From the IMG/VR virus record IMGVR_UViG_3300028423_000363, positions 1 to 62,770 of that record: a DNA stretch of 62,770 nucleotides, one strand, 5' to 3'. The position numbers and the translations under genes were made by a program. Of the stretch, positions 1 to 62,770 are shown in pieces (within the stretch, counting starts at the first letter, position 1; the number at the start of each line of letters is the position of its first letter). A model generated the notes under the pieces. That model was not told the origin of the DNA. It saw only the letters and a program-made list of their open reading frames with translations, and ran no database searches. The DNA comes from a virus. Its lineage: Duplodnaviria > Caudoviricetes.

Positions 1-819
1 GTTCATAAATGTAAGCCTATACATACTGATATGTACTTATACATTGTTGATTTATGGAATAGACTAGGTCAAAAAAACACCTTTGGTTTACCGACAACTA
101 TAACTATGGAGGTTTTAGGTATAGGATCTTATAATACTTATAAAAAAACTTATCAAGATTTAATAGACTTCGGTTTTATAAAAGAAATAAAGAAATCAAG
201 AAATCAACATCAATCCAGAATAGTTGCCCTGTCAAAAAATGACAAACCACTTGACAAATCACTTGATAAAGCTAGTGCAAAAGCAGTTGATAAATCACTT
301 GACAAAGTAATTAACATAATAATAGAACAATTAAACAAGGAACAACTAACCATTGAACAATATGTTGAATTTATTAAGGATATAGATTTTAGTAAGAATG
401 AAAAGGAAATTAATATAGATAATCAAACTACTTCAAGTTTTCAGGATAAGAAAAAATCAAAAGATTTTTCTGACGAAGTGATAAGAAGTTATAATAGCTT
501 AGTTAAATACTTTCCTGAAGAGTTAAGACCTGAAAAAAATAAGTCTTGGTTAGAAACGATTGATAAGCTTAATAGAATAGATGGTCATAGTTTCGACCTC
601 ATAGAAGAAGTAGTTAGAAAGACTAGAAATGACAACTTTTGGAGACAAAACTTTTTATCATTACCTAAGCTTCGAAATAAAAATAAAGACGGTGTGCAGT
701 ATTTCTTAGTTTTTAAAACTAAATTTGCTCAGAAGAAAGATAATCACTGGAAAGATAATCCAAATTCAAAAAACATAACTATGGAAGAATTAATTGAACA
801 GGACACGCATGGACATTAA
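1..819 (+). CDS. Replication initiator / replisome organiser (lambda O-like, N-terminal wHTH); 5'-truncated by the window edge
   Basis: Frame is open from base 1 (VHKCKPIHTDMYLY...). N-terminus resembles Bacteroidota phage initiators (NRLGxK-FGLPT...SYNTY..T..DL.DFGFIK). Carries internal 12-bp repeats and lies directly upstream of the primase-helicase. Confidence 0.6.
   Translation, partial: VHKCKPIHTDMYLYIVDLWNRLGQKNTFGLPTTITMEVLGIGSYNTYKKTYQDLIDFGFIKEIKKSRNQHQSRIVALSKNDKPLDKSLDKASAKAVDKSLDKVINIIIEQLNKEQLTIEQYVEFIKDIDFSKNEKEINIDNQTTSSFQDKKKSKDFSDEVIRSYNSLVKYFPEELRPEKNKSWLETIDKLNRIDGHSFDLIEEVVRKTRNDNFWRQNFLSLPKLRNKNKDGVQYFLVFKTKFAQKKDNHWKDNPNSKNITMEELIEQDTHGH
241..312 (+). repeat. Six tandem imperfect 12-bp repeats (GAYAAAtCACTT), iteron-like candidate origin
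   Basis: GACAAACCACTT GACAAATCACTT GATAAAGCTAGT GCAAAAGCAGTT GATAAATCACTT GACAAAGTAATT, inside the initiator gene. Confidence 0.6.
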
Positions 820-2635
820 TGGTTTCGAAATTAAAGACTACAATATCTATGATATCCCTAGCAAATCTAAATATCATACCTGCCCTAAATGCAGTAAAGA
901 TAGAAAGAAAAGCAATGACAAGTGTGCTTATGTTAATTGGGATAGTGGCATACTAAGTTGTCAGCATTGTGGAGAATCAACTCAAATGCACACATTTAAA
1001 TCAACTAAACAAAGAGAAAAAAACTATGTAAAACCAAAGATTAACCTTAGTAATCAAGGTAAGTATTCAGATAACTTCATTAAATACTTTTTAGACAGAG
1101 GTATTTCACAAACCACAATGTCAACCTTCGGAATAAGACAAGACAAAGAGTATATGCCTCAAGAGTCTAAAGAGATGAATGTGATTTGTTTTGATTATTT
1201 ATTAGACGGAGAAGTTATTAACGTTAAGTATCGTGACGGAAAGAAGAACTTTAAGATGTATAAGGGTGCTGAGAAAATCCTTTACAACTTAGACAAAGCT
1301 ATAAATGAAGATTATATTGTTGTTGTGGAAGGCGAGTTTGATTGTATGAGTTTTCACGAAGCAGGGATTGAAAGTTGTGTGTCTGTACCTAATGGCTTTA
1401 ATCTTAAAGGTAATATTAACTTAGATTACTTAAATGATTATACTGAATACTTCGAAAACAAAGAAACTGTTTACATTGCTGTAGATAACGACGATGCAGG
1501 TAGAAAAGGTCAAAAAGAATTAGTAAGACGAATAGGTGCTGACAAATGTAAAATAGTTGATTTCGGAGATTGTAAAGATGCTAATGACTATTTGATTAAG
1601 CACGGAAAGAAAGCTCTTCGTGAATTGCTTAAAGAAGCTAAGCAAGTCCAAATGGAAGGAATATTCACAGCTAACGACGTCAGGTCTTCGATGTATGATA
1701 AATACAGAAATGGTCAAGAAAGAGGTACGACAACTTACGTGGATAGCTTAGACCCTGCATGGACTTGGAGAGGCGGAGAAGTTAACCTTTGGACTGGATA
1801 TCAAAACGAAGGCAAGTCTTTATTTTTAAATCAACTTTGTGCTGTTAGAGCTTATTGGGAAGATGCTAAGGTTGCTGTTTTTAGTCCTGAAAACTTTCCT
1901 GTTGACGACTTTAATAATGATATTATAGAAATGTTTATAGGTAAGTCTGTTGATATTTACTATAAGAATATTTATATGAATGAGAAAGAGTTTGAACAAG
2001 GCTTTAATTTTGTTAATGATAATTTCTTTTTAATATATCCTGAGAATAACTTTAGCTTAGACTCTATTTTTGAAAGAACTAGATTTCTTATTAAAACTAA
2101 AGGAATAAGAACATTAATCTTAGATCCTTACAATACTATTGAACATAAAATGAATAGAGGAGAGCGAGAAGATTTATATATTAGTAGGTTTATGGCTAGA
2201 CTTAAAAGATTTGCTGTAGAGTATAATATAAGCGTAAACCTTGTTGCTCACCAAAATACAGCCAGGATAGATGTTGACAATGATGGAAGATACAGGAAAC
2301 CTGATGTTAATAATATTAAAGGAGGTGGTACTTTCGCTGATAAAGCTGATAATGTTATTTCCATATGGAGACCTAATAGAAAATTAGATTACAAAGACAC
2401 TACTGTGTGGTTTATGTCTCAGAAAATTAAAAAGCAGAAGTTAGTTGGTATACCTCAAGAGATACAAGACATTACTTTTAGTGTAAAAGAAAACAGATAT
2501 TACTTTAATGGGTTTAGCCCATTTCAGAAAATAGATAAACACAGAAAAGGAGAAAGCGTTGAGCAGATGACTATAGAAAACAAAAAAGATTATGAACTTC
2601 CTAAGTTAGACCCTAACGATGATTGCCCTTTTTAA
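794..2635 (+). CDS. Primase-helicase (T7 gp4/Twinkle-like: Zn finger, TOPRIM, SF4 helicase)
   Basis: CPKC...CQHC zinc ribbon, VVEGEFD and VDNDDAG TOPRIM motifs, Walker A GYQNEGKS, LILDPYN, LVAHQ. True start is probably ATG 809. Confidence 0.92.
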   Translation: MNRTRMDINGFEIKDYNIYDIPSKSKYHTCPKCSKDRKKSNDKCAYVNWDSGILSCQHCGESTQMHTFKSTKQREKNYVKPKINLSNQGKYSDNFIKYFLDRGISQTTMSTFGIRQDKEYMPQESKEMNVICFDYLLDGEVINVKYRDGKKNFKMYKGAEKILYNLDKAINEDYIVVVEGEFDCMSFHEAGIESCVSVPNGFNLKGNINLDYLNDYTEYFENKETVYIAVDNDDAGRKGQKELVRRIGADKCKIVDFGDCKDANDYLIKHGKKALRELLKEAKQVQMEGIFTANDVRSSMYDKYRNGQERGTTTYVDSLDPAWTWRGGEVNLWTGYQNEGKSLFLNQLCAVRAYWEDAKVAVFSPENFPVDDFNNDIIEMFIGKSVDIYYKNIYMNEKEFEQGFNFVNDNFFLIYPENNFSLDSIFERTRFLIKTKGIRTLILDPYNTIEHKMNRGEREDLYISRFMARLKRFAVEYNISVNLVAHQNTARIDVDNDGRYRKPDVNNIKGGGTFADKADNVISIWRPNRKLDYKDTTVWFMSQKIKKQKLVGIPQEIQDITFSVKENRYYFNGFSPFQKIDKHRKGESVEQMTIENKKDYELPKLDPNDDCPF

Positions 2636-2710
2636 CATTTAAAGTGTTGTGTATATGAGTGTTATTAACTACTTTTGTCAAGTAAAATGATCAATAAACT
2701 TGACATTAAT

Positions 2711-2838
2711 AACGGATTACGGCTATGAAGCGTTGCCGAGTAAAACGCTTGAACTTTTAAATTATAAACAAAATGGATATACACCCGCAACACACAAATA
2801 TAGCACAGGGCAAAGGCAATGATTTTATAGCCGATGTT
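2711..2838. repeat. attC-like site (long loop containing the start of ORF 2773)
   Basis: AAC-GGATTA-CGGCTATGAAGCGTTGCC (2720-2737) ... GGCAATGATTTTATAGCCG (2815-2833)-AT-GTT. Confidence 0.7.
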
Positions 2839-3021
2839 ATAAACTGCCCTGATGAATTAGAGCCAGTTTTGGCACAAATAGAACATATAAACGATTTAGG
2901 TAAATCTAAATGGTACGAGGTAGTTTACTATGACGGGAACTGGCGTTCTTATAGTGGAAGCAATACTTTTGATGATGGTGAAAAGGTTTTAAAATGGAAA
3001 TACTGTAAGGGTTGTTTATAA
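2773..3021 (+). CDS. Cassette-encoded hypothetical protein spanning the crossover GTT in frame
   Basis: 82 aa. GTT 2836 is codon 22 (Val). The stop TAA lies within the closing TAAC core. Confidence 0.7.
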   Translation: MDIHPQHTNIAQGKGNDFIADVINCPDELEPVLAQIEHINDLGKSKWYEVVYYDGNWRSYSGSNTFDDGEKVLKWKYCKGCL

Positions 3022-3312
3022 CGTAAAAGTATAACAGTAGTAACAGAATATAAACTTTAAAATTAAAATAAAATGGCAAAACCAATTTTTATAGTAGAAT
3101 CACCAATTATGCAAACACAAGAAGAGTTTGTAAACACACAAAAAGTATTAGAAAATAAATTAAATGACTACCACGTTTTGATAGTACAAACCAATGTAGA
3201 TGATTTTAATTTTAAAGTTTTTTACGATAAAGACTTTACAGAAATTGAACTTAATGATTTAAGAAAATACATTAAAGAAAAATTAAAGTAGTTATTACTG
3301 TTATGCATTGTT
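3020..3312. repeat. attC-like site with a complete ORF in its loop
   Basis: AAC-GTAAAA-GTATAACAGTAGTAAC (3029-3044) ... GTTATTACTGTTATGC (3291-3306)-ATT-GTT. Arms are identical to those at 55275-55562. Confidence 0.75.
3073..3291 (+). CDS. Hypothetical protein inside the attC-like loop
   Basis: 72 aa with an A-rich leader. The stop TAG overlaps the first base of the right arm. Confidence 0.75.
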   Translation: MAKPIFIVESPIMQTQEEFVNTQKVLENKLNDYHVLIVQTNVDDFNFKVFYDKDFTEIELNDLRKYIKEKLK

Positions 3313-3359
3313 ACTTGCAGTGCGCCTATTAAGTGTAATTGTTTGGCGCATTGCTATGT

Positions 3360-3425
3360 AACATTTCGGCGATATGATTTGCGCCTTTATGGATTGAGTG
3401 ATTAGCGTAAATTATATTGCGTGTT
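3360..3425. repeat. attC-like site (66 bp)
   Basis: AAC-ATTTCG-GCGATATGATTTGCGC-20 nt loop-GCGTAAATTATATTGC-GT-GTT. Confidence 0.75.
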
Positions 3426-3460
3426 ATATGCCGATAGGGAACTGTAAAAATTAAGAAGAT

Positions 3461-3703
3461 ATGAAAACATTTAAAGTAAATACTGTGCAAGATATGATTG
3501 ACTGCACGAATGAAAACAACTTAGATAATTTTTTAGTAGATTTAAAAAAGATTATTGAAGCAGCTCATTATTTTAGAGAGTTAACTGATAATATGGCTGA
3601 GAAACAAAACATTTCTAAAAAATTAACGGAACTGAAAAGCAAAGGATTTGAATGGATTGACGATAGCAAACACGAAATAACTATCGAATTAAGCAGTAAG
3701 TAA
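3461..3703 (+). CDS. Cassette-encoded hypothetical protein
   Basis: 80 aa, between GTTATATGC (3423) and GCATATAAC (3720). Confidence 0.75.
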   Translation: MKTFKVNTVQDMIDCTNENNLDNFLVDLKKIIEAAHYFRELTDNMAEKQNISKKLTELKSKGFEWIDDSKHEITIELSSK

Positions 3704-3855
3704 TTTTTATTGCATATAACACGTGATAACATCATATATTGAACTAAAACATTATTAATCATGTAGTTACATAATATAAGTAGTTCGGAAGTGAACTTTT
3801 TATTTTTTAATTAAGTGATGAAGAGTTTGTTTTCGAACTACACTAAAATAAGATT

Positions 3856-4071
3856 ATGACGACATTTCAAGATTTACTAAAATTAAAAACAAAAAAAGGA
3901 GTTCCTTATAAAATAACTTCTATAGAGAAAATCAAAGACACAAAAAAATGGCATAAAAAAAAGAAAGATTATACTTATTCTTGGGAAATAATAACTAAAT
4001 TTGACGGAAATATAAGGTTTAAACTAACCTTAAACAACAACGACATAATAACAAATCAAGAGAAACTATGA
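3856..4071 (+). CDS. Hypothetical protein
   Basis: 71-aa ORF, translationally coupled to the next gene (ATGA overlap). Confidence 0.65.
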   Translation: MTTFQDLLKLKTKKGVPYKITSIEKIKDTKKWHKKKKDYTYSWEIITKFDGNIRFKLTLNNNDIITNQEKL

Positions 4072-4394
4072 GTGATTCAGTAACTAAGTTTTATGATTCA
4101 TTAACATCCGAAACTATTAGTGGCGATTTAAAATTAGCACATGACATGAAAAACAGTATAAAGCCTAAACATTACGAATTAATGGGAGTAGAAGTTAAGG
4201 ATATTTTAGAAGAGGTTTTAGATAAAGTCGAAAAAAGCAATTTCAATATGTCTTTAAATGAGGCAGGATGGTATCAACAAGCTATGCAATACTTTCTAAG
4301 ATTCTACGCTAAGAATGGTTTAGAAGACTTAGAAAAAGGTATAGAAGCTATGAATATTTTAGTTAAAAGTATAAAAACAAAAAACAATGAGTAA
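4068..4394 (+). CDS. DUF3310-like (SaV-like) phage protein
   Basis: IKPKHY...EVKD...YFLR...KNGLEDLEKG signature. Confidence 0.7.
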   Translation: MSDSVTKFYDSLTSETISGDLKLAHDMKNSIKPKHYELMGVEVKDILEEVLDKVEKSNFNMSLNEAGWYQQAMQYFLRFYAKNGLEDLEKGIEAMNILVKSIKTKNNE

Positions 4395-4644
4395 GAAAAA
4401 AGATTTACCAAACCACAAGATTGCAGTATTAACAAGTTTGTTAGTAGATGAATTAGATAGTCTTAAACCAACATCTGATAAAGGACAAAAAGTATTGAGT
4501 CTTGGTCGTGAATTGCAGGAAGAGTTAATGCCTGTATTAGATAATTTATACACTCTCGAAGGAGTAAGCAAAACAACTTATCTCTCAGACCTTGCAAATA
4601 AGGTGGACACAGTAATCAGAAAAAACTATAGAAAAATAAATTAA
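4387..4644 (+). CDS. Hypothetical protein
   Basis: 85 aa, overlaps both neighbouring genes in the operon. Confidence 0.7.
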   Translation: MSKKKDLPNHKIAVLTSLLVDELDSLKPTSDKGQKVLSLGRELQEELMPVLDNLYTLEGVSKTTYLSDLANKVDTVIRKNYRKIN

Positions 4645-5276
4645 TGAAAGTAGAATTATTAGACGTATTCGGAAATGATCTAATGATAGCTAATGCAGCT
4701 AGAGTTAGTTACGGAAAATCAAAAAATTTCTTTGACGAAAAAGACGAGAAGCTTTTAAGGTTTTTAGTTAAACACAATCATATATCTCCGTTTTTTCACC
4801 CTAAGCTACAGTTTAGAATAACTTGCCCTATATATGTCGAAAGACAATTAAAGAAAACAACTATAGGTGTTGACGAAAATAGTATAAGCGGTAGATATGT
4901 AGACTTTAGTGATACTTACACTAGAATAGAAAATTGGAGGAAGCAATCAACATCAAGTAAACAGGGAAGTTTCGGTAGTGTCGAAAATCAACATAAATGC
5001 TCTCTAATAGAAGATAATATTATAGAGGTATGCAAGAAGGCTTACGAAGATTTAATTAACGAGGGCGTCTCTAAAGAGCAAGCAAGAAGTGTTTTGCCAT
5101 TAAGTTTAAACACAACAATGATATGGACAGGAAGTCTTCAGGCTTTTTTAAGGCTTTGTCAATTAAGATTAAAAGAAGATGCTCAAATAGAAACAGGAGA
5201 TGTTGTTCGTGAAATGTTGAACGAAGTCAAGAAGTCTGGTAGTTTTGATAAAACATTATTGATATATGATTTGTAA
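4644..5276 (+). CDS. thyX: FAD-dependent thymidylate synthase ThyX
   Basis: ANAARVSY, HISPF, RQL...NSISGRY, KEQARSVLP, LRLKEDAQIE motifs. Confidence 0.92.
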   Translation: MKVELLDVFGNDLMIANAARVSYGKSKNFFDEKDEKLLRFLVKHNHISPFFHPKLQFRITCPIYVERQLKKTTIGVDENSISGRYVDFSDTYTRIENWRKQSTSSKQGSFGSVENQHKCSLIEDNIIEVCKKAYEDLINEGVSKEQARSVLPLSLNTTMIWTGSLQAFLRLCQLRLKEDAQIETGDVVREMLNEVKKSGSFDKTLLIYDL

Positions 5277-5382
5277 AAGAAAAATATTAAAATGTATCGC
5301 TACAGTAACAGTGTTTTTTAGACGTTCAAGTTTGGCATATGATTATAGAATTGCCATAGCTAAATATTCAGTTCAAACATTT

Positions 5383-5412
5383 AAAACCCCCTTTGATTAG
5401 GGGGTTTTTTTT
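5383..5412. terminator. Bidirectional intrinsic terminator between convergent replication and virion blocks
   Basis: AAAACCCCCT-TTGATT-AGGGGGTTTTTTTT. Confidence 0.85.
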
Positions 5413-8400
5413 ATTTAAAAATATCATTTAACTCGTCTTCACTTCTAAACAAATCAGAATTGATATCTTTACCTGTATTCTGTTCTACCGACTTGATTAT
5501 ATCTTTTATAGATTCAGCTCTTTTACTTGAGTTAGCAGCACTTCTAGCTTGTTGATAATTCAAGGCTTTCCTTATTAATCTTGGTGCAGGTATTCTTATT
5601 GTTGATAGTAAAAACTTAGTTAAGAATTCAGGCATCTTTTCCTTAGCCTTTCTTCTTGTTTCAAACTTTTTAGCAGATTTTACTCCAGGAATTTCACCTG
5701 TTTTAGAAGCGTTTTCTATGAGACCTATACTAGAGTTAGCAAACGAACTATAAGCTCCTAACAGTTTTGTACTTGATTTCAATATACTATAAGAACTAAG
5801 TATTAAATCTCCGTTTTCATCTCTAGGAATTATAGAGTAAGTTAACGAGTCTCTGAAATTGTAAGAGTTGTCATCTCTAAGACCTACATCTACACCGAAA
5901 CCTACGTTTAGTGATTCTATACCTGTTGAAGCTAAAACCTTTTGTAAGTTCCCAAGCCTTCTCATAACAAATACATTAGCAGCTAAAGACATCCCTTCGT
6001 TATAAAGCATTTTACCAAACTCTTTATCCTCTTCTTCGTCATACTCGCTTTCAAGACCAAACACACCCATTATAGTATCTAAAACAGTTCCGTATGCAAA
6101 TTGCATCCCAAAGTTATAAGCACTCATTCTAAATAAAGTAGCTCCTAATAATCTAGCACCTCTACCTCTAGACATATCTCCTCTTTTTCCTGCAAGTGCA
6201 TCAACACTTTTGACTATAGAAGAAAATTCAGCCATTTGAAACCTCGTCATATACTTATTAAACATTTTGAGTATATTCGCTCTTTCTTCAGGATTTAATT
6301 GAGAAAAAGGAGTGCTTTCAAAAGGGTTTAAAGACGAAAATCCTTGAGATAAAACTTCATCTGCATATCTAACCGATTCATTAAGAGGTTCTATTACAGA
6401 ATCATAATATATATTATCCTCTTTCATTCTGTTAACATCTAAAGCCTTACCTGTAAGTTCTTTAAATCTAGTTTTAAAACTACCCTCCCATAAAGGAATA
6501 GCTACAGCTCTATCTGGTGCTTCTAATAATATCGAGTTAACACTTTTTATTAACCTGCCGATACCTGGCTCTTTCTTAGAAGACGTTAACTCTCCTGCCT
6601 CAACTTCTTTATACAAACTTGTCGAAGCTACAAATATTCTTGATGATTGAGCAGAGTTACCTATCCTAGCTATAAACTCTAGGTCTTCATAACTATCTCT
6701 AGCCCCTTTACTGGTTCTGTTTTTTAGCCCATAAGCTAATTCTTTAGGGTTGTTAATTATAGCAAAAGACAAGTTACTCGTTAACTCCACTCCTGCCCTC
6801 ATAGGGTCTGCTAATTGATTGTAATAACCAATCTCATTTATCCGTTTAGCAAACTTTTCGGCAAAGCTATTACTTGTATAGTAAGATGAAGCAAACTCAT
6901 TCCTAAAAACCTTTGTAAATAACTCTTTAGATGCTTCGATAAATACTCTTCCGTTTTCATCTATATTTTCATTATTTAAAGCCCTATTCATAGTTGAATT
7001 AAACTCTTTTATAGCAGGCAACATATGATAACTTCTGTATATTTTGTCAACATTTCGGCTGAAATTTTCTACATAGTTGAAATCTAAAGGATTCACACCT
7101 GCTGTTCTTTCTATTAAAGAGCCTAACTCAGAAAAATAAGCACCTCCTTCTAAAAATGAATCAGCTTCTTTTATTATACTACTTAAGTCAACTTTCTCTT
7201 TAGTTCTCACATTTAAAGGTACATAATAGTCGAATATTTCAGGAGTTTTACCTTCCATAGTTGCAACATCTATAGACATTTGCTTCCCTTTATTATTGTT
7301 GAAATTCTCTATTATGTCAAAAACTTGCTTCTCATCTTTCTTTAGGCTTTTTATTGATGCCTCTACATCTATACTTCCATCGTTTTTCTTAGGCAACTCT
7401 CTGTAAATATCCTGAACATAAGTTAAGTTTTCTCTGTATCTGTCATCCCTATTGGACTTAGCGTAAACTTCAGATGCTTTAATATATTCTTCAGGTCTAA
7501 TTCTTTTTTTAGTGTCTATGTTTTTGTTTATTTCATAAAACTTCTGAAGCTGTATTAAGTATATCTTAGCATTAAACTTCATTTTGTTAACTCTAGACCT
7601 AGACGCTTGAAGATTAACCTTGAGTACCTTCTCTCTTTTTACATTGAATATATCTAAAGCAGCAACTCCTTCTCCTTTTTGTTTGTTAATAGAGTAAGAA
7701 CCAAAACCTTTAGCGACAGATTCCATTCCCATGTACTTATAAAGCTTACCACTTTTCTTTCCTTTCAAAATGTTATCTAAATCTCTTAATTGGTTTCTCT
7801 CGGCATACCTAAACATTCTGTTTTCAGCGTCATTTTTAATAGAATTTACAGCCGCATCATAAGAATCTCTAAGTAAATTTCTATATTTCACCCCGTCTAG
7901 CTCTTGCTGAATCCCTTTATTGTTTCTGTCAGCCTTTACACTATTCATAATACTCCTAACACGAGGAGTGATAGCACCTCCTTCAGAGATTATATCTATA
8001 TTATTATTTAATACTTCTAAATCTGTATTTGTAAACCCTTTAAGCTCATCTTTTGTTATAGACTTTATAAATGCAAAATCAGTTATTTTATCTTTAGCTA
8101 CATTCTCTATTGATGTTTTCTTTTTGGATTCAAACTCACTTAATAACCCTGCATCAACCTCTTTCTTATCTTCTTTAGTTGATACTTCTTTTTCTACACT
8201 AGGTTGATTATTAAATATTTTAGCAAACTTTCTTGTTGTAGGCTTAGATTTTATAGGATTAAATCTATTACCTTTAACATTGTTAACATACTCTTCAAAC
8301 TCTAATAAATCGTTCTCTGATAACAGTTCAGGGTTTATTTGTAAAGACCTCACAAGTTCTCCATTCTGAGGTATATATTTTCCACCTCTATTTTTTTTGT

Positions 8401-11083
8401 AAGAGTTGATAGCTGTCTTTGCGGATTTTTTAACTTCTTTTATTCTTTTAGATTTATCTTTAGGTTTAACCTCTTTGAAATCTTCAGGTTTGGCGTCTGG
8501 AGTTACTTTTTTTGAATTATCAATATCAGACTCTTCTATAATGTTAGCCTCATTAGGTATAACATCTTTTGACACTACTTTTTTATTGTCATTTTTAATT
8601 TCTAAAAAAACAGACTCTCCTTCACCTATATCCCTTCTAGCATAAGTAACATTTTCTTTTGTTTCTGATTCTTCTAAAACAACTTCATCTTCAACTATTT
8701 CTTGAGGTGCTTTATCTCTATCTTTAAGAGTTTTTAGTATTTCGTCTTTTTCTTTTATATCCTCTTCGGCTAATTTCTTTAAATCACTTAACTGCTTTTT
8801 CTTAACTTTAATATCTACCTCTGTATTTTCTCTTATTTCTTTAGCTTCTTTTCTATATGAAGATATATTCTTGTCTAAGACCTTTAAAGTTTCAAACTCG
8901 TCTTTAGTCGCTTTTTTTATATTTTGAGCATTAGAAAGTATAATATCTCTATTCTTAGTAGTTAAATCTATTATCTCGCTTTTATAAGCATCCATAGACT
9001 CTTCGCTTAAACCTCCTTTGGCTAATTCAGCTTCTACCTCTAACACACGCTCTGCATTCTTTTTTAAAGCTCTTTTTTCTTTGATAGTTGATATCGACCT
9101 TCCTGCCATACCTGTAACAGCTCCGAAGCCTGGAAGTAAAAAACCAACTAATCCTCCTGCCACTAAAGGGTCTGTAACATTGTCAAAAATATTTACATTT
9201 TCTTTTCTAAGTATTACAGCGTCATTAAAGTTTTCTAGCATTTGAACACCTCCTTCTTCTATAGACTCACTTGCGGCAGGCATCAGGTATTTTTTAGCTC
9301 CTTTTACCGTACTTCTCACAGCTTTATCTCTTACTGATTTAGGTGCTGATTTATAAACTCTAGAGAAACCTCTAAGTCTAGAAACAGTAGGTAGAAAACC
9401 TAAACCTGCTTCAGTTACACCTGTCATTAATGATGATGTTATTATCTGAGCTTTGTTGTACTCAACTCCTTGCTCTATCTCTTGCTGTATTTGTCTATAT
9501 TTGTTTCCTGTTGTAGAACCTCCTATTATAGTAGCACCAATTAAGGGGTTTGATGTAGCTGCTGCAACATAAGGTAGCGTTTCTCCTGTTGTTGTTAAAG
9601 TATAAGTAAGATAATCGTCAAAAGAATCAGCGTCTGTTATACTAAAATCTTTCTGAACTTCACCTCTTAAATCCTCAGACCATTCATTTAATTTATCTGA
9701 AAATTTCTGAGTAGCCCAAGCTCTAAATTTAACAACATTACCAACTAAAGGTACATCCTCCGTTATACTTCCTAATATTTCTTTATCATACATTACTTGC
9801 AGGTCTGCTAACCCACCTATTATATTCAGTCCTGCGGCTGTTGTTTTAGCTCCTGCTGTGGCAAACATATTATAAGACCTATTAAATAAGTCCATTTCCT
9901 CTGATAAAGTACCTATTTCTGCGTCTGTATTCTTTATTTTTTCCTGAATACTTTTAAGATCTTCTTGATACTCGTTAGAGGCTTGTATTTTAACGTCTCC
10001 TTCGTTTATAGAGAATAACACTCCTTCTTCTTTAGCATCGTTTAAAACGCCTGTAATTTGATTTGTTAGTTCTTCGTATTCTTTCTTTAAAGATAACCTT
10101 TGTTCTTCAGTAGAAGCCCACTCTTCATCAATAAAAGTCATAGACTCTATTTCTTTCTTTCTGTCAACTAAAGGCTTTACCTCTGTGAAATATGTATTGG
10201 CTTTTTCTTTAAACTCGTTTTGAAGTAAATTAGCAGACTCCACAGACTTAGATAACTCTTCATTTTTAGCTATTATACTGTTTTCTGAAAAATCAAATAA
10301 GTTTTCTCTATCCTCTACAGGTAACTCGTTAAGGAAGTTTCTTTGTTTTTTTTCAACTAACCCTTTCTTGAGTTTTTCTTTTTTTATCTCTATAGCTCTT
10401 TGACGAAGAATTTTATTATAGTCTTCAGGTTTGCTACCTTTAAGCTTTTCACGAAGTTCACTTTCAGCTTGGTCTAATTCCTCACTGATGTAATTGTAAG
10501 CATTTGTATCTCTTGGTAATAAATCTAAATCACCTGTTAAACCTCCTGTGCCTGCAACTGGGTCACTATTAAAGAAGTTCATAAAGCTATCAGCAACAGT
10601 GTTATAAGCTAAACCTATCTTATCAAAAGTATCAGGCTCTAACTCTTTAGCTATAGTTTCTTCTATAGTTTTTAAATCTTCATCTGTTACTTTAGTTGAC
10701 TCTTTCCAATTCCTGTAATTTCTTACCGTAGATGAATCCAAAGGTTGAGTAACGTCGTTTGTCGTTTTCAAATCTTCGGAATCCAAAGAAACAGTATTTA
10801 TTTTCGGAGGTGTACTCGAATCCTTTTCTGTTTGTTGAGTAGATAAGTCTGAATCGTCTTTTTTTTTTACATCGCTAACATCCCCAAAATATGCTTCTTT
10901 AAACTGATTAGGCGTAAGCGTTGTCATCTCGTTATTATTGAGATATGTAAAAAGCTCATTAAAGTTATCATCTTTAAGACCATACTCTCTGCTAAACTGG
11001 TCAAAAGACAAGTCAGTCATTTTATTTTGAGATAGGTAATCGTATAACTCTTTTCTTTTTATAGGATTATTTTGCTTAGCCAT
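5411..11083 (-). CDS. Very large internal virion (ejection) protein
   Basis: About 1890 aa (likely start MAKQNN at 11083). Helical and charged, with a Gly/Ala-rich hydrophobic middle. Last gene of a podovirus-type virion operon. Confidence 0.65.
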   Translation of the reverse strand: MAKQNNPIKRKELYDYLSQNKMTDLSFDQFSREYGLKDDNFNELFTYLNNNEMTTLTPNQFKEAYFGDVSDVKKKDDSDLSTQQTEKDSSTPPKINTVSLDSEDLKTTNDVTQPLDSSTVRNYRNWKESTKVTDEDLKTIEETIAKELEPDTFDKIGLAYNTVADSFMNFFNSDPVAGTGGLTGDLDLLPRDTNAYNYISEELDQAESELREKLKGSKPEDYNKILRQRAIEIKKEKLKKGLVEKKQRNFLNELPVEDRENLFDFSENSIIAKNEELSKSVESANLLQNEFKEKANTYFTEVKPLVDRKKEIESMTFIDEEWASTEEQRLSLKKEYEELTNQITGVLNDAKEEGVLFSINEGDVKIQASNEYQEDLKSIQEKIKNTDAEIGTLSEEMDLFNRSYNMFATAGAKTTAAGLNIIGGLADLQVMYDKEILGSITEDVPLVGNVVKFRAWATQKFSDKLNEWSEDLRGEVQKDFSITDADSFDDYLTYTLTTTGETLPYVAAATSNPLIGATIIGGSTTGNKYRQIQQEIEQGVEYNKAQIITSSLMTGVTEAGLGFLPTVSRLRGFSRVYKSAPKSVRDKAVRSTVKGAKKYLMPAASESIEEGGVQMLENFNDAVILRKENVNIFDNVTDPLVAGGLVGFLLPGFGAVTGMAGRSISTIKEKRALKKNAERVLEVEAELAKGGLSEESMDAYKSEIIDLTTKNRDIILSNAQNIKKATKDEFETLKVLDKNISSYRKEAKEIRENTEVDIKVKKKQLSDLKKLAEEDIKEKDEILKTLKDRDKAPQEIVEDEVVLEESETKENVTYARRDIGEGESVFLEIKNDNKKVVSKDVIPNEANIIEESDIDNSKKVTPDAKPEDFKEVKPKDKSKRIKEVKKSAKTAINSYKKNRGGKYIPQNGELVRSLQINPELLSENDLLEFEEYVNNVKGNRFNPIKSKPTTRKFAKIFNNQPSVEKEVSTKEDKKEVDAGLLSEFESKKKTSIENVAKDKITDFAFIKSITKDELKGFTNTDLEVLNNNIDIISEGGAITPRVRSIMNSVKADRNNKGIQQELDGVKYRNLLRDSYDAAVNSIKNDAENRMFRYAERNQLRDLDNILKGKKSGKLYKYMGMESVAKGFGSYSINKQKGEGVAALDIFNVKREKVLKVNLQASRSRVNKMKFNAKIYLIQLQKFYEINKNIDTKKRIRPEEYIKASEVYAKSNRDDRYRENLTYVQDIYRELPKKNDGSIDVEASIKSLKKDEKQVFDIIENFNNNKGKQMSIDVATMEGKTPEIFDYYVPLNVRTKEKVDLSSIIKEADSFLEGGAYFSELGSLIERTAGVNPLDFNYVENFSRNVDKIYRSYHMLPAIKEFNSTMNRALNNENIDENGRVFIEASKELFTKVFRNEFASSYYTSNSFAEKFAKRINEIGYYNQLADPMRAGVELTSNLSFAIINNPKELAYGLKNRTSKGARDSYEDLEFIARIGNSAQSSRIFVASTSLYKEVEAGELTSSKKEPGIGRLIKSVNSILLEAPDRAVAIPLWEGSFKTRFKELTGKALDVNRMKEDNIYYDSVIEPLNESVRYADEVLSQGFSSLNPFESTPFSQLNPEERANILKMFNKYMTRFQMAEFSSIVKSVDALAGKRGDMSRGRGARLLGATLFRMSAYNFGMQFAYGTVLDTIMGVFGLESEYDEEEDKEFGKMLYNEGMSLAANVFVMRRLGNLQKVLASTGIESLNVGFGVDVGLRDDNSYNFRDSLTYSIIPRDENGDLILSSYSILKSSTKLLGAYSSFANSSIGLIENASKTGEIPGVKSAKKFETRRKAKEKMPEFLTKFLLSTIRIPAPRLIRKALNYQQARSAANSSKRAESIKDIIKSVEQNTGKDINSDLFRSEDELNDIFK

Positions 11084-12680
11084 TAAATTTAATTTTAGTT
11101 GATTTATTTTCAGACTCTGCTCTTTCAAACACATCTTCAGTTATACCTGCTCTATTGAATAATACTTGTTTTTCAGTTTCAGGTAAGACAAAAGATATAT
11201 CTTTTCTTTGCTCTGGAAGTCTTATACTTTGTTTTACAGTTTCTTGCGTTATTGTTTGGTCTTGACTAGATAAATCAGTTTCTAACATAATATCTTCAAT
11301 AACATCATCAACTTTATCTTCGCTTGCACTTTTTATTCTGTTCTTCTGTTCTTCAGAAAGCGCATTGTTTATTTTAGTAACAATCCTTTGAGGTGTCTTA
11401 GATACTGTTGTTCCTTCTGTTTCAAGAGAAGAACCTCTAACAACTATAACCCCATTAGGTAGCTTAGATACGCCTTTTAATGTGAAATTACTGAAAGTTT
11501 TAGGAGAACCTTTGGAAAAACCTTGTATGCTATCGAATTGAGGGTTATTTCTTGTTATAGGTATTTCAACTGCCCCTGCAAATTGAGCGTCTGTAACTTG
11601 AGTTCCTATATCAGAGCCTTCAGCTTCGTTTAAAGATACGATAGCATCTCTATATTGAGCGATATTAGCATTCTGAATATTACCTATTAAAGTCTCTGTT
11701 TCCCTTTGCTCATCCGCATATTTACGACCTGCTAAAGCATCGCTTCTTCCTAACTTCTCTTTTGCACTTTTCTTAGTTCTAGCTTCGACTTCTCTTACCA
11801 TTTTATCTTGAAGCTCGTTAGACAGCCTTTGAACTTCATCTTCGCTAAAATTATACTTACCTCTCTCTCCTGTTAACTGAAACCATAAATCATTTTGAAG
11901 TTTAGGATTTAAAGCAATAGACCTCGCTTTCTCTCTTATTAACTCTTTTTGATTATTGTCTAAGCCTTCTTGAGTGAAAGTCATGTAATAGTTCTTCTTG
12001 TCATTACGGTCTACACCTTCAAAAACGTCTATTCTTGATATAAACTCTTCGGCTAAACCTTTTGCTTCTCCTTGTAAATCGTAAGCTCTCGGAGCGTTAT
12101 TAATAGTATCTACTACTGATTTAAGGTACATTTTCTTATTTACACCTTTTTCAGAGTACATAGGATTACCATTTTCGTCTAATTCTACTTCTTCAATCTT
12201 ACCGTCAACTATATTAGTAACAAGACCTTGTTCTCCTATCCAATCATCGCCTAAACCTCTAGATATTTTACCTTCGGAATAGTCTGTAATAAAAGAATCT
12301 ACCGTAGGAGTTAATGTTTTTCTTAGGTCTGTGTATTCAGAAAGTTTTTTGTTATAGTTTGAAGCCATAGCACGACCTTCTGATATAGATATTTCGCCTG
12401 ACTGAACCTTCTTTTGAATATCATACTGCATATCTCTCATCTGAGAAACAATACTGTAATCTATTTCGTCAAAGGTTTTCTGACCTGTTCCTGCAACTGT
12501 AGGGTCTGCAAGTATATCTTTAATGCCTATCTTAGCTTTTTCTACTTGTTTTTTTCTTTCAAAGTCTTTCTCTTGAATATCTGATAAGTCTTCGAAACCA
12601 CCTTTAACCATACCTGCGACGTCTATAACGCCTGTGTTTGGTTGTACTGTTGCGAAAGAACCTTTATTACCTACTGCCAT
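11076..12680 (-). CDS. Putative internal virion (ejection) protein
   Basis: 534 aa, between the small and the giant ejection-protein candidates. Confidence 0.55.
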   Translation of the reverse strand: MAVGNKGSFATVQPNTGVIDVAGMVKGGFEDLSDIQEKDFERKKQVEKAKIGIKDILADPTVAGTGQKTFDEIDYSIVSQMRDMQYDIQKKVQSGEISISEGRAMASNYNKKLSEYTDLRKTLTPTVDSFITDYSEGKISRGLGDDWIGEQGLVTNIVDGKIEEVELDENGNPMYSEKGVNKKMYLKSVVDTINNAPRAYDLQGEAKGLAEEFISRIDVFEGVDRNDKKNYYMTFTQEGLDNNQKELIREKARSIALNPKLQNDLWFQLTGERGKYNFSEDEVQRLSNELQDKMVREVEARTKKSAKEKLGRSDALAGRKYADEQRETETLIGNIQNANIAQYRDAIVSLNEAEGSDIGTQVTDAQFAGAVEIPITRNNPQFDSIQGFSKGSPKTFSNFTLKGVSKLPNGVIVVRGSSLETEGTTVSKTPQRIVTKINNALSEEQKNRIKSASEDKVDDVIEDIMLETDLSSQDQTITQETVKQSIRLPEQRKDISFVLPETEKQVLFNRAGITEDVFERAESENKSTKIKFNG

Positions 12681-12692
12681 TTTTATTATTTA

Positions 12693-13238
12693 TTAACCGT
12701 ACATAGATGTTAAGAAATCTTGCTGAGATTCTTCTTCAGCTAACATTCCTGCAACGCCTATACCTGTTTGACCTAAACCTGCAACACCACTAGAAATTAA
12801 ATTACTTCCTTGTTGGTATTGAGAAGATAAAGCACTTATATCTTGCATTTCTCTCTGCTCTTGCATAGCTCTAATTCTCTGCTCGTCTTGTGCTCTTATT
12901 TGGTCAATACGTTGTTGTTGTTGCTCTAAGTTTTGAGTGATGCCAATGTTCTGTTGCTGTTGTGCTTGTCGTAATCTACCCATACCACCTATAACTCCTC
13001 TAGCACCACTTCTTGACAAAGCGTCAACACCTGAAGAACCTAGTCTAGCACTTTCTTGAAGTTGCATTTCAGTACCTCTAGTATAAACTGATAGATTGTC
13101 CGCAACATTAGAGAACTCTTGTCTTTGATAATTTTCTAAAGCCTGTTCTGCTTCTCTTTTTTGTTTAGCTCCTTGAAATAACTGAACTCCTGATGTAGCC
13201 AATCCTACTCCTGCTGTTATAGCTGTTGCTGCTGCCAT
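12693..13238 (-). CDS. Small ejection/internal virion protein
   Basis: Ala/Gly-rich hydrophobic N-terminus, Gln-rich coiled coil and Gly-rich C-terminus, typical of T7 gp14/P22 gp7-like proteins. Confidence 0.6.
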   Translation of the reverse strand: MAAATAITAGVGLATSGVQLFQGAKQKREAEQALENYQRQEFSNVADNLSVYTRGTEMQLQESARLGSSGVDALSRSGARGVIGGMGRLRQAQQQQNIGITQNLEQQQQRIDQIRAQDEQRIRAMQEQREMQDISALSSQYQQGSNLISSGVAGLGQTGIGVAGMLAEEESQQDFLTSMYG

Positions 13239-13642
13239 TATTCTATAATTTTTATTAATTCATTAGAACCTTGAGTTCCTAATTTATAACCTGACTTTAA
13301 GTATTTCTTTTCTAAGTTACTGTTTTTAACATAAGTAAATAAACATCTAACTCCGTTATTTTTAGCTTCATCAGTAATCTCATTAATCAAGAAAACCAAA
13401 GCATCTTCTCTTAACTTTCTATCTTTAACATTAGGATTGCTTACTACAAACTCACATAATGCAAAACCACTATTCGTGAAGTATAAAAACCCTGCTGCTA
13501 TATCAACACCATTTTCCTCAACCATAAAACCTCCTAAGCCATTGTTAGGTAGTAAAGATTTATCTATAACAGGAAATCTCCACCATTTCCACCAATCAAC
13601 TAAGGTTTCGTAATCACTTTCTTTAAGAACTCTTGATGTCAT
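13238..13642 (-). CDS. GNAT-fold acetyltransferase-like virion assembly protein
   Basis: AAGFLYFTNS...EFVVSNP...YLKSGY; position before the ejection proteins, as for T7 gp13/P22 gp14. Confidence 0.65.
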   Translation of the reverse strand: MTSRVLKESDYETLVDWWKWWRFPVIDKSLLPNNGLGGFMVEENGVDIAAGFLYFTNSGFALCEFVVSNPNVKDRKLREDALVFLINEITDEAKNNGVRCLFTYVKNSNLEKKYLKSGYKLGTQGSNELIKIIE

Positions 13643-13660
13643 ATATACAAAGATACAAAA

Positions 13661-16600
13661 TTAAGTCTTAGGTGTGCTTAAAAACACTTCAGAACTAACA
13701 CTAAATAACTCTGTCTTGTTTTCTGTGTCTAATTCTGCCGATACTTCTAAATGATTACCGACTAAACCGCTTGTTTCTATAGATTGTGGTTTAAACGCTA
13801 ACACAAAGTCTCCGTCAGATAAATTAGTTATCCCTGAAGGGTCTAAAGTTCCCGAAACTGTAATCACATTGTCACTACTTATGTTTACTATTTGCCCTAC
13901 AACATCTAATTGGTCGTTGGCAATATAATCTCCTACAGAAACTTCTTCGTTTATCGGTTGGTCGAAAAATATATCAAAATCTACAACCCTATTATTAAGA
14001 CCTATCCCTTGAACGTGTAAAGATTCTGTGTTGATACTCTTAACATCTCTGTTACCTCTTATGAAAGCTCTATATATACCTTCTTCTTTGTCAAAGTCGT
14101 TAATATCAACGTGACCTTGAAATACACCGTCTACTGCTGTCGAAGATAAATTAGTTTTTAAATCTATCTTCCATTTGTCGCTTCCGTCTAATTCTATAGT
14201 CTTAAAGTTTTTCCTGTTGTTAGGAGTATTGTTAAGTGCTATAGTGAATTTAGAAGGCTCCTTAACGCTATAAAAAGTGTTATAAATACCAATATCTCTT
14301 GCATTGTGTCTGAATATGTTTCCGTCTTTAAAGGTATAAAAATTTCCGTTAATAGCAACCATATCTTCAGGATTGAATCTTTGATTACTAACCCAACCAC
14401 CTCCGTCCTGATTAATAGATTCTTTCCAAAACCAAGTTTCGTATTTTCCTTCGTCTAACTTTAAGTTAAGAACGTAAGTATTATAGAAATCATCGTAAGA
14501 GCCTGTAATTTGACCTACTTCCTTTTCATTAAATAGATTTCTAAAGTAACTTCTAAGACCTCTTGATGATATTTCGAAAACACCATTATTAGAAAGCCTA
14601 CATACAACACCTCTTTTTCTATCTGTAAAATACATTAAAGTACCATATTGAGCAAAGCTTTCACTGTCTTTAGATATGCCGTATTCTCCACTATAAGTTC
14701 TTTGATTACCTAAAACATTAACAATTCGTGATACGTTAGCAGTGCCATCAGCGTTGAATAATTCAGCCTCTCCTAAACCTATAAAGCTAACTTTATCTTC
14801 TTGAAATAGAACTAAATTAGTATCCCTGTTATAAAGCCTATATATACCTCCGTATCTTTTATCTATATCGTCTTTAAAGTTTGCTGTAGATAAGTTAAAT
14901 TCATTAAGTGCATTTACACCTGTGTTATCGTTAAACACCCCTGAATAGGTTATGTCTGCAAATCTTGTTAGTTTTTGATACTCGTCTGCACTTGTTGTAG
15001 TCGGTGTCGAAGAAACATCTAAGAAATTAGCGTTAAACTTATCTTTATACTGATAGCTTTCTGCACCATTACCCTGTGAGTAGCAGTTAAAATATCTACT
15101 GAGTAAATGTTCTGTTTGTTCGTATTCTCCGTTAACTATATCGTAAGTCTCAGGTGTTTCGAAAAATATATTATCACTAACAGGTTTTTCTTTTGTTTCA
15201 AAGACATAGTAGCCATCAACTACTCTAATATTTATTTTTATATCTAATTTACCTCTATTAAGATTATTTCCTGATTCACTACCCTTAATAACCATAACAT
15301 AAGGCTTTGTGTTATCAAGTCTTACTTTATGTATTGTAAAAGGATTGTCATCAAAATTATTATCTCCAACAAGCAAAGAATTTCCCAATTCATCAATTAA
15401 ATAACTTCCTCCAGTATCTGATTCTAGCACTACTTCCCCTCTAACTACCCAATATGGTATATAATCAGCATCATCATTTTCAGTTTCAAAAAAACCTGTT
15501 GGATATGGTGTTTCGGGTGTATCTGGAAATTGACTTGGGTCAGGTGCATTGTTAGGAACATATGTATTTATTCCTGTTATGAAATCATGGATATTAGCGT
15601 AATTAGCATTAGATACAAATGTTTTTTTGACTAAAGACTGGTCATCATCATTTCGAGATAGTATTTTAATTATATCGAATATCGTGCCTTGATTAAATGG
15701 TAAATCTTCAAATATAGTATTCCCTCCTGCGTCTGTCGTTTCTATTTTAAAATTATCTAAAATAGTATAAGGTCTTTCTGATCTAACATTAGATGCTTGC
15801 CCGTCTGCTCTATCTATATTAATAAATTCACTCTCATCGTAATCTAATGAAAATCCTTCTGGTCGTATCTTTATGTATTGCCCTTGTTCTTCTTCTAATA
15901 ATACACCTGTACCTTCAACTGTATTGTTAGGTATAAAATCCCTGTCTTGGTCAACTATATCTAAAACCTTAACTGTGCCTAACGTATTTTGTATTTCAGT
16001 AGAGTCTTTTTTAACTATTATCTCATCACCTACATTAACCTTATTAACATCTCCGCCCTCTAATTTAATCCATCTAAAACCTCCATCTATGTAAAATCTA
16101 TTAGAGTAAAACGTTTCCCATAAACCTACTTTCTTAACTGCAAACTTGTACCTGTCAGCCCACTCAGGTACTTTCTGAGTTTGAGGTATGGTTACTTTCA
16201 AAGTATTTTTCTTGTCAGATGCAGATATAGGTACGTGTACTGTGTTATCTATAGATGTTAAAGCTGTAGTCTTTCTTCCTTCTTTGTCTAAGAACAACAT
16301 AGCAACCTCGTAATCTCTATTGCTTTTCATAGATGCTGAAGACTCATTTGTAAACACATTAACTTGAGTGTTTTGCTCTTCAAATATATAAGATATACCA
16401 CCTCCATTAGTTAAAATAAACTTAACTCTAGGCAATGATATTCTTAGTGTGTTTTCATCAGGAGAAGCTACATTAAAGTTACTAGCGTTAAAACTAATAC
16501 TGTCTGTATTTAAAGGTTCACTAAAACCATTATCATTAAAAAAACTTTCGAAAGCACTTAACGCATTTTGAAAATCTTGATTACTTGCTATTTGAAGGGA

Positions 16601-17914
16601 TTTATTTAACCCTTCTAAGTTAGGTAAGGTTATATTAGCAGACAATAAACCTTCAAAAGAGTCTTGGTCTGTTCTTTCTTGTAAGTCAAAACCTATATCT
16701 ATTCTACCTCCGTTAACAAAAGCATCATCAGGAATATTCGTAAGGTCTATATCGACAAAGCCAAAACCTGGTTCGTTAAAAGCAGAAGTAGGTATATTAA
16801 TTCTGTTAAACTCTTCACTAACAACATCTACTGTATATTCTAGCTTGACTTTATCTCCGTCTTCGTTAACTAAGTCTCTTTGTTCTTCGTAGTTAGCGTA
16901 AAACAATCGACCTCCTGCATATTCTTGAGCTATTGCTTTTAAAGGAACATTGTCGAAACTTCTAAAATATTCTGCTTCAGGTAAGACTCTAAAGTTTTTG
17001 TTATTCTTAAAAGTAAAGGTAGCTTCAGTATCATTACTTAAACCCTCGTCTTCTTTGTTTATATCTTCAATTATATACCAATTAGATGAATTACTCTCTT
17101 TAAATAACACCTGAATATCTGTTACTACTTCATTTCCTGTATTATAAGTTATATCACAAGCATTAAATATATTAACCATTCCTTCATTTTCGAAGGTGTC
17201 GAAGTTAATTTCAAATGCTTTAGGAGTAAACATTGATTCAGAAGAAGAAGATATAGCAGAATAATAACCATCTTTATACTTATATCTATAAGCAAATGTT
17301 ATAAACTTATCCTCTAAACTATCTCCTCCGTCATTTAATCTTAAAGGAGTTAAGTCAGGTGCTTTTCTAGGAGCAGGCTTTATAACATTAATATCATCTT
17401 CTAAAAAGTTTCCAGAAGTGTATGTTTTACATCTCTCTATGTTTATTATTCTAGGAGGGTTATCATCACCACAAAATGCTAATAAGTCGCTATCTCTCTC
17501 TAAATCTCCTGAATCAGACGCTTTGTTTATAACATTAGCGTGAGTTATCCTCTTGTCGAAGTTTAATATATTGTTAGCAGTGTCTTGTAAAACCTGAACT
17601 AAAGTATTAGTCTTAGAGTTAAACTCAACTATAGTGTCATAGTCATCTCCTTTAACAAAGTAATATACTAAGTTTTTAGAGTCATTAGCCACACTACCTA
17701 TAACTTCAGGATTAGTTATTTCGTTTTCGACAACTAGATTAATATCGCTTTCCTTTACATTCCCTAGTACATTTTCAAGTGTACCAGAGTCATCACCTTC
17801 CGAAACATTAGTAATAGCATTACTTATATCTCTTACAGAACCATTAGGAATTAATCTTTCGTCAGCGTCTTTATTAACACCGCCTCTTATAAAGTTATTG
17901 GTTATTTTAGCCAT
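13661..17914 (-). CDS. Tail nozzle / stabilisation protein (tail tubular B-like)
   Basis: 1417 aa, beta-rich. N-terminus NNFIRGGVNKDADERLIPNG; FAYRYKY, YFTDRKRGVVCRL and GEYGIS motifs. Confidence 0.75.
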   Translation of the reverse strand: MAKITNNFIRGGVNKDADERLIPNGSVRDISNAITNVSEGDDSGTLENVLGNVKESDINLVVENEITNPEVIGSVANDSKNLVYYFVKGDDYDTIVEFNSKTNTLVQVLQDTANNILNFDKRITHANVINKASDSGDLERDSDLLAFCGDDNPPRIINIERCKTYTSGNFLEDDINVIKPAPRKAPDLTPLRLNDGGDSLEDKFITFAYRYKYKDGYYSAISSSSESMFTPKAFEINFDTFENEGMVNIFNACDITYNTGNEVVTDIQVLFKESNSSNWYIIEDINKEDEGLSNDTEATFTFKNNKNFRVLPEAEYFRSFDNVPLKAIAQEYAGGRLFYANYEEQRDLVNEDGDKVKLEYTVDVVSEEFNRINIPTSAFNEPGFGFVDIDLTNIPDDAFVNGGRIDIGFDLQERTDQDSFEGLLSANITLPNLEGLNKSLQIASNQDFQNALSAFESFFNDNGFSEPLNTDSISFNASNFNVASPDENTLRISLPRVKFILTNGGGISYIFEEQNTQVNVFTNESSASMKSNRDYEVAMLFLDKEGRKTTALTSIDNTVHVPISASDKKNTLKVTIPQTQKVPEWADRYKFAVKKVGLWETFYSNRFYIDGGFRWIKLEGGDVNKVNVGDEIIVKKDSTEIQNTLGTVKVLDIVDQDRDFIPNNTVEGTGVLLEEEQGQYIKIRPEGFSLDYDESEFINIDRADGQASNVRSERPYTILDNFKIETTDAGGNTIFEDLPFNQGTIFDIIKILSRNDDDQSLVKKTFVSNANYANIHDFITGINTYVPNNAPDPSQFPDTPETPYPTGFFETENDDADYIPYWVVRGEVVLESDTGGSYLIDELGNSLLVGDNNFDDNPFTIHKVRLDNTKPYVMVIKGSESGNNLNRGKLDIKINIRVVDGYYVFETKEKPVSDNIFFETPETYDIVNGEYEQTEHLLSRYFNCYSQGNGAESYQYKDKFNANFLDVSSTPTTTSADEYQKLTRFADITYSGVFNDNTGVNALNEFNLSTANFKDDIDKRYGGIYRLYNRDTNLVLFQEDKVSFIGLGEAELFNADGTANVSRIVNVLGNQRTYSGEYGISKDSESFAQYGTLMYFTDRKRGVVCRLSNNGVFEISSRGLRSYFRNLFNEKEVGQITGSYDDFYNTYVLNLKLDEGKYETWFWKESINQDGGGWVSNQRFNPEDMVAINGNFYTFKDGNIFRHNARDIGIYNTFYSVKEPSKFTIALNNTPNNRKNFKTIELDGSDKWKIDLKTNLSSTAVDGVFQGHVDINDFDKEEGIYRAFIRGNRDVKSINTESLHVQGIGLNNRVVDFDIFFDQPINEEVSVGDYIANDQLDVVGQIVNISSDNVITVSGTLDPSGITNLSDGDFVLAFKPQSIETSGLVGNHLEVSAELDTENKTELFSVSSEVFLSTPKT

Positions 17915-18786
17915 TTACGTCTACCTTTAATTCTCTGAATAAATTGATGAGGTTTCAAGTTAGCTAATCTTATCTTAGCGTTTTGTCTCTCTTTTAAATA
18001 ATCTTTTTTAGCACGTCTTATTCTATACTCGGTAGTATCTATTCTGTTGTTAAGTATTTCGTACTTTATGAACGCATATAAAGCTCTCTCTGCGAACTTA
18101 TGTATTTTTACGTCTTTAGGGTCGGCATACTCTAAACCATCGCTTATATACTCTAATACTATTGTCTTCTTAGGTAAATCAGAGCTAAATCTCATCACTT
18201 TTTTTGAAACAGAAAAAGTACCATTAGTGTTTGCTCTCGAAGTGTCTAAGCCATATTGAGCAGAAGGTCTTTCTCCGAAACCATTAAATTCACTAGGCTC
18301 TCCTGATATATTGTAAGCATTAACGTATTGTTGAGATAGGTTTTCTTGATTTTCAGTAACACTAGAAGTTCCCTCTAAAGGAAAACCATCGTTGTCGAAG
18401 AGTACATTATACTTGTTATCTTGTAAGTATGCATTTATAATACCTGTATCTCTGCTTTCTAAGATAGGTCTTAAATTACCGACATCATCAACCCAACTTA
18501 CTCTAGCGTAATTCACATAATCGTGAGGTAATATTATCTCTAAGTTATCCCCTAAATCTAATTCAACTTTTTTGATCTCTTTCAAGGCATCGTAATTAAG
18601 CTCCTTTAAACCTCTTTTAGCTTCAAACAAAACACGATGTCTAGCAACATTGTTTATCTCTTCATTATCTCCGACATATCTAACCATAAAGGAGTTAATT
18701 ATATCTTTTAAAGTAATATATTGATATCCTCCGTGAAGGTCAGAGTCGTTGTAGTATTCTTCGGGTGTTTGTTCTAAACCTGCCAT
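17902..18786 (-). CDS. Head-tail adaptor/ring structural protein
   Basis: AKRGLKELNYD...LPHDYVNY motif; located between capsid and nozzle genes. Confidence 0.6.
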   Translation of the reverse strand: MAGLEQTPEEYYNDSDLHGGYQYITLKDIINSFMVRYVGDNEEINNVARHRVLFEAKRGLKELNYDALKEIKKVELDLGDNLEIILPHDYVNYARVSWVDDVGNLRPILESRDTGIINAYLQDNKYNVLFDNDGFPLEGTSSVTENQENLSQQYVNAYNISGEPSEFNGFGERPSAQYGLDTSRANTNGTFSVSKKVMRFSSDLPKKTIVLEYISDGLEYADPKDVKIHKFAERALYAFIKYEILNNRIDTTEYRIRRAKKDYLKERQNAKIRLANLKPHQFIQRIKGRRKWLK

Positions 18787-19484
18787 TATTGCTCTTTATT
18801 ATCTTTTACTGTTTCTTTATTCATAGCGACTTGAATAACTTCAGGGTCTCTTATTGTAATACCACAATAGCCTAAAATCTTTATAATTAATCGTGTTTCG
18901 TCGCTAGGATGCAACTCTATATCTTGAAAATCTGAAGCTGAAGGATTGTAAACAGGATTTCCTGCTACCTCTAAAAATGTCCATTTAGGTTGCTTAGGCT
19001 CTCTTATATATGTGGCATTTACATTATCCTCTATTGTTGTTGGATATACTTCAAACTTACTTCCAAACCTTGTGTATAAAGGATAGGTTTCTGTCGGAGA
19101 AGCATAATGGTCATTTTTCAACATAGCAATAATAGACTTAGGTGTTTCTTCTATAATAGCGTCTTTATAGGTTAACTGAATAACCCTATAAACATCTGTT
19201 GCGTTTATCTCAAAAACACCTGTAGCTGTGTTAGTCAAAGCAGAAAAGTCTGCAAAAACATCTATTTTTTCTCTTATGTTTTTAGGTATATCACTATATT
19301 CAGAGTTAGTCATACGCTGATTTTGCATATTAATATATCTGTTATAGTGATAGAAATTATCTTCGAATATACTTCTCTGTGCTAAACCTGCTAAACGATT
19401 AAACTCCGCAGGAGGTATAGTACCTCTATTTTCCTTATTTAATAGGGTTAATACGGTGTTTCGTACTCTATCTATCATGCTCAC
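18786..19484 (-). CDS. Tail tubular protein A / adaptor-like
   Basis: LNKENRG.IPP.EFN..A..AQ and YIREP..PKW motifs; follows the capsid gene. Confidence 0.6.
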   Translation of the reverse strand: MSMIDRVRNTVLTLLNKENRGTIPPAEFNRLAGLAQRSIFEDNFYHYNRYINMQNQRMTNSEYSDIPKNIREKIDVFADFSALTNTATGVFEINATDVYRVIQLTYKDAIIEETPKSIIAMLKNDHYASPTETYPLYTRFGSKFEVYPTTIEDNVNATYIREPKQPKWTFLEVAGNPVYNPSASDFQDIELHPSDETRLIIKILGYCGITIRDPEVIQVAMNKETVKDNKEQ

Positions 19485-19508
19485 TTGAATTTATACAAAG
19501 ATACGAAT

Positions 19509-19538
19509 AAAAAAAGAGGTCGATTAAGACCCCTTTTT
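19509..19538 (-). terminator. Intrinsic terminator after major capsid gene
   Basis: On +: AAAAAAAGAGGTC-GATTAA-GACCCCTTTTT. Confidence 0.7.
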
Positions 19539-19576
19539 ATCAAACATATATTATGTTTTGCCTATCTAATTATCAG

Positions 19577-20905
19577 TTAGCTTCGGAAGACAACAAAGTT
19601 GTTTCTACCCATAGTACATAAAGCTCTCTCTGATAAGAAATGCAATTCGTTTGCATCTTTATCACTTGTACGAGCACCACCTGCTGAACCTGTCATCCAA
19701 GTTTTGTAACGTCTATCCTCTCCTTGAGCGGCACGATATTTAACGTGTAAGAATGGAAGTGTTGCGTTTTCACCCATTACTTCATCATATACGTTAGTTG
19801 TACCTGCTGGCACTAATACAGCGTTAACTTTACCATTACCTGTGAAAGCTCCACGAGTAGTTGGGTCGTTTAAGTATTTCCAAGAAGTCTTGTAGAAATC
19901 ATACTCACCTCTACGGAAACCTGTAAATCCTAAGTTAAGAGCAGTTTCTTCATCACCGAATACACCGTAAGAAGTACCACCTGCACCATAACTGTTCTGA
20001 GCAGCTAACATATCGTCAATAGCTAAAGATTGAGTACGATTGTTGAAAATCATGTTCTCTTCAATAGCAGCTTGTTGATCTAATCGGTCAAGGATTCCGT
20101 CAAAGTCAGATAAAGTATCAGCTACACCTGTAAATACGTTACCCTCTTCTACAGCCTCAAAGAAACCTTCTGTACCTTTCTTGCCTGCACCTCCAGCATC
20201 AGAACCTGACTCTACGTTTCTGTTTTCAATCATAGCTGTTTCCAATACATCATCAAAGCGCATTCTTGTCTGAGAACGTGATTTTAAGTACCATAAGAAA
20301 CCACCGCCTTCTTCAGCGTTTAATTCAATCCAACCTACTTGAGTCATATCAGAGCCGTTAACAACGTCAACGTCTTTGATAATCACAGGTGAGTTTTCAT
20401 AAATATCTACAGGAGCTTCCTTACTCTCTGTCATACCGTTAGTTCCTTTTGCAAATTCAGAACCGATAACGAAAAGGTTAAGACCTGTTGTTCCTACGTC
20501 AAATCCACCTGACTTACTTGATACAGCAGTAAAGGTGTCATCAGTTACAGCAGTAACGTGAGCCACGTCTTCGCTAGTCCCGTCATTGATGAGTAAAACT
20601 TCGTTTACTCGGAATGGGTGTCCTACTAAATCAAATACATTAGCAGTACGCTCAACGCCTGTAGCTACATTACGTAGACGAGTTTCTTCAGACCATTTGA
20701 TAAGGTCAGATGAACTTGGCATTTCACTTGATGTTCGCTCTAAGAAACCTTTAATAGATTGGTTTCCGTAACGTTGAAATTCTTCAGTAACTAAATCTGG
20801 AAGATACTGATTGTCGAAGTTAAATACATCTAAATAATTAGTTGTTAAAACTTCTTTCGTTGGTGAAGGAGTTAATGATACTCCTGGACTTGCTTCTATA
20901 GCCAT
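19577..20905 (-). CDS. Major capsid protein
   Basis: 442 aa, follows the scaffold gene and is followed by a terminator. QYLPD...RYGN, GSEFAKGT, GTEGFFEAV and HFLSERALC motifs of flavobacterial podophage capsids. Confidence 0.85.
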   Translation of the reverse strand: MAIEASPGVSLTPSPTKEVLTTNYLDVFNFDNQYLPDLVTEEFQRYGNQSIKGFLERTSSEMPSSSDLIKWSEETRLRNVATGVERTANVFDLVGHPFRVNEVLLINDGTSEDVAHVTAVTDDTFTAVSSKSGGFDVGTTGLNLFVIGSEFAKGTNGMTESKEAPVDIYENSPVIIKDVDVVNGSDMTQVGWIELNAEEGGGFLWYLKSRSQTRMRFDDVLETAMIENRNVESGSDAGGAGKKGTEGFFEAVEEGNVFTGVADTLSDFDGILDRLDQQAAIEENMIFNNRTQSLAIDDMLAAQNSYGAGGTSYGVFGDEETALNLGFTGFRRGEYDFYKTSWKYLNDPTTRGAFTGNGKVNAVLVPAGTTNVYDEVMGENATLPFLHVKYRAAQGEDRRYKTWMTGSAGGARTSDKDANELHFLSERALCTMGRNNFVVFRS

Positions 20906-20908
20906 TTT

Positions 20909-22084
20909 TTACTGTTTTTTTCTAAAATTAAACTTAATACCTGGCTGACCTGGATTAATAGCTTTCATTGTGAAACCCTTTTTAGGATTACTTTCAGAAG
21001 ATTTATGACCTGAGAAATTAATATTCTTACTTTCTTTAGTCTCTTCTGCGATAGCTTCAGACTTTCCTAACTCATAAAAATGCTTAGCCATAGCGTCTGC
21101 ATTCATAGCTGCGTTTAGCGCTTTATGATACCCTTTCACATCTTTGATAGCACCATTTTCATCGGTAAACTTTCCTATAAAGTTATTTACATCTGATTGC
21201 ATCTTTGCTAAAGACTGTGAATCACCACTTTTAAAGACCTTCTTTTGTCCACCTAGCTCGAACTCGAAACCTTCGAAATCTTGACTAAAAACAGACTGAG
21301 TTTCTTTAAGGAAATTCTCGTGTCTTTGCTTTATCACATTTTGCTGTTCTTCCTGCAACCTTTGAACTTCGCTTAGCTTTGTCTTAGCCTCTTTGTACTC
21401 TTCAGGAATCTGCACTTCACTTGTAGAAGACCCTTCCACAGGTGCTTTATACTTCTCCTTCTGAGACTCAAGATAAGATACCGCTTCGCTTAGTAACTTT
21501 TTCTTATTTCTATTCTTTTTACGGACTTCAGAATCGTCGTCAATGTCTTCGTCAACTTTAAACTCATTCAACTCATCTTTAATGTCCTCGTCTGAGAAAA
21601 AAGGATTTTTATCCTTGATGTAGCGTTTTAATGTCGCTTCTTCACTTTCCTTAGACCAATCTTTCTGTAATTCTAAAAAGTCTTGATAACTCCTATTAGT
21701 TTCTTTTTTGTAATCTAAATAAGACTGTAACTCTTGAGGTATTTCTGTTTCTTGTTTTGGTTTAGATAAATCTTCTAAACTTTCAGCTTCAATACCTTTG
21801 TCTTTAAGAAACTTTAGTACGTCATCATCTTTTAGACCTATTTCTTCTTGTACGTCTTGCTTTTGCTCTTCATTTTGCTCTTGCCCTTCGGCTTGCTGCA
21901 ACTCTTCTTCTTTCTCATCTTTATTGTTTGTTTGAGGTTGTTCCTCTGTTGTTACTTGTTCTTCTTGAGTAGTTTCACTAACTTCCTCTTGTTTTACATC
22001 TTCTTTTTGCTCTTGCTTTGGCTCAACTTTTACTTTGTCTTCCTCGCCAACAACCTTAGCATTTTTCAAAAAACTCAATTCCAT
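20909..22084 (-). CDS. Capsid scaffolding protein
   Basis: Very acidic, E/Q-rich N-terminus and coiled coils; HFYELGK motif; between portal and capsid. Confidence 0.7.
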   Translation of the reverse strand: MELSFLKNAKVVGEEDKVKVEPKQEQKEDVKQEEVSETTQEEQVTTEEQPQTNNKDEKEEELQQAEGQEQNEEQKQDVQEEIGLKDDDVLKFLKDKGIEAESLEDLSKPKQETEIPQELQSYLDYKKETNRSYQDFLELQKDWSKESEEATLKRYIKDKNPFFSDEDIKDELNEFKVDEDIDDDSEVRKKNRNKKKLLSEAVSYLESQKEKYKAPVEGSSTSEVQIPEEYKEAKTKLSEVQRLQEEQQNVIKQRHENFLKETQSVFSQDFEGFEFELGGQKKVFKSGDSQSLAKMQSDVNNFIGKFTDENGAIKDVKGYHKALNAAMNADAMAKHFYELGKSEAIAEETKESKNINFSGHKSSESNPKKGFTMKAINPGQPGIKFNFRKKQ

Positions 22085-22128
22085 AGATTATATTTATTTA
22101 GATTAATACAAAGATAATAATTATTTAT

Positions 22129-24576
22129 CTATTGATTTTCATTTTCAAATTCAGTAAGGTCAAACTCGCTAAGTTCTATATCTTGTTCTTCGAAGTCAAT
22201 AGCATCAAGCTCTTTTTGTCTTTGCTCTGTCAATTTAGACTCCATAGACTTTTCCTTTACTGTTCTTTGGTCTTTTCTATCCTCTTTCATTCTATCTCTT
22301 TCGGTCTGAGACTGAACTTCCATTTGCTTTTTAGGTATGTCGTACTCTCCACGAATCTTCTCTATCTGCATTTTATAGTTGTACTCTCTATCCATTTTAG
22401 CCATATCCTGCTCGAATTTCATCTTAGAAAGCTGACTTTCCCCTTGCAGTTCCGCTTGTTTCTTTTGAAGTTCTGCTTGCGACGAAGCCTGAGAAGATTG
22501 AATGTTTGCTTGTTTTTGAGCCTCAATCTCTTGCATTTTCTGTTGCTGTTTCTGCTTAGCATATTTCTTCTTGCGTATCTTGAGTATCTCATTGGCATAT
22601 TTTAAATTTGATATGTTTAATATATCTATCTTATCTTCTACACCTAAGTTTCCATTCTGTATCTCAATCTGTATATCCTGCTCTAACCTTGCTTTATCTT
22701 CATCGTCAGGCTCTAACTCTAAGTGTATGGCGAAATCCCTTAAATGCATATCCTTGAAGTACTCTAAGTTTCTTACACTTCCTGAACCAATCTTCTGAAT
22801 GAAATCATCTTTAGTTTCTGAAAACTCTAGTATGTCTGATATACGAATACTCGTTAGTTGCGCTAATCTCTTTGTGATAAAGTTAGAGCCAATAAGGACT
22901 TGTTTAGTTGCTTCATTTGAGTTGTAGGCAGCCATTTTCTGAAGACCAACTAATGCATCTTTATCAGGTTGATTCCCGTCCATTCTAGTTAAGCCTGTAA
23001 CATCTTTAATCATCTGTATGTTAAAAGCATATTGTCTTTCAAAAGCAGCTAGTTTATTAGCAGAACTGCTAGACCTTATTTCCTGAATAGGAACTTTAGC
23101 ATTGTTAAACTCACCTCCGTAAGTAGAACTCCTACCGAAAATACTACCTGTAGTCATAAACATATCAAATGCTTCTGTCGGAGTATATTTATTACCATTA
23201 CCTAAGTCTATTTCCATTAATCCGTCAACATCTATAAACTGACCATCAGGTAACGTCATTTGAAGTGTTTGTTGTATTTTAAGGTCTATCATTTTAATTT
23301 TGTCGGAGAATGGTATCATTCTATCGACTAAGCTATCAATATGACCTCTACCTATACCTGGAGCACAAATAGCGTAAGGAGGTAATACTTTATTAGAATT
23401 AGACTTAGGTCTCATTTGATTTTCCATAACTTCCCACTGAAGTAATATGTCTGTGCCTAAAACATAAGCACCCTCAAACCAAATCTCCTCAGACTTAATT
23501 CTCTTTTTAAAATCTCTATCTCCGTTTCCTTTAACTTCGAAATCCTTATCTCTCTTTAATACTTTTCGACCTCCTGTCTTATTAGACTTCTCTTTCCAAA
23601 TCTTTTTTCTTACGGTTTTGTAGGCAAATTTAAGTATAGCTATTTTACCGTCTAAGTTATCATCATAAACAGAGTAACTGTCAAGTCCGTGATATTCTCC
23701 CCAAGTTGTCGAAGCTTCTTGGATTTTATCCTTTTCTTCTTCTGTTAATTGTGGGTTTTCTCTAATCACGTTAGATATAAGCTCGCTACTAAATTCTCCG
23801 AAGTAAAAACAATCTTTAAAGAAAGGGTCTTCTGTGTAACTATAGATAAAGTTTTCAGGGTCTACATAATTATAAACAATTCCGTCACTATAAGAGTATT
23901 CATTTTTAACACCACCTATACCTATTTCAACTAAATCACTTATTATTCTAAACCTTAAATCATCATCATAGTCATTATCCTCCATAACAGACTTAATAGC
24001 TAATTCTTGAGCTATTTCCGAAGAAGGTTTAAACTTCATATTAGCGTGTATGTCTAACTCTTCTTGACTGTCAGGCAATTCATCAGGATTCATTGTAAAT
24101 AAGTCTACACCTAATTCTTGTTTAGCTTTCATCGTAAAGTCTTTAGTAAGCATATCTTTTTCTATAGCCTCACGATACTTAGCTCTTTCCTCTTGACTTT
24201 CTCTATCTATAGACATCGCTGTAATAGAATAATTTCTATCCATCATTCCATTTACAACCCAATCTTTAAATTTAGGTATGATAGGTATCGGTTCGTAGTC
24301 TAAGTTTAAATAAGAAACATCACCATCTACATTGATATAGTCTTTGTATTTTCTAGTAGACTGTTTCCCTTTAGCATACAGACGTCTTCTTATGAATTCA
24401 TTTTTGCTATCATAAAACCTAGAGCTACTGTTCCCTTCTCTTTTGAACCATTCTCCTTGAATAGCCTTAGCAACCTGTTTTCCGTATTCAGGTTGTTTCT
24501 GTTTAGAAAAGTCGTCTGTGTGTTTAGGGAAAGAAACTCTTTCAATACTCATTCTGTTTTTCTGCTTACCTCTCAT
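22129..24576 (-). CDS. Portal protein
   Basis: 815 aa immediately after the terminase. RLYAKGKQS, SYLNLDY.PIPIIPKF, and a Q-rich C-terminal coiled-coil barrel. Confidence 0.85.
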   Translation of the reverse strand: MRGKQKNRMSIERVSFPKHTDDFSKQKQPEYGKQVAKAIQGEWFKREGNSSSRFYDSKNEFIRRRLYAKGKQSTRKYKDYINVDGDVSYLNLDYEPIPIIPKFKDWVVNGMMDRNYSITAMSIDRESQEERAKYREAIEKDMLTKDFTMKAKQELGVDLFTMNPDELPDSQEELDIHANMKFKPSSEIAQELAIKSVMEDNDYDDDLRFRIISDLVEIGIGGVKNEYSYSDGIVYNYVDPENFIYSYTEDPFFKDCFYFGEFSSELISNVIRENPQLTEEEKDKIQEASTTWGEYHGLDSYSVYDDNLDGKIAILKFAYKTVRKKIWKEKSNKTGGRKVLKRDKDFEVKGNGDRDFKKRIKSEEIWFEGAYVLGTDILLQWEVMENQMRPKSNSNKVLPPYAICAPGIGRGHIDSLVDRMIPFSDKIKMIDLKIQQTLQMTLPDGQFIDVDGLMEIDLGNGNKYTPTEAFDMFMTTGSIFGRSSTYGGEFNNAKVPIQEIRSSSSANKLAAFERQYAFNIQMIKDVTGLTRMDGNQPDKDALVGLQKMAAYNSNEATKQVLIGSNFITKRLAQLTSIRISDILEFSETKDDFIQKIGSGSVRNLEYFKDMHLRDFAIHLELEPDDEDKARLEQDIQIEIQNGNLGVEDKIDILNISNLKYANEILKIRKKKYAKQKQQQKMQEIEAQKQANIQSSQASSQAELQKKQAELQGESQLSKMKFEQDMAKMDREYNYKMQIEKIRGEYDIPKKQMEVQSQTERDRMKEDRKDQRTVKEKSMESKLTEQRQKELDAIDFEEQDIELSEFDLTEFENENQ

Positions 24577-27191
24577 TACCTCTTAATGTTTATTTTAATA
24601 GTGCTTGGCTTTTGATTTCTAGCACTATATTTTTCTATATTTTTAGCCATTAATGCTAGTCCTGAACTAATCGTAGCATCATACTTTGTCCTCTTATTTA
24701 TATCAAACTTTAACCAATCTCTTAAAGTTCTTTCAAAATACATTCTTCCATAATCACCCTCTTCTTCGTTATACCCTATATGCTCATCTATATAAGACTC
24801 TATGGCAGATGCGTGCATTTGTTTCATATCTTCCGAAGAGTTAGGAACTCCACCTATTTCTTTTTCTGCTTTTGACAGCATATTCATCGGTTTGTCAAAC
24901 CTCGTTATTGCAAAGTTACGATATCCTCTGTTCTTGAAATGATAAAGTAGTCTAGGCTTATTATTCTCAATTAATACGGGCATTCCATAAAAAACGGACG
25001 CCATAAGCACATTTTCAAAAAATTTATCGGCTGTACTCTCTCTAGCTATATATTCTAAAAAGAAATGTTCACTTGGTACATCTCCTATAGAGAACCTAGT
25101 CACTCCATGTAAAGCACCTTTAGAACCACCACTTTCATTATCTCCATTTCCGTATTTACTAACACCCTCAACAGTACCTGATATATCATAGCTATCACAA
25201 CCAAACACACCTATATGACCGTTTAAAGGCGATTTACTATAACCTCCGTAGCCTATTTTATTTTCCCAACGGTTACGAAGCTCTAATGGAGGAATCCACG
25301 TCACTCTAAAATGTCCGTTTTTAGAAGGTGTCCAAACTACTTCTGTATCAGGAATACCACCTTTCCAAGAGAAATTACCTTCCATAACCACTTCTCCTAC
25401 TTTAGATTGGTCTACGTAATCTAACTGCTCATTTATTTTCTCTATATTAAATATACAATTTACAGCTTCATCTCTAAACGCCTCTTCAGGTGTCATAGGG
25501 AACGCTCTTAACTCTTCGTTATAAGCAATCTCACTTTCTTTACGTTTAGCCTTTCTTCTAGCTTCTAGATAATCTATAGAACCTACTTTCTTAATATTAC
25601 CATGAACATTCTCGAAATATTCTCCGTCAACTACAACTTCGTGACATTTACCATACTTATCTGTAAACTCTGTCATATTCTTATGAGCAGGCAAAAAGTA
25701 TCTGTAAAGACCTGTGGGTGTTCTCTCTGTAACTTTATCTCTCTTCTCTACGTCTGAAGATTTCCAAAGCTTATGAAACGCTTCTCCACCTTTGTTTCTA
25801 GCAGCAACAGTAGAGCCTAAAAAAGCCTTACCTACAACCTTACCACCCTCATCAAACGTAGGAGAAACTTGTCCCCAATGATTTTCAAAAGACGCTCTTT
25901 CCCATTTACTAGCTTCGTCTCCTAAGTACCTAAACATCTTGTAACTATCATAACTACCCTCACTTGTAGGTTTAAAGTTTATGTAAGTGTTTAAGTAATC
26001 ATCTGTGTTTGTATCTTTACTTTTTTTAGCTTTCTTACTTCTGTCAGGTGGTTTAGCGAAGTGTAAATACTTAGTGTTATCTACACTATTCTTTGTTACA
26101 GGCTGAAAGAAGAATGGTAGGTTTTGAAACGCATAAGATAATTTACTAAACGCCTCCTGAGCATCTTTATCTGTTTTCGAAGTAATACCAAAGTTTGCGT
26201 TATTAGTTGATGTGGCTTCGTCTAAGAATGAAAAAACCTTCTCATAAGTAAAACCTGTACGCCTTGATTTAACAAACAACTCCCCTAAACTTCTAGGGTC
26301 TAGCTTACAAGCCTCTCTGTGATATGTTAAATATAATTGAGCGTACCTGAAATCCATATAACCACCGTCATCTTTCATCTTACACCATTGCAGTGCAAAG
26401 TAAAAAGAGCCAGGCAACCATACAGCATCTCCGTTATTGTAAAACCATATACCTTCACGTCTTTTTCTAAACTCTTCAGCAATATACTCTGCGTAGGCTT
26501 CTTCTGTATCTACAGTTAGTCCTTTAGGTAATTCGCTTCTACGCCAATACTGCTCCTCTTTAGGTAAGTCGTGATATAGTATTTTAGTTTTGTCTTTAGG
26601 CTCTTCAGGCAGAGTAATATTTAAACCCTCTAAGTTTATAATTTTGCCTTTAGTTCCTTTAGGACAAATAAGTATAGAGTCTGTTTCCATATCATACCAC
26701 TCTTTGTGATAATTACTTAAAGGAAATAACTCTTGATTTGCAAACTTTTCAGGATAACCTCTTTTAAACTCTTTGTCGGAGAGATTAAACTTATCTGCAT
26801 CTAACTGAAGTCTAAGCTCAATTAAGTTCGAGTCTATATTTACTATTGCTTGGTGTAAAACAGATTTACCCTCTGTAACTAAGTGATGCTTATCTTCATC
26901 TATCTCACTGTAATCTATTTGTTCTCTCAGAAATTGACGAAGAGTTATTAAAGCTTTGTCACCTGCATCTACAAGTCTTTCTATATAAGCCTTTAGTTTG
27001 TCAGGGTTAGGTTGATTTTGTGAGTTTTCCCACTTATGAATCATATCCTTAGCATACTTAAAAGAGTTTTCTTTACTCTTCATAAGTGTTTTCAGCTTTG
27101 TAGGGTCTAACGAGTCTACATCTATACTATACTCTAAACCTTGAATAATAGTATCAATAGCAGCCTCTATGTCTTTTCCGAAACCAATCAT
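24576..27191 (-). CDS. terL: Terminase large subunit with ~150-aa N-terminal extension
   Basis: Walker A VKSRRTGFT, Walker B YLGDEAS, motif III GST, nuclease GCDSYD and terminal KYDATISSG. Confidence 0.88.
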   Translation of the reverse strand: MIGFGKDIEAAIDTIIQGLEYSIDVDSLDPTKLKTLMKSKENSFKYAKDMIHKWENSQNQPNPDKLKAYIERLVDAGDKALITLRQFLREQIDYSEIDEDKHHLVTEGKSVLHQAIVNIDSNLIELRLQLDADKFNLSDKEFKRGYPEKFANQELFPLSNYHKEWYDMETDSILICPKGTKGKIINLEGLNITLPEEPKDKTKILYHDLPKEEQYWRRSELPKGLTVDTEEAYAEYIAEEFRKRREGIWFYNNGDAVWLPGSFYFALQWCKMKDDGGYMDFRYAQLYLTYHREACKLDPRSLGELFVKSRRTGFTYEKVFSFLDEATSTNNANFGITSKTDKDAQEAFSKLSYAFQNLPFFFQPVTKNSVDNTKYLHFAKPPDRSKKAKKSKDTNTDDYLNTYINFKPTSEGSYDSYKMFRYLGDEASKWERASFENHWGQVSPTFDEGGKVVGKAFLGSTVAARNKGGEAFHKLWKSSDVEKRDKVTERTPTGLYRYFLPAHKNMTEFTDKYGKCHEVVVDGEYFENVHGNIKKVGSIDYLEARRKAKRKESEIAYNEELRAFPMTPEEAFRDEAVNCIFNIEKINEQLDYVDQSKVGEVVMEGNFSWKGGIPDTEVVWTPSKNGHFRVTWIPPLELRNRWENKIGYGGYSKSPLNGHIGVFGCDSYDISGTVEGVSKYGNGDNESGGSKGALHGVTRFSIGDVPSEHFFLEYIARESTADKFFENVLMASVFYGMPVLIENNKPRLLYHFKNRGYRNFAITRFDKPMNMLSKAEKEIGGVPNSSEDMKQMHASAIESYIDEHIGYNEEEGDYGRMYFERTLRDWLKFDINKRTKYDATISSGLALMAKNIEKYSARNQKPSTIKINIKR

Positions 27192-27742
27192 ATTTCAGTA
27201 AGTAGGTCTTTGTATTTCATTCTATAATAAACCTCGCCATTAATCTTATAGGTTGCATTCTTAAAGTCTTTAAACGTATATCTCTTTCCGTTTACAAGAC
27301 CTAAATCGTTAAGTTCTTTGTTATCGAAAACCAACTCACCTATATTGTCTTGTTCTCTATTTCCGTGTATAAAGTCATCTTGAACTACAGGCTTTAAAAA
27401 CACATAAGGAAATCTAGAACTTTTGTTTCCGTTTTTATCGATTCTAAGGTAATAATCTTCTGTGTAAAATAAATCGTCTTTGATATGCTTCATAGAGTTA
27501 ACCATCTCTCTTCGTTGATTTCTCATCAATCTAAAAGTATTATGATGCACTATAAGCGTATCTCCTTTTTTTACATCACCTTGATAACCTATAGGTGTTT
27601 CTACAACAACTCCTTCTCTGTTTGTGTCGTGTCCATCTTCTATACTGTTAGAAATAACTAAATCAACGTCTCCGACTTTCTTAGTGTTATTGTATCTTTT
27701 GTTGTCTTTAGGTGTTATTATGAAATAATTAGGGCTTTTCAT
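27188..27742 (-). CDS. GroES-like (tandem) co-chaperonin-fold protein
   Basis: EGVVVETP...VKKGDTLIVHHNTF, then a second repeat FLKPV...GELVF...YKINGEVYYRMK, resembling GroES beta-barrels. Confidence 0.55.
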   Translation of the reverse strand: MKSPNYFIITPKDNKRYNNTKKVGDVDLVISNSIEDGHDTNREGVVVETPIGYQGDVKKGDTLIVHHNTFRLMRNQRREMVNSMKHIKDDLFYTEDYYLRIDKNGNKSSRFPYVFLKPVVQDDFIHGNREQDNIGELVFDNKELNDLGLVNGKRYTFKDFKNATYKINGEVYYRMKYKDLLTEI

Positions 27743-27743
27743 A

Positions 27744-27956
27744 CTACTCGATTATTTGATGTTCTTTAACAGTAACTATGCTTTCTTTGAAAGACTTCCA
27801 TTCCTGAACTTCATCTCCTTTCCTGAGATAAACAACAAACCAACCGTCTTTAAGTATAATGTTTGAGACAACTTGGTCTCTGAATTTAGACCCTACGACA
27901 TAAAACAGACCATTTTTAAGGTCTTCACCTATTCCTATTTTTCTATAACTATCCAT
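27744..27956 (-). CDS. Conserved small phage protein
   Basis: RKIGIG.DLKNG..Y.VG...WKSF; first gene after the promoter at 27979. Confidence 0.6.
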   Translation of the reverse strand: MDSYRKIGIGEDLKNGLFYVVGSKFRDQVVSNIILKDGWFVVYLRKGDEVQEWKSFKESIVTVKEHQIIE

Positions 27957-28010
27957 TGTATTAAATTTAACTATAATACAAAGATAGAGAATTATTTACA
28001 GATGTAGGTT

Positions 28011-29225
28011 TTATCGAGAGTTACACTTGACTACAGCAAGATGATTCACTTGAGTTGCGTTAACTCCAAACAAAACAGGAAGTAATAATGCTAAGAAGTC
28101 CAATACACCACCGCCTGTACTTTGTGTAAAAGCTCTAGCGTCAACTATATCTCCTGATGTTAAATTTATTTGAGTAGATAGCGTGTGTGCTCTTTGACTG
28201 TTTAATGCTAAAGGATTTTCATTTGCATCTATAGATATTAAATTTCCATTTACAAATATACCTAATGCTGTAGCTTGAGATGCAGAAACAAGACCCGACC
28301 TTACAACAACACCAGCACTTATGTCGTAAATTCCTGTAGTATTTACAGTTATTCTCCCGTCAGTACCTATGGTAAAGTTAGATGTAGCGTTGTTAAAAAC
28401 AGCCGTGTCATAATCTAATATCGTAAACTGACCGTCTGTAAGTGTTTGGTCTGCTGCTGTTGTAGACCTTACTGCTTCTTCTTCAGAGTCTAATCTACCC
28501 TCTAATCCATTTAATTCTGATTGAGTAGCTGTAGATATAGGCTTGTTTAAATCCGAAGTATTATCAACATTATTTAACCCTACATCAGATTTATCTAAAT
28601 CTATATTACCACTTCCTTCCAAAGATTGACCTTCTACAGTTTTAAGAGGTCTTTTAGATTGTATTGATGATGTTGTTTCGTCACCTGTATTTACTCCGCT
28701 TTGATTGTCTAAGTTAGATTTATCTCCTGTCACAAAGTTAGACGCTTCACTAGCAGAAAATATAGGATCTGATTCAGAAGTTAAATAACCCTGATTATTT
28801 GATAGCTGTGATATATCATCTTCAGGTTGTAGAGAAGTGTCAGCTAAATCTCCTTGAGCAGAAGTCGCATAATCACTTTCGTTAAAATCTGTTATATCAG
28901 ACTTAACGTGAGTATGTGTTAAACTTGCTTTTTGGTCTAATGCGGATTGAGTAGCTGTAGATATTGGCTTTTCTAAGTCTGAAGTGTTATTGACTTTAGA
29001 TAATCCTAAATCTTCTTTTGTAGTACCGTGAGGGTTTGTTCCGTCATTCAAATCTAATTCACTATGATCCTTATTAAACGTGTCAAGTATAGCTTCACTT
29101 TGAAGATACTCAACGAGTTTAGATACTGTAAAGTTTTTAGTAACATCACCTTCAGCATCAGAGCCTATCCACTTGTCTTGAGGTTGTATATTACTGTCTT
29201 GCTGATATGTTGATATTCTAGCCAT
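28011..29225 (-). CDS. Tail fibre/spike protein with C-terminal C1q/BclA-like beta domain
   Basis: MARISTY N-terminal module; duplicated (V.NTSDL.KPISTATQS.L) fibre repeat; TGIYDISA...LTSGDIVD C-terminus. Confidence 0.65.
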   Translation of the reverse strand: MARISTYQQDSNIQPQDKWIGSDAEGDVTKNFTVSKLVEYLQSEAILDTFNKDHSELDLNDGTNPHGTTKEDLGLSKVNNTSDLEKPISTATQSALDQKASLTHTHVKSDITDFNESDYATSAQGDLADTSLQPEDDISQLSNNQGYLTSESDPIFSASEASNFVTGDKSNLDNQSGVNTGDETTSSIQSKRPLKTVEGQSLEGSGNIDLDKSDVGLNNVDNTSDLNKPISTATQSELNGLEGRLDSEEEAVRSTTAADQTLTDGQFTILDYDTAVFNNATSNFTIGTDGRITVNTTGIYDISAGVVVRSGLVSASQATALGIFVNGNLISIDANENPLALNSQRAHTLSTQINLTSGDIVDARAFTQSTGGGVLDFLALLLPVLFGVNATQVNHLAVVKCNSR

Positions 29226-29710
29226 TATTTAGATATTTTCTTGAATTTCTCGAAGCCACGACTGCCGAAGTACGCTAAATACACAGTAATAAGTAGGTTT
29301 TTTAAAAGACTTACCCAAACTTCGTCTACATTAAAAGGACTGTCCGAGCTATCAGCAACAATTAATATAACTGTTGACAAAGTAAGAAACACAATAGTTA
29401 GAGGTCTTACGTTTTTAGACAACCAAGAGTCTGAAGTCATATCCGCTTCCCATCGTTTAGATATAGCTATAAACTCTTCTTTATCTAACTGTAGTTGTTC
29501 TACGAGCATTTTTTTATCAAACTCCGTTAATTCCTTAGAACCTTTTATCTTATCGCTAAGACGTTCTAACGCTTCTACGCCCGTAATACTACCTGCTATG
29601 TCTAAAAGTTCAGGAGCGACGTTCTTTCCTTGTTCAACGAGCCAACGCAAAGCATCTCCAACTCTTGTCGTGCCGTTTCTTTCTTTGTATGTAGGCTTTC
29701 TGTCTGGCAT
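29225..29710 (-). CDS. Holin-like membrane protein (3TM-holin/DUF3154-like)
   Basis: RWEADMTSDSWLSKNVRP followed by two TM helices and YFGSRG.EK. Confidence 0.65.
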   Translation of the reverse strand: MPDRKPTYKERNGTTRVGDALRWLVEQGKNVAPELLDIAGSITGVEALERLSDKIKGSKELTEFDKKMLVEQLQLDKEEFIAISKRWEADMTSDSWLSKNVRPLTIVFLTLSTVILIVADSSDSPFNVDEVWVSLLKNLLITVYLAYFGSRGFEKFKKISK

Positions 29711-29716
29711 AGAGGT

Positions 29717-29956
29717 TTATAAAATAAAATACATTAGTATAACAGGAAGTATAGTCATAAAGAAGTCTAAAGGTTCAGGTGTGCCTTTTTTAAGGTACAT
29801 ATCCCAAACAGCTTCTTTAGCACCTGCTATAACAATAGTAGATGCTAACGCCCATTCTAAAGACATAAATAAGGCTAAGAATAAATAAATTAACGTTCCT
29901 GCTATAAAATGTAGTAGTTTGTCTTTTGCTGTTATTCTACTCAATAGTTGTTTCAT
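29717..29956 (-). CDS. Small membrane protein (DKxxHF, VanZ-like)
   Basis: DKLLHFIAG...KEAVWD...EPLD, hydrophobic. Confidence 0.55.
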   Translation of the reverse strand: MKQLLSRITAKDKLLHFIAGTLIYLFLALFMSLEWALASTIVIAGAKEAVWDMYLKKGTPEPLDFFMTILPVILMYFIL

Positions 29957-30107
29957 AATCTACGCCTTTAGTTGTTAGAAAATCAATTAGTTCTTGCTCT
30001 GTTTCAAATTCCTCGAAGTAAGGCTGACCACTGTTAACTTGTTGTCCTTCTTCTATTTTTCCATAATGGAAAACATCCTTGTCATTGTGTGCTACATAAT
30101 ATTTCAT
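29937..30107 (-). CDS. Small hypothetical protein (56 aa, not in ORF track)
   Basis: Read manually: MKYYVAHNDKDVFHYGKIEEGQQVNSGQPYFEEFETEQELIDFLTTKGVDYETTIE; fills the operon gap. Confidence 0.55.
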   Translation of the reverse strand: MKYYVAHNDKDVFHYGKIEEGQQVNSGQPYFEEFETEQELIDFLTTKGVDYETTIE

Positions 30108-30117
30108 ATCTATTTTT

Positions 30118-31116
30118 TTATATTTCTAATCCGCCATCTGTGATTGTCCAACCTCTAGCAATTAAAGCGTTTCTTGCTGTTTGCCCTGCTGCGTTGTATT
30201 GTGAGTTACCACCATCAAAGGCTACGTTGTTGTTAGGGTTGTTTGCTTCTAAGTCTATCAATAATTGTGAGTAGCGTTCTGTGTTTATGGTGTTTTCTAA
30301 GAACATAGAACCGCCGTTAGTTAATGAAGGTAACTCCATCCCTGTTGGTAATGAAGTAAGGGAGTTATCCATAAACATAAAACGACCATCAGTCAACAAT
30401 GGCAAATCCATACCACTTGGTAACGATGTTAAATTATTGCCTAAAAACATAGAAATACCTTCAGTCAACAACGGTAACTCCATCCCTGTTGGTAATGAAG
30501 TTAAATTGTTTCGCACAAACATTTGTACACCTTCATTCAACAATGGCAACTCCATTCCTGCTGGTAATGATGTAATAGCATTATCTCTAAACATTCTACC
30601 AGCAACAATTAACAAAGGCATTTTCATATCGCTTGGTAATGAAGTAAGGGAGTTATCCATAAACATAAAACTTCCAATCTCTACAACTTCAAACCAAGCA
30701 CCACCACCTGCTATTTCTGATAAATTTGAGCATCCGAAAAACGCATTACTTTGATTAGGCTCATTAACTCCATACAATCCCCATTGAAGGACTTTAAGCA
30801 GTTTATTTTTATCTCCACCATCACTAAACGTTAACTTATCAAGCCCTGCTTCTTTTGGAATAACTCTTAACTCATATATACCTGCGCTAGGTAAGGTAAT
30901 TGTTTGCTCGTTAACTAAGTCGCTAAAACTTGCAACTAAGCTGTTATTTTGATAGGCTTCTACATCGTACTCGCCAACCGCACCTGTAAATTGGAATTGG
31001 TCTGCATTGCTTACCCCTGCGATAGATGTATCTACCTCAATAATGAAGTTAGGGTCGAATTTAGAATAAGACCGACCTGTTATATCAATACTGTTAGATA
31101 TCGACAATCCTACCAT
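30118..31116 (-). CDS. Leucine-rich-repeat (BspA-like) virion fibre, possibly a head fibre
   Basis: Five 24-aa repeats NxLTSLPxGMELPLLxxGxxMFxx; C-terminus ARNALIARGWTITDGG. Confidence 0.65.
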   Translation of the reverse strand: MVGLSISNSIDITGRSYSKFDPNFIIEVDTSIAGVSNADQFQFTGAVGEYDVEAYQNNSLVASFSDLVNEQTITLPSAGIYELRVIPKEAGLDKLTFSDGGDKNKLLKVLQWGLYGVNEPNQSNAFFGCSNLSEIAGGGAWFEVVEIGSFMFMDNSLTSLPSDMKMPLLIVAGRMFRDNAITSLPAGMELPLLNEGVQMFVRNNLTSLPTGMELPLLTEGISMFLGNNLTSLPSGMDLPLLTDGRFMFMDNSLTSLPTGMELPSLTNGGSMFLENTINTERYSQLLIDLEANNPNNNVAFDGGNSQYNAAGQTARNALIARGWTITDGGLEI

Positions 31117-31364
31117 AGTGCAAGAATATCGCTAGCTGTCGTGTTTGTACTAAAAACTCTAACAACCTGAACAGGTAAAAAACTTCCGTCAGCAACATTT
31201 TTAAAGACTACGTCGTCTCCACTAGATGTTAAAACTCTTAAATCTCCTCCTGTACCCACAAATAATACAGCACCTCTGTTGTTTTGTGTTTCATACTGAA
31301 AGTTTTCTGTATCACTAGCGGTAATACTCTTAACTTGTGAACTTTGTAATTTCTGATAACTCAT
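31110..31364 (-). CDS. Small beta-rich virion protein (head-spike-base-like)
   Basis: LFVGTGGDLRV...VFKNV..GSFLPVQVVRV.ST.TTASDI.AL resembles the RcGTA Rcc01079 spike-base family. Confidence 0.55.
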   Translation of the reverse strand: MSYQKLQSSQVKSITASDTENFQYETQNNRGAVLFVGTGGDLRVLTSSGDDVVFKNVADGSFLPVQVVRVFSTNTTASDILALW

Positions 31365-31367
31365 ATC

Positions 31368-31625
31368 TTATTTCTTTTTTCTTTTAATACTTTTTGCTCT
31401 CTTACCCATTCCGACTTTCTTTTTATCTCTTACGGCTTTTTTCTTTTCCGAAGAAGACATTTCTCCCCAAGTCTTAGGAGTTTTTGACGAAACACGTTTT
31501 GTAGGTCTACACTTCTTTACAGCTTTGTTTTTACTAGAACCACACTTATTTCCTTTTTCATCTCTCCAATCTTCTTTAAACCATCTTTTCAGTGATAAGC
31601 CTTTTTTAGTTTTCCTTATAGCCAT
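31368..31625 (-). CDS. Small basic phage protein
   Basis: LKRWFKEDWRD...CRPTKRVSSKTPKT, very K/R-rich. Confidence 0.65.
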   Translation of the reverse strand: MAIRKTKKGLSLKRWFKEDWRDEKGNKCGSSKNKAVKKCRPTKRVSSKTPKTWGEMSSSEKKKAVRDKKKVGMGKRAKSIKRKKK

Positions 31626-31744
31626 TACTTTTTCTTTTTAGCTTGTTTCTTTCTACACTTAGCAATAGCACCGCCTGCGTAGGCACTTGGAAAAACTTTA
31701 TATTTTTTCTTTACTTTATAGTAACAATAATCTTTCTTACTCAT
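31625..31744 (-). CDS. Small basic Cys-containing peptide (39 aa, not in ORF track)
   Basis: Read manually: MSKKDYCYYKVKRKYKVFPSAYAGGAIAKCRKKQAKKKK; stop overlaps the next start (TAATG). Confidence 0.6.
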   Translation of the reverse strand: MSKKDYCYYKVKKKYKVFPSAYAGGAIAKCRKKQAKKKK

Positions 31745-31761
31745 AAACCTCTATAAATCAA

Positions 31762-32019
31762 TTAGTTACAGTTCCAAGCCTTTCTCGACCAATAATTTGC
31801 CGAAAGTTTATTATTCTTTCCTTTTATTCCACCGCTTCTAGCACAGTAACTCTTTTTGCGCTTAGGGTTGTCTTTCTTAATACGCATATTAGGGTCTCCG
31901 AAATGTATAAGTTTCTCTTTACCTCCTGAACAAGCCTTAACCATTTTAGTCTTATTCTTCTTAGGAGACTTAGTAGGTTTATTACATTTCATCTTAGATT
32001 TATCAACTCTTTTTCCCAT
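31762..32019 (-). CDS. Small basic phage protein
   Basis: KLIHFGDPNM.IKK..P.RKKSYCARS...SANYWS motif; follows the promoter at 32034. Confidence 0.65.
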   Translation of the reverse strand: MGKRVDKSKMKCNKPTKSPKKNKTKMVKACSGGKEKLIHFGDPNMRIKKDNPKRKKSYCARSGGIKGKNNKLSANYWSRKAWNCN

Positions 32020-32110
32020 AGCGTTATTTTATACAAAGATACAAAAAAAGCCAAAGTCGAAACTTCAGCTTTTAATGATGGTTAAATTTAAAAGAATATT
32101 CTACAAAAGA

Positions 32111-32581
32111 CTACCTTCTAGCACTTGAACAGTTTTCAGAAAAAGTAACCCACCTTATGTTTCCTTTTTCGTATCCCTTATCTGCATCTATTCTGTCTAT
32201 TGAAGGGCTCTTTTTTAAATCGTATCCGCTTTCTTTCCACTTTTTAAATATATATTTATAATCATCATTATTTAATGACCACTCATAAAAATCTTCTTTA
32301 TCTAAAATAGAAAGACCTTTGTATAAATGATTTTTATTTTTCAAAACACCGCCTACTCTTGATTTCATATTTCTGTAAGTTCTAACCAACTTTCCTTTAA
32401 TTGTTTTTTCATATTTTTTAGTAATTATATTATCATTATTCAATCTTCTTTTTCTTTGCTTGTCATTATTACATTTTCTGCAATAATAATCATAGCCTCT
32501 TTTGTTTTTAGGTCTTTTTAAAAACTCAGAAACCTCCTTTTCTTTTAAGCAACAGTTGCACTTCATCTTTATTTTTTCCAT
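32111..32581 (-). CDS. HNH-like (His-Me finger) endonuclease with N-terminal Zn ribbon
   Basis: CNCC...CRKC, then SIDRID..KGY..GNIRWVT..EN. Confidence 0.65.
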   Translation of the reverse strand: MEKIKMKCNCCLKEKEVSEFLKRPKNKRGYDYYCRKCNNDKQRKRRLNNDNIITKKYEKTIKGKLVRTYRNMKSRVGGVLKNKNHLYKGLSILDKEDFYEWSLNNDDYKYIFKKWKESGYDLKKSPSIDRIDADKGYEKGNIRWVTFSENCSSARR

Positions 32582-33864
32582 TTGAAATAATAAGGGTTTA
32601 ATGTGTATGTATTCTCTTTGAAATTTATAGTATAAAAACCTGATATACCTTTTTTAAAATTAGTCTGAACCCAATTTGAAGAAGGACTAAAAGCAGGAAA
32701 ATTCCAATATTTAAACTTTTGAGATGTAGAATTGTCAAAAATATCTTGATGACTATCTCCTTTTATAAAGTATATATCGTATTTGTGTAAATCATGCTCG
32801 CTTATATAATTGTCTATCTTTTCTATTTGTTTGTTATCTAAAATAGGCTTAAAACCAAACTTCAAATTAACGCCGTCTTTTCCGTGAGTAGCAATAAAAC
32901 ATTTATCGTTATATATGTAGTGATTTATAAACTTCCTTTGTATCTTAAACTCTACATTACCTAACACGTGTTCTAAGTATGTTTTTAAAGGTTTGTTTAC
33001 TACATAGGCAAAACTCCCAGAGTGATTATCATCCACTATATTTACAACGTCAATTTGCTTATAAACAGAAGACAACTCAGAGAACAGCCAAACCTTAAAG
33101 TCAAAAGCAACATCAAAAGCTTCTTCGTTTGTCATATTCTGTGGCAGGTGATGTCCTTTTCTGACAGTTTCTCCATCCCAACCATCTAAATAATCTCCTA
33201 AATCAAAAAATACTAAATTATCATTTGTTTTTGTATTTATAATATGATTCAATAATATTTGACCTCTCCTGAATAATTCATCCTTGTTCCACTCTCCACC
33301 AAAAAGAGAGAAGCCATTAGGATTAGGGTTCATTCCGATATGAACATCTGTAATACAACATAAATCAAAATCACTTTTTTCAATATCTTTTTTTTCAAAC
33401 TTAGGAAGATTTGATTTTTCAGATATAAGTTCTTTTACTTTTTCTACAACTTTGTTTTCGTAATCTAAATCTCCTTCGACCACATTCTCCTTAAAAACTA
33501 TATTATAAAAAGGAGTTCCTGTATGAGACACTAATTTATAAGATGATATATCTTTTCTAGGTAAGGTGTAATGTTCGCAATATTCGTCAATATCCATCAT
33601 GTGTCCTTGTTCATTCCAGGCACTTAATACAAATGTTTTATCTTGTTTGTAATTATTTGACGAAGTATCTGATTTAACTTCTTCTTCATTTACAGGTATT
33701 TCTTTTACGTCAACGCTGTCTAAAGACTCTAATACTCCGCTAATTTTTCTTCTTATAGTATCAGTGTACTTAATTCCGTGAAGTTTACAGTAAGCTCTAG
33801 CGGTTTGACTTTTGTTCTTCTCTTCTTCGTAAAGATTTGATAACTGCTTTAAATTGTAATTCAT
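32569..33864 (-). CDS. Calcineurin-like metallophosphoesterase
   Basis: TDVHIG, LGDYLDG, DNH, THG and GDSH metal-binding motifs. Confidence 0.75.
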   Translation of the reverse strand: MNYNLKQLSNLYEEEKNKSQTARAYCKLHGIKYTDTIRRKISGVLESLDSVDVKEIPVNEEEVKSDTSSNNYKQDKTFVLSAWNEQGHMMDIDEYCEHYTLPRKDISSYKLVSHTGTPFYNIVFKENVVEGDLDYENKVVEKVKELISEKSNLPKFEKKDIEKSDFDLCCITDVHIGMNPNPNGFSLFGGEWNKDELFRRGQILLNHIINTKTNDNLVFFDLGDYLDGWDGETVRKGHHLPQNMTNEEAFDVAFDFKVWLFSELSSVYKQIDVVNIVDDNHSGSFAYVVNKPLKTYLEHVLGNVEFKIQRKFINHYIYNDKCFIATHGKDGVNLKFGFKPILDNKQIEKIDNYISEHDLHKYDIYFIKGDSHQDIFDNSTSQKFKYWNFPAFSPSSNWVQTNFKKGISGFYTINFKENTYTLNPYYFKWKK

Positions 33865-33923
33865 CGTTTAGTTTTTGAATTATTATATAACAAATATATA
33901 CAATAATCTTAAAAAACAAAGAA

Positions 33924-34406
33924 TTAGACATTAAAAAGATAAACCTTTGGGTTTTTAGGCTCATCACAAACATCTAAATGAACCCAAGATATAGGTTTTC
34001 CGTTTAGCTTGTTTTCTAATCTTATTTTATGTGGAAGTAATTCTGAGATACTAAGTAAGTATTCTCTAACGTGGACAGAAGACATATCTTTTACATTAAA
34101 GTCGAAAGCCTTTCCTAATACGTGTGCAGATAAATAAGGGTAATCTTTTGACGAAACTATTCGAGAAGTGTTTTCTCTTAGACCTCTTTGGTGCATATCT
34201 CCTCCGAAAAGCCAATTATTAACTGTAATAGACTTTCCTAAGTCCTTCCTTATAAATGTTATAACTTCTAATAATCTAGGGTCGAAACGTGATAAAAAAA
34301 AGTAATCACCTCTCTCTTTAAATTGGTTATAAACATCTTCGCTTACTATTTCTCGTATATCGAAGTATTCAAGGAATTCGTCGTAAAGTTTATTGGTTTT
34401 TGTCAT
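33924..34406 (-). CDS. Endolysin, peptidase M15-like
   Basis: QRGLR...SAHVLGKAFDF...WVHLD zinc-peptidase signature. Confidence 0.75.
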   Translation of the reverse strand: MTKTNKLYDEFLEYFDIREIVSEDVYNQFKERGDYFFLSRFDPRLLEVITFIRKDLGKSITVNNWLFGGDMHQRGLRENTSRIVSSKDYPYLSAHVLGKAFDFNVKDMSSVHVREYLLSISELLPHKIRLENKLNGKPISWVHLDVCDEPKNPKVYLFNV

Positions 34407-34569
34407 TTTGTTTTTGTTTTCGCCTTTTTTCTATTATCTCTATTGTCTTGTAAACTGTATAAATTATAGAAACTACTAGTAGTATGATTTTTAATACAGC
34501 TTCTAAACTAGAAAAACTAACTATAAATGTTACCAAATTTAAAATCCCGACTTTGTATTCGTTATGCAT
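34390..34569 (-). CDS. Probable holin (59 aa, not in ORF track)
   Basis: Read manually: MHNEYKVGILNLVTFIVSFSSLEAVLKIILLVVSIIYTVYKTIEIIEKRRKQKQNDKNQ. TM segment(s) plus basic tail, overlapping the endolysin start. Confidence 0.6.
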   Translation of the reverse strand: MHNEYKVGILNLVTFIVSFSSLEAVLKIILLVVSIIYTVYKTIEIIEKRRKQKQNDKNQ

Positions 34570-34948
34570 CTTTTTTATCTTTTATTGAGTTTAAACAGTG
34601 ACCACCTTTAAACCAATATTGTACGTCTATGATATATAACAAAGATACTAAAATCCAACCACATACTGTGAGACGCTTATCTCTCTGATTCTTACCTAAT
34701 ACACTTGAAGTTGTTTCGTTTTTATCGCCATGTAAAGTGCCGTTTTCTTTGCGTAACGTCATATTAAATAAAGTTGCAAAATGGTAATTTCCAAACTTAT
34801 CTAACTCAATAGCGTTAACTTTCCAAAAGTTATTGACACGACTTATAAAACTACTTCGTTTTTTATTCTTAATTAGTACCGCTATAAAGTTAGGGAATAC
34901 TAAAATAAAGAAAATAACGTATGCTATAATGCTTAATATAAATCCCAT
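34562..34948 (-). CDS. Membrane protein next to the lysis genes
   Basis: Two hydrophobic segments; DKFGN...ETTSSVLGKN...HC..SI motif. Confidence 0.6.
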   Translation of the reverse strand: MGFILSIIAYVIFFILVFPNFIAVLIKNKKRSSFISRVNNFWKVNAIELDKFGNYHFATLFNMTLRKENGTLHGDKNETTSSVLGKNQRDKRLTVCGWILVSLLYIIDVQYWFKGGHCLNSIKDKKDA

Positions 34949-34950
34949 AT

Positions 34951-35388
34951 CTATTCTATTATGTAATCATCAGCAATTAAACCTCCAAAAGTATTTTTAC
35001 TTACTATTTGCTGTAACACACCTTGCTTAATTATCCAATCTTGAATATCTAAGTAAGCCGTTAATTCACTAGGTATAGCATCTGTAAATTGGCTAATCAT
35101 AACATTTACCATATCTCTAGGAATGCGCTCGTAATAGTCTACAACTACGTGCTGTGCATCTGTTGTTGTTTCGCCTACAGGCTTTTCAAAATGCTGAATA
35201 TACTTTACTTGTGCCTTAAATCCTTTACTTAAAGGCTGTAAAATCTCAACTTGAATTTCAGCGTGTAAATTGTTAATGCCTGTTTTTGGAAATGTCAGTT
35301 TATTAACTTTATCAGTTATTTTGCTGAAGCGTTCCGCTTGTTCTTTCCATTGATCGCTTGTGATGTTTACTTTTGTCTTTAATTTCAT
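34951..35388 (-). CDS. Hypothetical protein (possible fibre chaperone)
   Basis: 145 aa, directly after the fibre/lectin genes. Confidence 0.55.
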   Translation of the reverse strand: MKLKTKVNITSDQWKEQAERFSKITDKVNKLTFPKTGINNLHAEIQVEILQPLSKGFKAQVKYIQHFEKPVGETTTDAQHVVVDYYERIPRDMVNVMISQFTDAIPSELTAYLDIQDWIIKQGVLQQIVSKNTFGGLIADDYIIE

Positions 35389-35394
35389 AATTTA

Positions 35395-36075
35395 TTAAAT
35401 TGTTATAAAAGTTGCTTGTTGTTCTTCTTCTGTCAATGCTCTATTCCATACAATTAATTCATCAAAATCAATTTTTCCAGTTAAACTCGAATTTAATTGA
35501 CCTAACCTATATTCTGATGAAGTGTTTAAAACACCTGTTTGTGCAAAGGTTTGCATTGCTTGTAAATTAGTTTGCATTGTCATTTGCGAACCATTATAAG
35601 TAACTATGTATTCATTCCAATCTGAAGAAATCGTATTACTAATACCATTAAGATTAACCCTGCCGTTATTTGTTACGGTTGTGAAAGCAGGAATTACTTC
35701 ATTATTAGATGAAACTTGTCGAATTAAAAAAGAATTAGACCCAAGCCACCCAGTAAAGATTTCATTTTTTAAATCAGTTAAATCATTGTTTTTAAATCTC
35801 ACGTAGATTGTAAAGTTATTACTACCACCTAAAAAAGAATTATAACTTACATAGGAATTCGTATTTCCGTCAAAACCATACGCTAAATCTCCTGATTCAA
35901 AACCTGAAACACCTAAAGTAACCCCTGATTTTATAATTCCGTTTTCAGCACCCACTGAATCATTTGAAACTGTTCCGCTTATTTCATTACAGAAATACCT
36001 GTGTATTATACCATTAGAAGGAAATGGTGGTGCAACCGCCCTTAACCTACTCGCTGCTATTATTGACATACTCAT
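35395..36075 (-). CDS. LamG/concanavalin-A-like lectin domain virion protein
   Basis: FDG...FTIYVRF...W.EYIVTYNGS...DELIVWNRALT.EE. Confidence 0.7.
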   Translation of the reverse strand: MSMSIIAASRLRAVAPPFPSNGIIHRYFCNEISGTVSNDSVGAENGIIKSGVTLGVSGFESGDLAYGFDGNTNSYVSYNSFLGGSNNFTIYVRFKNNDLTDLKNEIFTGWLGSNSFLIRQVSSNNEVIPAFTTVTNNGRVNLNGISNTISSDWNEYIVTYNGSQMTMQTNLQAMQTFAQTGVLNTSSEYRLGQLNSSLTGKIDFDELIVWNRALTEEEQQATFITI

Positions 36076-37685
36076 TACTCAGCTAATTTTAAAGTTCCAT
36101 ATAAAGTTGCTACATCGCTACCGTGTGTTCTGATTCCAAACACACTAAACTCATTATCTGTTTTGTTTTGAAAGGCTGCGGTTACGTTTAAAGTACCGCC
36201 ACTTTCAGCTACAAAAGTAATTACATCAGTATCATCGCCACCAACTTGCTCGCCTTGAAATTCTAAATCACTAGCTAAACTATTAGGCACTAAAAATGTG
36301 CAAGGTGCGGTTATCATTAAGTGTTTATCTACATCGCTTGGTATTAGTGTGTAAGTGCCACTCGCTACGGGTTTGTCTGTTTTTTTGTCTACTTTATTAT
36401 TTTGTAAATCTGTTATATCACTAGCATTTGTAGAGATACCACTTATATCTTGGTCGCCTGTGTTTGTACCGCTAGTGTTAGCTAACCTATCAATATCTGT
36501 TTGAGAAGTAAATTTATTGTTTGTCGAGGTATCATCTATGTCATCTGCATCTAAAACAACATCTCCTATTTTAGTGTTTACAGAATTAACATCGTTAACC
36601 TCTGCGCCTGATTCTATGTTATCTAACTTTGTCTTATCTCCGTCAACGAAAGCACCTTCTAATAATATATCTTGTTTGTCTGATACTAAAACAGATAAAT
36701 CAATAGATGTCTTAATTACTCCGTCTTCTAATATATTTAAAGAGTTTCCTGTAAGTTCTAAGTCGTAAACAGAGCCACCTCCTGAACTACCACTTGAAAT
36801 ACCCGATATATCAATAGTCGTATTATCGTCTCTAGTTAATGTTATAGTGCTGGTAGAAGGATTGTAAGAACCACTTATTATTCTAGGCAAATTAGTGTCA
36901 TCTAAATATTTAGATAAATCAATATTAGATACTTCAACATTATCTTTTGATAAAATCAAATTATCATCTACAAGTTCTAATAGATATTCAGGAATAGGGT
37001 CTCCTGTTTCAAAACCTGTTTGATCTACTAAATTAAAGTCAGCTAAATCTGTTTGTTGTTCTCCGAAACCTGTAAGACCACTATCTCCTTGAAATAAATA
37101 AGACTTAACAACTCCGTTTTCTGTTATTGTAAAAACTGTAAAACCCTCTGATAAAGGTTGTATTTCAATAGGAGGATTAATATTATTTACAGCTTCAGAA
37201 ATATTTAAAGGTTGTATCTCTCCTAAACTAAAAACATCAGTCGTAGAGTCTTGTGTTATATTCTCTACAACTAATGCTTTCTCTGATATAACTTGTATGT
37301 TGTCTTTAGTTATAGGTGTTTCGTTAGCTCCATAAGAACCTTTACCTAAATCTTTCAGAGCTAAAACATAAAACCTATTACCTCTTTTTAATTTAAAAAA
37401 ATATATCTCATCAGCACTTATTGTTAATGACGGAGATAAATTGTTTATTAGTATAGCAGCATCTTCTAAGACAGTAATGCTTGCACTAGGGTTGTCTATA
37501 GATGGTAAAGTAAAAGATTTAATAAGATTGTTTTGCTCTGAAGCTTCGAAATCTTGAGTTATAAAAGTTTTAAGACCTTGAACCGTATAGTTTTTAGTCT
37601 TATTATTTTGGTCTCCGTCACTACCTAAAACAATATCTTTATTCGTTATATTGTCGTCTTGTATGTATGTTTTTATTCTTGCCAT
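36075..37685 (-). CDS. Tail fibre protein
   Basis: MARIKTY N-terminal module; DKTKLDNIESGAEVN, VNSVNTKIGDVVL and SGTNTGDQD fibre motifs. Confidence 0.7.
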   Translation of the reverse strand: MARIKTYIQDDNITNKDIVLGSDGDQNNKTKNYTVQGLKTFITQDFEASEQNNLIKSFTLPSIDNPSASITVLEDAAILINNLSPSLTISADEIYFFKLKRGNRFYVLALKDLGKGSYGANETPITKDNIQVISEKALVVENITQDSTTDVFSLGEIQPLNISEAVNNINPPIEIQPLSEGFTVFTITENGVVKSYLFQGDSGLTGFGEQQTDLADFNLVDQTGFETGDPIPEYLLELVDDNLILSKDNVEVSNIDLSKYLDDTNLPRIISGSYNPSTSTITLTRDDNTTIDISGISSGSSGGGSVYDLELTGNSLNILEDGVIKTSIDLSVLVSDKQDILLEGAFVDGDKTKLDNIESGAEVNDVNSVNTKIGDVVLDADDIDDTSTNNKFTSQTDIDRLANTSGTNTGDQDISGISTNASDITDLQNNKVDKKTDKPVASGTYTLIPSDVDKHLMITAPCTFLVPNSLASDLEFQGEQVGGDDTDVITFVAESGGTLNVTAAFQNKTDNEFSVFGIRTHGSDVATLYGTLKLAE

Positions 37686-37693
37686 ATTAAATA

Positions 37694-38353
37694 TTAGTTT
37701 AAAACTGTTACCCCTTTATTTTCTAAGGTAGTTACAAAGGCATCTGACGCTGAACTTCTAACTTCATTAACTCCTGTTATTTGAACTCGTTTCAAGCCAA
37801 CCCATGTCGCTTCAGATAAATCCTCTAACAAATTATCAACCTCTGATGTCGTAAGACCTACACCTGATGACGTGCTTAATATAAATCTATCCATAGGCAC
37901 ATAAGTAAAACTTCTCCTCGTTTGGTAATCTTCTATAGTGCTAAAACCTTGCAGAGAAACAAACTCACTTACCGAAAAAGGAATATTTGATATTTTCCCT
38001 GTTGCTTTTTCCGTAATATATAAGCCTTTTAAATTAGACATTCCAAATAAATCAGACAAAAGAAAGTCATGACTTGTTGCTTTTGTTACTTTCAATTCCT
38101 CGACGTTATCTCTACTAACATATATCTTAGTGCTTCCGTCAAAAGATAAAGGAAGATTGTAACTTTGTGGTGTTGAACTACTCTGTCTTGTTATAATATT
38201 ACCATCTCCATAATCTATTTGATAATCAGAACCATCAACAGTTTTAACACCTATGAAAACTTCCTCTTCTCTCCTAACACTGTTAAGGCTTAAGATAATA
38301 GGGTCTTGCTCTTGCTCTTCAAAATACGAGTAAACTAACTTCCTTATAGACAT
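37694..38353 (-). CDS. Virion-associated protein (PKD/LRR-like)
   Basis: IDYGDG, a short LRR-like stretch, and a C-terminus VDNLL.DL...LENKGVTV similar to the 30118 product. Confidence 0.5.
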   Translation of the reverse strand: MSIRKLVYSYFEEQEQDPIILSLNSVRREEEVFIGVKTVDGSDYQIDYGDGNIITRQSSSTPQSYNLPLSFDGSTKIYVSRDNVEELKVTKATSHDFLLSDLFGMSNLKGLYITEKATGKISNIPFSVSEFVSLQGFSTIEDYQTRRSFTYVPMDRFILSTSSGVGLTTSEVDNLLEDLSEATWVGLKRVQITGVNEVRSSASDAFVTTLENKGVTVLN

Positions 38354-40396
38354 TTAACTTCTTTTTACTACTCTAACATAAAAACCATTAACATCTACAT
38401 CATCAGCTGCCGTACTTCTAACTCTTATAAACGCAGGATTATCCTTAGTTAAGTTATTTCCTATATATATTTCTCTTTCCTCTACTATTCTGTAGGTGTC
38501 TGCATCTCTGAAGTACATAGAAGAAAAGAAAGGTATTATATATTCGCCTGTTTGACCTTCGCCTAAAACTAATTCAGCATCAAAATTTTCTCCTGTTGTT
38601 GTAGTAGTCAAATCTAAATCTAAACGTATTCTTACAATATCATTAATATTTAGACCTGTAAAATCAAACCTATCAGTAGCTATATTGTATATATTAGGAA
38701 CTCCAGGTGCAGGTGCTAAATAAGTATTACCTCCTGCGCCATTATTACTTATGTTTTGATATGTGTTAGCAACTAAGGTTTGAGCAGCTTGAGTATCTTC
38801 GTAATCGTAAATACCCATATTAATATTCTCGCTTACATCAGAGCTTGTAGTGTCTACAATATATTCTGTACCACTAAGAATAACAGTGCCTAAGTTATTA
38901 GTAGGTAAAGTTGTCTCTGTTGCTGTATTAGCACCTGTCAAATTGAATGTTAATGTTCCTCCTGAAAAGTTTCTTATATTAAACTCTAAACCATCTATCA
39001 ATCCATCAGGTAAGTCTAAATTAATATTTCCTGTGGTAACATTTATAGTTGCTTTGTGAAAGTCATTTGTCAAAGTAGTATTCGAAGATATATCAACTAC
39101 ATAAGGCTTAGCACTTTCTAATATCCATTCAGTATCTTGATACACCCATAATTGATTAGCATCTCCGTTAGATAATGTAGCGTAATCTCCGTTACTACCT
39201 GATAAAGCAATTATGTTAGAACTATTTGTGAAATTACCTCTATATCTTTTTAGACTATCCACATAAAACTTATTTGCAGCGTCTTGATCGTTATTCGGCA
39301 AACCTAGATTAGTAATATTATTATTTGACATATCGAGATTACCTGTCATGGTATCACCTGACTTACTAACCTTTAAATCATCAGCGTTGTCAACATAAGT
39401 CTCTGTCGCAAAACCTGCGTCATTATTAAAAGAAGAAAGATTTTCGTTGATTTTCTCACCTCTTATTTTTATAACATTACTAGATGTTATTTGTTTACTT
39501 CCACTTCCATACACACCTTTACCCGAGTTTATGATATATACCGAGTTATAAGATGCCCCTGCATCGTTTTCTAAGTTGCCATTTGAAAAAGCAATAAACA
39601 ATTCTTTATCGCTTATTTCCACATTAGGCGATAATCCATTTATTTGAGAAACAACACCTGCTATCTCTTGAGATTCATCACTATAACTATTATTTAAAGT
39701 TACTTGTACGTATTTTGCTTTGACATTATCGTCATCTACTGTGTTGTCACTAAAAGATAAGAAGTCAGAAACTGTTGATTGAAGGTCATTAGAACCATAA
39801 AGACCATTAGTACCGACAAACTTGAATAGAAACGATGTTCCTCCGTCTATAAAAGTAAAAAAATATTGTGTTTCTGTACTTGATAAATTTAAAGAAGGAA
39901 CAGAGGTGTTGACTTCATCAACGAGACTACTCCCTGTAATATCCCCTAAATCTATTGTGACTGTGTTTCCTAATCCTGAAACATCATCAGCAGTAGGATT
40001 AGTAACGTTTAACAGAACTAAGTCATCTAAAGATACTGTATCTGATAAAGGATTGTAAGTTCCGTTACCTAAAGGGAATAAATACAAAAACTTACGAACA
40101 ATATTGTTACCTGTGCTTTCGTCTATATCTTCTTTTAGGAAAGAAAGTAACACAGGACTATCTTCTCCTGTTACTGTTAAATTAATACCAGATAATTTAC
40201 TTTCAATAGTTTCGTTGACACCTACACTTGTAGTTACAATTTTAGCGACATTGTTTGTAGCGACGCTTTCCACAAATTGAGTTAACGCAGAAACTTTAAA
40301 GTTTTTAGTCTTATTTAGGTTATCACCATCAGTACCTATAACTATATCATTTTCAGTCACCAAATTGTCGGTAACATACGTCTCTATTCTCGCCAT
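38354..40396 (-). CDS. Tail fibre protein
   Basis: MARIETY N-terminal module; KVSKSGDTMTGNLDM...DAANKFYVD fibre motif. Confidence 0.7.
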   Translation of the reverse strand: MARIETYVTDNLVTENDIVIGTDGDNLNKTKNFKVSALTQFVESVATNNVAKIVTTSVGVNETIESKLSGINLTVTGEDSPVLLSFLKEDIDESTGNNIVRKFLYLFPLGNGTYNPLSDTVSLDDLVLLNVTNPTADDVSGLGNTVTIDLGDITGSSLVDEVNTSVPSLNLSSTETQYFFTFIDGGTSFLFKFVGTNGLYGSNDLQSTVSDFLSFSDNTVDDDNVKAKYVQVTLNNSYSDESQEIAGVVSQINGLSPNVEISDKELFIAFSNGNLENDAGASYNSVYIINSGKGVYGSGSKQITSSNVIKIRGEKINENLSSFNNDAGFATETYVDNADDLKVSKSGDTMTGNLDMSNNNITNLGLPNNDQDAANKFYVDSLKRYRGNFTNSSNIIALSGSNGDYATLSNGDANQLWVYQDTEWILESAKPYVVDISSNTTLTNDFHKATINVTTGNINLDLPDGLIDGLEFNIRNFSGGTLTFNLTGANTATETTLPTNNLGTVILSGTEYIVDTTSSDVSENINMGIYDYEDTQAAQTLVANTYQNISNNGAGGNTYLAPAPGVPNIYNIATDRFDFTGLNINDIVRIRLDLDLTTTTTGENFDAELVLGEGQTGEYIIPFFSSMYFRDADTYRIVEEREIYIGNNLTKDNPAFIRVRSTAADDVDVNGFYVRVVKRS

Positions 40397-40494
40397 ACTG
40401 TTTTTTTATTATTATTTACAAAGATACGAAGAATAAAAATTAGTTTAATTCATTGAAAAATGTATATTTGCTATATAATCTTAAATTTATAATA

Positions 40495-42120
40495 ATGAAA
40501 CACATTAAAGAAATTAACTTTGGAGATTATTCTCGAAGTGAATTAATGAAAGGTGTAGACATCGTTGCAGACGCTGTTTCCTCAACTATGGGAGCACAAG
40601 GTCGTAATGTAATCTATGAAACACAATTTGGTAAGCCGAAGTCAACTAAAGATGGTGTGACTGTTGCTAATCAGGTATTCTTAGAAAAACCACTTCAAAG
40701 TCTAGGTGCGGAACTAGTTAAAGAAGCTGCCGAAAAAACTGTAAATGAATGTGGTGATAGCACGACAAACACAACAGTATTAGCTCGTGAGATAATGAAA
40801 TTATCGAACAACGAAGTTGATAAAGGAGCGCATCCTATCGAACTCAAAAGAGGCATCGAGTCTGCGACTCAAGAAATCCTAAGTATAATTAACAAAAAAC
40901 GTGTTAAGTTAAAAAAGAAGGATTACTTCAATGTCGCTAACATTTCAGCTAACAATGACAGAGAGTTAGGTAAGGTTATTTCAGACGCTTTCAAAAAAGC
41001 AGGGAAGAACGGAGTAGTGCTTCACGATAAGTCAGCTACTAACGAGACACATATCAAGATGTCTGAAGGGATGCTTATTGAGAGAGGATTTTCTAATAAG
41101 ACTATGATTACTGATACAGGTGCTGCAACAATGGAACTCGATAAGCCTTATCTATTCATTTGTGATAAACCGATAGATAATATCAATGAGATAATGTTCT
41201 TGTATGAGCATCTTCACGAATTAAAGAAGCAAGGTAAAAACGCGAGTGTTTTAATTATCGGAGAACTTAGTCAAAAGGTCGAAGAAATTATAAGTGTTAA
41301 TCGTTATAAGCATAATGCTAATCTGTTCTATGTTAAAGCTCCTGCTCACGCAAGTAAGCGTACAGACTTTTTAGAGGATATTGCTATTGCTACAGGAGCT
41401 AAGATGATGCGTAAAGATTCGACAGACAGCTACGCTTCGTTAGGTGTCGGAATATTAGGTCAGTGTAAAAGTGTGAAGAGCACAGAAAGAGAAACTGTTC
41501 TTGACATATTCGAAGAAAGTTTTAGAGACGATATAGATGCTCAAATAAAGACCTTAGAGCAACTTAAATCTAAAGCGAGTAGTACAAGGCATAAATTACA
41601 GAAAAGCTTCTTAGAAGAGAGAATAGCTAAGTTATCGTGTTCTGTGGCAACTATTATGGTAGGTGCTAATAGTGAGGTTGAGTTAGACGAAAAGATAGAT
41701 AGAGTTGACGATGCTGTGAATGCGTTGAGGTCTGCTGTCGAAGAAGGTATTTTGTTAGGTGGTGGCTTAGCTTTATTTAACGCTTCCTTTGAATTAAGTA
41801 GAGATTCTAAGAACACAGAAGACTTTAATAAGGGTTACTGCATTATTCAGGAATCTATCAGAAAGCCTTTTATACAAATATTAGATAATGCAGGGGTTAA
41901 AGATATCGAAGAGGTTGAATCTTCCGTGTTTACTTCTGAGTCTGAGTATTTAGGATATAATGTTTCTACTTTTGAATATTGTGATTTTTACAAAGAAGGA
42001 ATTATAGACCCTCACAAAGCTATTAGATGTGCTTTACAAAACGCTTCATCTGTAGCTTCGACATTTTTATTAACTAACACAACTATATCAATAAAGAGAG
42101 ATGAAAGCAATACTAAATAA
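40495..42120 (+). CDS. groEL: Phage chaperonin GroEL-like
   Basis: STMGAQGRNV, TKDGVTVA, GDSTT, ISANND, RVDDA, EEGILLGGG, GIIDP. Start taken as ATG 40495 because the promoter box lies at 40463. Confidence 0.93.
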   Translation: MKHIKEINFGDYSRSELMKGVDIVADAVSSTMGAQGRNVIYETQFGKPKSTKDGVTVANQVFLEKPLQSLGAELVKEAAEKTVNECGDSTTNTTVLAREIMKLSNNEVDKGAHPIELKRGIESATQEILSIINKKRVKLKKKDYFNVANISANNDRELGKVISDAFKKAGKNGVVLHDKSATNETHIKMSEGMLIERGFSNKTMITDTGAATMELDKPYLFICDKPIDNINEIMFLYEHLHELKKQGKNASVLIIGELSQKVEEIISVNRYKHNANLFYVKAPAHASKRTDFLEDIAIATGAKMMRKDSTDSYASLGVGILGQCKSVKSTERETVLDIFEESFRDDIDAQIKTLEQLKSKASSTRHKLQKSFLEERIAKLSCSVATIMVGANSEVELDEKIDRVDDAVNALRSAVEEGILLGGGLALFNASFELSRDSKNTEDFNKGYCIIQESIRKPFIQILDNAGVKDIEEVESSVFTSESEYLGYNVSTFEYCDFYKEGIIDPHKAIRCALQNASSVASTFLLTNTTISIKRDESNTK

Positions 42121-42355
42121 AGTAGTAGTAGAACCTATTCACGCAGAGAATATCAATAAACTTGGGATTGAAGTTGGAAAACAAGAGTCTGAGAAGTTTG
42201 CTAAAGGAATCGTGAAGAGTGTCGGAGAAGATGTTGAAAACATCAAAGAAGGTGAAACTGCTTGGTACGATAAACATCGTGCATCAGATTTACTAATAAA
42301 TGGAGAACGACTTGTCGTTATGGATAATTTTAATATCTTTGTAATAGAAGATTAG
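42101..42355 (+). CDS. groES: Co-chaperonin GroES
   Basis: MKAILNKVVVEP...KGIVKSVGEDV..IKEGE; overlaps the end of groEL. Confidence 0.85.
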   Translation: MKAILNKVVVEPIHAENINKLGIEVGKQESEKFAKGIVKSVGEDVENIKEGETAWYDKHRASDLLINGERLVVMDNFNIFVIED

Positions 42356-42384
42356 TTTTTTCATTGTTTTAGTTTTTTGGTTTT

Positions 42385-42414
42385 AAGAGGGCTGTTAATT
42401 CAGTCCTCTTTTTT
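42385..42414 (+). terminator. Intrinsic terminator after groEL-groES
   Basis: AAGAGGGCTG-TTAATT-CAGTCCTCTTTTTT. Confidence 0.75.
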
Positions 42415-43119
42415 ATTTAATTCTTTTTTGATTTCTTTAGGCGTATTAATGGTTTCGTAGTTCGTTTTGTTATGCTCCTTCACAAATTCACTAAAACTTA
42501 GGTTGTTTAAATCGTCATAGTCTTCTTCCGTCTTTCTTTCGTTAAACTTACCACTATTCATTTGCTTTATCTTCTTAGCAAATCTTTTATCGACGTAAGA
42601 CCTAGACTTTTCACGCATTAAAGGATTGTGCGTATTGTATTCGCTAAACTTATATCTAAGCATTAACTTATCATAAAACGCTCTTATAACGTTTTTAGTC
42701 TTTTTACTAAGTGTGTAAAGTTTTGTTTTAGTCCCTCTTCCTTTATGTTTCTTGGTAACTTCATATTTGACGATATACCCTTTTTCTAAATACTTATTCA
42801 ATCTTCCAGAATCCCACGCTAACATCTCTTCGTAGTCTTTAAAATCTTGTCTAGTGAATGGTGGTTCGGAGTATAAAAAAAGAAAGAACTCTATCTCTCT
42901 GTCTTGCAAGTCTTTAAACTCTGTTCGCTTGTAGAAGTATTTAACGATTATAAAATACTTTAAGAAATCAAATTCTTTCTCAGTGGTATAGGTAATACTC
43001 TTTTTCCTACGCTTAGGTCTTTTAATGTTTTTCCTTACAATACTCGTGACAACATCTTTTGACCTAACGTTATAATTACCCTTTTCCTCTTTTTCGAGAA
43101 AGTCTTTAAATTCTGACAT
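42400..43119 (-). CDS. Winged-helix (MarR-like) DNA-binding protein
   Basis: FLFLYSE..F....F..YEE.L.WD..RL..YL.KGYI...KLYTLS pattern. Confidence 0.5.
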   Translation of the reverse strand: MSEFKDFLEKEEKGNYNVRSKDVVTSIVRKNIKRPKRRKKSITYTTEKEFDFLKYFIIVKYFYKRTEFKDLQDREIEFFLFLYSEPPFTRQDFKDYEEMLAWDSGRLNKYLEKGYIVKYEVTKKHKGRGTKTKLYTLSKKTKNVIRAFYDKLMLRYKFSEYNTHNPLMREKSRSYVDKRFAKKIKQMNSGKFNERKTEEDYDDLNNLSFSEFVKEHNKTNYETINTPKEIKKELNKKED

Positions 43120-43156
43120 AGTATTTAATTAAATTAAAAATCGTGAATTGTGGAGA

Positions 43157-43468
43157 TTATTTTTTTGAAGAGCCTTTTCCTCTAGCGTTTCTATCTCCTT
43201 TTGTATCAGAGCTACTACCTCTATTTGCTTTAATGCTTTTTCTTACAAGACCATTTTTAGTATGGCTCAAATCTGTCTTGCTTGTGTCAACCCCACGTTT
43301 CTTAGCAGCTCTTCTCTTCTTTTCAAGCTCAGACCTCTTTTTACGCTGTTCAGGTCTAGCATTTACTTTCTTAGAAATAGCGTTTTTTCTGTCTCTAGCC
43401 TTTTTATTTTTTCTAAAATATTTAGCAGAGTCTGAAAGTTGACTGTATGGTTTCTTTTTCGGAGCCAA
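43157..43468 (-). CDS. Basic hypothetical protein (degenerate HNH-like C-terminus)
   Basis: K/R-rich, DLSHTK.G......ANRG; TTG start. Confidence 0.55.
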   Translation of the reverse strand: MAPKKKPYSQLSDSAKYFRKNKKARDRKNAISKKVNARPEQRKKRSELEKKRRAAKKRGVDTSKTDLSHTKNGLVRKSIKANRGSSSDTKGDRNARGKGSSKK

Positions 43469-43469
43469 A

Positions 43470-43748
43470 CTATTTCTTTTTAAAGTTTCTCACTACTTTT
43501 CTTAAAGAATCTCTTTCCTTTGTTTTTCTGTAAAGACGTCTTTCTAAGTTATTTCTAACATCTTTAGGACTTCCTATAATGTTTTTATTAAAGTGTCCTT
43601 TAGGTTCGGAGTCTAGTTTTTTGATGTCTTGTCTAGTTTTTAAAACAGAAGCACCTGCTTTAGCCATTTGTTTTTTAGCTTTAGCTAGTTTACTAGAATT
43701 ACCTTTAGTCTTTTTGACTTTCTTTTTATCTTTTTCGTTGCCGTACAT
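43470..43748 (-). CDS. Basic hypothetical protein
   Basis: 92 aa, Lys-rich, first gene after the promoter at 43766. Confidence 0.55.
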   Translation of the reverse strand: MYGNEKDKKKVKKTKGNSSKLAKAKKQMAKAGASVLKTRQDIKKLDSEPKGHFNKNIIGSPKDVRNNLERRLYRKTKERDSLRKVVRNFKKK

Positions 43749-43784
43749 AGTGTATATATTTAATACAAAGATACAAAATATCGG

Positions 43785-45032
43785 CTATAATATATTTAAT
43801 AGTTTTTCTTCTGATATGTCTTTGTTAATAAAGTCAATCAAAGCTCTGTATTCGTCTGAATGTTTATGAAAGAAATAATCTCTTTCTATTCCGTCACTAA
43901 GAGTTACTATTACCTTACCATAATTAGTGAAATCTGTTTTGGTTTTTTCTACATAATCTTTTCTATTTAAAACCTCTCCATCTAATACAAACTTTTCTTT
44001 ACGAGTTATTTTTATCATATTATCTTAATTTTATCTCTTCTACCTTTACATAATTATTATGGTTAAAATAAAAACTAATCAACACTACAATAATAATCTA
44101 TTAAGGAGTATATTATAACTGTACTAATTGCAGACAATAATGTAACCCAAATAGAAGTCCAAATATTAAAAATCACCCATATAAATACAAAAAGAGCTAT
44201 AGAAAGCACAGGGATTACTTTTAACTCTTCTGGTAATTTTTTTAAAATTTTCATATTCTCATTTACTTGTCGGAGGTTCGTAATAATAAATCTCCAGTTT
44301 CTTTGTCTAAGCTTTTAACAGCTTTATAAATAATACGACTCATTGTGTATATTTCTTTCTTTTCGTCTTTAGATGTCTCTAAACCTATTTCAGCGTGATT
44401 AGCCTTATCTAGCTCTAAAAGACTATCTATTCTTTCTTTGACAGTTCGTGAAGTGTCCTCTGCGATTGACGAAACTAAATTGTTTATTTCCATATTTCTA
44501 TTTATTTAATTTATAAGCTGTTATTAAAACTATTAATGCAACAATAATATAAACTATTGCAGTAGGCTCTATATTCATAGGAATTAAATCCTGACAAGCC
44601 TCACAATAATCACACTTTTTAGGTTGACAAGCCGAAGCTATACAACCATTACAATTATTCGGTGGTGGTGGCGGTATCTGTTTCATTTTTCAAATCTAAT
44701 ACATTTTCTTGTTTTTCGACCATACCAAATGAATAAATAATCATCTGAAGAGTTATCTATATTTAGTCTAAATAAATATTGACAATACACGATTGCCAAA
44801 GCTATAATTAATAGTATAAGCATAATATTTGTTTTGGAGAGACTACTAAGTCTGTCATTGATTTATTAAATATAGTATGTTCGCCTTGAATGTCTATAAA
44901 CTCTTCGATGTCTGAGTCTAAGATTTTACCAACAAACATATTTTGTTCGAAGTCATAAATAGACTCCATTAAGACAAACCCTTCTTCGTCTTGGTAGATA
45001 TGTAACTTGTTTTTTGAATATAAATCTATCAT
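43785..45032 (-). other. Cluster of small hypothetical ORFs (43785-44018, 44263-44493, 44498-44686, 44808-45032 and shorter ones)
   Basis: Co-oriented small ORFs downstream of the promoter at 45229. Confidence 0.55.
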
Positions 45033-45306
45033 TATACGTTTATGTTTTTAAGTGCCTTTTGAATATCTTCGTCAATCCAAAGATTATGTATTACGTGTAT
45101 ATTTATACCTGTTTCATTTATGATATCTTTTTTCTTTAAAATACCTTTATTAAAACATTCGATTAATGATTTTTTTCTTGATTTTCTAAGTTGTTGTGCT
45201 GAAGTCATATTATTTCTTTTTAATTATGCAAATATAAGTAAAAATTATTTAACACACATTGTTTTTATGATGTTTGTTTTTTGTATATTTGTAAAAATTA
45301 ATAATT

Positions 45307-46230
45307 ATGAAAGAAGATTTAAAAATTATACACGATTTAGCTAAAAAATATAAAATAACAATATACAAGGAGTATATAAAAGAAAACCAAGAGTACGACA
45401 ATGTTTATATACCTGTTTTTAGATTGAAAAATGTGTGTGATGATAATTATCTTAAAAATGTTTTAAATATTAACCTAAATCAAAATGAAATCTTAGCTGC
45501 GAGGATCTATAAGGAAAAATTCAATGTCATTGACGCAAAGCCTTTCTTTTTTAGGTATTCTAAGAGAAATGGAACTTCTAACGACTTGTCTAAGATAATA
45601 AACAATAACAAGAAAGCTATATCAAAATTAGTTTTAATGACTTCTTTTTTGAATAAAGACAAAAGTGATGATGTTTTTGATAAATATTTCAATACTGTAT
45701 GTGATTTACTTTATGATTTTAATGGCTATGAAATAGATAGAGAGATGTTGGCTGACCTTACTATAAAAGGGAGGAATATGTCAGAAAAAGATATAGTGTT
45801 TCAACAGAAAAAGTTTAAATTTGTAAATGGTTTTGACAAAGCACCTAAAAAAGTAAAAATGAAAATAGTTAATCAAGGATTATACTGGGATGATTATGAC
45901 GAAATACATTCTAGAATAAAGAAAGCAATATATTATCTTTTAGAAACAGATGAGTTTATTCACTCTGGAAATATATCTAAAATAGCAAAAGTAAAAACAA
46001 AAGATGCTATGAAATATAGAAGCGTATTTAAAGATTTAATAGATGCTCACAATAAATCAAAATACGAAACTGATAACTACAAGAAATATATTAACAACGC
46101 TACTAAGAAAATAATAAATTCTACTATTGCTGAACTTGAAAGAGAAGGTAAAAAAACTACTAATGTAAACATTGCTAAGAAATCTAATCTTCATATTAAT
46201 ACCGTATCTAAAAATAGATGTAGATTGTAA
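45307..46230 (+). CDS. Hypothetical DNA-binding protein with C-terminal HTH
   Basis: TNVNIAKKSNLHINTVSK HTH-like end; own promoter at 45284. Confidence 0.55.
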   Translation: MKEDLKIIHDLAKKYKITIYKEYIKENQEYDNVYIPVFRLKNVCDDNYLKNVLNINLNQNEILAARIYKEKFNVIDAKPFFFRYSKRNGTSNDLSKIINNNKKAISKLVLMTSFLNKDKSDDVFDKYFNTVCDLLYDFNGYEIDREMLADLTIKGRNMSEKDIVFQQKKFKFVNGFDKAPKKVKMKIVNQGLYWDDYDEIHSRIKKAIYYLLETDEFIHSGNISKIAKVKTKDAMKYRSVFKDLIDAHNKSKYETDNYKKYINNATKKIINSTIAELEREGKKTTNVNIAKKSNLHINTVSKNRCRL

Positions 46231-46860
46231 AAAAAACACACGGACTTATACCCTCTATAATATAAATATAATAAGGGTCATAGTTGATGTGTGAAAATTC
46301 TCAAACAGTTCACGAAATGTCCCAAGCTACAAAATGTAAAATTTTGCAGGAGAAGATTTTTGTTTTGATTAGGTTTAGAAAAAGCTCTGTATATGAGTTA
46401 GGTTTTAATAAGTTTAGTATATGAGTTAGGTTATACCCCAATACACATCAACCCTCACCCTTCCGAAAATCATTTCAAATCGCATAGGGGGGATCTTACA
46501 TTTTGCACTTCATTTTGAAACTTTTTAACCCTTTAACCTATCTTTTTATTGATATAGTCCAAACTTATAACCAATATTACTTTGATAAGGTTTGTTTATT
46601 TGTTGTTTGTGGTTGGTTTGTTGTTGTTGTTATCCCCTCACTTTAATAACCTACTTTATTTAATTGGTTTAAATTGTTTTGATGTTTACAGTTCGTGAAT
46701 TGTGATCTATTATTTAAGGGGCTTTAAAGGTGGTTTAAACGGTCCTTATATATATGTATGTCTTTTGTAATTGTGAATAGTTGAATAATAGTGTTAATTG
46801 TTAAAATTATGTTAAACTAATTTAATTGTATTGTGTAACTAAATTGTTGACTTATATTTG
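46231..46860. other. Large non-coding region, probable genome terminus and start of early region
   Basis: No long ORFs; 16-bp direct repeat, C/G runs, a GT-rich tract, then a promoter at 46853 followed by A-rich small early genes. Confidence 0.5.
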
Positions 46861-47073
46861 TCCATGTAAACAAATTATTAATATTAAAACATTTGAATTA
46901 TGTCAAAGTATGTAACCTATTTAACTAGCAATGAAGTTGATGATGTCTTTAAATTTAACAACGGTATGCACATACGTTTCCCTAAAATTATGAATATGTC
47001 TGAAAAGGATGTTTAAAATTGGTACTCAAAAAATCAAACAATTTAATAAATAATAACCTTTAAAACTAAAACT

Positions 47074-47673
47074 ATGGAAACTTTAAAAATGCCATTAAGT
47101 CAAGCAAAACAAAACACAAAACAAGCTAACAAGTCAGAAAAACAAAAGCTTAAAAAGATTAACGATCAATTAAAGCAAAGTAAATTAACTATAAAAAATA
47201 ATTGGTTAGAAGATACGCAAAGTGTATCGGCGCTGGTTAAATATGTTAGAAAAAATACTGAGATTGTTAAGCCATTAATCGACGCAATAAATAAAAAATA
47301 TGATGTTAATTTCAACGTTGGTAGCCTTAACGCTTCTGTTTTAAAGTTCGGTTACTTACATGAATTAAACCAAGTCAATTTAGATGGCGAAATCATTAAG
47401 CCTAAAAAATACTTTAATATTTCGTTCATGCTAAAATGTTTAGAACGTAAAGCAAAATTTGACTCAGACCTAGACAAATTTGCACCAGTAAGTAAAAAAG
47501 CAACTGAAAAAAATCTCTTAAGAAAATACTCGAATATTATACATAAAACGAGTTTAATTTTTGGGGATGATGTTCACACTTTTGTTGATCAACTAATTGA
47601 CCAGGATAAAACAATGCAGCAAATAGTTAACCGAGTTAAAACAGAATTTAAAACCCCACAATTAAACAAATAA
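47074..47673 (+). CDS. Early hypothetical protein
   Basis: 199 aa, first sizeable ORF after the putative terminus. Confidence 0.7.
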   Translation: METLKMPLSQAKQNTKQANKSEKQKLKKINDQLKQSKLTIKNNWLEDTQSVSALVKYVRKNTEIVKPLIDAINKKYDVNFNVGSLNASVLKFGYLHELNQVNLDGEIIKPKKYFNISFMLKCLERKAKFDSDLDKFAPVSKKATEKNLLRKYSNIIHKTSLIFGDDVHTFVDQLIDQDKTMQQIVNRVKTEFKTPQLNK

Positions 47674-47684
47674 ACCAACATTTT

Positions 47685-47742
47685 AGGCTTAATCAATAGC
47701 TTTAAAGCGTATTGCGTAGGTTCGCGACCTGTTAAGCCTCAA
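47685..47742 (+). ncRNA. tRNA-like mini-RNA (acceptor stem plus T-arm, no D-arm)
   Basis: AGGCTTAA/TTAAGCCT closing stem, TAGG-TTCGCGA-CCTG T-arm, and central CAATA-GCTTTAAAGCG-TATTG hairpin. Confidence 0.45.
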
Positions 47743-47859
47743 TAAATTATAAAAGTTTAACATCACGTTAACAATTTAACTGAAATACTTTTGTAATTTT
47801 ACCAAAACAAAACAAGATCTTTGAATTTTTAGATAGTTATAATTTTAAGTTACTTTAAA

Positions 47860-48310
47860 ACGGTATTCAAGGCACGGCATGACCCTACTTTTTTACCAGG
47901 TTAATACAAAATTTGTTTTTTGTTTATACCTTAAAGCCTTAAGCGTTAACTATACTAATTTGCCTACACTATACACAAATAAAAAATATTAATATAGCTT
48001 TTTAAATTGCTTTATTACTTACTAGGATAAAGATTTTAAAGTACTTTTTAGGCTTTAATTATTTAATAAGCATTATTATATTAATAGATTTTACTTGTTG
48101 AATTGTAGGAGCTTGCATTATTATTTTGGCGGCTAAAATAGTCAAGCGTCGTTTGTTAGCGGCGTAATGCGTAGACCTTGTAGGCCAGGGCGGATCCGAA
48201 TTTATATTTTATATATTATAAACTAGGTAATAGGTTTACATGATCCTAAAGACAAACAAAGTCTTGAAAAATATTAACAGGTGCAAGTTATTGAGTTAGC
48301 TTGCATCATC
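47860..48310 (+). ncRNA. Candidate large structured ncRNA
   Basis: ORF-free, locally GC-richer, with many nested and crossing complementary segments. Confidence 0.4.
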
Positions 48311-50537
48311 TATTTTAAAACAAATACTAACTTTTAAAAAAAATAAAAATGGAAAATCTAAAAAAACAATATCGCAAAAAATATGGTTATTCACCATCTG
48401 ATAATGAAATTTTAAATCTTTATTTTCAAGGTAACTTAAACCTAACAAACAAGCAGGAAAATGAAATAATAAAACATTTTAATCTTTAAAAATAAAAAAC
48501 ATGAGTGAGTTAATAGACAAAATAAATCAAAAAATAGACTTGGGTGGTTTAATATCTAGAGGTAGATATTATAAAAGATTTTGTGATGACAAAAATTATG
48601 TAGATTTTTATCATAACTACAAACCAAACGAAAAAAAATTAAGAGAAAATTACATAGACTTAATAAAATACTTTTTAGAAGACAAAGAGTTAACTAAAAA
48701 TATTGAGAGTTATCTAAAGTATAAAGAACCTTATTTTAAAGAGCAAAGAAAAAAAACAACAAACAATATGTACACTTATATTGTTGTAGATGAATTGCTA
48801 ACAATTATAAGAAAATTCAAATCTAAACAGATAGATAAAAACCTAAACTTTTGTAACTAAAATACACTAAACAAGTTACAAAAAACAACAACTTTAAAAC
48901 TAAAATTATGCATAATTCAGAAGTAAGCAAAAAAGCATTTTACAAATTGTTTGACAGCTCAGACGATTTACAATTAACAGAAAATAAAGAAACTTATATA
49001 ATGGAGAGTTATTATAATGTTGACTTAGACGTGAGCGGAGAGGCTATTTATAACCATGTCAGCTCAGTATGGCAATATTATATCGTAGATATTAACCTTT
49101 AAAACATTTAAGTTATGAAAGTAGAATTTTATAAAATAGCAACTCACAAAGGAATTGATAAACAAGGTATTGAAAGCCCATTTAAAGAATATATTTATAA
49201 TATTAGATTGGTAGGTAAAGACTATTTTAATAAGCCATATGAGTCCGATTTTTATCAATATTGTACAGTACAAAAAAACGCAAAAGACGCTAAAAAAGAT
49301 ATTGAACAAAGATTAATTAATAACGGCGTATTTGATGCTGCACTTGATGGCCAGGATATAAACCATTTAATGTAAAAAAAATATTAACTTTAAAACCTTA
49401 GACAAATGACAATTTACGATTTCAACCAGTATGATAATGACGTTGTAGAATATTTCAGAGAAAATTATCCTGACTGGGATAATGTTAAAAAACAAGACTT
49501 GCAAATTTGCTGCAATGGTACTCTTTTTGTGGGTAATACAGAATTTAAAACACCTATCAAACTCAGTGATTACGAAATTTAAAACCTAAAACAAAATGGA
49601 AATAACAAAATGCACACATGTAACAGCTACAGAAAAGAAACATTTAAAAGCATTTTTAAATAGCGGAAAAACAGACGCAAAAATAAATAGAAAATTTTAT
49701 TCTATTATCTCAGGAACACCTCAAGCAGATAAATTTCTATATAAAATTAGAATAACCACACCAATGAAGGATGATTATGGCAATAAGAAATTAGACACGC
49801 AAACAATAGAAGTTTTAAATTAAAAACATAAAACAAATGAAAATGAATACTGAAAAAATAATTTACAATAATTTAAGCATAAGAAAAATCATATATCGTT
49901 TACCTATAAACATGAGTAAAATACATAAAAAAAGATACATAAATAATTGCATTGAAGTTTATAAAAATGAATCTAAAAATTTTAATTTAGACTTATGTCA
50001 ATCATTAAGAAACGAGAATTTTAATTTAATTAAAAATTATTTATATAATAAATAAAAACCTAAAACAATGAGCAAACGAAAAAGAATAATAAAGACATTT
50101 AAAAGCCACAATAATAAAATGATGGCTTTGACAAAAAAAATAAACGACCGACGCAAATTGCTAACAAAACAAGAGCAAGTAAAGTTTAATATAAAACTAG
50201 AGTTTAAACACCCTGAAATATTTTCGTAATGAAACCAGAAGAAAAAGATTTATTTTTTAATCAAGAACAATTACCTCAAAACGTAAAGCAAATAGTTTTC
50301 GAAATGAGTGAAGTAGAAATTAACGAGGGATTTGATTATAAAAAATGTAACAAATATCAATCACAACTAGAAAAACTAGGCTACACTTTTGACTATGAAC
50401 TAGACGCAACGCCTTACAATTTACAAAAAATAAAACAATGAAACCAGTAACAAAAACACTTAACACAGGTTTAAAAGTAACACAAACCTACTGCAAGAAG
50501 AAACAAACCGTAATAATAACCGTAAATAAATAAACAA

Positions 50538-50885
50538 ATGGAAACTTTTTTAAACACACTACACACAGACATAGACTTAACTTACATCTATAATCAAGAC
50601 ATGACCTTCGAAGAGTTTGAAGAGGCTGTCACAGAATACATAAGAGGTGAAGAAATTATATATTATTATAAAGCTATGGAGTTATTGCAAGAGCACGACC
50701 CAAGCCTTAATCATAGCTTAGAATTAGCCAACGAATTAGGTTACACAACGGACAATATAAATAGTGAATTGTTAGCAACCTTATTATATCAAGACATATT
50801 ACAAGATGAATGGTTTGAAATAAGAGACGAAGTACAAGAAAAGTTTGAAGAACTTGAAGAAGAAGAACTAAACGAAACATTTTAA
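50538..50885 (+). CDS. Highly acidic early protein, Ocr-like DNA-mimic candidate
   Basis: 115 aa, very D/E-rich, with EEIIYYYKAMELL motif and acidic tail. Confidence 0.5.
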   Translation: METFLNTLHTDIDLTYIYNQDMTFEEFEEAVTEYIRGEEIIYYYKAMELLQEHDPSLNHSLELANELGYTTDNINSELLATLLYQDILQDEWFEIRDEVQEKFEELEEEELNETF

Positions 50886-51432
50886 AAGACAAGACAATGA
50901 AAACATTTGAATTACAACCACTAAAAAGAAAATCCTTTTATGGCAAAGCTCAAGTATTACAAACGCCTGAAGGACATTTATACTTAGACAGCTACAACAC
51001 TAGAGTAGCAACCTACACAAAGGAAGGACATTTCGAGGTAACAAAAGACGAAAGCCTTTTAACTAATACAACACTTCGACATATAAGAGCTTTTCAGAAC
51101 TATGTAGGACTAAAACCACAAACAAAACAAGAACTTTTAAAATCTTAGACAAATGACAATACAATTAGCAAAAACAAACAAAGAAACAATAGGAGTTTAT
51201 AGAGACCACTCCGAAAAAATAGGACATATAAAGCCTAGCGATGTTGCTCAGGCTTTTGATTGGAATGGTGCAGACGTACTCAACTTCTTTGCCGAAACAT
51301 TAGTTGAATGTAACTACCATACAGAAGCTATACAAATAAAAGAAATGATAAAGTTAAATAACAAAACACAATTTGATTTTAGACCATCACTTTAAACTTA
51401 AACATTTTAACATAAACTAAAAACCTAGACAA

Positions 51433-51942
51433 ATGAAAAAATTATTTTTAATCTCAGTAATATTAATTACTGCAATCGCAAAAGGACAAACACAAACCAA
51501 CAGACTAGATTTAATCTTACTACAAGATATTAAACTAGCTATGCAAGGACACGAAAAAACTAGTAAAGATAGTTTTACTACAGATATTAGACTTTCTGCA
51601 AGGCTAAACAGTACACAAAATTACACAGGTCATTGGTTCTTAGCTCCAGAGATAGAATACGCAGATCTCAACATTAGATTTATTAGATATAGCGCAAACA
51701 TAGGTTATAAGTTTAATAGATTTCATGATGAAATATCTTTAAGTATATCAGGTGGTTATGGTTTAATTGATAGAGAGGGACAAGCTTATCAATCAATAGG
51801 TATAGATGTTTTCTTAGAATACGAAATAACTAAACGATTATCTTTAACATTAAATAACCAAACACTAGAGAGAAAAGATGTTAAGAGTAAAGACATTGTT
51901 AATTCTTTTTTCTTAGGTGTAAACATTAAACTATTCAATTAA
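51433..51942 (+). CDS. Signal-peptide outer-membrane beta-barrel-like protein
   Basis: MKKLFLISVILITAIAKG signal, alternating beta strands (YSANIGYKF, IGIDVFLEY), terminal FFLGVNIKLFN. Confidence 0.6.
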   Translation: MKKLFLISVILITAIAKGQTQTNRLDLILLQDIKLAMQGHEKTSKDSFTTDIRLSARLNSTQNYTGHWFLAPEIEYADLNIRFIRYSANIGYKFNRFHDEISLSISGGYGLIDREGQAYQSIGIDVFLEYEITKRLSLTLNNQTLERKDVKSKDIVNSFFLGVNIKLFN

Positions 51943-53793
51943 TAATTAAATCTTAGACAAATGGCAATTTTAGAATTAAACAAAGAACAATTAAACAACT
52001 ACTTAGAGAAATTAGTATTAACAAGATTCGAATATCTACATAACTTAGAAAGTTTTATATCTGAAGATATAGGTCTAAGTATAAAGTTACAAAGAAAAGA
52101 AGCAGACCTTGACACTTTAAGTGACTTTTGCTTAATAGGTAATATTAATATAAATGGTGCTGACTTAGCTTTTATAGATATATACTACTTGATAGATAAT
52201 AAATTAAACTATTTAATTACAGAAGTAAACGTAGAATATACTTAAATCTTAGACAAATGAAATTAGACTATTCAAAAATCGAAAATGTAGAAGTAGACGG
52301 AATAAATGGTTGGGATTATCCTGACTTTTCAGACGCATACATAGCAAGTGCTGACTACAACGGCAGAGGAATGACCGAAGAAGAGTTAAACATTATTAAC
52401 GAAGACTCTCAGTTTGTTTTTGAGCAAGTAGAAAGCCATCTATTTTAGTATGCAAGACAATAAAAAGTTTAGGTTAGCAGTAGCAATAATATACTTAACT
52501 GTGTTTTTATTGTTACTGTCTATAACCTTATCGCAATTCAAGCTAACATCTAATATCAACATAACAATGTTATTAGGTTCTCTGACAATAATATCATTTA
52601 TCCTTTTTAGGAAAGCAGTATATCAATATTTAAACAAAGATTAATTATGGATTTAGACGTAACACATAATATTAAAATATGCGACTTCAAGCATATTAAT
52701 GAAGCCATCTATGAAATAGAGATAGGCGAGACAATTCACGATTGTAGAAAATTTACAGGCTTCGTCAATAATCAAAAAGTAAGAGGTTTAATAACTAAAG
52801 ACAATAAAAAATTACACTCAATAACTTATGAGCAGTCATATAGATAACGTACTAAGACTCGTTAATAAAACAAAATCAAAAATAAAAGTTGATAGTAATA
52901 AACGCTTACAATGGAAGTTATCAGCGTATAAAGTTTTACTTGAATTAACGACGTGGGACATAAAGTGTGAAGAGCTTAACTATTTACTTGACGGAGACTT
53001 CGACAATTTACACGAAGCAAAAACAATATCAATAGGTAAGATAAGTTACACAGATTCAGTGTTATATTTCAAAACATTCTTGTATGAAGGAGAACTTTTC
53101 GTTATATTTACCACCTCAAGAAATGATTTAGGTGTGATATTTAAACCAAATAGCGATAAATATTATAACCTGCCTTTGGTTTACTGTTTAGTAGATGACA
53201 AAGTTTACGATAATATATACGACTTTGAACACATTACAGATCACAAAGGAAACAATATAGATATTAAAAACTCAAAACTAATTATTACAGACTTTACTTA
53301 TGGATAGAGACGAATATTTCGAAGAAGAATACAGAAATAAAGAACAAGACCTTAGACTTAAAGAAATGGAATTAGAAGAGCAAATGTACTTTCACGAATT
53401 TAAAAACGAAGGCAATTTCTTTGGAAGACAAAAGTTCACTAAAAAATACTAAAAAATGGAACTATTTAAGAACACAATTAAACAGGCGATCGAGAAGTAC
53501 GACTTTACCAATCAAATTGAGCATTACGACCAGAAAATATTTGAGTTAAGCATCGGTGATATGCCAATGGAAATCTTAAACGAATCTGTAGGTAACGACA
53601 CGCTTATTTTGGAGTTGATATTTGACTTCAGAGGAGAAATAGAGGGCGATGATGTTAGGGTTTGTGAAGACTTATATTTAAGAGCTGTTAGCCTGTTTTT
53701 ATTTAACAATGGCGAAGAGCTTAAATTTGACACTGACTTGTTTTATGATGATGTCAAAGATTCTTTAATTCAATCTATGAATGATTTTGTAAT

Positions 53794-54135
53794 GTGGCAA
53801 TAAAAAATAAAAAAATGACAGAAGCAGATAAAATATTAAATAAGCATTTAACTGATAATGAAGCTAAATATATAGCTGATAAAAGATTTCTTTACGACAG
53901 TTTGATAAACGCAATAAATGAAGCATTAGCTACATCTCGTGTTAGCAGTAGCTTATTAGAAATAACACTTGAAGAATGGGAACACACTTGTGACGATGGC
54001 TGCTGTTATTCTTACGGTGAAGATATATATCTAAATGGTGAGAAATTAGACGAGCAAAATGCTGAAGATAGTAGGAATGCATTAACAGCAGTACTTACAA
54101 GGTTAGGTTATGACGTTGAAATAAATTACCGCTAA
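53794..54135 (+). CDS. Hypothetical protein reading in frame into the first cassette of array 2
   Basis: GTT 53941 is an in-frame Val (ATSRVSSS); stop lies in GCTAAC. Likely start ATG 53815. Confidence 0.7.
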   Translation: MAIKNKKMTEADKILNKHLTDNEAKYIADKRFLYDSLINAINEALATSRVSSSLLEITLEEWEHTCDDGCCYSYGEDIYLNGEKLDEQNAEDSRNALTAVLTRLGYDVEINYR

Positions 54136-54200
54136 CTGGTGGCGTATAAGATTTGCGCCTTTTCAGCCGAGTAAGTTCAGCGTAAATTTTATGCGCTGTT
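54134..54200. repeat. attC-like site (67 bp)
   Basis: AAC-TGGTG-GCGTATAAGATTTGCGC-21 nt-GCGTAAATTTTATGCGC-T-GTT. Confidence 0.78.
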
Positions 54201-54249
54201 ATGCACTGGCACGGATTAATAAATAATAACTTAAATTCAACTTAATAAA

Positions 54250-54543
54250 ATGAAAAAGCCTACAACAGAGTGTTCAATTTCGGTACAAAAAAAATCAGAA
54301 ATAACTCGTGTATTTTTAGAAAGTCAAGGATGGAAATTGATTGAAGAAAAACCACTATTTGAATCTTTTGAGCATACTAAAAATCCTTACTTAAAATGCT
54401 CTATTGGATTGTACGGTGGTTTTTCTGTAGTAGAATTACACTGGTGCAACAAAACGCCTGAAAGAGAATTTTCGACAATCAATAACGAACTAACTATTAA
54501 TGATTATCACACAATCATTCGCCTGTTAAATGTACGGGTGTAG
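54250..54543 (+). CDS. Cassette-encoded hypothetical protein
   Basis: 97 aa, between GTTATGCACTGGCAC and GTGCTTGTGCATAAC. Confidence 0.75.
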   Translation: MKKPTTECSISVQKKSEITRVFLESQGWKLIEEKPLFESFEHTKNPYLKCSIGLYGGFSVVELHWCNKTPEREFSTINNELTINDYHTIIRLLNVRV

Positions 54544-54554
54544 TGCTTGTGCAT

Positions 54555-54620
54555 AACATTCCAGTGCTATGAAAAGTGCCTTTAGGGAATAAGTGATTAG
54601 CATTTTTTATAGCACGTGTT
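54555..54620. repeat. attC-like site (66 bp)
   Basis: AAC-ATTCCA-GTGCTATGAAAAGTGC-20 nt-GCATTTTTTATAGCAC-GT-GTT. Confidence 0.78.
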
Positions 54621-54667
54621 AGCTGACGAAGTGAACAGTAAAATATTAATGGATTAAAAAAAGAATT

Positions 54668-55258
54668 ATGAAAAATTGGACTGGAAATAAAAACAGTATT
54701 TATAAAACTTTAGGTTCGAGTAACCACACAGAAAAAAGCCGTGAGCAACATGACTATTATGCAACCGACCCAAAAGCAGCCGAATTACTTTTGGAATTAG
54801 AAAGCTTTGAAAATGTATTAGAGCCTTCTTGTGGTGAGGGACATTTAAGTAAAGTTTTTGTTGATGCAGGAATTAATGTTACAAGTAGCGACTTAATTGA
54901 TAGAAATTACGGAACTCAAAAAAGTTTTTTTGACTACGAAAAATGGAATGGCGATATAGTTACAAACCCACCTTACAAATATGGGCTTGAATTTGTAGAA
55001 CACGCTTTGAAAATAATACCTAATGGAAATAAAGTTGCGATGTTTTTAAAACTGCAATTTCTTGAAGGTAAGAAACGAAAAAAACTTTTTGTAGATAAAC
55101 CACCTAAAAAACTTTACGTATCTAGTAGTAGGCTGCTTTGTGCAAAAAACGCTGATTTTGAAGGTATGCGAAAAGGTGGCGGTAGTGCCGTTGCTTACGG
55201 CTGGTTTGTTTGGCAAAAAGGTTTTAAAGGACTTTCGCAAATAGAATGGTTTAATTAA
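54668..55258 (+). CDS. Cassette-borne small DNA amino-methyltransferase (probably N6-adenine)
   Basis: DYYATDP, SAM-binding LEPSCGEG, catalytic VTNPPY. Confidence 0.8.
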   Translation: MKNWTGNKNSIYKTLGSSNHTEKSREQHDYYATDPKAAELLLELESFENVLEPSCGEGHLSKVFVDAGINVTSSDLIDRNYGTQKSFFDYEKWNGDIVTNPPYKYGLEFVEHALKIIPNGNKVAMFLKLQFLEGKKRKKLFVDKPPKKLYVSSSRLLCAKNADFEGMRKGGGSAVAYGWFVWQKGFKGLSQIEWFN

Positions 55259-55274
55259 TATTTTATTGCAGGCT

Positions 55275-55562
55275 AACGTAAAAGTATAACAGTAGTAACG
55301 GAAATATTAATAACTAAATTTTTTAAATATGAAAGCAAAACTAATATATAATGGTGAAGAAACTGCAGAAACACAAGAAGTTGATTTACCACAAATACCA
55401 AGGGTAGGCGACGGTTTTTGTGTTTTAATAGACAATGTAGAAAAGCGAGTATTTGCTTCTTGTGTGGTGGAAAGCATAGACTGGTGGATTGAAAATGGTA
55501 AACTGCGAAATGTAGAAATTTATTTAAAAGACGAAGAATAGTTATTACTGTTATGCATTGTT
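55275..55562. repeat. attC-like site with a complete ORF in its loop
   Basis: Arms identical to 3020-3312. Confidence 0.75.
55329..55541 (+). CDS. Hypothetical protein inside the attC-like loop
   Basis: 70 aa (PQIPRVGD motif); stop TAG overlaps the right arm. Confidence 0.75.
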   Translation: MKAKLIYNGEETAETQEVDLPQIPRVGDGFCVLIDNVEKRVFASCVVESIDWWIENGKLRNVEIYLKDEE

Positions 55563-55670
55563 ATATATCTGGTGGTGGCTAGTAAGACCTTAGCGGATGA
55601 TGAATGCACTTGATGCGATTCTGGTTTGGCGAAAATATGGGTTTATTAACCTGTGCCACCACTTGTATAT

Positions 55671-55734
55671 AACTGGTGGCGTATAAAATAAGCCAGCGCA
55701 ACACTGGTTAATTCGGCTTGTTTTATGCGCTGTT
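55671..55734. repeat. attC-like site (64 bp)
   Basis: AAC-TGGTG-GCGTATAAAATAAGCC-20 nt-GGCTTGTTTTATGCGC-T-GTT. Confidence 0.78.
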
Positions 55735-55796
55735 GTAAAGCGTTTTTCAATTCAAATTTTTTAAATTCAAATATTAATCAATTAAATAAAATAAAA

Positions 55797-56369
55797 ATGA
55801 AAAAATTATTAAAATCATTAGACAAAAAAATATCAGTTAGACAAGCTGGTACAGGAACAATTTATGTTTCTTTTGACGGTAAAAAAATAAGAATTGCTAA
55901 TCATGAACCTAATAGATCAATGAAAAGACAAAGAGGTTCAGCAGATCTTGAAATCTACACTCACGATTTAGTAGGTAAAGAAATAAATTCTAAGTATGAT
56001 GTTGTAGAAAAAGTAGCAGATTTTTTAAATATTGAAATTAAAGGACCTACAAAGTCAGCTATTACACGTTTTAGAAATAAAGAATTAGAAAAATCAAAAA
56101 AACTTGCTAGAATAGAAATTGAAAATGAAAAGGAAATGAAAGAAATACAAGATCGAATTAAAAAGTTTTATTCTAAAATAAAAAAGCTGACTAAAGGCAA
56201 AGAAAAAGAACTTAAACAATTATATGCTGAAGCTGAAAAATATGGCGATTTAGGCTCTAATGGATCAAAAAGAAGAAAAAGACGTACATCATATTTTAAA
56301 AGAGAATTCAAAAATAGGTTTGGAATAGAAGCAACGCCTTCAGATGTTAAAAATGCAATTAATTCTTAA
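55797..56369 (+). CDS. Cassette-encoded basic hypothetical protein
   Basis: Likely start MKKLL at 55797; TGTIYV...KIRIANH motif; flanked by GTTGTAAAGC/GCTTTACAAC. Confidence 0.7.
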   Translation: MKKLLKSLDKKISVRQAGTGTIYVSFDGKKIRIANHEPNRSMKRQRGSADLEIYTHDLVGKEINSKYDVVEKVADFLNIEIKGPTKSAITRFRNKELEKSKKLARIEIENEKEMKEIQDRIKKFYSKIKKLTKGKEKELKQLYAEAEKYGDLGSNGSKRRKRRTSYFKREFKNRFGIEATPSDVKNAINS

Positions 56370-56413
56370 TGCTTTACAACACGTAATAACAACACATAAA
56401 CACTTAAACCCTT

Positions 56414-56686
56414 ATGAATACTACAAAACAAAAAAATAAAGAGTTTGAAAATGAACTATTTTATGATAGTTTCAAAACAAAAAAGTTAAGAAGTGAACTA
56501 TCAAAGGAAGCTAAGACTGCTATTGAAATCAGGAAAGAAAACACAACTCAAAAAGATGTAGCCGATACCTTAGAAATACCACTAACAAAGATTAAACAAG
56601 TTGAGAATGGCACTTGCAAAGATATAGATGCTATTCTTAATTACATAGGTTATCTCAATTACAAATCAATAATAATTATTAACTGA
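56414..56686 (+). CDS. XRE-family HTH protein
   Basis: TQKDVADTLEIPLTKIKQVENG. Confidence 0.7.
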   Translation: MNTTKQKNKEFENELFYDSFKTKKLRSELSKEAKTAIEIRKENTTQKDVADTLEIPLTKIKQVENGTCKDIDAILNYIGYLNYKSIIIIN

Positions 56687-56691
56687 TTTTT

Positions 56692-56722
56692 AAAAAAAAG
56701 AGAGGCGTTTAAACCTCTCTTT
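56692..56722. terminator. Terminator between convergent genes
   Basis: AAAAAAAAGAGAGG-CGTTTAAA-CCTCTCTTT. Confidence 0.75.
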
Positions 56723-56728
56723 AAATAT

Positions 56729-57463
56729 TTATTTTAACTTAGTCTTCAGAAACTTAGCCAACTTTTGACCTTCTTTGGTTTTCATATAAGACTTTAAAGT
56801 TTCTTCGACATCACTGTTAAAAGGAACTTCTAAAACTAAATCTTCACCTGCATAAATTTTATCAGACTTCTTAGTTAACAGTCCGTGAGACAAGGCATCA
56901 CTAGCTAAAGCTAACAAACTTAAATCTTCGTCATTAGCTAATTCAATTATAGTCTCAGGGTCTTTCTTAGCTTCAACTAATAAATCTCTTTTAAGTTCTG
57001 TCGATGTAAGTTTCTTAGACTTACCTCCGAATACAGCTAAACCTAATGCGGATAATTCATCTGTAGAACAATCGAAGATACATTTCTTAGCGTTAAATTC
57101 TAACTCTTCACGATCAAACTCTTCCGAAGCTTTTGCTTCAGGGTCAAACTCTTCAAACAACAATCCGTTGTGAGGATGCTTAGACAAGAACTCTTGAAGA
57201 ACCATGTTGGTTTTCGGAACTTTTAAAACTCCGTCAATCATAGCAACACGACCTAATATAGACTCGCCTTGTTGCTCATCCATAAAAATTGATTGTTGAT
57301 TAGTACAATAGCGAAGACTTCTAGGATTACCTTTACTGTCAACCCATTGCAAAGGATTGTTTTGAGTGTGTGCTGTTCTAATTGTTAAGGAAGCACTTCT
57401 TTTCCCTTTCTGAACGTATGTGCGATCTTTACGCTCTACGCTCGTTTTCTTTTTTACTGGCAT
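56729..57463 (-). CDS. Conserved flavobacterial-phage protein (isolated minus-strand gene with own promoter)
   Basis: KDRTY...LRYCTNQQSIFMDEQ...LQEFL..HP...ELKRDLL; promoter box at 57492. Confidence 0.6.
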   Translation of the reverse strand: MPVKKKTSVERKDRTYVQKGKRSASLTIRTAHTQNNPLQWVDSKGNPRSLRYCTNQQSIFMDEQQGESILGRVAMIDGVLKVPKTNMVLQEFLSKHPHNGLLFEEFDPEAKASEEFDREELEFNAKKCIFDCSTDELSALGLAVFGGKSKKLTSTELKRDLLVEAKKDPETIIELANDEDLSLLALASDALSHGLLTKKSDKIYAGEDLVLEVPFNSDVEETLKSYMKTKEGQKLAKFLKTKLK

Positions 57464-57506
57464 AATTAATTTAATTTATTTAATATAAATACAAAGATAC
57501 AAAATA

Positions 57507-57722
57507 ATGAAAACAAAAATCAGAACACCAGAGCAACAAAAGATTGCTCAATTAAATCAACAAAACGTAATAATTAAAAACGAAAACAAAAAACTAATAA
57601 AAATTGCACTTCACTATAAGCATAAATCAGAAAAATTGCATAACGAGTTAATCAAATATAAATCTATAAGTGGTTTTTATAAGTTTTTTAACATAAAATC
57701 TTGGTTTAACAAGTATAAATAA
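57507..57722 (+). CDS. Hypothetical coiled-coil protein
   Basis: 71-aa ORF. Confidence 0.5.
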   Translation: MKTKIRTPEQQKIAQLNQQNVIIKNENKKLIKIALHYKHKSEKLHNELIKYKSISGFYKFFNIKSWFNKYK

Positions 57723-57754
57723 TTATTTTTGTAATCAATTAAATACATATATAT

Positions 57755-58048
57755 ATGCAAATTTTAAATTTTAGTATCAATTTAGACAAGATTGACAAAA
57801 GTAAAATCGTGAAAGGTCAAAAAGGTAAGTATTACAATATTACTGCCTTTGTATCTGACGAGGAAGATCAATTCGGAAACAACGTTTCTGTAATTACATC
57901 TCAAACTAAAGAAGAGAGAGAGGCTAAAGAAGAGAGAACTTACTTAGGTAATGGTAAGGTGGCTTACGATTCTAACGGAGGAGGCCCTACTTCTAATGAT
58001 TCAAACTCTTCAAACGAGGAAGATGAAGATGATGATTTACCTTTTTAG
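57755..58048 (+). CDS. Single-stranded DNA-binding protein-like
   Basis: SINLDKIDK...KGKY...DQFGN...YLGNGK and acidic tail DDDLPF. Confidence 0.7.
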   Translation: MQILNFSINLDKIDKSKIVKGQKGKYYNITAFVSDEEDQFGNNVSVITSQTKEEREAKEERTYLGNGKVAYDSNGGGPTSNDSNSSNEEDEDDDLPF

Positions 58049-58067
58049 TCAAAGAGAAACAACAACT

Positions 58068-58093
58068 AAGGAGGTGTAATAGCCTCCTTTTTT
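58068..58093 (+). terminator. Intrinsic terminator
   Basis: AAGGAGG-TGTAATAG-CCTCCTTTTTT. Confidence 0.75.
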
Positions 58094-58116
58094 ATTAATC
58101 TTTAAAACAAATAACA

Positions 58117-58740
58117 ATGGCAAAAGAAAAAATGAATCTTAGACAAAAATTATCAGCTATACAAAATGAGCTGAAAGCACCTAAAAATCAAAGAAACAAT
58201 TTCGGGAAGTACAACTATCGTTCAGCAGAAGATATATTAGAGGCTGCTAAACCTTTGTGCTACAAATACAATACGTGCTTAGTAGTTAGTGATGAGTTAG
58301 TTAATATAGGCGAAAGGTATTATATAAACGCAGAAGCTGTTCTTTTCGATAATGAATCTGATAACACTATTTCTGCCAATGGATATGCCAGAGAGGAAGA
58401 AAATAAGAAGGGTATGGACGGTAGCCAAATAACAGGTGCTTCGTCATCGTACTCACGAAAATACGCTCTTAATGGTCTGTTTAATATTGACGACACTAAA
58501 GATAGTGATGCGACAAATGACGGTAGTAAAGAAGTAAAGAAGCCTTCGAGTAAACCAAAACAAAAGACAGCTACAGAAGATGATAAAAAACAGAAGTTAA
58601 TCAAGGCTTTCTCAGACAATAAAGAAAAGACCATATCGGCTATGAAGTCTAAAGGTCAGAAGTTGTCAAGAGCTCAAGCTAACGTCTTAGTTTCGGAAAA
58701 TATTGTAACTAAAGAAGAGATTGCTGATGTGGTCAAGTAA
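58117..58740 (+). CDS. ERF-family ssDNA annealing protein
   Basis: LKAPKNQ.N.FGKYNYRSAEDIL...QITGASSSYSRKYALNGLF.IDDTKD.D. Confidence 0.85.
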   Translation: MAKEKMNLRQKLSAIQNELKAPKNQRNNFGKYNYRSAEDILEAAKPLCYKYNTCLVVSDELVNIGERYYINAEAVLFDNESDNTISANGYAREEENKKGMDGSQITGASSSYSRKYALNGLFNIDDTKDSDATNDGSKEVKKPSSKPKQKTATEDDKKQKLIKAFSDNKEKTISAMKSKGQKLSRAQANVLVSENIVTKEEIADVVK

Positions 58741-59111
58741 GAATATAAGAGGTTTGTTCTGTATAATAGAACTACTACTTACGGCAGTTAGCGTAACTAT
58801 CGGAATGATAGGAATAATATTAAGTTCGAAATCCTTGCTAATCATTGCAGGGATTTCTTTTTTAACTTCATTATTAATAAACACTATAATTAAAAGATAT
58901 GACGAAAGACAAGAAAGAGTACAACGTGAGAGAAAAGTTAAACAATGGTAGAAAATATGTTCACGTTAAAATAGAATATAATGGCGAAACTTACCTTGAT
59001 AAAGGTTTTAAAACAGTAGAGGAAGCGACTAAAATTGCAGATATTACTATTCTTAAAAACATGTTACCTTATGAAACGAAGAGATTTAAACCTGTAAACA
59101 AAAACAAGTAG
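58721..59111 (+). other. Two small ORFs (membrane protein 58721-58951; 58899-59111 with AP2-like F.T.EEA)
   Basis: ORF track; hydrophobic pair of helices in the first. Confidence 0.45.
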
Positions 59112-59372
59112 TAAAGTATTACTTTACAACTGAAATCAAGTTATTAAGTATTACTTAAATACTGAAATTATGATATATTGGATAAGCAAAGAAAAAGTTA
59201 GTGAAACAAAAGAAAATCTTTGGCACGTTTGGGAGTCAGGCATAACTCATTCAAAATGCATAGATGCTTTTAAAGACGAGTCTTGTGCAGAAGACTATTG
59301 TAAATTTTTAAACGAAAATGCAATAAGTAAAGCCTTAGTGTAAATAAGTAAATATAGAAAAAACTTAAAACA

Positions 59373-60098
59373 ATGGATAGATTAGTATTAATAGATTGTG
59401 ATGGTCTTCTGTACAAGAACATAGAGGACTTAGACGAATACAAAGATAGGATTGACGAAACAATATCAGCTATTATAAACAAGGTAAACGCTACGCATTA
59501 CAAATGTTTCTTAGAAGTTAGAGGTAATCAAACTTTCAGAAAGGTTATGTATAATGACTACAAGGCAAAAAGACCAAGTAGAAATTATCATAATAAAGAA
59601 GAGATTAGAGAGTATTTAATGGAGTGTTATGACCCTTATATCAGTGCAGGTGTTGAATCAGATGATAGTATCATATCTACATATAAGTATGTTTCTGAAG
59701 AGCATCCCTTTACAGATTGCTATGTTGCAGGAAACGATAAAGACTATCTTACACATCCTATAAAATATATAGACTTATATCATGGTCGTTGGCTTTTGAC
59801 AGAGAATATAAGTGAAGAAGATGCTAAATACAACTTCGTTTATCAAATGCTTCGAGGAGATGTTTCTGATAATGTTCCTGGACTAAAGGGAATAGGAGAC
59901 GCTAAAGCTAAAACTTTATTAAAAGATTTACCTGTTAATAATTTCAGTTATAAACGTTTATTGTTATCTTTGTATAAGAAGCAATATAAAAGCTATTTAA
60001 GAGCTAAAAAAGAGATTGAGGTAAGTTATAACCTTTTACGAATTAGAAACAATGTAAGGTTCTGCAAATCCTTCAACGAAGTAGTTTTCGAAGATTAG
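59373..60098 (+). CDS. 5'-3' exonuclease (T7 gp6 / RNase H-like)
   Basis: LIDCDG, FRK....YKAKR, ESDD, DKD and GDVSDNVPGLKGIG H3TH motif. Confidence 0.88.
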   Translation: MDRLVLIDCDGLLYKNIEDLDEYKDRIDETISAIINKVNATHYKCFLEVRGNQTFRKVMYNDYKAKRPSRNYHNKEEIREYLMECYDPYISAGVESDDSIISTYKYVSEEHPFTDCYVAGNDKDYLTHPIKYIDLYHGRWLLTENISEEDAKYNFVYQMLRGDVSDNVPGLKGIGDAKAKTLLKDLPVNNFSYKRLLLSLYKKQYKSYLRAKKEIEVSYNLLRIRNNVRFCKSFNEVVFED

Positions 60099-60115
60099 CT
60101 TTTAAAGTTTAAGTT

Positions 60116-60589
60116 ATGAGAAGAAGAAATAATAAATATGTTAATGTTTCAACTAACAAAAAAGACTTAACCTATAAAGGTGTTAAGTATAAGTCAAGAC
60201 TTGAAAAAGAAATGGCTAAAATGTTGGATGAAGCAGGTCTTCCTCTTAACTACGAAACGAGAACTTTTGTCATCTTTAAAAAAGAAAATGATAGCATAGG
60301 CAGTATAAGAAAAACTGTTAAAAATACAGGAGATTATAAGCTTAGAGACACTAAACTAAACTCTTTGAAATATACTCCTGACTTTATTGATGATGACTTA
60401 AAACAAAACAACGCATTTATAATCGAAACAAAAGGTAGACCAGACACTGCTTTTATGTTGAGATTTAAACTCTTCCAAAGATATTGTAATAAATATTATC
60501 CGAAGATTAAAATATATATGCCAAGAAACTTAAAACAATGCCGAGAAACTATTAAATTAATACTTAATAATAGAGAAAATGAAGAGTAA
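60116..60589 (+). CDS. Endonuclease I-like Holliday-junction resolvase (PD-(D/E)XK)
   Basis: YKSRLE...YE...YTPDF...IIETKG. Confidence 0.8.
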   Translation: MRRRNNKYVNVSTNKKDLTYKGVKYKSRLEKEMAKMLDEAGLPLNYETRTFVIFKKENDSIGSIRKTVKNTGDYKLRDTKLNSLKYTPDFIDDDLKQNNAFIIETKGRPDTAFMLRFKLFQRYCNKYYPKIKIYMPRNLKQCRETIKLILNNRENEE

Positions 60590-60788
60590 AACTCAGCAAG
60601 GCAAAGTTAAAATGAGAATGCTTCACGAAGAAAGAGTGGAGTTAATCAATGGTCTTTTTGGCAACATCAATGATTTAGTATCAGATCTTTATGAAAAGCT
60701 ATTTGATATGGAAGATATTGACAAGACTAAGGAAGAACTGATAACAATAATTAAAAAAACAAAACTAAATGACTTTAAAGCAGATTAG
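60579..60788 (+). CDS. Hypothetical protein
   Basis: 69 aa, coupled to both neighbours. Confidence 0.55.
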   Translation: MKSKTQQGKVKMRMLHEERVELINGLFGNINDLVSDLYEKLFDMEDIDKTKEELITIIKKTKLNDFKAD

Positions 60789-61419
60789 AGAAACAGTTGA
60801 CAAGACTTTAAGTAAGTACGATTTTAAAGATATTGAGAAAGACAGAATATTTGTTCTTGTTGCAAGAGATAGAAAACCTAATGTAACAATGAAAGATTTG
60901 GAGGAGTTTGGTATTAACAGTAATAACTTTTCAGTCCATTACAAGAAAGCTAAGATACTTTGTCGAAACAATTCAGAATATAACAGAGCAGTCCAGGAAG
61001 TACTGACTAAGTATGACAATATCCCTATTGTTGATAGTAAGTCAATTTCAGGAATGATTGATAAGGTTCGTGAATTTCGGAAAGCATTTGAATTAAAGAT
61101 TAAAGATAAGCCATCTCTAATCACTAAAAGTGAGTATGATTTACATTACAAACTTCTCAAAGAAGAGATGAATGAATATTTTGACGCTTGTGAAGAAGGA
61201 GATAAGGTTGAGGTTTTAGATGCTCAGGTTGATATTTTATATATCCTTTTAGGAAGTGTTCTTCATCACGGAATGGATAAGGTGTTTGAGAAGGCTTTTA
61301 ACGAGGTTCACGCAAGTAATATGTCTAAGCTTCAAGACGGAGAAGTTTTGAAGAGAGAAGACGGTAAAGTGCTTAAAGGAGACAAATATTTCAAACCTAA
61401 CTTAGAAGATTTGGTATAA
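60769..61419 (+). CDS. MazG-like/PRA-PH nucleoside-triphosphate pyrophosphohydrolase with N-terminal extension
   Basis: LLKEEMNEY...EVLDAQVDILY...EVHASNMSKL...REDGKVLKG..YFKPNL. Confidence 0.85.
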   Translation: MTLKQIRETVDKTLSKYDFKDIEKDRIFVLVARDRKPNVTMKDLEEFGINSNNFSVHYKKAKILCRNNSEYNRAVQEVLTKYDNIPIVDSKSISGMIDKVREFRKAFELKIKDKPSLITKSEYDLHYKLLKEEMNEYFDACEEGDKVEVLDAQVDILYILLGSVLHHGMDKVFEKAFNEVHASNMSKLQDGEVLKREDGKVLKGDKYFKPNLEDLV

Positions 61420-61854
61420 TGTGGATATCTAAAGGAATAGACGACGAAAGTTTCTATTATTTGTTTGACGGAAATGGTAATGAGTTTCAGTTTCAGATAT
61501 TAGGTGATAAGATTATTCACGAAAAATATATATCTCCAAAATACAAATCACACATATCTAAAATGACAGGAATAAATTTTGATGACATAAAAAAATTGTA
61601 GATTACAACAATTATATATATCTTTACAAAAATTAAATTCAAATATTATGAGCAAAAAATCAATTAAAATAACAAAAGATTTAATGTCCTTTACTCTAGG
61701 AGTTCTATTGATTACATTCCCTGAGAAAGTGACAGATGGTGTTATTATTGCTATTGGAATACTATTTATAATTAGTAGCCTAAAACCATTCATCCAGTTT
61801 TTAGAAGCTAAAATTGAATATGAAATCAAGAAAATAGATAATGATTTAACTTAA
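61419..61854 (+). other. Two small ORFs (61419-61601; membrane protein 61648-61854)
   Basis: ORF track; the second has two TM segments. Confidence 0.5.
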
Positions 61855-61989
61855 ATGAAATAATTTTATTATCTTTGTACATATATAGAAGTAGGTGCAT
61901 TGCTTTTATTATATAAAAAATTTTTAATAGCTTTTGCTTAGTAGGTATGCACCACTGAACGGCAAGAGCTTTTTTTATACCAATACCTT

Positions 61990-62745
61990 ATGTATGTATA
62001 CCTTATGAAATGTTCTATTTATTATAAAATAGGATATTCAAAAAATCCAAAAAACAGACTAAAAACTGTAAAAACACACAATCCTTTAGATGTTAAACTT
62101 CTCGCGACGTTAAAAACTAAAAAAAGTAGGAGTTTAGAAAAAGAACTTCACAATTTGTTTTTGCCGAAAAACTCAAGGAGAGAATGGTTTGAGTTGCATT
62201 ATCAAGATTTATTAAAGTTGAAGATTGATTATGGATTTAATTTTCTTGAACCAATAGAATACATTACCGACGACTACAAAGAAGACGAATATACTTTAGG
62301 TAAGATAAAGGAGATAAGAATTGATAACGCTAAATTAGACGCTCTTAAAACATATTTCGAGAATTTATTCGAAACGGAAATAGTCGATAACATACCTATG
62401 AAAAAATGTTCTTTGAACTTTGATTCAGAGTTAATAATAAAAGCTATTGATAATCTTTTTGAACAAGGTAAGGATGCTGATACCTGTTATAAACTTATAT
62501 ACACGGTTTGCTGCAATCTTCAGGAATCAAAAGAAAATCCAGGCAGGTATTTTGCGAAAGTAGTTAGAGCTTTGCTTTACAAGCAATATGGATATGAGTT
62601 AATGGATAAGGATTTTGACTACATATCTAATAATTTCAACAAAGACTCAAATGTTAGTAAAGCTATAAGGGAGATCAACTCAAGAAAGTTTTATCTAAAT
62701 ATTACTGAGTTTCTTATTTTTATTAATGATAAATTTATTATATAA
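61990..62745 (+). CDS. T5orf172/GIY-YIG-like domain protein
   Basis: YVYLM....YKIGYSKNP..RL......NP...LEKELH..F......EWFEL. Confidence 0.8.
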   Translation: MYVYLMKCSIYYKIGYSKNPKNRLKTVKTHNPLDVKLLATLKTKKSRSLEKELHNLFLPKNSRREWFELHYQDLLKLKIDYGFNFLEPIEYITDDYKEDEYTLGKIKEIRIDNAKLDALKTYFENLFETEIVDNIPMKKCSLNFDSELIIKAIDNLFEQGKDADTCYKLIYTVCCNLQESKENPGRYFAKVVRALLYKQYGYELMDKDFDYISNNFNKDSNVSKAIREINSRKFYLNITEFLIFINDKFII

Positions 62746-62770
62746 TTATGAGTGATTCTAAAAATAAAAT

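Follow-up and report, generated by a model that had tools for sequence, protein, structure and literature searches.

It is an open question how the cassettes of integrons arise, and another whether cassettes recombine as folded strands anywhere beyond the IntI lineage. Both are raised by the window analysed here (the whole stretch of DNA, a complete genome of 62,770 bp), since it belongs to a lytic marine flavobacterial phage, of a host phylum almost without integrons, and yet displays the full split-site footprint, with natural relatives that differ at a conserved triplet. The footprint concerns two arrays of small genes, referred to as array 1 and array 2. The initial annotation had described array 2 as five units opening with GTT and closing with AAC, together with three hairpins of 64-67 nt; all of them are present, and the GTT.../...AAC end pairs were confirmed in 5/5 units. 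The parts of array 2 are arranged as follows:

53941..54136, plus strand: unit 1, with 10-nt inverted ends containing one A.C mismatch (perfect run of 6).
54134..54200, plus strand: hairpin site E2a, running from AAC to GTT (stem of 17-18 bp and loop of 21 nt, with spacers of 4-5 nt behind AAC and 0-1 nt before GTT).
54198..54557, plus strand: cassette body holding a 97-aa ORF of no family (54250-54543), with 9-nt inverted ends GTTATGCAC / GTGCATAAC.
54555..54620, plus strand: hairpin site E2b (stem of 16 bp and loop of 20 nt, with spacers of 6 nt on the 5' side and 2 nt on the 3' side).
54618..55277, plus strand: cassette body with the DNA methyltransferase gene 54668-55258 and 6-nt inverted ends GTTAGC / GCTAAC.
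55274..55563, plus strand: split site (fourth junction), a 14-bp stem around ORF 55329-55541 (70 aa).
55560..55673, plus strand: ORF-less unit, a 113-nt GTT...AAC hairpin (8 bp, internal loop, 8 bp).
55671..55734, plus strand: hairpin site E2c (stem of 16-17 bp and loop of 20 nt, with spacers of 4-5 nt on the 5' side and 0-1 nt on the 3' side).
55732..56380, plus strand: last cassette body, holding a 190-aa ORF of no clear family (55797-56369), with 10-nt inverted ends GTTGTAAAGC / GCTTTACAAC.
56378..56394, plus strand: right end, where ACGTAATAACA... comes directly after the last AAC and there is no hairpin.

The fourth junction is not a short hairpin, and the halves of its split site measure 26 nt on the left (55274-55299) and 25 nt on the right (55539-55563). 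The hairpin-less motif following the final AAC is common to both arrays (in array 1 it is located at 3718), and the right end of array 2 represents a candidate primary insertion site. The methyltransferase belongs to phrog_799 (E 1.2e-60), its best phage homologues being found in Bacillus, Staphylococcus, and Listeria phages. The homologues of the 97-aa ORF (in three other phage contigs, L034-L036) and those of the methyltransferase cassette gene (L043-L047) are embedded in tight operons with no such sites, and a search of IMG/VR disclosed no relative of the 190-aa ORF.

The ends of unit 1 span just the C-terminal 64 codons of ORF 53815-54135, so that the start of the unit falls inside the ORF. 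This end pair is free of mismatch in one relative (L083), and in L084 and L085 the homologues are stand-alone ORFs starting at the unit-1 boundary. ORF 53815-54135 and, in array 1, ORF 2773-3021 may represent front and back halves of small proteins joined by insertion. The status of unit 1 as a present-day cassette is doubtful, since in this region the contigs of the relatives are unbroken and hold the ORF still joined to the upstream flank. The variable region of array 2 starts at E2a (54134).

The three hairpins of array 2 possess stems of 16-18 bp and loops of 20-21 nt, with asymmetric spacers (4-6 nt on the 5' side vs. 0-2 nt on the 3' side). Together with the hairpin site of array 1 they make up four sites with an attC-type layout, i.e., AAC and GTT triplets, two helices, and an unpaired asymmetric spacer. 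No bulged bases occur in the stems, each of which contains 2-4 G.T pairs, all of them G.U wobbles on the coding strand. The sites had been described as unlike proteobacterial attC, and this agrees with the asymmetry of the spacers and with the G.T wobbles found where attC has extrahelical bases. All the sites of the window (4/4) lie on the plus (coding) strand and none on the minus strand; 20 Markov-simulated windows yielded 0-5 matches per strand at a stem of at least 11. When the four sites were turned into a covariance model, it retrieved the same four in the window (E 7e-14 to 3e-18), the next match having an E of 0.63. Over these four sequences, 96.3% of the stem cells are paired and 9/17 pairs have changed on both sides, a covariation reached by 0/500 shuffles.

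When folded as DNA, the hairpins reach energies between -10 and -12 kcal/mol, with z between -1.5 and -3.3, the plus strand folding better than the minus strand in 4/4 sites; RNA folding gives them a much greater stability, with energies between -25 and -30 kcal/mol and z between -3.2 and -5.0. Because of this greater stability and of the G.T pairs present in each hairpin, the fold itself could serve at least as naturally in RNA. It might be supposed that the sites are RNA elements only, that is, processing or stability structures in the 5'-UTRs or intergenic regions of a polycistronic early transcript, with gene exchange being incidental. The location of all the sites and all the wobbles on the coding strand, the stronger RNA folds, and the distance of 40-70 nt that separates the sites from the start codons lying 3' of them would agree with this idea, which we nevertheless regard as improbable: a search of the hairpins in Rfam (itself without an attC family) matched no family, no T-run follows the stems, and a helix of 6-10 bp closing a loop of 300-650 nt is unlikely to matter in RNA. 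Moreover, such a role predicts neither that the DNA homology of relatives breaks at AAC nor that one hairpin family precedes unrelated genes in phages of different host genera. A promoter scan with the consensus sigma-70, as distinct from Bacteroidota-type promoters, gave 8 sigma-70-like sites vs. 14.8 expected.

Each unit carries ends complementary to one another. In array 2, the runs between cognate starts and ends measure 6-10 (6, 9, 6, 8, and 10 per unit), whereas over both arrays non-cognate start/end pairs gave 3-7 and four in-situ pairs, i.e., the two ends of one hairpin site, gave 3-4; the cognate pairs set against these controls have runs of 9, 10, 9, 8, and 8. The ends of a unit are complementary beyond the triplets and those of an in-situ site are not, which is the split-site footprint; the footprint of integron cassettes recognized in the initial annotation is thus borne out. 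As a background, 29/1282 GTT of the window (2.3%) have a complementary AAC end of at least 9 within 40-1500 nt; the array pairs differ from this background in that both anchors are fixed beforehand by the hairpins. The same comparison was performed family-wide on 60 sites from the window and 30 loci (L062 and L074, second copies of Cellulophaga phage phi12:1 and Polaribacter phage P12002L, having been dropped). Cognate runs of 8-11 were found in 7/21 two-site intervals, as against 1.6% of the non-cognate pairs and 1/60 in-situ pairs; the 21 intervals include two near-duplicates, neither of them among the seven with long runs. A chance origin of the arrays is ruled out by the end pairing, the simulated windows, the covariance model, and the family-wide count.

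The second array of the genome repeats this organization:

2661..3735, plus strand: array 1, in which the order of the parts matches that of array 2.
3360-3425, plus strand: hairpin site, the fourth of the AAC-spacer-stem-loop-stem-GTT type.
ORF 3461-3703, plus strand: last cassette of array 1, with 9-nt inverted ends.

The order is an ORF-less hairpin unit, ORF82, a split site with ORF72, an ORF-less hairpin unit, the hairpin site, and the cassette. E2b shares 72% identity with the array-1 site at 3359-3434 (repeat family D7). The halves of the array-1 split site (3019-3313) are letter-for-letter those of 55274-55563, and the enclosed ORF is different (72 aa). The split-site ORFs have AAC as their left boundary and GTT as their right one, between identical flanks of 25-26 nt; for them, homologous exchange fits better.

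The same site architecture is carried by the Polaribacter phages P12002L and P12002S, and it also occurs in the Cellulophaga phage phi12:1, the Tenacibaculum phage JQ, and 27 IMG/VR loci. In P12002L the sites lie on the coding strand; their stems are rich in G.T, their spacers measure 4-6 vs. 0-3 nt, and the cassettes have private ends of 8 nt. Site families with no sequence relationship in their stems and loops still have the AAC/GTT triplets and the asymmetry of the spacers in common, and some loops hold the start of a gene or a whole ORF. The Cellulophaga phage phi19:1 gave background-level matches only, with no convincing sites, and the site model R1 returned nothing convincing on the loci of 14 relatives. 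A megablast search of positions 50000-60000 vs. 50,697 phage records retrieved no close relative, and the 25-nt left half of the split site had 0 exact matches in IMG/VR. A 16-mer of the site matched 10 IMG/VR stretches, a number no larger than expected by chance according to our estimate; these matches were rejected, the one in L010 lying in unrelated, apparently protein-coding repeats.

The initial annotation had placed the crossover at G|TT and had proposed both a search of related phages for the same sites with an adjacent recombinase and an alignment of relatives. The genomes of P12002L and P12002S consist of blocks 99.2-99.9% identical, broken by replaced or extra gene units. Six of the ten block boundaries are located at most 2 nt from AAC (background 11%); as for the remaining ones, two sit 11-14 nt inside a hairpin arm and two are unrelated to AAC. 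The variable nnnn before AAC belongs to the left unit and the hairpin to the right one. One indel is flanked by a direct repeat of 14 nt and another by one of 26 nt. On the coding strand, the homology of relatives breaks at the AAC lying 5' of each hairpin rather than at GTT; therefore, the cassette corresponds to hairpin + gene + ...AAC, each hairpin going with the gene behind it. One P12002L hairpin is 85% identical in phi12:1, where it precedes a methyltransferase cassette with 8-nt private ends, and the phi12:1 methyltransferase ORF shares 91% nucleotide identity with a P12002L/S methyltransferase placed behind another hairpin. Judging from these sequences, cassettes appear to have moved between phage genera.

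Close relatives of the phage itself are represented by contigs from four runs of one marine metagenome study, and the break data comprise the 32/165 pieces and 24/98 loose ends listed. These relatives cover both flanks of array 2, with zero depth over the 97-aa and 190-aa ORFs, where lack of coverage in the four runs stands for absence in contigs only. Among the pieces listed, some end at 54136 in 3/4 runs and others start at 56378 in 3/4 runs, with a different sequence before it; one relative keeps the 113-nt unit and then diverges, with an unlike continuation of 255 nt directly after 55673, and another unlike continuation is found before 55273. The positions 54136, 55673, and 56378 each coincide exactly with an AAC of the array. 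A break at 53454, recorded in all four runs among the same pieces, is a plain gene boundary and not an AAC. No circles or excision products were seen in the pieces listed. The joints 54621 -> 55306 and 55302-55334 -> 55539 were rejected as excision products, their sides being 21-30 nt and the intervening letters unread; they may be other copies of the repeats.

As for the enzyme, no tyrosine recombinase had been noticed in the genome, and this holds for its complete sequence: in six frames, PF00589 and PF02899 were unmatched, the positive controls matching in 14/14 and 12/14 genomes, respectively. The complete genome was also without matches to PF00239 (serine recombinase) and PF01797 (Y1 transposase). 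PF00589 is absent from P12002L, P12002S, JQ, phi12:1, and phi19:1. Only 4/27 IMG/VR records with a P12002-type site have a PF00589 match, 8-14.5 kb from the site; no array or site lies beside these matches, and no Xer-type gene was found beside an array. Hence, the search of related phages found the same sites but no adjoining recombinase. A Pfam analysis of ten neighbouring ORFs disclosed a GIY-YIG-like T5orf172 protein and a weak endonuclease I match, with no recombinase. A recombinase acting on the arrays might be supplied by the host; the searches of the phages and of the site-bearing IMG/VR records retrieved no candidate for it.

The phage does encode the annealing protein Erf (58117-58740) and an exonuclease (59373-60098), and the arrays could be shaped by homologous or microhomology shuffling, with the hairpins acting as short repeats at which Erf, the exonuclease, or replication slippage swap modules and with no site-specific enzyme involved. 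The negative recombinase searches would be explained in this way, as would the identical 25-26 nt flanks around the two different split-site ORFs, the direct repeats of the P12002L/S indels, and the two boundaries inside a hairpin arm; an analogous proposal is found in the literature on the PeSL motifs of T4-type phages (PMC2839356, PMC4122927). However, shuffling of this kind would not create or maintain mutually complementary ends private to each cassette. In addition, the right boundaries fall exactly before AAC, the sequences immediately upstream being dissimilar, and are not scattered over a repeat of 50-60 nt, and the triplets and spacer asymmetry persist where stems and loops are unrelated. 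For the arrays as a whole, we consider this explanation unlikely.

Overall, both arrays are probably rows of mobile cassettes belonging to an integron-like system of site-specific recombination that is common in Flavobacteriaceae phages. The site architecture, stem covariation, strand bias, private ends, recombinase absence, and AAC breaks in relatives are observed, and the following scheme might account for them. Folding of the junction on the coding strand would give three elements: the paired ...AAC/GTT... box, an asymmetric spacer left unpaired, and a second helix of 16-18 bp; G.T wobbles would permit the folding of this strand only, standing in for the extrahelical bases of classical attC. 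A recombinase not encoded by the phage would cut and rejoin at the 5' AAC of the folded strand, releasing a mobile unit made up of hairpin + GTTnnnn + gene + nnnnAA. The unit would close into a circle and its two ends would pair, and each gene would therefore have private inverted ends. The single-stranded DNA substrate, the circular intermediate, and the exact bond cleaved are all inferred, and the enzyme would come either from the host or from an unrecognized phage protein.

It is also conceivable, although we advance this only tentatively, that Flavobacteriaceae phages share an integron-like gene capture run by a non-IntI recombinase, with a coding-strand fold, a choice of strand by wobbles, the site placed before the gene, and insertion inside reading frames that can join protein halves, and that anti-restriction and other accessory genes pass by this as a main route among lytic marine phages of different host genera. 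The enzyme would then be a Xer-type tyrosine recombinase of the host or an unrecognized phage protein. If a non-IntI enzyme is indeed at work, current surveys underestimate how widely integron-like capture has evolved or spread, and phages too keep libraries of cassettes, including methyltransferases against restriction. The same site family is found in cultured phage-host pairs (P12002L/S and Polaribacter, JQ and Tenacibaculum, phi12:1 and Cellulophaga), which makes the question testable at the bench.

Among the systems that might be compared with these arrays, the Xer-dependent elements include phages integrating as folded single strands at dif and the pdif modules of Acinetobacter, on which the literature includes PMC7399989 and PMC9226527. 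In these elements, a housekeeping tyrosine recombinase of the host acts in trans on short sites of an element devoid of a recombinase, and in one known case a folded single strand is the substrate. The IS200/IS605 elements, including the palindrome-associated ones, rely on a Y1 HUH transposase and on subterminal hairpins at both ends; unlike them, the phage units have one hairpin and mutually complementary ends, which are not required there, and the Y1 family is unmatched in the genome. PeSLs are promoter-terminator composites exchanged by homologous recombination, and we know of no AAC/GTT boxes or private complementary ends in them. As described for T4-type phages (PMC2839356, PMC4122927), small accessory genes occupy plastic regions with conserved intergenic stem-loops, and the arrays resemble these cassettes in that related phages gain, lose, and replace genes at the stem-loop motifs.

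The closest precedent is the work of Qi et al. 2023 (Front Microbiol, PMC9892861), which reports integrase-less attC clusters in virulent phages, including P12002L, and the recombination of a P12002L site by IntI1 in E. coli. In its account, two P12002L sites are predicted, divergent in direction, and treated as ordinary integron attC. As in those phage CALINs, the arrays analysed here are rows of accessory genes, including methyltransferases, with AAC...GTT hairpins in between and no phage integrase. In its passages on P12002L, PMC9892861 makes no mention of a fold on the coding strand, of a crossover at the 5' AAC, of cassettes that begin with the hairpin, of ORFs inside loops, or of the spread of the site family. 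The distinct Bacteroidota-type system suggested by the initial annotation is supported as a family within Flavobacteriaceae phages, the kind itself being already known from the attC clusters of P12002L (PMC9892861).

By its architecture, array 2 would qualify as a CALIN (at least 2 attC model matches within 4 kb, no integrase). One could then take the arrays for debris of an ordinary bacterial IntI integron, still served by a host IntI, since the P12002L sites were classed as attC, with one recombined by IntI1, and the triplets and two-helix layout match attC. This appears very improbable: according to the text of the IntegronFinder 2.0 survey (PMC9024848), integrons are nearly absent from Bacteroidetes, which harbor In0 elements and one complete integron in Salinibacter. 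A gapped 21-base pattern of the window-type site gave just two matches in 185,579 species genomes; both were rejected, the site model scoring neither and the one in L038 lying inside a coding gene. In addition, with respect to the genes both the strand that folds and the side of the crossover are the opposite of the classical ones, extrahelical bases are missing, and some loops hold whole ORFs.

The phage arrays nevertheless share with classical integrons, as outlined in PMC8946536 and as generally known, the imperfect palindromes folding into two helices with a central spacer left unpaired, the invariant AAC/GTT at the crossover box, the split-site complementary cassette ends, the single orientation of the array, and the site families homogenized within a genome. 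They differ in having no IntI and no recognized attI by an integrase or Pc promoter, and in stems that use G.T wobbles instead of extrahelical bases, with loops that may hold a gene start or an ORF. Finally, the phage arrays fold the coding strand, so that each site lies upstream of its gene, and the crossover would take place at the 5' AAC, whereas the classical systems fold the opposite strand, with the site downstream of the gene and the crossover at G|TT on the coding strand.

The 62,770-bp IMG/VR virus record is complete (100% by CheckV). The primase-helicase of the window shows 62.5% identity with Tenacibaculum phage JQ, and the protein encoded by ORF 32569-33864 shows 47-59% identity with those of Cellulophaga phages; on the basis of these resemblances, the phage is assigned to marine Flavobacteriaceae hosts. 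Both cassette arrays fall within a single long run of early and replication genes on the + strand, with array 1 right behind the helicase. The same early region harbors a 251-aa protein (61990-62745) with an N-terminal T5orf172/MUG113 (GIY-YIG-like) nuclease domain, possibly a homing-type endonuclease; 72-nt tandem repeat units, 65-73% alike, are found at 30297-30656 within a - strand ORF among large - strand ORFs. The features of the arrays are the following:

2661-3735, + strand: array 1, with a hairpin at 3360-3425
3019-3313, in array 1: split site
53941-56398, + strand: array 2, with hairpins at 54134-54200, 54555-54620 and 55671-55734
53941-54136, in array 2: unit 1, starting inside ORF 53815-54135
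54250-54543, in array 2: 97-aa cassette ORF
54668-55258, in array 2: methyltransferase cassette gene
55274-55563, in array 2: split site
55797-56369, in array 2: 190-aa cassette ORF

Each site consists of AAC, a longer spacer, a stem-loop-stem, a short spacer and GTT. All five pairs of GTT/AAC unit ends that the initial annotation had described in array 2 were found, with perfect complementary runs (GTT/AAC included) of 6 (10 with one mismatch), 9, 6, 8 and 10, and the array 1 cassette ends share a run of 9; the runs were 3-7 in non-cognate pairs and 3-4 in in-situ pairs, i.e., the two ends of one hairpin site. In the window, 29 of 1282 GTT have a complementary partner of at least 9 within 1.5 kb, and chance is ruled out because the hairpins fix both anchors of each pair beforehand. 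Scanning for a descriptor composed of AAC, a spacer, a stem of at least 11 (G.T permitted), a loop, a spacer and GTT gave six + strand matches. Four of these are the real sites, with stems of 16-18 bp; of the other two, one repeats the 55671 site in another register and one is a weak 13-bp match within an HTH gene. The - strand of the window gave zero matches and 20 simulated windows 0-5. A covariance model built from the four sites (seven had been proposed) recovers only these in the window; 96.3% of stem cells are paired and both partners have changed in 9 of 17 stem pairs, values drawn from four sequences only. The Rfam search of the sites returned zero family matches. The parts of array 1 follow one another as they do in the right-hand half of array 2, and both arrays close with the same hairpin-less motif after the final AAC (3718 and 56378, respectively). 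Directly downstream of array 1, a 62-nt hairpin (3780-3841, + strand only) has a 29-bp stem with 8 G.T pairs and one mismatch, and lacks AAC/GTT boxes.

Contigs of relatives, about 90-97% like the window, came from a single marine plankton metagenome study, in which four runs contained them. They span 52800-54136 and 56378-57500, with zero depth across the 97-aa and 190-aa ORFs. Among the pieces listed, ends at 54136 occur in at least three of the four runs, and starts at 56378 also in at least three; the former position is the C of the AAC preceding the first hairpin, the latter the initial A of the final AAC. In one run, two different sequences unlike the window precede 56378. One contig retains the ORF-less unit and departs from the window right behind 55673, and in another the divergence lies before 55273. 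This places the variable region at 54137-56377, with AAC at both sides; the breaks (54136, 56378 and behind 55673) are at AAC, rather than at GTT as the crossover at G|TT had implied. The break at 53454, present in all four runs, does not fit this reading, since it is a plain stop/start boundary of two small ORFs, without AAC or hairpin; this divergence is an ordinary module exchange at a gene boundary adjoining the array. A junction made of AAC, four bases and GTTGCG, without the second helix, lies between genes in the relative L083 (7010-7070) and at a loose end behind window position 55673 in run X1; it may be a minimal version of the site.

The same site family is present in cultured phages. 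Qi et al. 2023 (PMC9892861) describe phage attC clusters, one of them, without integrase, in Polaribacter phage P12002L, and the activity of IntI1 on one P12002L site. The coding strand of P12002L carries sites built like those of the window, and its genome shares with P12002S blocks 99.2-99.9% identical, broken by added or replaced genes. Of the ten internal block boundaries, six lie at most 2 nt from AAC (background chance, 11%), two another 11-14 nt on, in the hairpin arm, and the last two bear no relation to AAC. Four of the six AAC cases were confirmed by an automatic walker, which indels misled at the other two. At the right-hand boundaries, homology starts exactly at (T)AAC, immediately preceded by unlike sequence; therefore, the private nnnn goes with the left unit and the hairpin with the right one. 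A P12002L hairpin (L040 38020-38105) recurs at 85% identity in Cellulophaga phage phi12:1, where it precedes a methyltransferase cassette whose private ends measure 8 nt (L042 6001-6915). The ORF of this cassette is 91% identical to a P12002L/S methyltransferase placed behind a different hairpin; Polaribacter and Cellulophaga phages have both elements in common, combined differently. JQ has one such site behind the helicase, matching the position of array 1, and the P12002-type 18-base loop motif occurs in 27 IMG/VR loci, many with several sites. In a sample of 60 sites, drawn from the window together with 30 loci (two duplicate records left out), cognate runs of 8-11 were found in 7 of 21 intervals between two sites; a run of 8 was reached by only 1.6% of the non-cognate pairs and by one in-situ pair of 60. 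The low-value intervals probably hold undetected sites, like the window interval 54618-55673.

Concerning the gene content, the product of one array 2 cassette is a DNA methyltransferase (phrog_799, E 1.2e-60), and the family search gave no clear match for the remaining cassette genes. For the methyltransferase and for ORF82 (array 1), the closest homologues among phages belong to those of Firmicutes and enterobacteria, and in other viral contigs the homologues of two cassette genes are arranged in ordinary operons without such hairpin sites. The cassettes are accessory genes of mixed origin set into a local cassette frame. Some elements fit an integron-like reading less neatly. Two ORFs of 70-72 aa, one per array, are enclosed by a 14-bp stem, with 25-26 nt halves identical between the arrays and the right boundary at GTT; these split-site ORFs could have been moved by homologous exchange via Erf. 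Moreover, unit 1 of array 2 and the array 1 pair 2836/3022 (9 nt) begin inside ORFs.

The first ORF of each array contains an internal GTTnnnnnn complementary to its own terminal nnnnnnAAC (2836-3022 and 53941-54136), perfectly over 9 nt in the former and over 10 nt with one mismatch in the latter (perfect in L083). For both proteins, the alignment with homologues does not begin before the internal GTT point; in the homologue-bearing loci L084 and L085, the domain after this point is a stand-alone ORF beginning there, and in L083 (6641-7377) two adjacent genes have a common front module up to the internal point and differ beyond. Judging from these alignments, it looks as if halves of proteins were joined in frame at cassette boundaries.

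As anticipated, no tyrosine recombinase was detected (PF00589 and PF02899, six frames of the window), and serine recombinase (PF00239) and Y1 transposase (PF01797) also gave zero matches in six frames. The window encodes Erf and an exonuclease, and neighbouring ORFs include the GIY-YIG-like T5orf172 protein and a weak endonuclease I match. PF00589 was not found in P12002L, P12002S, JQ, phi12:1 and phi19:1; it matches in 4 of the 27 site-bearing IMG/VR records (2 of 7 among those at least 90% complete), 8-14.5 kb from the site and adjoining no array. The proposed search of related phages yielded the sites, but no recombinase beside them. A host IntI is an unlikely source of the enzyme, since integrons are described as nearly absent from Bacteroidetes in PMC9024848. 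Within the collection covered, full-text searches gave no study of a cassette system in Bacteroidota or phages that is driven by an enzyme other than IntI.

Every non-Watson-Crick stem pair is G.T on the coding strand, and DNA folding favors the + over the - strand in all four sites (-11.4 vs. -10.2, -11.6 vs. -9.3, -12.4 vs. -9.6 and -10.2 vs. -3.7 kcal/mol). The many G.T pairs, together with the lack of bulged bases, suggest that the wobbles, which are A.C mismatches on the other strand, might provide strand choice. Folding as RNA is far stronger than as DNA (-25 to -30 kcal/mol, z -3.2 to -5.0), so that the hairpins may also have an RNA role.

The data fit an integron logic read on the opposite strand. 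On the - strand, each unit has the order GTTnnnn, antisense gene, nnnnAAC, hairpin and G|TT, and the position of attI would be taken by the hairpin-less motif 56378-56394. It is the coding strand that folds, and the cut would fall at its 5' AAC, in analogy to the bond cleaved by IntI.

Array 2 is real and integron-like, its cassettes being joined by sites of a phage-borne family, and the phage encodes no recognised recombinase. What the initial annotation had proposed stands as to the array itself, but not as to the crossover at G|TT; the features of classical integrons are those described in PMC8946536. Phage attC clusters, including that of P12002L, were already known from PMC9892861; the difference here is that both the strand and the site-gene order are reversed with respect to classical integrons.
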